Positions 1 through 64,000 of a stretch of 64,000 nt of DNA are shown piece after piece. Source of the stretch: an uncultured Gammaproteobacteria bacterium (lineage in GTDB: Bacteria > Pseudomonadota > Gammaproteobacteria > Arenicellales > CAJQKF01); NCBI GenBank assembly GCA_905478855.1, contig CAJQKF010000006.1, forward strand, positions 52,019 through 116,018. The letters run 5' to 3'. Both the position numbers and the translations under genes were made by a program. Every line of letters begins with the position of its first letter. Position 1 is the first letter of the stretch. The notes below the pieces were generated by a model, which saw only the letters and a program-made list of their open reading frames with translations, searched no databases and was not told the DNA's origin.

Positions 1-54
1 CCAGCATTTGATGATTTACTTGAAGGATTGAAAATTAGAATTGCAAATACATAG
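1..54 (+). CDS. 3' end of an unidentified CDS entering from the left edge (partial)
   Basis: Only frame 1 is open from base 1 (...PAFDDLLEGLKIRIANT) to TAG at 52-54. The other two forward frames stop within 31 nt. Too short to name. Confidence 0.3.
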   Translation, partial: PAFDDLLEGLKIRIANT

Positions 55-63
55 CGAAGAAAC

Positions 64-270
64 TTACGCTGGATGTGTTGCGTGGAAAGATTTTTTTTGC
101 AGTGGAGTAAGTAGATTTTCTACTTGGGCGTATTCAACTAAGTTTTTTAGCTGATTTATGGTAGTGATGAAATTAGCTAATTGAAACTTACGTTCCAGCA
201 AAAGGAGAATGCTTGGTCTCCCGTAAACTTGCTCGCTTCTAAATATTCCGTACAGGGAAATGAAGGTCAT
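64..270 (-). CDS. hypothetical small protein (68 aa), doubtful
   Basis: ORF track only. No recognisable motif. The region upstream of the ATG is purine-poor (the tandem repeat) with no Shine-Dalgarno. Confidence 0.2.
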   Translation of the reverse strand: MTFISLYGIFRSEQVYGRPSILLLLERKFQLANFITTINQLKNLVEYAQVENLLTPLQKKSFHATHPA

Positions 271-271
271 T

Positions 272-311
272 TGTATTGGGTGTGGCTCGTGTGTATTGGG
301 TGTGGCTCGTG
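272..311. repeat. perfect 20-bp tandem direct repeat, two copies (tgtattgggtgtggctcgtg)
   Basis: Read directly: 272-291 and 292-311 are identical, and the flanking bases differ. Confidence 0.95.
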
Positions 312-351
312 GACGACACCCTTTGTATGACAGAAGGGGTCGAGCCTAACA

Positions 352-373
352 AAGGCGCCACAAAAGGCGCCTT
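352..373 (-). terminator. probable rho-independent terminator of the HU-like gene
   Basis: Inverted repeat aaggcgcc (352-359) / ggcgcctt (366-373) with a 6-nt loop, 15 nt downstream of the stop at 388. On the minus strand the stem is followed by TGTT. Confidence 0.6.
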
Positions 374-387
374 ATGGGCGGCAAGAA

Positions 388-759
388 TTAACCGACTGTA
401 TCTTTGAGCCCTTTTAAGGCTGTTACACGAACAGTTGTTGATGCGGGTTTCGCAGCAATTTTAATACTTTCTCCAGTAGCCGGGTTTCGACCCATTCTGG
501 CTTTTCGTGCGGGTTTTTTCACTCTTCGAATTTTAACGCCTGTTTGTGGAATTGTGAATTCACCGGAGCCGCGCTTACGCATATGCCGTTCAATTAATTC
601 ACCAAGGTCGTTGAATACGGCAGTAATTTCCTTTTTCGATAAGCCCGTACTATCTACTAGTGCCTGAATTACTTGGGTTTTAGTTTGTTTGGTAGCTATT
701 GCTGTAGCCTTCTTAGGTGCTGCAGCTTTTTTAGCGACAACCTTTTTTTTGACTGCCAT
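388..759 (-). CDS. HU/IHF-family DNA-binding protein with a Lys/Ala-rich N-terminal tail (123 aa)
   Basis: HU fold signature (...GEFTIPQTGVKIRRVKKPARKARMGRNPATGESIKIAAKPASTTVRV...) preceded by MAVKKKVVAKKAAAPKKATAIATKQ. ATG at 759 has GAGGGG about 11 nt upstream. The longer ORF start at 828 adds an implausible hydrophobic peptide. Confidence 0.85.
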   Translation of the reverse strand: MAVKKKVVAKKAAAPKKATAIATKQTKTQVIQALVDSTGLSKKEITAVFNDLGELIERHMRKRGSGEFTIPQTGVKIRRVKKPARKARMGRNPATGESIKIAAKPASTTVRVTALKGLKDTVG

Positions 760-1055
760 AAGTGATTTTCCCCTCAATGTAAATTGTTCTGTGATAGACA
801 CAGGTCGTAGGAAGAATGAAAATATCATAGATTAAAATGGTTTGTATATTGTTTAACCAATATATTTATTGTCAAACCGAAAAAGTTGTCTGAATAAACC
901 AGCGTATGGTGTTGTTAGCGCCTTTTTATCTGCTCTAAAACTCAAGAACGGGTTCACTAGAGTAAAAGTGTAGATATGAGAATCCGCCATTGCATGCATA
1001 GTCCGTTCTATTTTTTTGAAGATGCTTCAGTATTTATCTTTATTGTCATGTATTA

Positions 1056-1080
1056 ATACTTGACTAAAATAGTAGGGATT
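1056..1080 (+). promoter_or_regulatory. candidate IscR type-1 operator overlapping a putative -35 (TTGACT 1060-1065) / -10 (TACCAT 1083-1088)
   Basis: ATACTTGACTAAAATAGTAGGGATT compared with the published type-1 consensus ATASYYGACTRWWWYAGTCRRSTAT. Most positions match. It lies about 90 nt upstream of iscR. Confidence 0.5.
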
Positions 1081-1169
1081 TGTACCATTCCACACCGTTT
1101 TAGTGGGTTATTACTCAGAGGTTTTATACTCGCTCTTATCCCCTATCTTTATTTCGGTTGATGAACTAA

Positions 1170-1649
1170 ATGAGATTGACTACTAAAGGTCGTTATGCCG
1201 TAACGGCAATGTTAGACCTAGCCTTGAATCAGCATGTTAAGCCGGTAAGTTTGCAGGATATTGCTACGAGTCAGGAAATTTCGTTGTCCTATCTAGAACA
1301 GCTGTTTTCACGGTTGCGGAAAAACAAGTTGGTTAAAGGCACCCGCGGGCCGGGTGGTGGATACAAGTTAGGGCGAGCTCCAAGTGCGATTTCTATAGCT
1401 GATATTGTTACATCCGTTGATGAAAGTATAGATATTACTATGTGCGCCGGTCGGGAAAATTGTCTTGATGGAGAGCGTTGCTTGACCCATGAGTTGTGGA
1501 GTGATCTCAGTTCAAAGATTTTTGAGTTTCTCGATGAGATCAGTTTGCAGGAATTAATTAGCCGGCAACGAAGTCGTGAGTGTGCGAGTACCGGCGCGGT
1601 AAATGTTAGTGACAGAAGAGCAACAGTCGTCTTTGACGGAGTAAGTTAG
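1170..1649 (+). CDS. iscR: Rrf2-family Fe-S cluster regulator IscR
   Basis: [19 protein letters not shown]..., wHTH ...[30 protein letters not shown], and Cys ligands C92/C98/C104 ([14 protein letters not shown]). Directly upstream of suf genes. Confidence 0.85.
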
Positions 1650-1740
1650 CTTTCTGTTCGTTTGTTAAAGTGAAGTAGTTTGCCATCGGTATCACTACTT
1701 TCGTCTATTTTGAAGTTTTAGTTGTAACGAGTAAATTATT

Positions 1741-3186
1741 ATGGCCACAGCCCCAGATCTTGAAACACTGGTTCGTCGGGAATACAAAGAAGGCTTTGTA
1801 ACAGACATTGAGGCGGATACTTTTGCCCCGGGTCTTGATGAAAATACAGTTCGTGCACTTTCTGCAAAAAAAGGTGAACCCGCATTTATGCTTGAGTGGC
1901 GCCTTGATGCATTTGCCAAATGGAAAACCATGACAGAGCCAGAGTGGGCTCAGGTCGATTATCCGAAAATTGATTTTCAGAGTATCAGCTATTACTCTGC
2001 CCCGAAAAGCCCATCTGATGGACCCGCCAGTTTAGATGAAGTGGACCCTAAGATTATAGAGACCTACAATAAATTAGGTATACCCATCGAAGAGCAAAAA
2101 ATGCTGGCTGGGGTAGCAGTGGACGCGGTATTTGACAGCGTTTCGGTTGCCACAACCTTTAAGGCAAACCTGAAAGAAGCAGGTGTGATTTTCTGCCCTA
2201 TATCAGAGGCAGTTCACGAATATCCTGAATTGATAAAACAATATATGGGTTCGGTTGTGCCGGTAACTGACAATTACTACGCGGCACTTAATTCAGCGGT
2301 ATTTAGCGATGGTTCTTTCGTCTTTATACCAAAAGGTGTTCGTTGCCCAATGGAGCTATCAACATATTTTCGAATAAATGCGTTAAATACCGGACAGTTC
2401 GAACGCACATTAATAATTGCTGAAGATGATTCTTATGTGTCGTATCTAGAAGGCTGCACGGCACCAATGCGCGATGAAAATCAGTTGCATGCGGCTGTTG
2501 TTGAGTTAGTCGCATTAAATGGAGCACAAATAAAATACTCCACCGTTCAAAATTGGTATCCCGGTGACGAGGAAGGGCGCGGTGGAATATACAATTTTGT
2601 TACTAAACGTGGAATTTGTCGTGGGACAAAATCTAAGATATCTTGGACTCAAGTTGAGACAGGATCCGCCATCACTTGGAAATACCCGAGTGTGATACTG
2701 GAAGGTGATGGTTCGATCGGCGAGTTTTATTCGGTGGCGCTTACCAACAATAAGCAACAAGCTGACACCGGAACCAAGATGGTTCATATTGGTAAAGACA
2801 CTTCCAGCACGATTGTTTCTAAAGGAATATCCGCAGGTCGTGGACAACAATCCTATCGCGGTTTGGTGAAGATTTTGAAAGGAGCAGAAAATGCCCGGAA
2901 CCACTCTCAATGTGATTCGTTACTAATGGGCGATAAATGCGGCGCACATACGTTTCCATATATCGAAGTGAAAAATCCATCTGCGACTATCGAGCATGAA
3001 GCGACAACATCGCGTATTGGTGAAGATCAGTTGTTTTATTGTCGACAGAGAGGGCTTTCTGAGGAAGATGCTGTTTCGATGATTGTTAACGGATTTTGTA
3101 AGGAAGTACTTCGCGAATTACCGATGGAATTTGCGGTCGAAGCCCAGAAATTGCTGGGTATTAGTCTTGAAGGAGCCGTTGGATAG
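1741..3186 (+). CDS. sufB: Fe-S cluster assembly scaffold SufB
   Basis: 481 aa with typical SufB sequence (..[21 protein letters not shown].., ..[16 protein letters not shown]..). Suf operon context. Confidence 0.95.
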
Positions 3187-3262
3187 TTACGCCTCGGCAT
3201 TAATTTTAAAGAATCTCCTGTGAGTAATATCTCGCAATTATATTTTTTGGACACGTATTGTA

Positions 3263-4024
3263 ATGTTAAGTATTAAAAATCTGGAAGCTAGTGTTGATGG
3301 GAAACCAATTCTGAAAGGAATTAACCTTGAAATAGGGCGTGGGGAAGTGCACGCCATTATGGGTCCGAATGGTTCTGGCAAGAGTACATTGGCGAATGTG
3401 CTGGCTGGGCGAGATAAGTACGAGGTGACCGCAGGTTCAATTACCTATCTTGGCCAGGATTTACAGGAACTTAATCCGGAAGAAAGAGCTCGGGCGGGCG
3501 TTTTTTTGGCTTTTCAGTATCCAGTTGAGATCCCCGGTGTTAGCAATGTGTATCTACTCAAGGCCGCTTTAAATGCTATTCGTGAGTATCGGGGCGAACC
3601 AGAGCTTGACGCTATGCAATTTTTAAAGCGTGTTCGTGAAAAACTAAAATTGGTTGAAATGCGAGATGAGTTTTTACACCGATCAGTTAATGAAGGCTTT
3701 TCAGGTGGTGAAAAAAAACGTAATGAAATACTTCAAATGGCAATGCTCGAGCCTATGCTGGCGGTTTTGGATGAAACCGATTCTGGTTTAGATATTGATG
3801 CTTTGAAAGTCGTAGCCAAAGGTGTGAATGCACTCCGCGCAGCGGATCGTTCGATGATTGTGGTGACACATTATCAGCGCTTGCTCGATTACATTGTTCC
3901 TGACTTTGTGCATGTGTTAGCAAATGGAAAGGTTGTTCGATCTGGCGGGAAGGAGTTGGCTATGGAGCTTGAATCAAGCGGGTATTCATGGGTTGATAAC
4001 GAACCTCAGGCCGCAGCGGTATAA
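3263..4024 (+). CDS. sufC: Fe-S cluster assembly ATPase SufC
   Basis: Walker A GPNGSGKST, ABC signature FSGGEKKR, Walker B LAVLDETDSGLD. Confidence 0.95.
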   Translation: MLSIKNLEASVDGKPILKGINLEIGRGEVHAIMGPNGSGKSTLANVLAGRDKYEVTAGSITYLGQDLQELNPEERARAGVFLAFQYPVEIPGVSNVYLLKAALNAIREYRGEPELDAMQFLKRVREKLKLVEMRDEFLHRSVNEGFSGGEKKRNEILQMAMLEPMLAVLDETDSGLDIDALKVVAKGVNALRAADRSMIVVTHYQRLLDYIVPDFVHVLANGKVVRSGGKELAMELESSGYSWVDNEPQAAAV

Positions 4025-4026
4025 AA

Positions 4027-5325
4027 ATGGAAATTGCACTTGCACTAACAAAGAATAATGCTCTTGTTGCGTTTGAGGAGTCTATAGCGGATCAATCTGC
4101 CTATGGTGCAGATTGGTTGAATGATTATCGTAAAAAAGCAATAGCGCAGTTTTCAAGTTTAAATTTTCCAACGAGTGAACTTGAAGACTGGAAATATACG
4201 GATACCCGCGCTCTTACCAAGAGAAGTTATGACTTTTTTCCATCGACGAGTTCTATTGAAGGGCTATCTTCTTTGAGCGAAGACGATGTCTTACATGTGG
4301 TTTTTGAAAACGGAAAGTTGCGCGATGACTTGTCCGATCTGGATTCTTTACCGGCCGGAACTATTATCGGTAGTTTGGCAAATTCCGATGCGAACATTGT
4401 CCAACAATACCTCGGCAAAGCGCTACCAGAGAAGCATCATGGTTTTTCGGCCTTAAATGACGCTTTTTTGTCGGATGGTTTATTTTTGCACGTTTCTGAG
4501 AATGTGCATATTCAACGACCGGTCGAAGTTACGTTCTTGAATTCGACAGACGCTGTTGCCCCACTAGTACAACCCCGTAACCTAATTATTCTGGGCGACA
4601 ATAGCAGATGCGATATACTTTTAAGGTATGTTGATAACAGTCAGAACGCCTATTTGACGAATGCAGTAGATGAAGTTTTTGTTGGTGGAAAGGCCACGCT
4701 GGAACTTTGTAAGCTTCAGGAAGAGGGCGAAAAGTCTGGACATATTGGTGGTTTGTTTGTTCGCCAAAAAGCTGACAGTACGTTTACTGTAAATACTGTT
4801 TCGCTTGATGGTCAGTTAATTCGTAATGACGTGCTAGTTGAGTTGGATGAACCTGGTGCAGAATGTTTTGTTAACGGCTTGACCAGTATCAGTGGTCGAC
4901 AGCACGTTGATCATCATACTCAGATCAATCATAACGTTCCAAATTGCACGAGTCATGAGCATTATAAGAGTGTGCTGGACGGAAGATCACGAAACATATT
5001 TCACGGCCGGATCGTTGTTGCTAAGGATGCGCAAGGTACTGATTCAGAACAGCGAAATCAAACCTTATTGCTATCGCGTGATGCTGAGATCGATACCAAA
5101 CCACAACTTGAGATTTATGCAGATGATGTTAAATGCTCTCACGGGGCGACAGTGGGTCAATTGGATACTGATTCTGTTTTCTATTTGCGTTCTCGTGGCA
5201 TCGACGAGCAGACGGCACGGGGATTGCTGACCACAGCTTTTGCTCATGAAGCTCTAACGGGTATTTCCCGGGAAGGCGTTCGTACTTATATTGAAACTCG
5301 AATCGGATCGGGACAGGATACCTAA
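4027..5325 (+). CDS. sufD: Fe-S cluster assembly protein SufD
   Basis: 432 aa with a SufB/SufD-type C-terminal beta-helix region (..PQLEIYADDVKCSHGATVGQLD..). Follows sufC. Confidence 0.9.
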   Translation: MEIALALTKNNALVAFEESIADQSAYGADWLNDYRKKAIAQFSSLNFPTSELEDWKYTDTRALTKRSYDFFPSTSSIEGLSSLSEDDVLHVVFENGKLRDDLSDLDSLPAGTIIGSLANSDANIVQQYLGKALPEKHHGFSALNDAFLSDGLFLHVSENVHIQRPVEVTFLNSTDAVAPLVQPRNLIILGDNSRCDILLRYVDNSQNAYLTNAVDEVFVGGKATLELCKLQEEGEKSGHIGGLFVRQKADSTFTVNTVSLDGQLIRNDVLVELDEPGAECFVNGLTSISGRQHVDHHTQINHNVPNCTSHEHYKSVLDGRSRNIFHGRIVVAKDAQGTDSEQRNQTLLLSRDAEIDTKPQLEIYADDVKCSHGATVGQLDTDSVFYLRSRGIDEQTARGLLTTAFAHEALTGISREGVRTYIETRIGSGQDT

Positions 5326-5329
5326 TTAG

Positions 5330-6589
5330 ATGAGTGTATCGAATTTTAGCAAAGTGTCAGAGTTTGCGAGCGAGTTGGATGTCGCTGGGATTCGCCAGCA
5401 GTTTCCAATTTTGCATCAGACGGTAAAAGATAAACCTCTTATTTATTTTGATAGTGCTGCTAGTTCTCAAAAGCCGCGTTCTGTGATTGATGCTATTTCG
5501 AACTACTATCTACATGATCACTCTAATGTTCATCGCGGTATTCATACATTAAGCGAGCGTGCAACTGATGGGTTTGAGCAAGCGCGTGAATCGGTTCGCT
5601 CATTTATAAATGCAAATTCCACTAATGAAGTTATATTTGTTCGTGGTGCTACTGAGGCCATTAATTTAGTCGCTTTCAGTTATGGAGAGAGCTTCGTGAA
5701 TGAAGGTGATAGTGTTGTCGTTACCGAGATGGAGCATCATGCCAATATTGTCCCCTGGCAAATGATGTGCGAGCGGCGGAAGGCGAAATTACTGGTGGTG
5801 CCAATTCACGACGATGGTCAACTCAATCTTGATGTGTATAAGCAGCATTTGCAAAGGTCCCCAAAAATGGTTGCGATGACCCATGTGTCAAACGCGTTAG
5901 GCACCGTGAACCCCGTCAAAGAAATGACAATATTGGCTCATGATGCAGGAGCCGTGGTGCTGCTCGATGGTGCACAAGCGGTGCCGCATTGTGGTGTCGA
6001 TATGCAAGAATTGGATTGTGATTTTTACGCATTCTCCGCGCATAAAATGTATGGCCCAACGGGGGTTGGTGTGCTGTATGGCAAAGAAGATCTGCTTGAT
6101 CGTATGGCACCGTGGCAAAGCGGCGGTGAGATGATTCGTAAGGTTACATTTGAGCATACGGAATACAATACTTTACCGTGGAAGTTTGAAGCAGGTACAC
6201 CGGATATTTCCGGGAGTATAGGATTGGATTATGCAATCCGGTTTATGCAAGAAATTGGTAAATCGAGAATTGCCGAGCATGAAGCTGCTCTTTTAGCATA
6301 TGCAACTCATTTGGCTAATGAGCGCAAATGGATGCGAGTAATTGGAACGGCACCGGAGAAAGCGGGGGTGTTATCCTTTGTATTGGATGATATTCACGCT
6401 AATGATGTCGGTTTAATGTTGGATGCTGATGGTATCGCTATCCGTACCGGACATCATTGCGCAATGCCGGTTATGCAACATTTTAGTCTTCCTGCAACAG
6501 CTCGAATATCATTTGGTGTTTACAACACCTTCAATGAGATCGATTCGGTATATACCTCCATCGATAAAATACACAAAATCTTCAGTTAA
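5330..6589 (+). CDS. sufS: cysteine desulfurase SufS (class V aminotransferase, group II)
   Basis: PLP-Lys motif FSAHKMYGPTG and active-site region RTGHHCAMP. 419 aa. Confidence 0.95.
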   Translation: MSVSNFSKVSEFASELDVAGIRQQFPILHQTVKDKPLIYFDSAASSQKPRSVIDAISNYYLHDHSNVHRGIHTLSERATDGFEQARESVRSFINANSTNEVIFVRGATEAINLVAFSYGESFVNEGDSVVVTEMEHHANIVPWQMMCERRKAKLLVVPIHDDGQLNLDVYKQHLQRSPKMVAMTHVSNALGTVNPVKEMTILAHDAGAVVLLDGAQAVPHCGVDMQELDCDFYAFSAHKMYGPTGVGVLYGKEDLLDRMAPWQSGGEMIRKVTFEHTEYNTLPWKFEAGTPDISGSIGLDYAIRFMQEIGKSRIAEHEAALLAYATHLANERKWMRVIGTAPEKAGVLSFVLDDIHANDVGLMLDADGIAIRTGHHCAMPVMQHFSLPATARISFGVYNTFNEIDSVYTSIDKIHKIFS

Positions 6590-6603
6590 ATACATATTGT
6601 AAA

Positions 6604-6984
6604 ATGACTACTATAGAAAATCTCACTGGAACCGACTCAACTTATGAGTTTAATCACCATAGCTTGGAGCTATCTGGGTTTGATGAATTACATGATCGTG
6701 TAATTTTGGCACTGCGGGAAATTTATGATCCTGAAATTCCGGTTAACATATATGATCTCGGTTTGATCTATCGTGTGGATATTGATGCTCAAGCAAATAT
6801 TGACATTGACATGACACTTACAGCGCCTGGGTGTCCAGTAGCCCAGACGTTCCCGGGAATGATAGAGTCTGAAATAAATAAATTGGATGGAGTTACAGAT
6901 ACACATGTAGAAGTTGTCTGGGATCCACCATGGACACAGGATCGCATGACGGAAGCCGCTCGACTTGAATTAGGATTTTTCTAA
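6604..6984 (+). CDS. sufT: DUF59/MIP18-family Fe-S assembly protein (SufT-like)
   Basis: ..IYDPEIPVNIYDLGLIY..MTLTAPGCPVA.. is typical of DUF59. Operon position after sufS. Confidence 0.8.
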   Translation: MTTIENLTGTDSTYEFNHHSLELSGFDELHDRVILALREIYDPEIPVNIYDLGLIYRVDIDAQANIDIDMTLTAPGCPVAQTFPGMIESEINKLDGVTDTHVEVVWDPPWTQDRMTEAARLELGFF

Positions 6985-7305
6985 ATGTCTGAATGGGTAG
7001 TAGTAGATGCGGTTGATGCCATAGCGCAGGGTACGTCAACTGTAGTCGATGTTGATGATGTAATGGTTGCTGTGTTTAATATCAACGGTGATTTTTTTGC
7101 CGTTGAAGATGTCTGTAGTCATGATGGTGGCGAAATAGCCAGCGGCTGTGTGAAAGGATACGAGTTGGAATGCCCAAGACACGGCGCCCGTTTCAATATT
7201 AAAACGGGTGAGGTGTTATGTGCCCCTGCGTATGAAGATCTTGAAACCTTTCCGATCCGAATAGTAAATAATACGGTTCAGGTCAGAGACCACCGCTGGG
7301 ATTAG
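6985..7305 (+). CDS. Rieske [2Fe-2S] ferredoxin-like protein
   Basis: Rieske motif CSH...(17 aa)...CPRH (CSHDGGEIASGCVKGYELECPRHGARF). Start is adjacent to the sufT stop (TAAATG). Confidence 0.8.
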   Translation: MSEWVVVDAVDAIAQGTSTVVDVDDVMVAVFNINGDFFAVEDVCSHDGGEIASGCVKGYELECPRHGARFNIKTGEVLCAPAYEDLETFPIRIVNNTVQVRDHRWD

Positions 7306-7314
7306 TGTTCGAGG

Positions 7315-8271
7315 CTACTTATTTTTTCCGAATATAGAGTCCGCTACTACGCATAAAATTTCAAACAAAATTGTTGCGCCCACCATCGCCGTATTTCCAC
7401 TTGGATCAAAAGCCGGTGCGACTTCTACTACATCACCTCCAACTAGGTTTAAGCCACGTAGCGCGCGAATCATGAATTGGGCCTCAGCAGAGGTAAATCC
7501 TCCGATTTCCGGTGTCCCTGTTCCAGGTGCATATACTGGGTCTAATCCATCGACATCAAAACTGATGTAAGTTCGGCCGTCACCTACAATCTCCTTGGCC
7601 TCGTCCATGACTGATTTCCAGCCTCGTTCGTGTAGCTCTTCCATATAGATCACACGCATCCCAGTATCGTGGCTAAAATCCCACATATCCGGCATATTGA
7701 CGCTTCCACGTATACCGATTTGTACCGTGCGTTTGGGGTCGAGTAAGCCTTCTTCTACAGCTCTACGAAAGGGTGCGCCATGATGAAATTTTGAACCAAG
7801 GTAATCGTCACCCGTATCGCAATGTGCGTCGAAATGAACCATACCAACCGGATTGTCTTTAGCAATTGCCCTAAATATGGGCAAAGTTACTGAATGGTCA
7901 CCACCTGCGGAAAGAGGAATTACCCCCGCGGTATGGATACGTTCAAAGTGTTGTGCAATTTCGTCCAGACTGGTTTCAAGGTGATAAGGACTGCTAACCC
8001 AGGCATCGCCAATATCTCTAATACGACACAGTTCGTGCGGAGCGATGCCGGTACTTTGGTTTATTGTGCGAATTAAGCTAGATTGATTTCGGATTTCTCG
8101 GGGTCCGTGTCGTGCGCCAGGTCGGTTTGTAACACCACCGTCGAAGGGAATGCCTACCAGGCCAATATCAACCTCTTCGAGTGAATTAGTGTATTCAGCT
8201 CTCAAAAATGTAGGTATTCCTGTGTAACGTGGCCTGAGTTTCGGATCATCGTTTTTGTTATATGGGCTCAC
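7315..8271 (-). CDS. agmatinase-family ureohydrolase (agmatinase / guanidino-acid hydrolase)
   Basis: Arginase-fold Mn ligand motifs: GGDHSVT, VHFDAHCDT, SFDVDGLDP. Substrate cannot be assigned from sequence. Confidence 0.85.
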   Translation of the reverse strand: MSPYNKNDDPKLRPRYTGIPTFLRAEYTNSLEEVDIGLVGIPFDGGVTNRPGARHGPREIRNQSSLIRTINQSTGIAPHELCRIRDIGDAWVSSPYHLETSLDEIAQHFERIHTAGVIPLSAGGDHSVTLPIFRAIAKDNPVGMVHFDAHCDTGDDYLGSKFHHGAPFRRAVEEGLLDPKRTVQIGIRGSVNMPDMWDFSHDTGMRVIYMEELHERGWKSVMDEAKEIVGDGRTYISFDVDGLDPVYAPGTGTPEIGGFTSAEAQFMIRALRGLNLVGGDVVEVAPAFDPSGNTAMVGATILFEILCVVADSIFGKNK

Positions 8272-8490
8272 TATCTTTGACCTAATCTAGTTATTAATAA
8301 GCTATGTTACGCATAATATTTGAACTTTAGAAGAAAGTTATAGGGATTTAACGAATAAGTTCCATTATTTTATTTTGGTTTTACGTGCTTTTCTTCTCTA
8401 TAGATGAACATAACTTAGTGGTTATATTGTTCAAGTTTCGGCATAATTCGGCAATTACGCATATAATTTTTTGAGTAACTGATCCCAATA

Positions 8491-9864
8491 ATGTCTGGAA
8501 CCGTATATATAAAAACTTTTGGTTGTCAAATGAATGACTACGACTCAGCCCGAATCGTAGATTTGTTGGCAGAAAGCCACGGCATGCGCAAAGTAGATGC
8601 GCCAGAAGAAGCTACTATGCTTCTCCTGAACACGTGTTCGGTTCGCGAAAAGGCTCAGGAAAAAGTGTTTTCGGCTCTGGGCCGATGGCGTCCATGGAAA
8701 GAGAAAAATCCTGATTTGGTAATCGGAGTTGGTGGTTGTGTTGCGAGTCAGGAAGGTGATCTTATACGCAAGCGTGCACCTTACGTAGATTTGATTTTCG
8801 GACCACAAACGTATCACCGATTACCTACGATGTTGACTAACGTGCTTGAGTCGCGGGTGCCGCAAATAGACACAAGTTTTCCGGAAATTGAAAAATTTGA
8901 TAATTTGCCAACGCCTAGCGTTAATGGAGTTAAGTCGTTTGTATCAATTATGGAGGGATGCAGCAAATATTGTAGTTTTTGCGTAGTGCCCTACACACGC
9001 GGTGAAGAATTTAGTCGAGGGTTTGATGATGTAATTGCAGAGGTTTATCAACTGGCACAACAAGGTGTGCGTGAAGTAAATCTCTTAGGACAAAATGTTA
9101 ATGGATATAGAGGTGAAACTCATACTGGTGATAAAGCTGATTTAGCTAAACTGATACGATACGTGGCTGAAATCGATGGCATTCAACGAATTCGATATAC
9201 TACATCCCATCCGCAGGATTTTAACAACGATCTGGTTGATGTCTATGCAGATATACCCGAGTTGGTCAGTCATTTACACTTACCTGTGCAGAGCGGATCA
9301 AACCGTATTCTGGCGCAGATGAAACGAAACTACTCTGTCGCGGAATACAAGGATCTAGTCGACTCGATAAAAGTAAATCGTCCCGGAATCAGCATGTCGT
9401 CAGATTTTATAATTGGTTTTCCAGGCGAAACAGAAAAAGATTTTCAAGATACGATGGATCTGATTGAATACGTCGGCTATGACCAGTCATTTAGTTTTAT
9501 TTATAGCCAACGACCAGGTACCCCCGCGGCGTTCCTGAACGATGATGTACCAATGACTGAAAAGAAACGGCGATTAGCCCATTTGCAAGCCACCATAAAT
9601 GAGAATGCGGCTTGCATCAGCAGAGATATGGTCGGCACTAGACAGAATGTGTTAGTTGAAGGAACGTCTCGAAAGACCGAGGCGCAGATGAGTGGGCGAA
9701 CTGAAAATAATAGGGTTGTTAATTTTGACGGTAATTCTTCCTTAATCGGACGAGTGATACCTGTTGCAATTACTGAGGCATTACCAAATTCATTACGCGC
9801 GCGAACAATTCATTCATATGGCATGCAGGCTGTCGATTATTCCAGTCTTGCTATTGCGAATTAA
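8491..9864 (+). CDS. miaB: tRNA-2-methylthio-N6-dimethylallyladenosine synthase MiaB
   Basis: N-terminal MTTase Cys triad (FGCQMN..), radical-[19 protein letters not shown]-terminal TRAM domain. Confidence 0.95.
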
Positions 9865-9980
9865 TATAAATAGACTCTTCGTTAGTTAATCTGACAATAA
9901 TTCGATGACCCTTGCGCGCGTGCCTTACTTGTCCTTAATCTTGTGATATACACCTCTAGACTGGTTGCTGTCTGTTTCTC

Positions 9981-10949
9981 TTGAAAGTCATCACCTCCCC
10001 AAAATCATTTCCACTCGAACCCGAAGATAATAGCCGGTTGGCCTCTTTGTGTGGAGAACACGGCGATAATTTAAAGCTGATCGAAGAGCGTTTGAAAGTG
10101 GTTATTTCGAATCGGGGTAATTTATTTTATGTCGATGGACGGGCTAAACAGGTGCAACAGACCGAACAAATACTCACATCTTTGTACCGTGAAACCGAGC
10201 AAAAGAGTTCGCTAACAAGAGAAGATATACATTTGTCAATTACTCGTTCCTCAGGATTCGATGGCGACAATGAGTCATCCGGTATGACTATGAAAGCCGG
10301 AAAAATTAGTATTCGATCTATGAATCGTCACCAACGGATTTATATTGAAAGTATTATGAAGTTTGATATAAGTTTTGGCGTTGGGCCGGCCGGTACAGGT
10401 AAGACATTTTTAGCGGTTGCATGTGCTGTACAAGCCTTAAGTCAAGGCGACGTTGAGCGAATAGTTCTGGTGCGGCCTGCAGTTGAAGCTGGAGAAAATC
10501 TTGGCTTTTTACCTGGAGACATAGGCCAGAAAGTCGACCCCTATGTTCGACCCTTATATGATGCCTTATATGACATGTTAGGATTTGACCGTGTCGGTAA
10601 GCTGGTTGAACGTGGTGTGATTGAGCTCGCTCCGTTGGCTTATATGCGTGGCCGAACGCTAAACGATGCATTTATTATTTTAGACGAAGCTCAAAATACT
10701 ACTCGCGAACAAATGAAAATGTTCCTGACTCGAATAGGATTTGGTTCGACTGCCGTAATAACCGGTGATCCATCACAGATCGATTTACCTTCCCGAAGGT
10801 CGTCTGGCTTAATTCATGCTATTAATATTCTATCCGAAATTAATGATATTAGTTTTACACGATTTAAGTCTCACGATGTGGTTCGACATCATCTCGTCCA
10901 GCGAATAGTCGAAGCTTACGAAGCAAGTAACCAAGATGGTGAGGGTTAG
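9981..10949 (+). CDS. ybeZ: PhoH-like ATPase (YbeZ)
   Basis: Walker A GPAGTGKT, ..ILDEAQN... Aligns from the N-terminus with the YbeZ pattern (LEPEDNSRLASLCG). TTG start at 9981, so the start is uncertain. Confidence 0.85.
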   Translation: MKVITSPKSFPLEPEDNSRLASLCGEHGDNLKLIEERLKVVISNRGNLFYVDGRAKQVQQTEQILTSLYRETEQKSSLTREDIHLSITRSSGFDGDNESSGMTMKAGKISIRSMNRHQRIYIESIMKFDISFGVGPAGTGKTFLAVACAVQALSQGDVERIVLVRPAVEAGENLGFLPGDIGQKVDPYVRPLYDALYDMLGFDRVGKLVERGVIELAPLAYMRGRTLNDAFIILDEAQNTTREQMKMFLTRIGFGSTAVITGDPSQIDLPSRRSSGLIHAINILSEINDISFTRFKSHDVVRHHLVQRIVEAYEASNQDGEG

Positions 10950-10957
10950 AAAGAAAA

Positions 10958-11425
10958 GTGGAACTTTTTGTCGATAACCAAACCGACAGTAAAGAAATTC
11001 CCTCTGATTTGGAAATTGCTGGTTGGGTATCTGCTGCATTGGCTATACAAACTGATGATTATCATGAATTGGGAATTCGCATTATTAACGAGCAGGATAG
11101 TAGTTATCTAAATTCTACTTATCGGAATAAAGGCGGAGCAACAAATATATTGTCATTTCCATGTGAAAGCCCTGCAGGGATCGATATTAGAATCTTGGGT
11201 GACCTTGCGATATGTCAACCGGTTGTGGCAAGGGAGGCTATGACTCAAGGAAAGCCCTATCGTTCACATTTTGCACACATGATAGTCCATGGTGTCCTCC
11301 ATTTGCTGGGTTACGATCACATGGTCGATAAAGATGCCCAAGAAATGGAGCAAATCGAAATAGCCGTGTTAGCGAAAATAGGGATTAAAAATCCATATAT
11401 AATCAATGAGGAACAAAATAGTTAA
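10958..11425 (+). CDS. ybeY: rRNA maturation endoribonuclease YbeY
   Basis: Zn motif HGVLHLLGYDH. GTG start. Conserved miaB-ybeZ-ybeY-corC-lnt order. Confidence 0.9.
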   Translation: MELFVDNQTDSKEIPSDLEIAGWVSAALAIQTDDYHELGIRIINEQDSSYLNSTYRNKGGATNILSFPCESPAGIDIRILGDLAICQPVVAREAMTQGKPYRSHFAHMIVHGVLHLLGYDHMVDKDAQEMEQIEIAVLAKIGIKNPYIINEEQNS

Positions 11426-11426
11426 T

Positions 11427-12275
11427 ATGAACGACTCTCAATCAGGGTTTCGTAAGGGATTACAGAGATGGTTTCAGCGCGTATTGGGTCAAGGTTATAC
11501 GCGCGAAGATTTATTTGAGATACTTCGTGAGGCCGAAAAACAAGGTTTACTCGGTCAGGATGCCTTAGATACTATCGAACGTGTGGTTCAAGTATCTGAG
11601 CTTCAGGTTCGCGATATTATGGTTCCTCGTGCGCAAATGATCGTTCTTGACAAGAGCGATAGTCCACGGGAAATGTTACCTACCATTATTGAATCAGCAC
11701 ATTCGCGGTTTCCGGTAACTGACGGCGACAGGGATAAAGTTGTGGGCGTTTTATTGGCAAAGGATTTACTCAGACTCTTTCAGGATGATAGTGAGACATT
11801 TTCTTGGCGAGACATGTTGCGTCATGCCGTAGTAATTCCCGAAAGCAAGCGCTTGAATGTTTTACTCAGTGAGTTTAGGGCTAGTCGAAATCATATGGCA
11901 ATTGTTGTCGACGAGTATGGAGGTATCGCTGGACTCGTAACTATTGAGGATGTGTTGGAGCAGATTGTTGGTGAAATTGAGGATGAGCATGATGTTGATG
12001 AAGAAGAAGGCATGGTCATGCAACGTGCTGAAAATGAGTATGTCGTAAAGGCCGTCATTGATCTAGAGGATTTCAACGAATATTTATCAGCCAATCTCGA
12101 CCATGAAGAGTTCAATACATTAGGTGGCGCGGTTGTTAGTCATTTCGGATACGTGCCTCAGCGAGGTGAGTCTGTTAAATTTTCTGGATTTGCATTTGAG
12201 GTTTTAAATGCGGACAGCAGACGTATTCACTTATTGCGTGTTGATCGTTTATCTACTCAAGATGCAAGTGATTAG
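11427..12275 (+). CDS. corC: CorC/HlyC-family Mg/Co efflux-associated protein (CBS pair + CorC_HlyC domain)
   Basis: CBS-pair region (..VRDIMVPRAQM..) and transporter-associated C-terminal domain. ATG at 11427 preferred over 11406. Confidence 0.85.
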   Translation: MNDSQSGFRKGLQRWFQRVLGQGYTREDLFEILREAEKQGLLGQDALDTIERVVQVSELQVRDIMVPRAQMIVLDKSDSPREMLPTIIESAHSRFPVTDGDRDKVVGVLLAKDLLRLFQDDSETFSWRDMLRHAVVIPESKRLNVLLSEFRASRNHMAIVVDEYGGIAGLVTIEDVLEQIVGEIEDEHDVDEEEGMVMQRAENEYVVKAVIDLEDFNEYLSANLDHEEFNTLGGAVVSHFGYVPQRGESVKFSGFAFEVLNADSRRIHLLRVDRLSTQDASD

Positions 12276-12283
12276 TACATTTT

Positions 12284-13795
12284 ATGTTCGCGTCACTTTT
12301 TGAAGTTTTAGAAAAAGTATTAACACGACGACCACTACTATCTGGCTTTTTATTGGGTCTGTCAGTTCCATTCGCTTTCGCACCATTTTACTGGTTTTGG
12401 CTAATGCCGTGTGCCCTTGCCGGTCTTTTTGTTATTCAGTATCGACTTCCCGTAAGGCTCGCCATAAAAAGTGGTTTTGTCTTTGGCTTTGCGGCTTTCG
12501 GTGTTGGAGCCTCGTGGGTCTATGTCAGTCTCCATACGTTTGGCGGAATGCCGATGTTGTTAGCTGGCTTTTGTGTTGTAGTCTTTGTCGGTATCCTTTC
12601 TTTGTATCCTGCACTCGCGGCTCTTCTTTATAATCGTATTTCACACTCGAATATTCAGATCCAACTATTGTGCATTATGCCAGCATTTTGGGTGCTCATC
12701 GAAGTGGTGCGGAACTATCTTTTTGGAGGATTTCCATGGCTTGAAACGGGCTATAGTCAGTCCGGTATTTTTCTTGATGTGTATGCCTCCATTACAGGTG
12801 TTCACGGCTTATCGTTGATAGTAGCCATTCAGGCGGGCTGTCTTGCGTCGATTTGTCTATGTAAAGGAAAGAATTGCTTGATTCCAGTAGTTATTCTAAT
12901 GATGATAATCATTGGTGGGAAGCTTCTATCGTGGCACGATTGGACTCAGCCCCGCGGTGATACGATTAATGTTGCTATGGTTCAATCGGTTATCCCTATA
13001 GAAACTAAGTGGAATCCTGAAAAACGCAAGTATATTCTTGATAAGTATTTTAGGCTGAGCTCTCAATTTAATGATGCGGAGTTGATTATTTGGCCGGAGG
13101 CTGCAATTGCATCTAGTTTGGATCAATTGGATGCTGATTTTTTTGAACAATTACAACGTCTCAATAAGCCACTTTTGGCAGGCTTTGTTGAGCGCGGTTA
13201 TGGAGAAAAAATAAACGATTCTTATAATGCGGCGGTATTATTTGCAGAGGAACCTGATATTTATCGTAAACGGCATTTGGTTCCGTTTGGAGAATATATG
13301 CCATTGCGATTTATGCTGGATCCAATAACCCATTATCTCAATATACCAAACTCTTCTATGAGCCCCTGGAACGAATTTCAAAGCCCAATGTATTTCGCAG
13401 GCCACAGGCTTGGAATCGGAATATGTTTTGAGGAAGCCTTTCCAGCGGATATGCGGAACATTGCAAAGGATGCTGATGTATTAATCAATCTAAGTGAAGA
13501 TGGGTGGTTTGGGCGTTCTCTCGGGCCACATCAAAGATTACAAATGGCCCAGATTCGGGCGATTGAGACTGGGCGCCCCAGTTTGCGTTCAAGCAATACG
13601 GCACTAACTAGCCTAATTGACCACAAAGGACGCATTGTAAAAATAACCAAGTCCCACGTAGAAGAGGTATTGCAAGTAATCGTCCAGCCTCGACAGGGAC
13701 TAACACCCTATATGCGCTATGGTGATTTTTTGGTGTTTCTGATTTTAGCTGTTATGTGTTTACCGGGCGCCTTTAGTCGATGGCGGTTTCGTTGA
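12284..13795 (+). CDS. lnt: apolipoprotein N-acyltransferase
   Basis: Multi-TM N-terminus and CN-hydrolase domain (..IIWPEAA.., ..IGICFEEAF..). 503 aa. Confidence 0.9.
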   Translation: MFASLFEVLEKVLTRRPLLSGFLLGLSVPFAFAPFYWFWLMPCALAGLFVIQYRLPVRLAIKSGFVFGFAAFGVGASWVYVSLHTFGGMPMLLAGFCVVVFVGILSLYPALAALLYNRISHSNIQIQLLCIMPAFWVLIEVVRNYLFGGFPWLETGYSQSGIFLDVYASITGVHGLSLIVAIQAGCLASICLCKGKNCLIPVVILMMIIIGGKLLSWHDWTQPRGDTINVAMVQSVIPIETKWNPEKRKYILDKYFRLSSQFNDAELIIWPEAAIASSLDQLDADFFEQLQRLNKPLLAGFVERGYGEKINDSYNAAVLFAEEPDIYRKRHLVPFGEYMPLRFMLDPITHYLNIPNSSMSPWNEFQSPMYFAGHRLGIGICFEEAFPADMRNIAKDADVLINLSEDGWFGRSLGPHQRLQMAQIRAIETGRPSLRSSNTALTSLIDHKGRIVKITKSHVEEVLQVIVQPRQGLTPYMRYGDFLVFLILAVMCLPGAFSRWRFR

Positions 13796-13812
13796 TGGGT
13801 TTCACTGGTTTA

Positions 13813-15159
13813 CTACAGTAAAAAAATTGTCGCCAAGCCGAGTACTGATAAAAACCCGATTATGTCAGTGATAGTTGTTAATGCGACCCCGGCTGCCAAA
13901 GCGGGATCGATTCCGAGTTTATCCAAAGCCAGCGGTAGAAGCACACCTGCGGCGGCGGCGGCCATAAGGTTAATTATCATGGCAAAGCCGATTATTAGTC
14001 CCAGAGCGATATTTTGATACCAAATAGTTGCGATCACCGCAACTACAAGTGCCCACAAGATTCCGTTCAGACTACCAACCATAAACTCTTTGCGTAGGAC
14101 GCGAGTTGCATTTGCGGCGTTTATTGTCCCAGTTCCAATGCCTCGTATTACAATAGTGAGTGTTTGTGTTCCGGAATTACCGCCCATATTTGCAACTATT
14201 GGCATTAGCACCGCTAAAGCAACCAATTGTTCAATTGTCGCTTCAAAAATTCCGATGACAAATGATGCCATAAACGCTGTAAGTAAATTCACCCCAAGCC
14301 AGAGTGCTCTCTTTCGTGTGCTTTGGGAGACGGGTTGAAAAATATCATCTTCTTCGTTGAGTCCCGCACGTACCATAACATTACGATCAGCATGTTCCTG
14401 AATTACATCTACAACGTCATCAATGGTAATTCTTCCAAGTAATACGCCGTCATCGGAAATTACCGGCGCGGAAATTAAGTTATATCTTTGAAACGCATCG
14501 GCAACGTCTATTTCCGATGTAAGCGGCTTGAATGTTATGGGCTCTCTATCGACCACATCGGCAACCATTTTTTCGCTATCAGTAGTTAAGACGCTAGATA
14601 AAAATAGTACTCCTTGAAGATGGTTTTCGCGGTCGACGATAAACAGTTTATCGGTGTACTCAGGTAAAGTGGCTTTCAAGCGGAGGTAGCGCTGAACAAC
14701 TTCGAGGGAAATATCCTCTCTAGCGTGTATAGTATCAACATTCATGAGCCCGCCGGCTGTATCTTCAGGATAGGCAATTAGTGAGTTAAGATCTTGCCTG
14801 GATTCTTTATCAACCGTATACAGTATGTCTGCAATGACGTTGTCTGGCAGAAGCGGAATAATATCGGCGATATCGTCCATATCGAGCGTCTGCACGGCTT
14901 TGGACAAAATGTTTTCGTCCATTTCACGTATTAAATCTCTTCCAACGCCTTCGGCTACTTCTACGAGCACTTCACCCATCCGATTTAAGTCGATGCGGGT
15001 GATGATTGGTATTCTATCTTCCGGTGGTAGTCCTTCCAGCAAATCTGCAATATCTGCAGGATGCAGGCTTGTTGCAAGCTGATTTATTTCGTCATCTTCG
15101 CCTTCATCTAAGGCTCTCAGAATTAATTTTTGAATGTCAGATTGTTCTAATTGCGGCAT
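13813..15159 (-). CDS. mgtE: magnesium transporter MgtE
   Basis: MgtE N-domain, CBS pair, and five-TM C-terminal region with ..GNSGTQT.. 448 aa. Confidence 0.9.
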   Translation of the reverse strand: MPQLEQSDIQKLILRALDEGEDDEINQLATSLHPADIADLLEGLPPEDRIPIITRIDLNRMGEVLVEVAEGVGRDLIREMDENILSKAVQTLDMDDIADIIPLLPDNVIADILYTVDKESRQDLNSLIAYPEDTAGGLMNVDTIHAREDISLEVVQRYLRLKATLPEYTDKLFIVDRENHLQGVLFLSSVLTTDSEKMVADVVDREPITFKPLTSEIDVADAFQRYNLISAPVISDDGVLLGRITIDDVVDVIQEHADRNVMVRAGLNEEDDIFQPVSQSTRKRALWLGVNLLTAFMASFVIGIFEATIEQLVALAVLMPIVANMGGNSGTQTLTIVIRGIGTGTINAANATRVLRKEFMVGSLNGILWALVVAVIATIWYQNIALGLIIGFAMIINLMAAAAAGVLLPLALDKLGIDPALAAGVALTTITDIIGFLSVLGLATIFLL

Positions 15160-15220
15160 GGCTGTTGAAGGCGTTAATTAAGATTAAACACAAAATTCTA
15201 AATTATTATCAGTTAGGTTT

Positions 15221-17584
15221 TTATTGCTCTTGTGCGTTTTGGACATGACTAAATCGATCTAATTGGTTGGCGGGTTGTGAATCGTTGTCTCGCAATAAGT
15301 TTGGAACTAGTTGTGCTGTAATCGCTCGACTAAAGTAAAAACCTTGAACATAATCGCACCGTCGGCTCTCTAATAATTTAAGTTGGACTTCGTTTTCAAC
15401 GCCTTCAGCAACGACCTTCATGTTCATATTATGAGCCATATTGATCATTGCACTGACTATTTCTAAAGAGCTAGAGTCGCTTTCCATATCATGAATAAAT
15501 GACTGGTCGATTTTTATTGTGTCGACGTCAAACCTTTTGATTGAAGACATTGAAGAATAGTCCGTACCAAAGTCATCGATTGAAAGCTTAACACCAATAT
15601 CGGTGAGTCGATTAACGGTCTCAACAGCATTCTCAATGTTTTCTAAGATGGTTGTTTCGGTGATTTCAATGTTTATCGATTCAGGCATTAGGTTAAAATC
15701 AGATAGGGTGCTATGTATTCTGGAGAATAAATTCTTATCCCGAAATTGACGTGCTGATAGATTTATAGAGACCGGAACCAAGTCAAAGCCCTGTCTTTTC
15801 CATTCTGCTATATGGCGGCAGACTTCACGGAGAATCCAATTTCCAATGGAGAAAATCAATCCTGTTTCTTCAGATAGTGGTATGAATTCTGAGGGTGATA
15901 TTGAACCAAGAGCTTTACTGTTCCAACGCACTAGAGCCTCTAGTCCAATTATTTTTCCACTATGTAAATCAACTAATGGCTGGAATTCGATAAAAATTTC
16001 CTCACGGCTCAGTGCCATACGCAAGTTCCGTTCCAGTTCAACCTTTCGATACGCGGTAAGCTGCATTTCCTTATTATATTGCTGGACATTACCACCACCG
16101 AGAGATTTGGCGTAGTAAGCCGCAGTATCTGCTGCGTGAATTAGCGATTTCAACGAGGTGCCATGAGTCGGATATATAGATATGCCGATAGATGCGGTAA
16201 TATAAGCCTCGGCAGCGCCGATACTTACGCTTCCCGACACTGTGCGCAATATGTTTTCTGCAAGTGATCGACAAATTCTCATCGCCGTATCGCCTGCTGG
16301 CAATTCATTAACAAGTAGGGCAAATTCATCTCCACCATAACGTGCAAATATATTTTTTGGCGAAGCGTACTCTTTGAGTTTATTAGATACGTGTTTTAGA
16401 ACTGAATCCCCGCTAGGATGACCAAAACTATCGTTTATTATTTTAAAACGATCGAGGTCGATAAATATAAGCGCAGCATATATGCCTCGCTGATTGGCAC
16501 TTTGTAGATAGTTTTGTGTGAGTTCTTCGAAATAAGCGCGACTATATAGACCGGTTATGTGGTCATGCCGAGCTAGTTGCTCAACATGTTTGTGTGCTTC
16601 GACAAGTTGAGTTACATCGTGGAAGATTCCAACAGTGTCACCATTGGGAACACGATGCTCACTTATTCTAAAAACTAAACCTGAGGAGTGTTCGAGTTCG
16701 AAAAACCCCACCGGTTCGCGATGCCATTGTAAAAATTTGTTGAGACGTTCTTGATAATAATATCCTGAAACAGAATAAGTGTCGCTTTGTATTAGAGAAA
16801 TGGCGACTTCTCTGTACGACATATTATAAAGCATGGTTCTTACATCCAAATTGAACAATCGCCTAAATCGTGAGTTACATAATACAAGGTTATCGTGCAC
16901 GTCGAATAAGACGAACCCTTCGCCAATTGTTTCAATGGAGTCAACCATGCGGTGCTTCATTGCCGAGACTCTTGATTCTGCACTTCTCCGACGAAGAAAT
17001 AATACAACAACGCCTAAAAGAAAAATGGTTGCAACCAGAATGATCTGAAATAGATTGCGTTTTAGATGTTCTGTTGTAACCCCATCGGCCACCCGATGAG
17101 TTGATAGAATCCGCTCGCGAAACTCGAATTCAGCGTTTTCTACTAAGCGATTGACATGAGTAGTAAGGCTTGACTCATCAAGACCGGCTGTTTGGAGGAA
17201 ATTTAAAATCTCGAGGATAGCGTTTGTTAGATCTTGTCGTGCGAGTGATTCTAACTGAGAATGGGAGCTATGGGATTTGGTGCTAAGAATAGAAATAAGT
17301 TGATTAAGCTGCTGTCGAGTGCGTACTAGATTAATAGTGGTTGTCTGAATAAATTCGGCCTCGGTGATCGATTTGAGATTGTTAACCGATTGATTAATCG
17401 CATTCAGAACAGGTGATCGTCTGACTACAGAGCTAATCAATTGATCCTCTAGTTGATCAAAACTGATTTTTGTTGAGTAACCTAGCCCAGAAGCGACTGT
17501 TATAACGAGGATAAAAAACAGTGCGGCAAGCCAATCAATATTGTTTTGACGATCTATCGATGTTTGGTTCTGACGTATTGACAT
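15221..17584 (-). CDS. membrane-bound sensor protein with PAS, GGDEF and EAL domains
   Basis: Two TM helices bracket a helical periplasmic region of about 150 aa. Intact RYGGDEFALL (GGDEF) and GLEALVRW (EAL) plus ..DDFGTDYSS... Confidence 0.9.
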   Translation of the reverse strand: MSIRQNQTSIDRQNNIDWLAALFFILVITVASGLGYSTKISFDQLEDQLISSVVRRSPVLNAINQSVNNLKSITEAEFIQTTTINLVRTRQQLNQLISILSTKSHSSHSQLESLARQDLTNAILEILNFLQTAGLDESSLTTHVNRLVENAEFEFRERILSTHRVADGVTTEHLKRNLFQIILVATIFLLGVVVLFLRRRSAESRVSAMKHRMVDSIETIGEGFVLFDVHDNLVLCNSRFRRLFNLDVRTMLYNMSYREVAISLIQSDTYSVSGYYYQERLNKFLQWHREPVGFFELEHSSGLVFRISEHRVPNGDTVGIFHDVTQLVEAHKHVEQLARHDHITGLYSRAYFEELTQNYLQSANQRGIYAALIFIDLDRFKIINDSFGHPSGDSVLKHVSNKLKEYASPKNIFARYGGDEFALLVNELPAGDTAMRICRSLAENILRTVSGSVSIGAAEAYITASIGISIYPTHGTSLKSLIHAADTAAYYAKSLGGGNVQQYNKEMQLTAYRKVELERNLRMALSREEIFIEFQPLVDLHSGKIIGLEALVRWNSKALGSISPSEFIPLSEETGLIFSIGNWILREVCRHIAEWKRQGFDLVPVSINLSARQFRDKNLFSRIHSTLSDFNLMPESINIEITETTILENIENAVETVNRLTDIGVKLSIDDFGTDYSSMSSIKRFDVDTIKIDQSFIHDMESDSSSLEIVSAMINMAHNMNMKVVAEGVENEVQLKLLESRRCDYVQGFYFSRAITAQLVPNLLRDNDSQPANQLDRFSHVQNAQEQ

Positions 17585-17912
17585 TGTTATGCTCGACTTA
17601 ACCTGTTGGTCGATTTGAAGCGGGCTTTATGAAGTGTTTCTTGCTTTGCATCACTAAAAGTCTCTTATAGACTTATATTAGTTCATTGCTTATGTTTTCT
17701 GATCTTAAAAATTTACTGACAACACTTGTCTCGGTAAATATTCGTCGAAACTCGGTGGACTTCTTCATACTAAAATCGGCGCATCCGGCTCTGTTGTTTA
17801 CAATAATTATCCGACTCGGGACAGTCTAGCGAAGAAGAATGATTATTGCGAGGTGAAGAAATTCATTGATTTGAAGATACTAAGTTTTGGCATCACACGA
17901 TACAATGCATCT

Positions 17913-18809
17913 ATGAGTATTAATTCAGAAAAAATGAAAATTGCAATATCTTCCCGTGCGTTATTCGATCTGGAAGATAGCCACAGGGTTTTTCAGGAAA
18001 AAGGTGTAGATGCTTATTGTCAGTATCAGATCGAGCACGAAAACGAACCCCTGGAGCCAGGTGTAGCTTATCCATTAGTGAAAAAACTACTGGCTCTGAA
18101 CGAATTTCTGACTGATTCAACTAAAGTGGAGGTGGTTCTTATTTCAAGAAATAGTGCCGATACTGGTTTGCGCGTGTTTAATTCCATTAATCATTTCAAT
18201 CTGGATATTTCCAGAGCAGCATTTTCCGGTGGAGAAAGTCCGTATCGGTATATTCAACCTTTTGAAACAAACCTTTTTCTTTCCGCCGACCCATTGGATG
18301 TTGCGAGCGCTTTAGAGCTGGGTATTGCGGCAGCCACGATACTCCCTTCTCGTACAGGAGAAATTGTACATGATCAGTTAAGAATCGCATTTGATGGTGA
18401 TGCAGTGTTATTTTCTGACGAGGCTGAGCGGGTATTTCGGGAACGCGGGTTGGAAGAGTTTAGTAATCAGGAGCGTCAATCTGCCAGAACTCCCTTACTC
18501 GGAGGACCATTCAAAAAGGTGCTGTCAGCGCTTCATCGTTTGCAGGTGGAGTTTCCCAGTGATAATCCGCCAATTCGAACAGCCCTGGTTACTGCCCGAG
18601 CGGCACCGGCGCATGAAAGAGTGATTCGTACGTTACGAGCTTGGAATATACGAATTGACGAAGCTGTCTTTTTAGGTGGGCTTCCTAAAGGCAAGTTTCT
18701 GGAGACTTTTGGGGCGGATATCTTTTTTGATGATCAACGTGGGCATTGTGATTCAAGTCGTGAGCATGTTCCAACCGGGCATGTTCCTCACGGCATTGCT
18801 AATGGTTAG
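17913..18809 (+). CDS. 5'-nucleotidase family protein (Legionella cN-II-like family)
   Basis: ..KIAISSRALFDLEDSHRVFQEKGVDAYCQYQ.. and ..RIAFDGDAVLFSDEAERVF.. recall the bacterial 5'-nucleotidase family. Start uncertain (GTG 17853, ATG 17913 or ATG 17934). Confidence 0.65.
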   Translation: MSINSEKMKIAISSRALFDLEDSHRVFQEKGVDAYCQYQIEHENEPLEPGVAYPLVKKLLALNEFLTDSTKVEVVLISRNSADTGLRVFNSINHFNLDISRAAFSGGESPYRYIQPFETNLFLSADPLDVASALELGIAAATILPSRTGEIVHDQLRIAFDGDAVLFSDEAERVFRERGLEEFSNQERQSARTPLLGGPFKKVLSALHRLQVEFPSDNPPIRTALVTARAAPAHERVIRTLRAWNIRIDEAVFLGGLPKGKFLETFGADIFFDDQRGHCDSSREHVPTGHVPHGIANG

Positions 18810-18906
18810 GTACATAACTGCGCAGTTGAATTTTATTCGTGATGTTAGTCTATTCTGGCCGTGTCTGGTTTTACCGCAGTCATACAACTTTTTCTGGAGA
18901 TGATTT

Positions 18907-19587
18907 ATGCAGTCCTATGCTATTGCGCCGTCTATACTTGCTGCTGATTTTGCTCGTTTGGGTGAAGAAGTAGACAACGTCTTAACTGCGGGCGCAGATA
19001 TTATCCATTTTGATGTGATGGATAATCATTATGTTCCTAATCTTACGTTTGGTCCCTTCATCTGTGAGGCGCTGCGAAAACACGGTGTTACCGCTCCAAT
19101 TGATGTGCATTTAATGGTAAAGCCTGTTGATCGAATAATTCCTGATTTTGCACGAGCAGGTGCCACCTACATTACGTTTCATCCTGAAACAAGTGATCAT
19201 ATCGATCGCACATTGCAATTAATTAGAGAACACGGTTGTAAACCTGGCCTTGTTTTCAATCCAGCAACCCCGTTGGATTGTTTAGAATACATATTGCATC
19301 ACCTGGATATGATCTTAATTATGTCGGTAAACCCAGGGTTTGGCGGGCAGGCTTTTATTCCTCAAGCATTGGATAAACTTCGCAAAGCTCGTCAGTTGAT
19401 TGACGCCAGCGGAAAGGATATTCGTCTTGAGATCGATGGCGGGGTGAAGACCGACAATATTTCCGAGATTGCCCAGGCTGGGGCGGATACTTTTGTTGCC
19501 GGTTCTGCGATATTCGGCTCGAGCGATTATGCTGCTACGATTAAGAAAATGCGGGATCAGTTAGACCCAATTAAAAGTGCACAATAA
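18907..19587 (+). CDS. rpe: ribulose-phosphate 3-epimerase
   Basis: ..[41 protein letters not shown].. 226 aa. Confidence 0.95.
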
Positions 19588-19595
19588 GCTACAAC

Positions 19596-20291
19596 ATGAG
19601 CAGTAATATCAAACATCCTATTGAATGTCAGGTGCTATTTATTGATTTGGATGGCACGTTAGTCGATTCTGTGCCGGATATGGCAACTGCAGTTAATCGA
19701 ATGCTAGTTGATTTAAAATTTCCCGAGGTCGCTGAATTCCAAGTTCGTACATGGGTAGGAAATGGCCTTCCGCGATTAGTGCAACGAGCGTTATGGGGGC
19801 AGTTTGATGCCCCGGAAGAGCATCCCGATTTAGAGTCTGCAGTCTCCCTTTGTCGAGCGCACTATACGGATTGTATACACGATCAAACACAATGCTACGA
19901 CGGTGTGCAAGATTCCTTGTTGACGCTTGCTGAACAAGGTTTCAAATTGGTGTGTATTACTAATAAACCAGAAAGCTTGAGTCGTACGTTACTATCATTT
20001 TTGCCAATAGGTAACTACTTTTCCTTGATTTTGGGTGGGGACAGTTTAGCAACTCGAAAACCAGACCCTGGGCCGTTATTCTATGCGGCTCGCCATTTCA
20101 ATCTGGATATTTCGGACTGTTTGATGATTGGCGATTCAAGTAGTGATATAAACGCGGCAAAATCTGCAGGATGTGCATCAATTTGCGTTTCCTATGGCTA
20201 TAATCAGGGCATAGATCCTGTCTCTCTAGGCCCAACGGTTATTGTTGATCATTTTCCCGAAATTCTTGATTATGTTGTTTTCAAAGCCTAA
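19596..20291 (+). CDS. gph: phosphoglycolate phosphatase (HAD family)
   Basis: HAD motif I FIDLDGTLVDS, motif II ITNK, motif IV GDSSSDI. rpe-gph-trpE order. Confidence 0.85.
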   Translation: MSSNIKHPIECQVLFIDLDGTLVDSVPDMATAVNRMLVDLKFPEVAEFQVRTWVGNGLPRLVQRALWGQFDAPEEHPDLESAVSLCRAHYTDCIHDQTQCYDGVQDSLLTLAEQGFKLVCITNKPESLSRTLLSFLPIGNYFSLILGGDSLATRKPDPGPLFYAARHFNLDISDCLMIGDSSSDINAAKSAGCASICVSYGYNQGIDPVSLGPTVIVDHFPEILDYVVFKA

Positions 20292-20300
20292 ATTTAATTT

Positions 20301-20354
20301 ATGAATACTCCGGTACGTTTGTCTTTCCTCAACCCCATTTTTTTTCGTTGGTGA
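20301..20354 (+). promoter_or_regulatory. candidate trpE leader peptide (MNTPVRLSFLNPIFFRW*) with a weak downstream hairpin and T6
   Basis: 17-codon ORF ends Trp-stop (TGG 20349-51, TGA 20352-54). cgttg (20346-50) / cggcg (20357-61) could pair (two G-U pairs), followed by T6 at 20364-69. Weak. Confidence 0.25.
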
Positions 20355-20400
20355 CACGGCGACTTTTTTCATCGTCTAGTCACTTTTTACGGAATTCAAT

Positions 20401-21897
20401 ATGCTTTCTAAACAACAATTCGAAAATTATAAGTCCGCCGGTTTTAATCGAATACCGGTGGTTCGTGAGATACTTGCGGATCTCGATACTCCAGTTAGTA
20501 CATTTCTAAAACTAGCCAATCAATCTTATTCCTATCTTTTTGAATCCGTTCAGGGTGGCGAGAAATGGGGGCGATACTCAATTATCGGTTTGCCATGTGA
20601 AACTCGAGTTACAGTTCATGGCGATGTGCTAAAAGTTATCCGTGGGGATGACGTTATCATGGAAAAAGTAACCGAAGACCCTTTGCAAGAGATAGCGCTA
20701 ATTCAAACGCAATATAAAATTCCAGAAATCGAAGGTGTTCCCAAGTTCTCAGGTGGGCTGGTTGGCTATTTTTCATACGATACGATTCGTTACGTCGAAC
20801 GAAAGCTGGGGCCAAGTAATAAGCCAGACCCCATAGCAGCGCCAGATATCCTTCTAATGCTCTCTGAAGAAGTGATTGTTTTCGATAATTTGCGTGGGCG
20901 GCTTTATGTCATTGTGCATGCCGACGTCGAAAATGATGATGCATACAGCGTAGCTTGCAAGCGGGTTGATGAAGTTGTTTTTCAATTAGCCACGGGTCTT
21001 GATGATACGCAAACTGAACACACAGTCGAGACGATAGATGAGGACTCTTTTGAGTCGTCATTTGCCCGAGAGGATTTTGAAGAAGCTGTAGAACAGTGTC
21101 GTGACTACATCAAAAGTGGTGATGTATTTCAGGTTGTTTTGTCACAACGGTTAAAAGTTCCTTTTAAAGCCAGGCCCATCGATTTATATCGAGCATTACG
21201 AACGGTCAACCCTTCACCGTATATGTTTCATCTTGATTTAGGTGACATGTATGTCGTTGGTTCCTCCCCTGAAATTTTGGTGCGGTTGGAAGATGACGAG
21301 GTAACCGTTAGGCCTATAGCTGGAACGCGACATCGTGGCAAAACGTTGGACGAAGATGAACAGCTAGCCGATGATTTGATGGCAGACCCAAAAGAGCTTG
21401 CCGAGCATCTTATGCTCGTTGATTTGGGAAGAAACGACGTGGGTCGAATTGCGAAGATTGGAACGGTTAGACTTACCGAGAAAATGATTGTTGAACGATA
21501 TTCACATGTAATGCACATTGTATCTAACGTGGTTGGAGAACTATGCCCCGAACTTGATGCCTTAGATGTACTGCGTGCATCCTTTCCCGCTGGCACGGTA
21601 TCAGGAGCGCCTAAAGTCAGAGCGATGGAAATTATTGATCAGTTCGAGCCTGAAAAACGTGGCGTTTATGCGGGAGCTGTCGGCTATCTTGGATGGCACG
21701 GTAATATGGATACGGCTATTGCGATTCGTACAGCAGTAATAAAAAATGAAATGCTTTATGTGCAAGCGGGTGCGGGCATAGTTGCAGATTCAGTGCCCGA
21801 AAACGAATGGCTTGAAACAATGAACAAAGCACGCGCTGTATTCAAAGCGGTATCGGTTGCCTTAGCCGGCTTAAATAACGCTAGTACAAAGTTCTAG
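20401..21897 (+). CDS. trpE: anthranilate synthase component I
   Basis: ..YSYLFESVQGGEKWGRYSIIG.., ..PSPYMF.., ..GTVSGAPKVRAMEII.., ..GAGIVADS.. 498 aa. Confidence 0.95.
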   Translation: MLSKQQFENYKSAGFNRIPVVREILADLDTPVSTFLKLANQSYSYLFESVQGGEKWGRYSIIGLPCETRVTVHGDVLKVIRGDDVIMEKVTEDPLQEIALIQTQYKIPEIEGVPKFSGGLVGYFSYDTIRYVERKLGPSNKPDPIAAPDILLMLSEEVIVFDNLRGRLYVIVHADVENDDAYSVACKRVDEVVFQLATGLDDTQTEHTVETIDEDSFESSFAREDFEEAVEQCRDYIKSGDVFQVVLSQRLKVPFKARPIDLYRALRTVNPSPYMFHLDLGDMYVVGSSPEILVRLEDDEVTVRPIAGTRHRGKTLDEDEQLADDLMADPKELAEHLMLVDLGRNDVGRIAKIGTVRLTEKMIVERYSHVMHIVSNVVGELCPELDALDVLRASFPAGTVSGAPKVRAMEIIDQFEPEKRGVYAGAVGYLGWHGNMDTAIAIRTAVIKNEMLYVQAGAGIVADSVPENEWLETMNKARAVFKAVSVALAGLNNASTKF

Positions 21898-21982
21898 GAG
21901 TCATATTTATGCATTTACTACATGCGCTGCAAATCGCCTCCCACTTGAGTAGCTGACCGACCGATTGTAGCGTATCAATTGC

Positions 21983-22099
21983 CACATTCCACGGTAACAT
22001 CGCGACGAAGCCATCGACAGTGGCAGGCGGCTCTTTAAAGATATGCACCAGATAAGTATCCGCATTGTGCCCATTGAGCATGACGGTATTAACCAGGCC
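21983..22099 (-). mobile_element. IS66-family transposase C-terminal remnant (about 40 aa, no catalytic domain)
   Basis: ..LVNTVMLNGHNADTYLVHIFKEPPATVDGFVAMLPWNV.. matches the conserved IS66 TnpC tail pattern (..NG.nP..YL......P.......LLPWN.). Nothing upstream in the frame. Abuts the trpE stop. Confidence 0.5.
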
Positions 22100-22236
22100 A
22101 TACAAGTTAGCCGAGACTGTTCAGTTTACACTCGCTTTTTCTATACTTTTAGAAACTACTATCTAACACAACTATACTTTGTGATATTGCTTTTATGGGT
22201 CTTTCCAATTTGCAGGCTTAAAAAAAACATCGAACG

Positions 22237-23721
22237 TCATCGTTCCACAAATCCACTATACTGAAAATAGTTGTCCCATTTAGAATCCAGTATTCTCAAT
22301 GCTTCACCCAATGGTGGCACACTGAATTGACCATTTGAATGTAATAGGAGGTGATCGTGAGTTAACTTCTTCAGTGCATCATCAACTTCGAAATCAACCT
22401 CTTCGTCAAAAAGCCTGTTCAATACTTCTTCACAGCATCGATCAAGATCACACTCATTCATATTTCCGTATTTCCACAGACAATAATAGCTAAGAACAAC
22501 CTCTTTAAACTCCTGCTCTTCCAGTGACTCAACCAAATAAAAAATCACACCCAGATCGTTATCCAGATTCTTGTTATAGAGGGATTCTGTAACAACATAC
22601 TGGTACCGATCTCGAGATGCTTTAAATCCAAACACAATTTTAGCGGCGTAGCCTAAGATCGTGCCGATTGCAACCAGTGCCACAACTGGGTTTAACGCGG
22701 CTGCAAGAATCATCTTCGCTAAGCCTATACCCAACCCTACGACACCTGTTACTGCTAATTTCACAAGATCAAGCGGCTTCATGGAGATGCGCTTTTCCGG
22801 AAATACCACCTCAAGATCAGCCATTGGTATGTCCCGAAACGCCTTGATTTGAATTGCCGATGTGGTTTCCTCATCCGCTACCAACGTGCGGTATAGGATG
22901 ACAACTTGTGCAAAAGTAGGTTCTTGAATAGCCGTTCGTTGAAACAACGATATAAAACTAACACCGACATGCTTGAGCGATATCCGATTCACCAGCCGTT
23001 TAGCATGCATATGACTGGAATGTCCGTTATCGGAAGCGTCAATTCCATTTTTAGAGTCAGAGTTTGCCATCGATACAGGTTCAGCAGGTTGACCCGTAAG
23101 TATCTTCCATCCAGCCCGAATCTTTTGATTAAAGGCTAAAATTAGTCCCAAACTATTAATGAGAACTCGAGAAACAAGCGTATCCAACTTTTGCAGTGTC
23201 AGAAACCCCTCAAATCGATCAATGCCGACACCGCGACGATATACTAAGATTCGATCAAAAAAATCAGGAACATCCTTGCTAGAAATACCTGTTTGTTGGC
23301 TAAAATACCTGCTAAGCATCCTGTCGTCGAATTTATCCCAGTCAATTTGGATCGGTAAATTGAAGAGATACTCCTCACTGTCGGCGACGTCGATATCCTT
23401 TTGGGTTAACGGACAAAAATTCGCCTTATTCATGAGTTCGATAAAGTTCCCCAAAAAACGATTCTCTAATGCATCTGAGCGAGCACTAGAATTAATGTCA
23501 TTATCGACAGTTTTTTTGTCAGAGGAATTGAGTGCTCTAAAATCCTGGTTTAATTCTTTTGCTAATTCATGATGCTCAAAATGGTAAACGGCTTCGATGA
23601 TTCTGCAGAAATCCGAAAATTCCTTACGAGTGTTTTCATCCTCTATGGTGCTTAGCAGAGCGCTAATAAACTGGTCTATTGGTATCGAGATATAATGCCC
23701 GTGCTCTACGGCTATTTGCAT
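22237..23721 (-). CDS. orphan membrane protein, tentatively TMEM143/DUF3754-like (494 aa)
   Basis: Long clean ORF. Paired TM helices (..LVKLAVTGVVGLGIGLAKMILAAALNPVVALVAIGTILGYAAKIVFGF..) preceded by ..FRDIPMADLEVVFPEKRISMKPLD... The family call is from memory of that family's pattern, not a search. Confidence 0.7.
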   Translation of the reverse strand: MQIAVEHGHYISIPIDQFISALLSTIEDENTRKEFSDFCRIIEAVYHFEHHELAKELNQDFRALNSSDKKTVDNDINSSARSDALENRFLGNFIELMNKANFCPLTQKDIDVADSEEYLFNLPIQIDWDKFDDRMLSRYFSQQTGISSKDVPDFFDRILVYRRGVGIDRFEGFLTLQKLDTLVSRVLINSLGLILAFNQKIRAGWKILTGQPAEPVSMANSDSKNGIDASDNGHSSHMHAKRLVNRISLKHVGVSFISLFQRTAIQEPTFAQVVILYRTLVADEETTSAIQIKAFRDIPMADLEVVFPEKRISMKPLDLVKLAVTGVVGLGIGLAKMILAAALNPVVALVAIGTILGYAAKIVFGFKASRDRYQYVVTESLYNKNLDNDLGVIFYLVESLEEQEFKEVVLSYYCLWKYGNMNECDLDRCCEEVLNRLFDEEVDFEVDDALKKLTHDHLLLHSNGQFSVPPLGEALRILDSKWDNYFQYSGFVER

Positions 23722-24286
23722 ATGTTCTCCAACGTTGTCTAAATTTATTTCTGATTGTCCTTGAGGCGATCTTGTAGAATCTTATATTCTCGAGAGACTT
23801 AATCATTAAATGATGTTTATGAATAATAACGGAGTTTTCAATAGAGTTTCCAGTAGCACCAGAAATAGGAAAGTCTATATTAAAGTCATTTCTTGATAGT
23901 TATCAAAAATTCATTTTAATTGCTGAGAATATCTCCACATCAAGTCCGGATGATTTAAAGCAGGAACTTTCTAATGCTGTTTCTGCTAAATAATTAAGTA
24001 GTATCGAGAATAACTTTGGCTGAAGTCTATAATCGAAGTATGCTGAATTTGTTTTAGATACATTAGATGTGTGTACAATATCGTAACTTGATCAGCGAGA
24101 TTGAGACTGGTACGAATCTGCAACTTACAATCAATGTAAACTCGCACAATGAAGCTGTATTTGTTAAGTATTATTACCAAATCGGATGCGATTTCATAGT
24201 TTCGTAATAATCAAAAGTGGGTATTTTTGCGGCTACCTTCAATGTATGTATAAAAACATGTTTAAAAACAGAGAGATATAGTTTTA

Positions 24287-24856
24287 ATGTTATTAATGAT
24301 CGATAATTATGACTCGTTTACTTACAACTTAGTTCAGTACTTTGGGGAATTAGGTGGCGAAGTTGTTGTTCATCGAAATGACCAAATTACGGTGGATCAA
24401 ATTCGCGATTTAGCACCAAAGCATATTGTAATTTCACCCGGGCCTTGTACACCGACGGAAGCTGGGATTTCACTGCAGGTGGTAAAGGAGTTTGCAGGCC
24501 GTATTCCCATTCTAGGTGTGTGTCTCGGACACCAAAGCATAGCTCAGGCGTTTGGTGGAAAAATTGTTCTGGCAAAAACGTTAATGCATGGCAAAACTTC
24601 AATGATTTATCATCAACAGGATGGCCTATTTACGGGCTTAGACACACCTTTCCAAGCGACACGTTACCATTCGCTGGTAGCGGAGGAGAAATCGCTACCG
24701 GATTGTCTTCGCGTCACGGCTAGAACCGATGATGAAGAGATTATGGGAATAGAGCATAAAACAATGCCGGTGTTTGGAGTCCAATTTCATCCTGAATCAA
24801 TTCTTTCACAGTATGGGCATAAAATGCTCGCAACTTTTTTGGAGTACACGTTTTGA
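24287..24856 (+). CDS. trpG: anthranilate synthase component II / aminodeoxychorismate synthase glutamine amidotransferase
   Basis: GATase-1 triad context: GVCLGHQ (Cys), ..VQFHPES.. 189 aa. Confidence 0.95.
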
Positions 24857-25671
24857 GCATCAATGATATTCCTGATGTGTTGAGTAAAATTCTCGACGAA
24901 AAGAAAGCAGAAGTGCAAGCACGCAAACAAACAATATCTGAGCACTTGTTGATCCAACAGATTTCGGAGTTGCATCCCTGTCGAGGATTTGTTGATGCTA
25001 TCCGGTCTAAAGTGAGTCGAAACGAACCCGGAATAATTGCCGAGATAAAGAAGGCTTCTCCGAGTAAGGGCGTTATTTGTGAGAATTTCGTTCCTGCGGA
25101 AATTGCCAAGGAGTACGAGAAAGCCGGTGCTGCCTGTTTGTCAGTGCTTACAGATGAAAAGTTCTTTCAGGGTTCTAGTGAATATCTGCTGCAAGCACGG
25201 GCTGTTGTCGATATACCTGTGCTACGTAAGGATTTTATGATTGATGCCTACCAAATCATTGAGTCTAGAGCTATGGGAGCTGATTGTGTGTTGCTTATTG
25301 TGGCAGCTCTGGAGGATCAGATAATGATTGAGCTCGCGGAACTGGCAAATAAACTTGGAATGGATATACTGGTTGAAGTTCACAATGAGTCAGAATTAAA
25401 GCGAGCTCTGCAGTTACCTACAGTATTAATAGGCATAAATAACCGTAATCTACGGAATTTTGAAACAAGTTTGAATACAACTATCAATCTGCTAGATATG
25501 ATCCCACAAGATCGGATAGTTGTTACCGAAAGTGGAATACATACTCATGCAGATATTTCGTTAATGAAAGAAAATGGCGTAAACTGTTTTCTGGTGGGCG
25601 AAGCGTTTATGCGCGATACAAATCCAGGGAATCGATTACGGGAATTATTTTTTACCAAGCAGCAGCAGTAA
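24853..25671 (+). CDS. trpC: indole-3-glycerol-phosphate synthase
   Basis: ..[13 protein letters not shown].., ..[13 protein letters not shown].., ..LRKDFMID.., ..IGINNRNL... TTG start overlaps the trpG stop (TTGA). Confidence 0.9.
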
Positions 25672-25680
25672 GGGTGTATT

Positions 25681-26097
25681 TTGAAAGCAATAGTAAAACT
25701 TCGAGACGGCGTTTGTTTTGATGCAACTACGGAGTCTGGACATACCATAACAATGGATGGGGCACCGGAGCATGGTGGGTTGGACCGGGGATCGCGGCCC
25801 ATGGAACTAATGCTGAGTGGTCTTGGTGGTTGCAGTGCGTTTGATGTGGTACATATCTTACGTAAGGCCAGACAAAAAGTAGAGGGTTGTGTTGTTGAAC
25901 TGGAGGCAGAAAGACACAACGAGCCGCCTAGGGTGTTTACAAAGATTCATCTCCATTTTAAAGTTTCAGGTCAAAATTTAAGCAAAAGCAAGGTGGAGCG
26001 AGCAGTGCACCTTTCTGCTGAAAAATACTGCTCGGCTTCTATAATGCTGTCTAAATCGGTAGAAATTACGCATGATGTTGAAATTCTGGATTCCTAG
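25681..26097 (+). CDS. OsmC-family protein
   Basis: ..RPMELMLSGLGGCSAFDV.. and ..SAEKYCSASIML.. (two conserved Cys regions of OsmC/YhfA-like proteins). TTG start. Confidence 0.8.
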   Translation: MKAIVKLRDGVCFDATTESGHTITMDGAPEHGGLDRGSRPMELMLSGLGGCSAFDVVHILRKARQKVEGCVVELEAERHNEPPRVFTKIHLHFKVSGQNLSKSKVERAVHLSAEKYCSASIMLSKSVEITHDVEILDS

Positions 26098-26123
26098 TTG
26101 TTTGTCTTAAGCGAGGCCGGCTG

Positions 26124-27185
26124 ATGTATCTAATTTCTGATTGGTTTAAAAAGAATCTCTCAAACCAGGAAGTCGTATTTCTGGCGTTTGTACTGTTGCT
26201 TGTTTTTAGCATTATTGTGCTGTTGGGTGATATTCTGGCACCGGTGCTCGCGAGTATCGTAATAGCGTATTTATTGGAGGGTATTGTTAAAGCGATGCAA
26301 CGCAGTCGTGTGCCACGCTTGTTGGCCGTGGCATTTGTATTTGTTGTATTTTTACTAAGTTTAACCATTCTTATTTTCGGTCTTTTACCCCTGCTGTCCC
26401 ATCAGCTTTCAGAGGTGGTTCAACAAATACCAAACATTTTGGCTCGTGGCCAAGAGGCTTTATTACGGTTGCCATCAAAATATCCAGAAATTTTATCGGT
26501 TGATCAAGTAAAGGAAATGATCAGCGTGCTTCGACAGGAGTTAACATCCTGGGGCCAACAAGTCTTGACTCTCTCGCTTTCCTCAGTGGTAGGATTAATC
26601 ACGATACTTCTCTATTTAGTGTTAATGCCCATTCTAGTTTTCTTTTTCTTAAAAGATAAAACCACGATTTTAAATTGGTTATTACGCTACTTACCTACTG
26701 ACTATAGATTGGCCCATCGCGTTTGGCTGGATGTAGACAAACAAATCGCCAACTATATACGTGGGAAATTCTGGGAAATATTAATTGTGTGGATAGTGTG
26801 TTTTTTTACGTTCACATTTTTAGGCTTGCAATATGCCATGCTGCTTGGGTTGCTTGTAGGACTGTCAGTGCTTGTGCCTTTTGTAGGTGCTGCTGTTGTC
26901 ACTATACCCGTTTGCCTTATCGCTTGGTTTCAATGGGGATGGTCAAGTGAATTCATGTATGTGACTATCGCATATCTTGTGATCCAGGCGCTCGATGGTA
27001 ATTTACTGGTCCCCATTCTTTTTTCAGAAGTGGTTAATCTTCATCCAGTCGCAATCATTACTGCGGTATTAATATTTGGAGGAATATGGGGTATTTGGGG
27101 AGTATTTTTTGCAATACCCCTCGCAACCCTTGTGCAAGCGGTTTTATCTACGTGGCCCCAGATAGCAGACGAGAAGAATATTTAG
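26124..27185 (+). CDS. AI-2E family transporter (PerM/YdiK-like permease)
   Basis: 353 aa, about 8 TM helices, with typical ..YIRGKFWEILIV.. and ..LVPILFSE.. segments. Confidence 0.8.
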   Translation: MYLISDWFKKNLSNQEVVFLAFVLLLVFSIIVLLGDILAPVLASIVIAYLLEGIVKAMQRSRVPRLLAVAFVFVVFLLSLTILIFGLLPLLSHQLSEVVQQIPNILARGQEALLRLPSKYPEILSVDQVKEMISVLRQELTSWGQQVLTLSLSSVVGLITILLYLVLMPILVFFFLKDKTTILNWLLRYLPTDYRLAHRVWLDVDKQIANYIRGKFWEILIVWIVCFFTFTFLGLQYAMLLGLLVGLSVLVPFVGAAVVTIPVCLIAWFQWGWSSEFMYVTIAYLVIQALDGNLLVPILFSEVVNLHPVAIITAVLIFGGIWGIWGVFFAIPLATLVQAVLSTWPQIADEKNI

Positions 27186-27353
27186 GGCCCCATAAGATCG
27201 CTATCTAATGTCGTAAATAGCGTATGAAATTCGAGATCAGATTGTTTTTCTAGGCTTAATTAGATATTTGACCCTTGCAAAAACCATTAAAATAAATTAA
27301 AAAGCAAGCACTTAATAAAAATATTTTGGAAATTTAAATGCTTTCATACGGTT

Positions 27354-28649
27354 ATGTCACAATATGATAATCCTAATGTAGAAGTGCAAGGACGTGCGTC
27401 CTATCTGGTTACCGAAGGTCTCGAGAATCAGAGTGATGTGCGTCAGAACACTGATGGCTCACGCAGATACGAACGTTATATTCTGGATAGGGTAGTCGAT
27501 TTTTTGGGTAGGCCTGCCATCCGCTTTGAACTGTGGGACGGCTTTGGTGTTAATGGTCAAGAAGGTGTTACGTTGGTTGGCACTGTTCGCATTAAAACCC
27601 GTGATGCATTTAATAAGTTACTATCCGATGTGCATGTAGGGCTTGGAGATGAATATAGTGCTGGGCGCATAGTAGTTGATGGTGATCTGGTTGATGTTTT
27701 GACAGAAACGTTTGCTCACCTTGACCAACAATCCGGGCGGTTTGGCTGGATTCAAAAGGTTTTTCGACGAAAGCGGAAAATGAATACCATAGCTGGGTCT
27801 AAGCAAAATATTTTCCATCATTATGACTTAAATAACGATTTTTATGCTTTGTGGCTTGATCGGGAAATGCAATATACCTGTGCGTATTTTGCCGATGATC
27901 ATTTTAGTCTGGAAGATGCACAGTTAGCTAAAATGGACCATATCTGTCGAAAACTGCAATTAAAACCTGGTGACAGGGTTGCCGAAGCGGGAAGCGGTTG
28001 GGGAGGGTTAGCACGGCACATGGCGCTGTATTATAGCGTGCACGTAACATCCTTTAACATATCCCAGGAACAGGTGAGTTTTTCACGAGAGCGTGCGGCT
28101 CGTGAAGGATACAGTGATCGAGTTGATTATGTAGAGGATGATTATCGAACGCTTACAGGAGAGTATGATGCGTTTGTCTCAGTTGGTATGCTTGAACATG
28201 TCGGGCAAGAAGGATTTAATGAACTGGGTCGAGTAATTAATCGTTGCCTTACACCAAACGGTAGAGGCTTGATTCATAGCATTGGTCGGAACAGACCGGC
28301 TAATATGAATGCTTGGATTGAAAAGCGAATTTTTCCTGGTGCCTATCCACCAGCTCTAAGTGAAATGATGGATATTTTTCAACCAAATAGTCTCTCCATC
28401 GCTGATGTCGAGAACCTGCGATTGCATTATGCCCGCACATTAGAGCATTGGTTACATCGGTTTGAGAAATCTGTCGATACGGTTGAATCGATGTTTGATC
28501 CTGTATTTGTTAGACTATGGCGCTTGTATTTGTCGGGATCTATAGCGGCTTTTCTTTCAGGGAATCTGCAGTTATTTCAAGTCCTGTTTAACAGGGAGCG
28601 CGACAATTCAGTCGCGTGGACTCGGGATCATATCTATCCAAAAAACTAG
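27354..28649 (+). CDS. cfa: cyclopropane-fatty-acyl-phospholipid synthase family methyltransferase
   Basis: ..HYDLNNDFYALWLDREMQYTCAYF.., SAM motif VAEAGSGWGGLA, ..SVGMLEHVG... Confidence 0.85.
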   Translation: MSQYDNPNVEVQGRASYLVTEGLENQSDVRQNTDGSRRYERYILDRVVDFLGRPAIRFELWDGFGVNGQEGVTLVGTVRIKTRDAFNKLLSDVHVGLGDEYSAGRIVVDGDLVDVLTETFAHLDQQSGRFGWIQKVFRRKRKMNTIAGSKQNIFHHYDLNNDFYALWLDREMQYTCAYFADDHFSLEDAQLAKMDHICRKLQLKPGDRVAEAGSGWGGLARHMALYYSVHVTSFNISQEQVSFSRERAAREGYSDRVDYVEDDYRTLTGEYDAFVSVGMLEHVGQEGFNELGRVINRCLTPNGRGLIHSIGRNRPANMNAWIEKRIFPGAYPPALSEMMDIFQPNSLSIADVENLRLHYARTLEHWLHRFEKSVDTVESMFDPVFVRLWRLYLSGSIAAFLSGNLQLFQVLFNRERDNSVAWTRDHIYPKN

Positions 28650-28709
28650 GAAATTGCTAAATTTCACGGACTTTTGTTGTATTCTATTGTGTTGTAGGAC
28701 GCTGGGTAC

Positions 28710-29030
28710 ATGTTAAAAGTTTACTCATCTATTAACCTATTTGATGCCTATATTGTCAGGGATACGCTGAATGATGTAGGAATAAGTTGTTTCATATGCA
28801 ATGAACATGTCTCCGGTGCATTGGGTGAATTACCTTACACTGAGTCGTGGCCGCAGGTATGGATAACGCAGAATTTGCATTTCGATCGTGCGCGTGCTCT
28901 TGCTATGGAGTTCGAAAAAAACTCGAATACAGGTTCCGTATTATATTGTAAACCTTGTAATGAGTTTGGTTCTCCGGGGTTTGAATGTTGTTGGAAATGC
29001 GGACTGGATTTGCAGCCAGATGAAGGATAG
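28710..29030 (+). CDS. DUF2007-like small protein with C-terminal CxxC...CxxC zinc-ribbon
   Basis: N-terminal ..LFDAYIVRDTLNDVGISCFICNEH.. pattern and C-terminal CKPC...CWKCG. Confidence 0.55.
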   Translation: MLKVYSSINLFDAYIVRDTLNDVGISCFICNEHVSGALGELPYTESWPQVWITQNLHFDRARALAMEFEKNSNTGSVLYCKPCNEFGSPGFECCWKCGLDLQPDEG

Positions 29031-29202
29031 ATTGAAAGGTATTTCGTTAGAAAGAAGTTTACTTGTGAAACAGTAAATATAAAAAACACTGGTACGTTTG
29101 CCATAATATAGTCGTGAATTTTGTCGAATAAAATCTACCTGGATTTTTTCTATGCTAACGTTTTCGCGTAAACTCTATCCTTAAATAAGTTGTCGGCTGG
29201 AA

Positions 29203-31569
29203 ATGAAATCGCGGAAAAAAACTAAAAAGAAATCAAAACGCGCGTTCAGTCGACTATTACGATACATTTTGGTTATCTTGATTGTTCTTCCACTAGGGTG
29301 GCTGATGGTCATTGATTATCAGTTGATATCACGCTTTGAACAGCGTCACTTGTCCGCTCCCACTCATGTTTATTCCCAACCTGTTGAATGGTTTTCCGGA
29401 TCGCCGGTGTCTGTAAAAACGGCGACCAATACACTCACGGCATTAGGTTATCGCAGACAAAATTCAGCTGCTGTACCGGGTCACTTTGCTATCTCGAATA
29501 ATACATTGTCATTGTATCGTCGTAAGTTTGATGCGGCGTCGGGCTCCATCTCTCAACAACAGTTCAAAATAAAATTTTCAAAATACAAAATCGAACGAAT
29601 TGAAAATGTAACTTCTACTCGTGTATCGCGTATACGGCTAGACCCCGTTGTCATTGGCACTGTGCAAAGCCGGCAACAGCAAGATCGAAAACCGGTTCGT
29701 TTACACAATGTACCTGATCTATTGCTGCAAACCTTATTGCTTATGGAAGATAGGCATTTTAGTACACATTTGGGTGTTGATCCGTGGGCCATAATGAGGG
29801 CTGTAGTTTCGAACTTGAAGTCAGGTCGTGTCACTCAAGGTGGCAGCACCATAACGCAGCAGTTGGTTAAGAATTTATTTTTATCTCCGGAGAGAAGCCT
29901 GCGTCGAAAACTGGTAGAAGCATTGTATGCAATATTATTGGAAATTCATTTTGATAAGTACGAAATACTTGAAGCTTATGTAAACGAAGTTTTTCTCGCA
30001 CAAGCGGGAATGCGAGCAATACACGGATTTGCGCTAGCAAGTGAGTTTTTTTTCGGTCGTAGTTTGGAGCAGCTTGAAATCCAGGATTTAGCATTGTTGG
30101 TTGGGATGGTTAAAGCGCCTTCAAGTTATAATCCGAGACGTAATCCAAAGCGCGCAACAGAGCGTCGTTCTGTTGTTTTAAGCGTATTAGCTGAGCAAGG
30201 GGTGATTGATAGCGGGCAGTTGGTTGCCTTACAAAATTCGCCATTGGGAGTGGTTCGGCGGGGAGAAGGTAGTTCTCGACCGTATGGAGCTTTTCTTGAC
30301 CTTGTGCGTCGGCAAATATCGGATCGAATTGGCACTCAGTCGTCGGAATTGGAGCAATTACGTGTTTGGTCTACGCTTGATATGTCCATTCAGCGAACCG
30401 TTGAACAACAGCTAAAGTCCGGTTTAGAGCATCTTGAGAAGACACGGAAAATAAAGTCAGGAACGTTGCAGGGTGCTGTTGTTGTTCAACGTGCAGAGAA
30501 CGGGCAAGTTGTTGCGGTCACTGGCGATAGAAGAGTCGGTTATCTTGGTTTTAATCGCGCACTTGATGCGAAGAGGCCAGTTGGGTCTTTACTTAAACCG
30601 GTTATTGCAGCTACGGCTTTGAGTGCACAGGGAGGCTATCATTTAAACTCGAAAATAGATGATTCTACCCTGAACTATAAACTTGATAACGGTCACTATT
30701 GGGCTCCTCAGAACTATGATAAGAAAAATCATGGAGAAGTTCCACTTATTGATGTGGTTGCTAAATCGTACAATATAGCCGCGGCCAGACTCGGATTATC
30801 TGTTGGATTAAATAACTTTGTTAATTATTTAGGAAGTATTGTAGATCTGGATATTGATCGGATTTATCCGTCGGCTTTGCTTGGTTCTCTCGAGCTGAGT
30901 CCTCTAGACGTATCTCGAATTTACTCGACATTGGCTAGTGGTGGATTGAATTTTCCGGCGCGCTCATTTACAAAAATAACGGATAATCAACAACGTACAC
31001 TATTTAATTTTCCTTCCCATGCCAAAAGAGTTCTTAATTCTGATACGCATTTTTTAGTAAATACTTTACTTCATGAGGTTGTAAGGAATGGCACAGCTAC
31101 TGCTAACTTAGGAACATTTGGCACGAGCTATAAATTATCAGGTAAAACTGGCACTACAGATGATTACCGAGATAGTTGGTTTGCAGGTTATGCCGGGAAC
31201 TACACGATCGTTGTTTGGATTGGTTTTGACGATAATCGATCGACTAAATTGTCAGGTGCATCTGGTGCTCTGGTGGTGTGGAGTGAGATTGCCAAGCGGT
31301 TACCGCTTCGCCCCGTGAATTTTGAACAACCTGAGAATATAGTACTTAGAAGAGTAAAGAATGGGGCAACAGCATCCTGTGAATTATCTCGCGTGTTACC
31401 GTTTGTGAGAGGCATTGAGCCTAAAAATGCTTCTCTTTGTCAAGCAAATGGGGAAGATGGTTCGAATGAAAACACGTCACTATTTGGAAGATTCTTAAAT
31501 AAAATTTTGAGGAGAGCACCGAAAGATAGAAATCATAATGTGCCACCGTCTAGCGAAAAAAATAAATAA
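29203..31569 (+). CDS. mrcB: penicillin-binding protein 1B (bifunctional transglycosylase/transpeptidase)
   Basis: GT51 motifs EDRHF and GGSTITQQLVKN. TPase SLLK (SxxK), SYN, KTGTT. N-terminal basic tail plus TM. 788 aa. Confidence 0.9.
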   Translation: MKSRKKTKKKSKRAFSRLLRYILVILIVLPLGWLMVIDYQLISRFEQRHLSAPTHVYSQPVEWFSGSPVSVKTATNTLTALGYRRQNSAAVPGHFAISNNTLSLYRRKFDAASGSISQQQFKIKFSKYKIERIENVTSTRVSRIRLDPVVIGTVQSRQQQDRKPVRLHNVPDLLLQTLLLMEDRHFSTHLGVDPWAIMRAVVSNLKSGRVTQGGSTITQQLVKNLFLSPERSLRRKLVEALYAILLEIHFDKYEILEAYVNEVFLAQAGMRAIHGFALASEFFFGRSLEQLEIQDLALLVGMVKAPSSYNPRRNPKRATERRSVVLSVLAEQGVIDSGQLVALQNSPLGVVRRGEGSSRPYGAFLDLVRRQISDRIGTQSSELEQLRVWSTLDMSIQRTVEQQLKSGLEHLEKTRKIKSGTLQGAVVVQRAENGQVVAVTGDRRVGYLGFNRALDAKRPVGSLLKPVIAATALSAQGGYHLNSKIDDSTLNYKLDNGHYWAPQNYDKKNHGEVPLIDVVAKSYNIAAARLGLSVGLNNFVNYLGSIVDLDIDRIYPSALLGSLELSPLDVSRIYSTLASGGLNFPARSFTKITDNQQRTLFNFPSHAKRVLNSDTHFLVNTLLHEVVRNGTATANLGTFGTSYKLSGKTGTTDDYRDSWFAGYAGNYTIVVWIGFDDNRSTKLSGASGALVVWSEIAKRLPLRPVNFEQPENIVLRRVKNGATASCELSRVLPFVRGIEPKNASLCQANGEDGSNENTSLFGRFLNKILRRAPKDRNHNVPPSSEKNK

Positions 31570-31596
31570 ACGTGATTTACTGTGAGGCTTGGGTGG

Positions 31597-32055
31597 TTAC
31601 TTACTCTTGGCTGCCAATCTGTCAGCCAAGCGCTGTAACGACTTCTTAAGCGGGTCGTGTTCGATATTCTGGGCGCTGTTGCGAACAATTCCAGCCGCCT
31701 TTTTTGATGGACGATCGGGTTTGTTGGTGTCTCGTTTACCAAAATTCTGTAGTCCGGGAGAATTATGTATTTGAAGGTTTAAGATGGAAAATCGTTTATT
31801 ATTCAAATGATTAAAAATTCTTTCCTTACGATTATGCAGCCAATTAGCCCATTGAGAACTGCTGGTATAAACTTTAAGTTCGCCACTTCGGAATAACAAT
31901 AGAGTGCAATTTTTACTAATATGCTCCGGCACTAATTTTTCAAATTCGAAAACTATCGCCTTTGTATCGTAGACGCTTGCTAATTGATCTAGCTTATTAT
32001 TTAAACCGCTATACGCCATATATCCGCGTAATGCTCTCAATCTATTGATTTTCAT
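31597..32055 (-). CDS. DUF721/DciA-like protein
   Basis: 152 aa with the ..LLLFRSGELKVYTSSSQWANWL.. pattern. Conserved position next to the M23 peptidase gene and secA, as in pseudomonads. Confidence 0.55.
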   Translation of the reverse strand: MKINRLRALRGYMAYSGLNNKLDQLASVYDTKAIVFEFEKLVPEHISKNCTLLLFRSGELKVYTSSSQWANWLHNRKERIFNHLNNKRFSILNLQIHNSPGLQNFGKRDTNKPDRPSKKAAGIVRNSAQNIEHDPLKKSLQRLADRLAAKSK

Positions 32056-32135
32056 TGTATAATCGAACGTTTTTGACTTGAGTCATTATGCATTCTGAAC
32101 TTGAATCTTGATACATTTTATTTGATTAGATAATT

Positions 32136-33089
32136 ATGCGTCTTGTAATACAAACTGACAGTGCGGAGGGAGACAAACGGATTCGTTTGAGTCTAGGTGT
32201 TGTTGTATTTGTAGTTTGCTTGTCGATTATGTTAAGTGGTGCAATTGGTCTTGTGGCGTTTCGAGTTAATGTTTTTTTGTCGAAAGATATGGATTCAGTC
32301 TTAGACGATGTTCGTGTCGTTGATCTACGTGAGCAGTTGGGTGAGCGTAGATGGGATTTAGTGGATAGAAAGGAAGAAATTTCTGACGCCAGAGATGAAA
32401 TTCAAAACCGAATTGATGGGCTTGCGGTAACTCTGGGCGAGATTCAGGCGCAGATGTTTCGGGTTAATGCACTGGGTCAACGTTTGACGGAAGTCTCTGG
32501 TTTTGATAGTGGCAGTGAATTTGATTTTACTGTCAAACCGGGAGTTGGCGGTATTTCTTCTGTTGCAGAAAGTTATGAATACCCGGAATTTCTGGCTCGA
32601 CTTGATGATGTGGCAATGCGACTCCAGCATGACGAAAATCGATTGGCTGTTCTGGAATCGCTATTGTTAGATAGTAAAATTACCCGAACCATGTTTCCTG
32701 ATGCCTGGCCAGTTGATGGTGGATGGATGTCTTCCTTATTTGGGTACCGAACAGATCCGTTCACGGGTAAGAAGGCTTTTCATGGTGGTGTGGATATAGC
32801 GGGTCGGACGGGTTCGGCAATACAGGCTGCTGCAGCCGGAGTAGTAACATATTCAGGTCGAAAACCCGGTTACGGCATGTTGGTTAAGTTACAGCACGCA
32901 GGTAATTATACGACGGTTTATGCTCATGCCGCATCATTGCTAGTGAACGTAGGGGATAAAATTAAGAAAGGACAGGCCATCGCCACCGTTGGCAGTACCG
33001 GAAGGTCGACTGGTCCCCATCTCCATTTTGAGGTTTTACAAAACTCAAAGCGAGTCGATCCGAAGAAATTCCTGGGAGCATCGAAATAA
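32136..33089 (+). CDS. M23-family metallopeptidase with N-terminal membrane anchor
   Basis: HGGVDIA...GYG..V.L.H...T.YAH...GSTGRSTGPHLHFEV (LytM-type HxxxD / HxH motifs). Confidence 0.9.
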   Translation: MRLVIQTDSAEGDKRIRLSLGVVVFVVCLSIMLSGAIGLVAFRVNVFLSKDMDSVLDDVRVVDLREQLGERRWDLVDRKEEISDARDEIQNRIDGLAVTLGEIQAQMFRVNALGQRLTEVSGFDSGSEFDFTVKPGVGGISSVAESYEYPEFLARLDDVAMRLQHDENRLAVLESLLLDSKITRTMFPDAWPVDGGWMSSLFGYRTDPFTGKKAFHGGVDIAGRTGSAIQAAAAGVVTYSGRKPGYGMLVKLQHAGNYTTVYAHAASLLVNVGDKIKKGQAIATVGSTGRSTGPHLHFEVLQNSKRVDPKKFLGASK

Positions 33090-33245
33090 TTTGTGTTTTA
33101 TCAATTTGAACACATATTCTGGGTGTTGGTCATCTTGGTGGTTGAATAGTTAACTTTAAATTTATGCGCAAGTTATTTTTTTGTAGTGTTTAGGTCGTGC
33201 TTTTCGAAAAGCACACTCGATAGATTTCAAGAGTAAAAAAAGTAA

Positions 33246-35999
33246 ATGATTGGAAAAGTTTTAACGAAAATCTTCGGCAGTCGTAATGAGCGTCAGGTCA
33301 AGAAGTACTACAAATTCGTAGAGCAAATTAATGTGCTTGAAGATAGCTTAACATCGCTATCAGATGACGAGCTTCGATCCAAAACGGCGGAGTTTAAAGA
33401 GCGCGTTGCCCAGGGTGTTGATAATGAAACCTTGTTACCAGAAACATTTGCGGTTGTAAGGGAGGCATCTAAACGAGCGCTAGGACTTCGTCATTTTGAC
33501 GCTCAGCTTGTCGGTGGTATGGTTTTGAATAAAGGCCATATTGCCGAGATGAGAACCGGTGAGGGAAAAACGCTGGTTGCTACTTTGCCTGCGTATCATA
33601 ATGCTGTGTTTGGTAAATCTGTGCACGTTATTACTGTGAATGACTATCTTGCACAACGTGACTCCGAATGGATGGGGAAACTTTATCGATTTTTAGGATT
33701 GGAGGTTGGTGTCATACTATCCGGTCAGGATCCTGTTTCAAAAAAGGCTGCGTATGCTTGTGATATTGTGTATGGGACAAATAATGAGTACGGATTTGAC
33801 TATCTGCGAGACAATATGGCGTTTACTGCGGCCGACCGTGTTCAAAGTCCGTTGGACTTCGCGATTGTAGATGAAGTCGATTCCATTCTAATTGACGAGG
33901 CACGAACTCCATTAATTATTTCGGGTCCTGCGGAAGAAAGTACACATCTATACGGCAAAATTAATAAGTTAGTACCGAGTCTTGTTCGACAGGTTGATGA
34001 AAACGACAGCGAAAACGAAGATCAAGAGGGAGCTGGTGACTATCACGTCGATGAAAAGGCCCGTCAGGTTTTTCTTACCGAATCAGGGAATGAGACCGCT
34101 GAAGGATTGTTAATAAAAGAAGGATTGTTAGACGACTCTTCCAGTTTGTATGACGTGACTAATATAAGCTTGCTTCATCATGTTAACGCTGCATTACGGG
34201 CCCATGTTCTTTTCCAGCGTGATGTTGATTATATTGTTCGTGACGACAGGGTAGTTATTATAGATGAATTTACTGGCCGCATGATGGATGGTCGGCGTTG
34301 GTCCGAAGGTCTTCACCAAGCTGTGGAGGCCAAGGAAGGCGTTACAATTCAGCAAGAAAATCAAACGCTCGCGTCGATAACGTTTCAAAATTATTTCCGT
34401 CTTTACGGTACTCTTTCAGGTATGACCGGTACTGCGGATACCGAAGCTCCTGAGTTTCTTCAAATTTACGGTCTTGAAGTTATTATCATTCCTACTAATC
34501 GTGACATGATCCGTGACGATCAGCCAGACTTGGTTTATCGAACCACAGTCGAAAAATTTGCAGCCATAGTCGAAGGAATAAAAGAATCGATTGCACGAAA
34601 CCAACCAGTTTTAGTTGGAACTGCGTCAATTGAAACCAGTGAGTATTTATCCGACCTACTTAAAAAGGATAAGGTTGAGCACAAGGTTCTTAATGCAAAG
34701 CATCACGAGAGTGAGGCACAAATTGTTGCTGAAGCGGGCAGACCTGGAGCGGTTACCATAGCAACTAATATGGCGGGTCGTGGTACCGATATCGTGTTGG
34801 GTGGCAATTTGGAACTGGAGTTAGCTGTGTTGGGCGATGATGACGACCCAGAAGAAGTCCGACGGAAGTGGCAAGAACGACATGACGATGTACTCTCCAA
34901 TGGTGGATTGCACGTCCTTGGTACAGAACGTAATGAATCAAGACGTGTGGATAATCAGTTGCGTGGTCGGAGTGGTCGACAAGGTGATGCAGGTTCTAGT
35001 CGTTTTTATCTGTCAATGGAAGACAGTCTTATGCGTATATTTGGCTCTGAACGCGTGGCGGGTCTAATGCAAAAGCTCGGCATGGAAGATGGAGAAGCGA
35101 TCGAACATCCATGGGTTACAAGAGCGATTGAGAATAGTCAGAAGAAAGTTGAGGGCCGTAACTTTGATATTCGAAAACAACTATTAGAGTATGACGATGT
35201 TGCTAACGAACAGCGAAAGGTCGTTTACAGCCAACGCGATGAGTTGATGAAAGTAGAAGATATTTCGGATCACATTGAATCTATGCGTGGCGATGTAATT
35301 TCCGGTGTTGTTGATACTTATCTACCGCCGGAAAGCATTGAGGAACAATGGGATATTCCCGAGCTTGAAAAATCTATTGAAGCTTCTTTTGGTGTTCAAG
35401 TTCACATAGGCGAATGGTTAAAAAGCGATGAATTACTGCATGAGGAAAGCCTACGGGCAAAAATTCATGATGTAATTCTCGAGACTTATAAAGAGAAGGA
35501 ACAGAATGTCGGTACGGAAGTCTTGCGGCATTTGGAAAAAGCCGTAATGCTGCGTGTGCTTGATGATCAATGGAAAGAGCATCTTGCTAGCATGGATCAT
35601 CTACGACAGGGAATTGGTTTGCGTGGATACGCACAAAAGAACCCTAAGCAGGAATATAAACGCGAATCTTTTGAGATGTTTCAGGATATGTTATCTCGGG
35701 TGAGGCATGACGTAATAACCATACTTTCCCGTATCCAGATACAGGCAGAGTCAGAAGTGAGTAATTTTGAGAATCAACGTCGTTCTGACTCTACCCAAAT
35801 GGAATATGTTCATGAGGAAGCTCCTGAGGCAACGGCTCCACCTGTGGAAGAGGAGAACGAGCGAGTTGAGCTAAGACCAAGAGATCCGGCTCCTGATCCT
35901 GTCCAGACATTTGTTCGTGACGGACGAAAGGTTGGGCGAAATGAAGCATGTCCATGTGGTTCTGGCAAAAAATTTAAGCAGTGTCATGGCAAACTCTAA
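33246..35999 (+). CDS. secA: preprotein translocase ATPase SecA
   Basis: [21 protein letters not shown].., Walker [29 protein letters not shown]-terminal Zn finger [14 protein letters not shown]. 917 aa. Confidence 0.98.
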
Positions 36000-37221
36000 A
36001 CTATCGCCTTTGGCCCCTGTTTGTTTTCCGCCTTTGCCTAAGGTTAAAGGAGTTAAATTAAGTGTGGCAAAGGCTGGAATAAAATATCAAGATCGCACTG
36101 ATTTATGGCTCGCAGTTTTTACTCATGCAGCTGAGGTGGCCGGTGTCTTTACCAAATCTAAAACGTCGTCAGCACCGGTGGATTGGTGTAGGTCAATCTT
36201 AGGCGGTAGGCCTGCCAAGGCTGTTCTGGTTAATTCTGGTAATGCAAATGCGTTTACGGGAAGTGCCGGTTGGGATGCTGTTGAAAGTATTGCCAGTTCA
36301 GCCGGAAGATTACTTCAGTGTGACTCTAATGAAATCTATCTGGCATCTACTGGCGTGATTGGAGAGACTTTGCCATTCGAAAGAGTGAACTCGGCATTAG
36401 TCCAACTGGTTGGTGAATCTGCAGAATTCAATTGGGAAGACAGCGCCCGTGCAATCATGACAACGGATACTTTTCCAAAAGGCTCTGGTGGTCAGTTTGA
36501 GCTGGATGAGCAGCAAATTTCGATTGCTGGCATAGCAAAAGGGTCAGGTATGATCGAGCCGGATATGGCTACGATGCTTGGATTTATTGTTACCGATATT
36601 GATATATCGAAAAGTTTGTTGCAGCAGTGTTTGAGTGAACTGGTCACTGATAGTTTTAATTCGATTACTGTTGATAGTGATACGTCAACCAGCGACACAG
36701 TGCTTGTTTTTGCAACGGGTGCTGCTGGTAATGCACTGATAACCCGTGAAACTGATCACGGATACGCCGAATTTAGAAACCATCTGGCCCGGGTAATGAA
36801 GGATTTAGCCGTGCAGATTGTAAGAGATGGCGAAGGCGCATCCAAGTTGATAACAGTTGATGTTAATGGTGCAGAGGATAATGAAGCGGCGCGAGTCATT
36901 GCAAAATCTATAGCAAACTCGCCACTTGTAAAGACGGCTATCGCGGGAGAAGATGCCAATTGGGGGCGAGTCGTCATGGCGGTTGGAAAAGCCGGTGAAA
37001 AGGCCGATAGAGATAAGTTATGTATATCTATGGGCGGTATTTTAATCGCTGAGAATGGCGCAGCGGTAGATACGTTTGATGAGTCATTCTTAACAGAACA
37101 CTTACAATCTCGCGAGATTACCATTTTGGTGGAATTGGGCATTGGAGATGGTTATTCAAGAGTTTGGGGCTGCGATTTAACTCACGACTACATTAGGATT
37201 AATGCTGATTACCGATCGTGA
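35986..37221 (+). CDS. argJ: bifunctional glutamate N-acetyltransferase / amino-acid acetyltransferase ArgJ
   Basis: ..[23 protein letters not shown].. contains the autoproteolytic ATML site. ATG at 35986 (overlapping the secA end) preferred over 35911. Confidence 0.9.
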
Positions 37222-37607
37222 AAAAGATCTTTGCTGTCGTAGGGGTCCTTATTAATCCCGAGGGTAAGTTACTTGTTGCTGAACGACCCGAACATACTAT
37301 CAGTGCGGGTAAATGGGAATTTCCAGGCGGAAAAATTGAATCATTTGAAAATGCTAGCGACGCCCTTAAAAGGGAATTGTATGAAGAATTGGGAGTTCTG
37401 GTTGTCGACACCACACATTTGTTAAATTTTTCCAATTCATTTTCCGATCGTGAGGTGCAAATTAATGTATGTCTTGTAAATAATTGGCAAAATGAACCGT
37501 ATGGTGCCGAGGGGCAAAAGGTACGTTGGGTATCTACGTGTGAAATTTTGGAGTTAGATTTTCTGCCCGGCTTAGGCGAAATATTAAATGCTATACGCTC
37601 TGTGTAG
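37218..37607 (+). CDS. mutT: Nudix hydrolase, MutT-like (8-oxo-dGTP diphosphatase)
   Basis: Nudix box GKWEFPGGKIESFENASDALKRELYEELGV. GTG start overlaps the argJ stop (GTGA). Confidence 0.8.
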   Translation: MKKIFAVVGVLINPEGKLLVAERPEHTISAGKWEFPGGKIESFENASDALKRELYEELGVLVVDTTHLLNFSNSFSDREVQINVCLVNNWQNEPYGAEGQKVRWVSTCEILELDFLPGLGEILNAIRSV

Positions 37608-37624
37608 ACATAGTCGAATAATTT

Positions 37625-38236
37625 TTACTGTTTAATTTTTCGAGCGAGCTGTAAGTATTTTGAATGGAGTTGTTTCACTTTAGACGTCAATAGATCAACC
37701 GTACTATCATTGATTAGAATGTCATCAGCTACTGCTAGTCTTTGTTCTTGGGAAATCTGGGAAGCGAATATGGCGTCAATATCGTAATCAGTTAATCCAC
37801 TGCGTTTTTTTATCCACTGCCGACGCAATTCTTCCTCGGCGTCAATAACTAAAATCCGATCAACGCGTGCTCGAGGAGTGCCGCCTTCAATCAGTAATGG
37901 AATAGAAAATATGCAATATGGATCTATGCACTCTTTTGCTCTGTTGTCCATTTCGCCTTTAATCAGTGGGTGAAGTATGGATTCCAATAGCATTTTCTTA
38001 GCCGGATTAGAAAAGACGAGTTTCCGCATTTTGTTTCGGTCTAATTGACCATCCCGCACATACTCTGTCCCAAAAGCTTCAGATATTAGCTTTAAGGTAG
38101 GATGGTTTTTTCTGGTTAATTGATGTGATATCTCGTCAGCATCAATGATGGTTACCCCTAGCGCTTTGAAGGCATTGGAGACTGTGGTTTTACCTGAACC
38201 TATTCCACCGGTCAGGCCGACTATAAAACATGTCAT
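37625..38236 (-). CDS. coaE: dephospho-CoA kinase
   Basis: MTCFIVGLTGGIGSGKT P-loop. ATG at 38236 follows the pilD stop with a 1-nt gap. Confidence 0.9.
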   Translation of the reverse strand: MTCFIVGLTGGIGSGKTTVSNAFKALGVTIIDADEISHQLTRKNHPTLKLISEAFGTEYVRDGQLDRNKMRKLVFSNPAKKMLLESILHPLIKGEMDNRAKECIDPYCIFSIPLLIEGGTPRARVDRILVIDAEEELRRQWIKKRSGLTDYDIDAIFASQISQEQRLAVADDILINDSTVDLLTSKVKQLHSKYLQLARKIKQ

Positions 38237-38237
38237 C

Positions 38238-39083
38238 CTAAAAGAGTCGGGAGAAATTAAAAAAACCATTCATAAATGATTCCTCCCAGAACATCATTAA
38301 CCATCCTGATATGGCTAAAAAAGGACCAAAGGGTATTGGATGATCCTTTCCTTTTTTGGCGACCATAAGATAAATACCGCCCACTATTGCTCCAACACAG
38401 GAGCCTATAAGAACAATTAAGGGCACTGTTTGCCAACCCATCCACGCGCCTAATGCTGCTACAAGTTTAAAGTCTCCATAGCCTAATCCTTCTTTACCTG
38501 TCACTATTCGAAAAATATGAAACAGCAGCCATAGTGATAAATAACCGACTGTTGCGCCGATTACGGCATCATGTAAGTTAACGAATTCATTGTTGAGATT
38601 TACCAACAAACCTAACCAAAGTAATGGTAATGTGATTATATCGGGAAGAAGATAATGTTCTATATCAATGAATATAAGAGCCAACAATGCATAACTGAAC
38701 ACCAAAATGGCGAATAACTGAAAGTTGCTGGTCGCTTGTATAACAGCGAATACCGCAATAATCGCTGCCAAAATCTCCACTACTGGATAACGGAGTGAAA
38801 TCGGCTTTCCGCAACCTGCACACTTACCGCCAATGAGTAGAAAACCGATTACTGGTATATTGTGCCAGGGATTTATTGGGGCTTTACAATGTGTGCAAGC
38901 GGAGGACGGTCGTGTTAAATCGAATGGCTCACCATACGCATCGTTACTGGTTTGGTATGCTCGTTCTATCATTATCGGAAGACGATATATCACGACGTTT
39001 AAAAAACTACCGAAGCACAGTCCGAAGATAACCGCCATTGATATAATGAACCAAGGCTCAACCGAACTAAAAAGCGTAATCAT
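38238..39083 (-). CDS. pilD: prepilin leader peptidase / N-methyltransferase
   Basis: A24 peptidase with Cys cluster CTHCKAPI...CAGCGKPI, GYGDFKL active-site Asp motif, multi-TM. Confidence 0.95.
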   Translation of the reverse strand: MITLFSSVEPWFIISMAVIFGLCFGSFLNVVIYRLPIMIERAYQTSNDAYGEPFDLTRPSSACTHCKAPINPWHNIPVIGFLLIGGKCAGCGKPISLRYPVVEILAAIIAVFAVIQATSNFQLFAILVFSYALLALIFIDIEHYLLPDIITLPLLWLGLLVNLNNEFVNLHDAVIGATVGYLSLWLLFHIFRIVTGKEGLGYGDFKLVAALGAWMGWQTVPLIVLIGSCVGAIVGGIYLMVAKKGKDHPIPFGPFLAISGWLMMFWEESFMNGFFNFSRLF

Positions 39084-39128
39084 ACGAATTTAAGCTGTTA
39101 AATAAACCCATTAGAAGGATTATTTTTA

Positions 39129-40349
39129 TTAGAAAGCTGCAGCAAGTTTGAATATCGGCAAATACATAGCGACAACAATTGTGCCAACAATGCCACCGAG
39201 TAAAACAATCATAATCGGTTCGATAAGACTGCTCATAGCATCCACTGCGTCGTTAACCTCATTTTCAAAATAGTCGGATGTTTTATTTAACATGGATTCC
39301 AATTCCCCGGTCTCTTCCCCGGTGGCAACCATTTGTAACACCATAGATGGGAAGAGTTTGGTCTGAGCCATTGAGGCCTCCAGTGGTCTGCCTGTGCTAA
39401 CATCCCGACGAATTTGGTAGGTGGCATTGTAGTACACCTGATTTCCACTTGCCCCAGCTACTGCACCTAAAGCGTCAACCAATGGGACGCCAGCTCCAAA
39501 CATTGTCGCCAACGTTCTGCAAAACCGTGCAACCGTTGCTTTTCGTAAAACCGGACCAAATATCGGCAGGTGGAGAATTATACGATCCATCATAAATTGC
39601 ATTTTTGCAGAACGTTTGTAAATATATCGCAGAACGATGAAACCGATCGCAAGGTATGCCATAAAAAAATACCAATACTCTTGAAACCACCTGGAGCAGT
39701 CCAGCATAAATCGGGTTAGGGTCGGTAAGCCGGCTCCGAAACTGTTAAATAGTTTCTCGAACTCTGGGATTACAAAAAGCATCATAATCGCGATGATGGT
39801 GATGGCCACGAAGATCACCATTAGGGGATAGAACATGGCGGCTTTAATTTTTCCTTTGATTTCCTCAATGCGCTCCAAGTAAGAAGCCACTTTCATCATT
39901 AAGTGATCTAGTGTGCCGGACTCCTCTCCTACTGAAACTAAATTTACATAAAGCCGATCGAAATGGCCTGGGTATCTTCGAATAGCACCGCTAAAATTCA
40001 TACCACTTTCGACATCACGTCTAATCTTAGTGAGCATTTCACCTAGACGGGGATTATCCGAGCCCTTGGAAATTGCAGCTATTGACTGGGCAATTGGAAT
40101 ACCTGCCGCTATCAATGTAGCTATTTGTCGACTAACCAATGCTATATCTTTAGGTTTAACAGGCTTGGCAAAAAAACTACCTTGTCTGGGTTTCTTTCGA
40201 ACCTTAGTAACCGTGATACCTTGTCGACGTAAAAGTGTTTTTACAAAAGCGGGAGTAGGACCTTCCTGTTCACCCGAAATAACCCGTTTTCGACTATCAA
40301 GTCCATTCCATAAATATGTCTGGAGGTTTTTACTAGAACTTCTTGCCAT
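39129..40349 (-). CDS. pilC: type IV pilus platform protein PilC (GspF family)
   Basis: Duplicated GspF domains. 406 aa. pilB-pilC-pilD order. Confidence 0.95.
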   Translation of the reverse strand: MARSSSKNLQTYLWNGLDSRKRVISGEQEGPTPAFVKTLLRRQGITVTKVRKKPRQGSFFAKPVKPKDIALVSRQIATLIAAGIPIAQSIAAISKGSDNPRLGEMLTKIRRDVESGMNFSGAIRRYPGHFDRLYVNLVSVGEESGTLDHLMMKVASYLERIEEIKGKIKAAMFYPLMVIFVAITIIAIMMLFVIPEFEKLFNSFGAGLPTLTRFMLDCSRWFQEYWYFFMAYLAIGFIVLRYIYKRSAKMQFMMDRIILHLPIFGPVLRKATVARFCRTLATMFGAGVPLVDALGAVAGASGNQVYYNATYQIRRDVSTGRPLEASMAQTKLFPSMVLQMVATGEETGELESMLNKTSDYFENEVNDAVDAMSSLIEPIMIVLLGGIVGTIVVAMYLPIFKLAAAF

Positions 40350-40431
40350 ATTGAATTTTTAATGCCGTTTGATTTTTATTGTAACAGATAATTACTCGTG
40401 TTCTGGAGTTTCTTCTTTTCGCGAGCGGGAG

Positions 40432-59353: not shown

Positions 59354-60040
59354 ATGAATGGTTTCTTTGTGACAGGTACAGATACAGAGATTGGCAAGAC
59401 GGAAGTATCCTCAGCCTTGTTAATTGGATTGGCTGATGCTGGATTTCAAACCGTTGCAATGAAGCCGGTGGCCAGTGGTTGCGTCAACACAAAAGAAGGT
59501 TTGCGCAACAGCGATGCGATGCAATTGCAGGACTCAGCTAGCAGGAAAGCAGCTTACTGCTTGGTAAACCCATATGCTTTCGAACCACCAATAGCACCAC
59601 ACTTAGCGGCTGAAATTTCTGGAGTAACTATTGATAGTGGGCCTATATTAGATGCTTTTTATCAGCTCTCGAAGGGTGATCATTACACCGTGGTTGAAGG
59701 TGTCGGAGGTTGGCTTGTCCCCCTGAATCAGGACTATACGGTTGAAAATCTTGCTCAGGATTTATTGCTACCGGTAATTATAGTGGTTGGTTTGCGGCTT
59801 GGATGCTTGAATCATGCACTGTTAACAGAGCGTGCAATTTTGTCTTCGGGTTGTAAGGTAGTCGGGTGGATTGGTAATCACATGTCACCAGAATTCACAA
59901 TGTCGAATGAAAATATCCGCACATTGGAGCGTGAAATGAAAAGTCCAAAACTTGGAGTTTTCCCCTTTTTAGAGAGCGTAAACTCGAAAGTTCTGGCGCA
60001 GCATCTAAATATTGAACTTCTGACCGCCTATGGGAAGTAG
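59354..60040 (+). CDS. bioD: dethiobiotin synthetase
   Basis: P-loop FFVTGTDTEIGKT, ..VVEGVGGW... ATG 59354 (TTG 59351 also possible). Confidence 0.9.
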   Translation: MNGFFVTGTDTEIGKTEVSSALLIGLADAGFQTVAMKPVASGCVNTKEGLRNSDAMQLQDSASRKAAYCLVNPYAFEPPIAPHLAAEISGVTIDSGPILDAFYQLSKGDHYTVVEGVGGWLVPLNQDYTVENLAQDLLLPVIIVVGLRLGCLNHALLTERAILSSGCKVVGWIGNHMSPEFTMSNENIRTLEREMKSPKLGVFPFLESVNSKVLAQHLNIELLTAYGK

Positions 60041-60134
60041 TGCTATTTGGAATTTTAGCCCACGTCGATATCGCATCCCATTTAGTTTGTTAAATGCGTC
60101 TTTGTAAGCTTTTTCAACCTTGCAGCAAAGCATG

Positions 60135-60175
60135 GGCTGGTGTAGGATTCGAGCCATTAGATTCCAGCCTTTTTT
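60135..60175 (+). terminator. possible bioD terminator (weak)
   Basis: ggctgg (60135-40) / ccagcc (60164-69) followed by T6 (60170-75). The 23-nt loop is large, so confidence is low. Confidence 0.3.
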
Positions 60176-60548
60176 GATGTTGGCTAGCACACAGGTGTTA
60201 TTAGAATGTTGCTGATTATTGTTCTCTATTGAGATGAATACGTGGCATTAAATTATATATTAAAGGTTTGTAAATAGCGGTAAAATTGTAGATTGCTTCG
60301 ATTGTGTAGACGGCATTATCCGCATAATCACGGTGATCCATAATAGTGATGTACGTCTGTTGATATGGTATCGATATATCGATCTAAATTTGAGTTTAGG
60401 TCGATGGCTTTAGGATTCAACTCAAGCCATCGGATTTCGACGGCAAATCGAACAGACATTTTAGTATTTTTTAGTTTATGTAAGAAGCGTATTTAACTCA
60501 TAATTCGCTCTTCATTATGGTTTTTGAGTTTACAGGAGATCCCTGAAA

Positions 60549-61358
60549 ATGAAGTTAGTTAGATCTTTCAACGCGTCCAGAATATCCGGTGTTATTCTGG
60601 CATATACCGCATTGTTGTTTGGTGCGCTAATTGCCAGCCCGGCCTACGCTGAATATGGGTTGAATTTTAAAACACCGGTGACTGAGATCGCTCATATTGA
60701 GTACGATCTACATATGCTGATTCTGTACATCTGTATTGCAATCTTTGTAGTCGTATTTGGAGTGATGTTCTATTCCATCTATGCACACCGCAAGAGCAAG
60801 GGATCTGTGGCTGCGAAGTTTAGTCACAGTACTAATGCAGAGATCATTTGGACGGTAATTCCAATTATCATTTTGGTTACGATGGCTATTCCGTCTACCG
60901 AAGCGCTTATTCGAATGGAGGACACAACCAATTCGGATATGACGGTCAAAATCACAGGTTACCAATGGAAATGGCATTATGACTATATGGATCATGATGT
61001 GGAGATGTTTAGTTCCATTTCTACGCCTCGGGCACAAATCGAAAATAAACAAGAAAAGGGCGAGAACTACCTGCTGGAAGTTAACAATCATGTCGTACTT
61101 CCAATCAACAAAAAGATTCGTCTCTTGATTACAGCCAACGACGTAATTCATGCTTGGTGGGTACCTGAGTTGGGTGCGAAAAAAGATGCAATCCCCGGTT
61201 TTATTAATGAAATTTGGACGAAAATTGACAAGCCTGGTCGCTATCGCGGTCAATGTGCGGAATTGTGCGGTAAAGATCATGGCTATATGCCGATTGTAGT
61301 AGATGCCGTGACTGAAGAAGAATTCGAAGCGTGGGTTCAAAAACAGAAACAGGGTTAA
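60549..61358 (+). CDS. coxB: cytochrome c oxidase subunit II (CuA)
   Basis: Signal/TM N-terminus and CuA site H..(34 aa)..CAELCGKDHGYM. 269 aa, no fused cytochrome c domain. Confidence 0.95.
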   Translation: MKLVRSFNASRISGVILAYTALLFGALIASPAYAEYGLNFKTPVTEIAHIEYDLHMLILYICIAIFVVVFGVMFYSIYAHRKSKGSVAAKFSHSTNAEIIWTVIPIIILVTMAIPSTEALIRMEDTTNSDMTVKITGYQWKWHYDYMDHDVEMFSSISTPRAQIENKQEKGENYLLEVNNHVVLPINKKIRLLITANDVIHAWWVPELGAKKDAIPGFINEIWTKIDKPGRYRGQCAELCGKDHGYMPIVVDAVTEEEFEAWVQKQKQG

Positions 61359-61424
61359 TCCGCTGTTCATGTATCTTTGATGAATTTGACAAATTTTTAA
61401 GTATTTATTTCATATATTTTTAGG

Positions 61425-63014
61425 GTGAATAAAATGACTGCCACAACAGCGGATCACCACGACGATCATCATGACCACCATCCGAGCGGAATCGGGCGTT
61501 GGTTGTTCTCTACAAATCATAAAGACATAGGAACAATGTATTTATGGTTTTCGTTTTGCATGTTTATTATCGGCGGCCTAATGGCGCTTATTGTTCGTGC
61601 GGAATTATTCATGCCCGGGCTGCAGTTGGTAACGCCCCATTTCTTCAATCAGATGACAACAAATCATGCATTGATCATGATTTTTGGTGCCGCCATGCCG
61701 GTATTTGTGGGTTTGGCGAACTGGCAGATTCCAATGATGATTGGTGCCCCGGATATGGCGCTTCCACGTCTGAACAACTGGAGTTTCTGGCTGTTACCGC
61801 CGGCATTCACATTGCTAATCGGGTCATTATTCTCACCCGGCGGCGCTCCTGCCGGTGGTTGGACAATGTATCCACCTCTTTCCATTCAAACTGGAATGGG
61901 AATGGACATGGCAATCCTCGCCATGCACATGATGGGTATTTCCTCGATCATGGGTTCAATCAATATTATTGCCACTATTTTAAATATGCGTGCTCCAGGT
62001 ATGCATCTGATGAAAATGCCCATGTTTGTATGGACATGGCTGATCACTGCATTCTTGTTAGTAACCTCGATCCCAGTTCTCGCTGGCGCAATTACAATGT
62101 TGCTAACGGATCGTCATTTTGGAACCCAATTTTTTGATGCGGCTGGTGGCGGAGACCCCGTTATGTTCCAGCATATTTTCTGGTTCTTTGGTCATCCGGA
62201 AGTTTATATTCTAATTTTGCCTGCGTTTGGGGTTATCTCGCAGGTTATACCTACGTTCTCAAGAAAGCCTCTGTTCGGTTACTCTTCAATGGTTTTTGCT
62301 GTTGCTGCTATTGCGTTCTTGTCGTTTATTGTGTGGGCGCACCATATGTATACCGTTGGTATGCCGCTTGCTGGAGAACTGTTCTTTATGTACTCCACTA
62401 TGTTGATATCGATACCCACAGGAGTGAAGATATTCAATTGGGTCGCCACCATGTGGCGGGGCAGCATGACGTTTGAAACACCCATGCTATATGCAATTGG
62501 TACCGTATTCCTATTTAGCATCGGCGGCTTTTCCGGTCTAATGTTAGCTATAACACCGTCTGACTTCCAGTATCATGACACCTATTTTGTAGTTGCTCAC
62601 TTTCATTATGTAATCTTCGGTGGAACGATTACTGGTGCTTTTTGTGCTGTTTACTACTGGCTGCCTAAGTGGACTGGCCATATGTACGATGAAAAACTAG
62701 GCAAAATACATTTTTGGCTTACTGTGATTGGCATGAATATTACCTTTTTCCCACAGCATTTCTTGGGACTTGCTGGTATGCCACGTCGAATTCCTGACTA
62801 TTCTCTACAGTTTACAGAGTTCAATATGATGTCTACTGGTGGCGCATTGCTATTAGGTCTATCTCAAATTTTATTTCTGTATATCGTAATGAAAGCTATC
62901 AAGGGTGGCGAAAAAGCGACCGATCAAGTTTGGGATGGTGCTGAGGGTCTTGAATGGACATTGCCTTCTCCTCCTCCCGCTCACACATTTACAACACCTC
63001 CACTGGTTAAGTAA
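61425..63014 (+). CDS. coxA: cytochrome c oxidase subunit I
   Basis: Heme-copper oxidase signature (..WFFGHPEVYILILP.., ..HHMYTVG.., ..VAHFHYV..). GTG 61425 or ATG 61434. Confidence 0.97.
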   Translation: MNKMTATTADHHDDHHDHHPSGIGRWLFSTNHKDIGTMYLWFSFCMFIIGGLMALIVRAELFMPGLQLVTPHFFNQMTTNHALIMIFGAAMPVFVGLANWQIPMMIGAPDMALPRLNNWSFWLLPPAFTLLIGSLFSPGGAPAGGWTMYPPLSIQTGMGMDMAILAMHMMGISSIMGSINIIATILNMRAPGMHLMKMPMFVWTWLITAFLLVTSIPVLAGAITMLLTDRHFGTQFFDAAGGGDPVMFQHIFWFFGHPEVYILILPAFGVISQVIPTFSRKPLFGYSSMVFAVAAIAFLSFIVWAHHMYTVGMPLAGELFFMYSTMLISIPTGVKIFNWVATMWRGSMTFETPMLYAIGTVFLFSIGGFSGLMLAITPSDFQYHDTYFVVAHFHYVIFGGTITGAFCAVYYWLPKWTGHMYDEKLGKIHFWLTVIGMNITFFPQHFLGLAGMPRRIPDYSLQFTEFNMMSTGGALLLGLSQILFLYIVMKAIKGGEKATDQVWDGAEGLEWTLPSPPPAHTFTTPPLVK

Positions 63015-63020
63015 ATACAA

Positions 63021-63167
63021 GTGAAAAACAACCACGTATCTAAACCTTCCGCCGTTGAGTCAGATGGATTAACATCGGCTCAACAGTCGGGTATTCGTAA
63101 GACCGTTATTATCGCTGCTATATTTGTGGCAATTGTTTTTACTTGGTCAATCGTAGGTCGACTTTAA
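63021..63167 (+). CDS. small single-TM protein between coxA and ctaG (48 aa)
   Basis: GTG-initiated ORF VKNNHVSKPSAVESDGLTSAQQSGIRKTVIIAAIFVAIVFTWSIVGRL. Fills the coxA-ctaG gap exactly. Below the ORF-track length cut-off. Confidence 0.4.
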   Translation: MKNNHVSKPSAVESDGLTSAQQSGIRKTVIIAAIFVAIVFTWSIVGRL

Positions 63168-63169
63168 AC

Positions 63170-63724
63170 GTGGAAAATACGGGGATAGCATCCAGTAACC
63201 GAAAAACAAGTCGTTGGCTGCTCTTGTTCGTTGTCGGAATGTTCGGGTTTGGCTACGCGCTAATACCGCTATATGATGTTTTTTGCGAAATCGTCGGTGT
63301 TAATGGTAAAGGTATCCAAATTGACACGTCTAATCAGTCTTTGGCAATCAACCGCGATAGAACGATTGCTGTAGAGTTTACGGGCTCTATCATGGGTGGC
63401 TTACCATGGGATTTTTCACCTGCAAAAAAAGTTTTTGTGCACCCTGGCGAAACTGTTCGAGTTGCCTATTTAGCAACAAACTTAGCATCCACTGACGTAA
63501 CAGGTAAAGCCGTTCCAAGCATTTCACCAACCAAGGCGACACGGTATTTTATTAAGGCTGAATGTTTTTGTTTCAACAATCAAACTTTAGCAGCTGATGA
63601 GCAGAAAGAAATGCCACTGGTTTTTAAAGTAGATAACGACATTCCGGAGTCTGTTAAAACCATTACATTATCTTATGCTTTTTTTCGGGCAGAGGAAACG
63701 GAAGCTGGCGATACGTCGAGCTAA
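63170..63724 (+). CDS. ctaG: cytochrome c oxidase assembly protein CtaG/Cox11
   Basis: Copper-binding CFCF motif (..KAECFCFNNQ..) and a single N-terminal TM. GTG at 63170 preferred to the ORF-track start 63143, which would overlap the small ORF. Confidence 0.85.
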   Translation: MENTGIASSNRKTSRWLLLFVVGMFGFGYALIPLYDVFCEIVGVNGKGIQIDTSNQSLAINRDRTIAVEFTGSIMGGLPWDFSPAKKVFVHPGETVRVAYLATNLASTDVTGKAVPSISPTKATRYFIKAECFCFNNQTLAADEQKEMPLVFKVDNDIPESVKTITLSYAFFRAEETEAGDTSS

Positions 63725-63770
63725 GTAGAATTATTTTTTTGTATACTAAAACTAAATCAGAGGATTAGGT

Positions 63771-64000
63771 ATGAGTGAACAAGGCTCCTACTATGTACCA
63801 GAAGGTACTAAATGGCCCACAATAACTTCGGCAGGAATATTTTGCTTGGCGTCAGGGTTTATAATGTTAATGAATGAAATCAACAATGCCTCCATTGTTA
63901 TGCTGGTGGGCACCTTGATTCTTATCTACGTCATAGCCGGTTGGTTTGGAGAAGTTGCCGTTGAAAGTGAAAGCGGCACCTATTCAAAACAAGTAGATGT
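63771..64000 (+). CDS. coxC: cytochrome c oxidase subunit III (5' part, truncated by window end)
   Basis: MSEQGSYYVPEGTKWPTITSAGIF..GWFGEV.. is the typical CoxC N-terminus. AGGATTAGG SD upstream. Confidence 0.8.
   Translation, partial: MSEQGSYYVPEGTKWPTITSAGIFCLASGFIMLMNEINNASIVMLVGTLILIYVIAGWFGEVAVESESGTYSKQVD

Follow-up and report, generated by a model that had tools for sequence, protein, structure and literature searches.

The question raised by this locus is how about 2.4 kb of DNA came to lie between trpE and trpG in an uncultured marine gammaproteobacterium. Within the stretch of 64,000 nucleotides that was analyzed (the window), trpE, encoding anthranilate synthase component I (20401–21897, plus strand; Pfam Chorismate_bind, E 1e-94, and Anth_synt_I_N), extends to 21897, and trpG, encoding the glutamine amidotransferase (24287–24856, plus strand; Pfam GATase, E 4e-61), starts at 24287, both positions being those given in the initial annotation. 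The trpG gene overlaps trpC (24853–25671, plus strand; Pfam IGPS, E 4e-98) by 4 nt with no trpD between them, an arrangement also found in the related loci L093, L095, L096 and L099. The interval had been read as a horizontally acquired, partly eroded cargo island. The analysis supports this reading overall, and the locus is very probably a small, old and partly eroded genomic islet in the trpE-trpG junction of this bacterium.

The exact 494-amino-acid protein encoded in the interval was found in the same arrangement in 22 contigs of independent metagenomes at 99.95–100% identity, and the insert is therefore real and not an assembly artefact. An alignment of the interval with those of related genomes, as had been proposed, gave both the empty and the occupied states together with the boundaries of the insertion. 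The closest relative, L093 (about 71% nucleotide identity), has a trpE product 83% identical in amino acids, is colinear with the window on both flanks and has a trpE-trpG gap of 10 bp; L096, also colinear on both flanks, has a gap of 2 bp. Colinearity of the window with L093 in blastn was lost at 21899 and resumed at 24286. The best relative in a trpE scan of genome contigs reached 64% among the matches listed, and the closer relatives were obtained through the protein database. A sister strain, 98.85% identical, is represented by contigs L103–L107 in four assemblies. Its native gap on L103 is 12 bp long (GAGTCAAAAGTT), and the window is colinear with it through trpE up to 21903; the GAGTCA at 21898–21903 equals the first 6 nt of that gap and represents its residue. 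The extra DNA in the window species thus spans 21904–24286, about 2.38 kb.

A tight trpE-trpG junction is the rule in about 60 loci from several phyla and in the closest relatives, and the ancestral state is shown to be a tight junction of 2–12 bp. No empty-site allele was found within the window species itself, the nearest empty site being that of the next relative, L093. A gene order trpE, 494-amino-acid gene, trpG conserved through the lineage, together with native composition, had been named as evidence against an insertion; the composition is native, but the order is not conserved, the gene being absent from this junction in L093 and L096.

The interval contains one intact gene, at 22237–23721 on the minus strand. 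It had been described as an orphan, a description that did not hold: its product matches the DUF3754/TMEM143 family (Pfam PF12576, E 2e-28; 99.5 bits, cut-off 27; all 137 profile positions, 1–137, covered by residues 270–391) and has 86 homologues, the best at 47–48% identity and most with 98–99% query coverage. It shares with this family the full profile, a full-length alignment that includes the N- and C-terminal regions, and a hydrophobic hairpin, and differs in host phylum, the named bacterial members found here being from Planctomycetota and Myxococcota and the remaining named ones from eukaryotes. No gammaproteobacterial homologue was present among the 86 matches, and all named homologues with at least 38% identity belong to Planctomycetota. 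The four genomic contexts of homologues that were compared are of planctomycete type, with no conserved neighbours and no linkage to IS66, and in a neighbour-joining tree, a distance tree carrying no support values, the window protein nests among planctomycete homologues. These data support a planctomycete ancestry and a horizontal origin of the cargo gene, a donor assignment that is based on 47–48% identity and a distance tree in a family with many unnamed homologues.

The gene has a GC content of 0.416, a GC3 of 0.404 and a synonymous-codon likelihood z of +0.19 relative to the 52 window genes, and no part of the insert showed deviant base composition or codon usage by this comparison. The windowed GC, GC3 and codon-likelihood check that had been suggested as a test of foreignness accordingly gave a negative result, since the gene looks native. 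As its homologues have a GC3 of 0.66–0.85, against 0.40 here, the native GC, GC3 and codon usage point to an old, ameliorated acquisition.

Between this gene and trpG lies an insert-derived spacer of 565 bp (23722–24286). The description of this segment as AT-rich and devoid of a credible ORF was borne out, its GC content of 0.317 lying below both that of the window (0.425) and that of all intergenic DNA (0.367), with no ORF having a homologue. Its composition is nevertheless that of a typical divergent spacer, those of the window ranging from 0.28 to 0.34. The spacer gave no Rfam family, tRNA or Pfam match and no match to the relatives, and a stop-free stretch of 56 codons within it had no homologue but itself. 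Promoter-like sites (for example 24004–24033, plus strand) and terminator-like sites were not in excess over shuffled sequences.

On the trpE side of the gene, its 3′ flank (22118–22236) has a weak terminator-like hairpin at 22232–22245 (minus strand) followed by a T-run, and no homology to IS66 or to the relatives. It is followed by an IS66-family remnant at 21920–22117 (minus strand), which comprises a probable degenerate right terminal repeat (IRR), the untranslated 3′ stretch and the final 50 or so transposase codons. The presence of such a fragment had been proposed and was confirmed, whereas its extent had to be revised from about 40 codons at 21983–22099 to about 50 codons at 21968–22117; the stop codon is gone and the frame continues to 21881. 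The match to the Pfam IS66_C profile is below threshold (E 0.0042; 17.7 bits where 30 are required), but a phmmer search of 1.84 billion proteins retrieved a 548-amino-acid IS66 transposase, P0217, with E 3e-9. This protein is a bona fide IS66 transposase with the Pfam domains DDE_Tnp_IS66, zf-IS66, LZ_Tnp_IS66 and IS66_C, and BLASTP aligned the fragment with its extreme C-terminus (residues 497–547; 31 of 51 positions identical, 61%). Comparison with a complete IS66 element of 2.5 kb on contig L100 gave E 4e-13 in tblastn, and 77.6% identity over 76 bp with E 8e-11 in blastn. The lack of a significant IS66 match, which had been named as counter-evidence, was thus not observed.

IS66-family elements have the organization tnpA-tnpB-tnpC with GTAAGCG termini, and the window keeps the last approximately 50 codons of tnpC, with a matching downstream distance to a candidate GTAAGCG-like end. 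This candidate degenerate end, ACATGCGCTGCAAATCGCC, lies at 21920 with about 12 matches in 17, a weak likeness, at the expected distance from the coding end; tentatively, the IRR would occupy about 21920–21947, with its end some 22 bp away from the stop codon of trpE and facing that gene. The tnpC tail is 61% identical in amino acids and 78% in nucleotides to the L100 element and 43% identical in amino acids to ISEc23. Neither a left end (IRL), a second IS66 copy nor an 8-bp duplication was found, and tblastn with full TnpC, TnpA and TnpB gave nothing further in the window. About 8% of an element is left, with tnpA, tnpB, the left end and the duplication missing; the remnant covers the IS66_C tail region without the catalytic domain and is a dead fragment, not an element. 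The claimed erosion agrees with this, the last approximately 200 bp of the IS66 element alone having survived. Between the residual native gap and the IS end lie 16 bp of no assigned origin (21904–21919, TATTTATGCATTTACT), which differ from the native gap and contain neither a target-site duplicate nor a copy of the trpG 5′ core that reaches significance. Terminal inverted repeats, an 8-bp target duplication and the pair AAGTTCTA/TAGTTTTA were sought at the insert ends, and nothing beyond chance was obtained.

The same junction is occupied differently in related bacteria. In six related lineages it is empty in two and filled in four different ways: by a MazE and PIN_3 module (L095/L094), by a GT1 glycosyltransferase gene (L099), by a multi-gene block with SnoaL, LacI and TRAP genes (L098), and by a P4-type integrase fragment and an IS91-like start in the sister strain (L103–L107). 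More distant Gamma- and Betaproteobacteria carry other single genes there (TPM, GGDEF, Ion_trans, DUF4397). Only the MazE/PIN module of L095 is toxin-antitoxin-like among these as defence-type cargo, and the search of the DUF3754 protein against PADLOC as a defence-island test was null. The trpE-trpG interval is also where the tailocins of Pseudomonas reside (PMC4684702). The sites that house R/F-type pyocin and other tailocin clusters in P. aeruginosa, P. syringae and their relatives resemble the present one in having the same flanking pair, with horizontally acquired DNA between the two genes that differs from one lineage to the next, and with trpE and trpG still adjacent elsewhere. The two differ in cargo, a phage-tail cluster of 15–25 kb in Pseudomonas and one gene for a 494-amino-acid membrane protein plus an IS stump in 2.4 kb here, where no phage-related gene was detected in the insert with PHROGs or BFVD; they also differ in host, which here is a distant uncultured marine gammaproteobacterium with a trp cluster lacking trpD at this locus. 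The proposal that the interval is an integration hotspot was thus upheld, both by the unrelated cargo at one junction across related lineages and by the documented Pseudomonas precedent, and the junction is strongly supported as a site of repeated landing of foreign DNA. Among the features of genomic islands, variation of the cargo, empty relatives and a mobility remnant were all observed; deviant composition and flanking repeats were not.

The sister strain suggests one way in which DNA may have entered this junction. Its order is trpE, the 12-bp gap, a 21-nt trpG core, an ORF with an Arm-DNA-bind_3 domain (E 6.5e-15) and an IS91-like start. Positions 12567–12587 of L103 are 100% identical to the 21 nt that open trpG, and they run into the N-terminus of the Arm-DNA-bind_3 integrase; only this near end of the island is seen, all contigs breaking in the IS91-like repeat. 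The duplicated core is written ATGTTATTAATGATCGATAAT. The window carries a single copy, at the start of trpG (24287–24307, plus strand), where it is a candidate attachment (att) core; its codons, MLLMIDN, are conserved across 44 loci. An integrase beside a duplicated gene end is the configuration of P4-type islands, and it was observed in the sister-strain contigs L103–L107 and not in the window. The window does resemble such islands in one respect: the sequence preceding the trpG start codon stems from the insert and, immediately 5′ of the ATG, is unlike the native gap seen in the sister strain. P4-type islands usually target tRNA or tmRNA genes at their 3′ ends, the gene end being rebuilt from the island-borne copy, whereas the core here comes from a protein-coding gene, at its 5′ end. 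Two candidate copies at the left junction of the window were considered. An apparent inverted repeat of trpG nucleotides 1–29 (score 13, p 0.0004–0.015) was rejected because the matching GAGTCA is native gap, as the sister strain shows, and a possible decayed repeat of the 21-nt core in direct orientation did not reach significance.

How the insert arrived can be explained in more than one way. The gene might have been ancestral at the junction and precisely lost from the relatives, its native composition reflecting vertical descent with no horizontal acquisition, and in GC, GC3 and codon usage it is indeed indistinguishable from the other 52 window genes. This is highly improbable in view of the tight junctions across about 60 loci of several phyla and in the closest relatives, the best homologue being planctomycetal at 48% with none from Gammaproteobacteria among 86, the transposase stump adjoining the gene and the different cargos at the same site in relatives. 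Carriage of the gene into the gap by IS66, through composite or one-ended transposition followed by decay that left the trpE-side IS end, would suit the outward-facing IS66 3′ end with its probable terminal repeat near the trpE stop codon, and elements of this kind often carry or mark islands. We regard it as unlikely, given that no second copy or fragment of IS66, IRL or 8-bp duplication accompanies that end, that 16 bp of unexplained DNA separate it from the native gap, and that the nearest homologues lack IS66 linkage in all four contexts.

A relic of a tyrosine-integrase element like that of the sister strain is a possibility, although we regard it as less likely than not. Entry would have been site-specific, at the first 21 nt of trpG, with the integrase and the left att site deleted later with the involvement of IS66. 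It is favoured by the core duplicated beside the integrase N-terminus at the same junction in the sister strain, by the insert-derived DNA just upstream of the window trpG ATG, as would be expected for attR, and by the position of the IS66 stump, which corresponds to that of the integrase in the sister strain. Against it stand the lack of a detectable second core at the left junction and of any integrase remnant in the insert, the lack of sequence similarity between the sister-strain island DNA and the window insert, and the fact that the far end of that island is out of view. A broader form of the idea is that the MLLMIDN codons of trpG may act as attachment core for a P4-type integrase family, with recurrent landing between trpE and trpG across Proteobacteria, the Pseudomonas pyocin locus included, and the DUF3754 islet as a decayed product that brought a TMEM143-like gene from Planctomycetota. 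This is rather doubtful, and no duplicate of the trpG core was found in the other occupied loci (L003, L004, L006, L021, L031, L099 and others). If the 5′ end of trpG were such a core, it would give a mechanistic reason for the classical trpE-trpG hotspot and the long-known pyocin locus.

For the islet itself, a history may be proposed in which foreign DNA entered at the conserved 5′ edge of trpG, a candidate att core for at least one tyrosine-integrase element, and IS66 inserted later; deletions would then have removed most of IS66, any integrase and any other cargo, while selection kept the DUF3754 gene until its codon usage had become native. The trpG-trpC genes, cut off from trpE by the antisense gene, would be expressed either by read-through or from a promoter within the AT-rich DNA, and the spacer at 23722–24286 may hold a divergent promoter for the DUF3754 gene (minus strand) and trpG-trpC (plus strand). 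The case illustrates a tight biosynthetic operon junction turned into a landing pad, with empty, variously filled and eroded states in one uncultured marine lineage. The islet is an ordinary one, well supported, and neither the att-core nor the TMEM143 point overturns prior knowledge.

The initial annotation had taken the surviving gene for retained cargo. In agreement with this, the gene is full length, its product has the family residue at each of the 26 invariant columns of a 41-sequence alignment, and the AF2 model is confident (pLDDT 86.9, pTM 0.83), which supports functional retention. To our knowledge, no function is known for TMEM143 even in humans, and the literature search yielded no functional work on any DUF3754/TMEM143 member; a copy kept in a gammaproteobacterium provides a simpler host for study of the family. 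The protein had no match in NCBIfam, PADLOC or PHROGs, no sequence or fold relative in the PDB, where the C-terminal residues (about 80) gave non-significant winged-helix matches only, and no viral fold match in BFVD. In the model, helices 316–340 and 345–384 are hydrophobic and form a predicted two-helix membrane hairpin at about 316–368, followed by a winged-helix-like C-terminal domain; the protein is predicted to be membrane-anchored and cytoplasm-facing.

In the window, trpE (20401–21897, plus strand; Pfam Chorismate_bind and Anth_synt_I_N) and trpG (24287–24856, plus strand; Pfam GATase) were separated by a minus-strand ORF encoding a 494-aa protein (22237–23721), with a spacer of 339 bp (GC 0.428) on the trpE side and one of 565 bp (GC 0.317) on the trpG side. 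The trpC gene (24853–25671) directly followed trpG with a 4-nt overlap. ORF and Pfam analysis agreed with the coordinates proposed for trpE, trpG and the 494-aa gene in the initial annotation. No tRNA or Rfam family was present in the whole window.

The trpE relatives from a GTDB scan were distant (at most 64% identity among the matches listed), and closer ones (83%, 73%, 72%, 72% and 70%) were obtained from the protein database. The contig of the 83% relative (L093), with a GC of 0.40 similar to that of the window, showed the gene order of the window on either side (5′-nucleotidase, rpe, gph, trpE, trpG, trpC, OsmC, AI-2E transporter, followed by CMAS, DUF2007, PBP1A, DciA, M23 and SecA) and a trpE-trpG gap of 10 bp. 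By blastn, window positions 17901–21899 matched L093 503–4477 and positions 24286–28999 matched L093 4485–9187, both at about 71% identity; since the matching blocks stop at 21899 and restart at 24286, colinearity is lost exactly at the proposed boundaries, which confirmed the insertion noticed in the initial annotation. The gap was 2 bp in L096, the contig of a 72% relative, and a tight junction of 5–50 bp was the rule among 80 more distant loci. Thus, the extra DNA of the window is an insertion. The arrangement is real and not a product of assembly: 22 contigs of independent metagenomic origin (Mediterranean SOLA series, JGI, and SRA runs) encode the exact 494-aa protein in an identical layout, and ten of these compared with the window were 99.95–100% identical.

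GC content differed strongly inside this syntenic clade (0.425 in the window and 0.40 in L093 versus about 0.65 in the relatives' contigs L095, L096 and L099), and despite this shift the order around trpE was unchanged in all five. In the window (24287–25671), as in these four contigs, trpG and trpC overlapped by 4 nt without an intervening trpD, whereas the order in more distant gammaproteobacteria was trpG-trpD-trpC. A tblastn search with a Methylophaga-type trpD, covering the 64-kb window and the contigs of the relatives, gave no match; the trpD of this clade must be located elsewhere or replaced.

The 494-aa protein, described as an orphan in the initial annotation, belongs to a known, uncharacterised family: it covered the whole Pfam DUF3754 model (PF12576, E 2e-28) and had 86 database homologues with end-to-end alignments. 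Copies from its own species were at least 99% identical, and the best matches outside it reached 47–48%. Named homologues of at least 38% identity were without exception from Planctomycetota, followed by Myxococcota (about 31%) and eukaryotes (about 30%), and neighbour-joining placed the window protein on a long branch within the planctomycete clade. Four of the best homologues had surroundings of planctomycete type (DUF1501, PF07638 ECF sigma factor, sulfatases, PF07596), with no neighbours in common and no trp genes near. While the homologous genes had a GC of 0.54–0.64 and a GC3 of 0.66–0.85, the window gene showed values of 0.416 and 0.404, and its synonymous-codon likelihood was unexceptional (z +0.19 versus 52 other window genes); the compositional signal expected of an acquired insert was therefore absent. 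Because of this host-like composition, and because all 26 invariant columns of a 41-sequence alignment were retained, the gene is best read as an old transfer, probably held under purifying selection while its silent sites drifted to host composition. In two short, low-coverage ENA contigs of the same species the gene was split in two ORFs (P0209/P0210 and P0211/P0213), which a frameshift, a pseudogene allele of low frequency or faulty assembly could explain.

The AlphaFold model of the protein was confident (pLDDT 86.9, pTM 0.83) and comprised, from the N-terminus, an alpha/beta region, the DUF3754 beta-sheet, two long hydrophobic helices (316–368) and a helical domain, the last with winged-helix likeness at non-significant levels only. 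No relatives were found in PDB, BFVD, NCBIfam, PADLOC or PHROGs, and a literature search found no functional paper on the family. The protein is at most predicted to be anchored in the membrane, its two large domains lying on the same side.

The Pfam IS66_C match next to trpE was weak by itself (E 0.0042, 17.7 bits, under the cut-off of 30). A tblastn search of 7.3 Gb of plasmids matched 3030 records, and all 15 listed, at E 3e-3, were annotated as IS66-like ISEc23-family transposases. When 1.84 billion representative proteins were scanned in full with HMMER, the 548-aa transposase P0217, which carries all four IS66 Pfam domains, was matched at E 3e-9, the window peptide aligning to its extreme end (residues 497–547, 31/51 identities). 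The contig encoding it (L100) contained a complete 2.5-kb IS66 element (tnpA, tnpB and tnpC) with termini GTAAGCGCC... and ...GGCGCTTAC. Blastn of this contig against the whole window matched only 22023–22098 (77.6%, E 8e-11) and tblastn of the element only 21968–22117 (E 4e-13), with no further IS66 pieces in the 64 kb, so that the IS66 remnant claimed initially proved solid beyond its Pfam score. The L100 element ends 40 nt past the stop codon; at the corresponding distance the window has, from 21920, ACATGCGCTGCAAATCGCCTCCCAC, which resembles GTAAGCGCCGAAAAACACCCAC and is a candidate IS66 terminal end, suggestive but not proven. Given the tblastn match and this terminus-like sequence at the expected distance, the remnant would span about 21920–22117. 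It faces trpE, from whose stop codon it is separated by 6 nt of native gap and 16 nt of unassigned DNA.

The 565-bp spacer showed no similarity to the relatives and no Pfam match. Its AT-richness, considered notable at first, was unremarkable, the GC of 0.317 being within the 0.28–0.34 of the other divergent spacers of the window. A stop-free stretch of 56 codons (23823–23990, plus strand) had a protein-like composition without an ATG, GTG or TTG start; JGI and ENA gene callers predicted a 54-aa ORF (P0237) there, and no homologue was found outside this species. Promoter-like sites were present at a frequency not above that of shuffled sequence. The DNA just before the trpG ATG (...GAGAGATATAGTTTTA) was unlike the native gap of the sister strain, and therefore was brought by the insert and now provides the trpG ribosome-binding region. 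The DUF3754 gene and trpG-trpC may also have their promoters in this spacer; in L093, trpG-trpC presumably share a transcript with trpE.

Searching metagenome contigs for the end of trpE followed within 30 nt by the start of trpG retrieved L103, a sister-strain contig 98.85% identical to window positions 9343–21903. At its junction (L103 12555–13289; also in the sister-strain contigs L104–L107) the trpE stop was followed by a native gap of 12 bp, GAGTCAAAAGTT, and a duplicated copy of the first 21 nt of trpG, ATGTTATTAATGATCGATAAT, after which foreign DNA stood in place of trpG. This DNA codes for a P4-type integrase N-terminus (Pfam Arm-DNA-bind_3, E 6.5e-15), cut short at 64 residues by the apparent start of an IS91-type zinc-finger transposase (Zn_Tnp_IS91, E 2.5e-4, below the Pfam cut-off). 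The arrangement of gap, 21-nt core and integrase occurred in four independent assemblies, all four ending within the IS91-like repeat. Site-specific integration that restores its target gene characteristically leaves a duplicated gene end beside an integrase gene. The seven codons of the core (MLLMIDN) were conserved across 44 loci, with codon positions 1 and 2 invariant, and would therefore be a stable integration target. Among the leads of this analysis, the most interesting is this integrase element, with the trpG 5′ end as its apparent core.

Other occupants make the case for a hotspot clearer than the initial annotation could know. Within the clade, the junction held a MazE-like and PIN_3 toxin-antitoxin pair (L095 and the NCBI MAG contig L094), a family-1 glycosyltransferase (L099) or a multi-gene block with SnoaL, LacI and a TRAP transporter (L098); in more distant Gamma- and Betaproteobacteria the gap held genes for a TPM-domain protein, a dCache-PAS-GGDEF protein, an ion channel or a DUF4397 lipoprotein, or a gene without annotation. 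In L094 (11495–12890) the interval with the MazE/PIN module appeared degraded compared with L095, the PIN gene not being called and trpG also uncalled, though a trpG-like ORF exists. The Pseudomonas precedent invoked initially is documented, R-type pyocins and syringacin being located between trpE and trpG (PMC4684702). The trpE-trpG junction is thus a hotspot.

As to the route of entry, arrival as an integrase island that eroded later is ranked first, though tentatively, because the sister strain has the integrase arrangement and the right junction of the insert is attR-like; the insert contained no integrase fragment, bore no similarity to the sister strain's island DNA and lacked a further copy of the 21-nt core on its left. 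Delivery borne by IS66, of which the remnant beside trpE is the trace in the insert, is possible and placed lower; neither a target duplication nor terminal inverted repeats were found at the insert. A third possibility, also ranked below the integrase island, is replacement through homologous recombination, the donor strain already carrying the islet. The left junction seemed at first to match the trpG start in inverted orientation, an attractive reading that was dropped once the native gap sequence was known from the sister strain. The initial annotation had read the insert as an islet gained by horizontal transfer and since eroded in part, lying in a trpE-trpG hotspot and retaining one cargo gene; this reading was supported. 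Elsewhere in the window, the gene at 57332–58492 (plus strand; GC 0.471) had the most deviant synonymous codon usage among 53 long ORFs (z −3.2) and may be another acquired gene.
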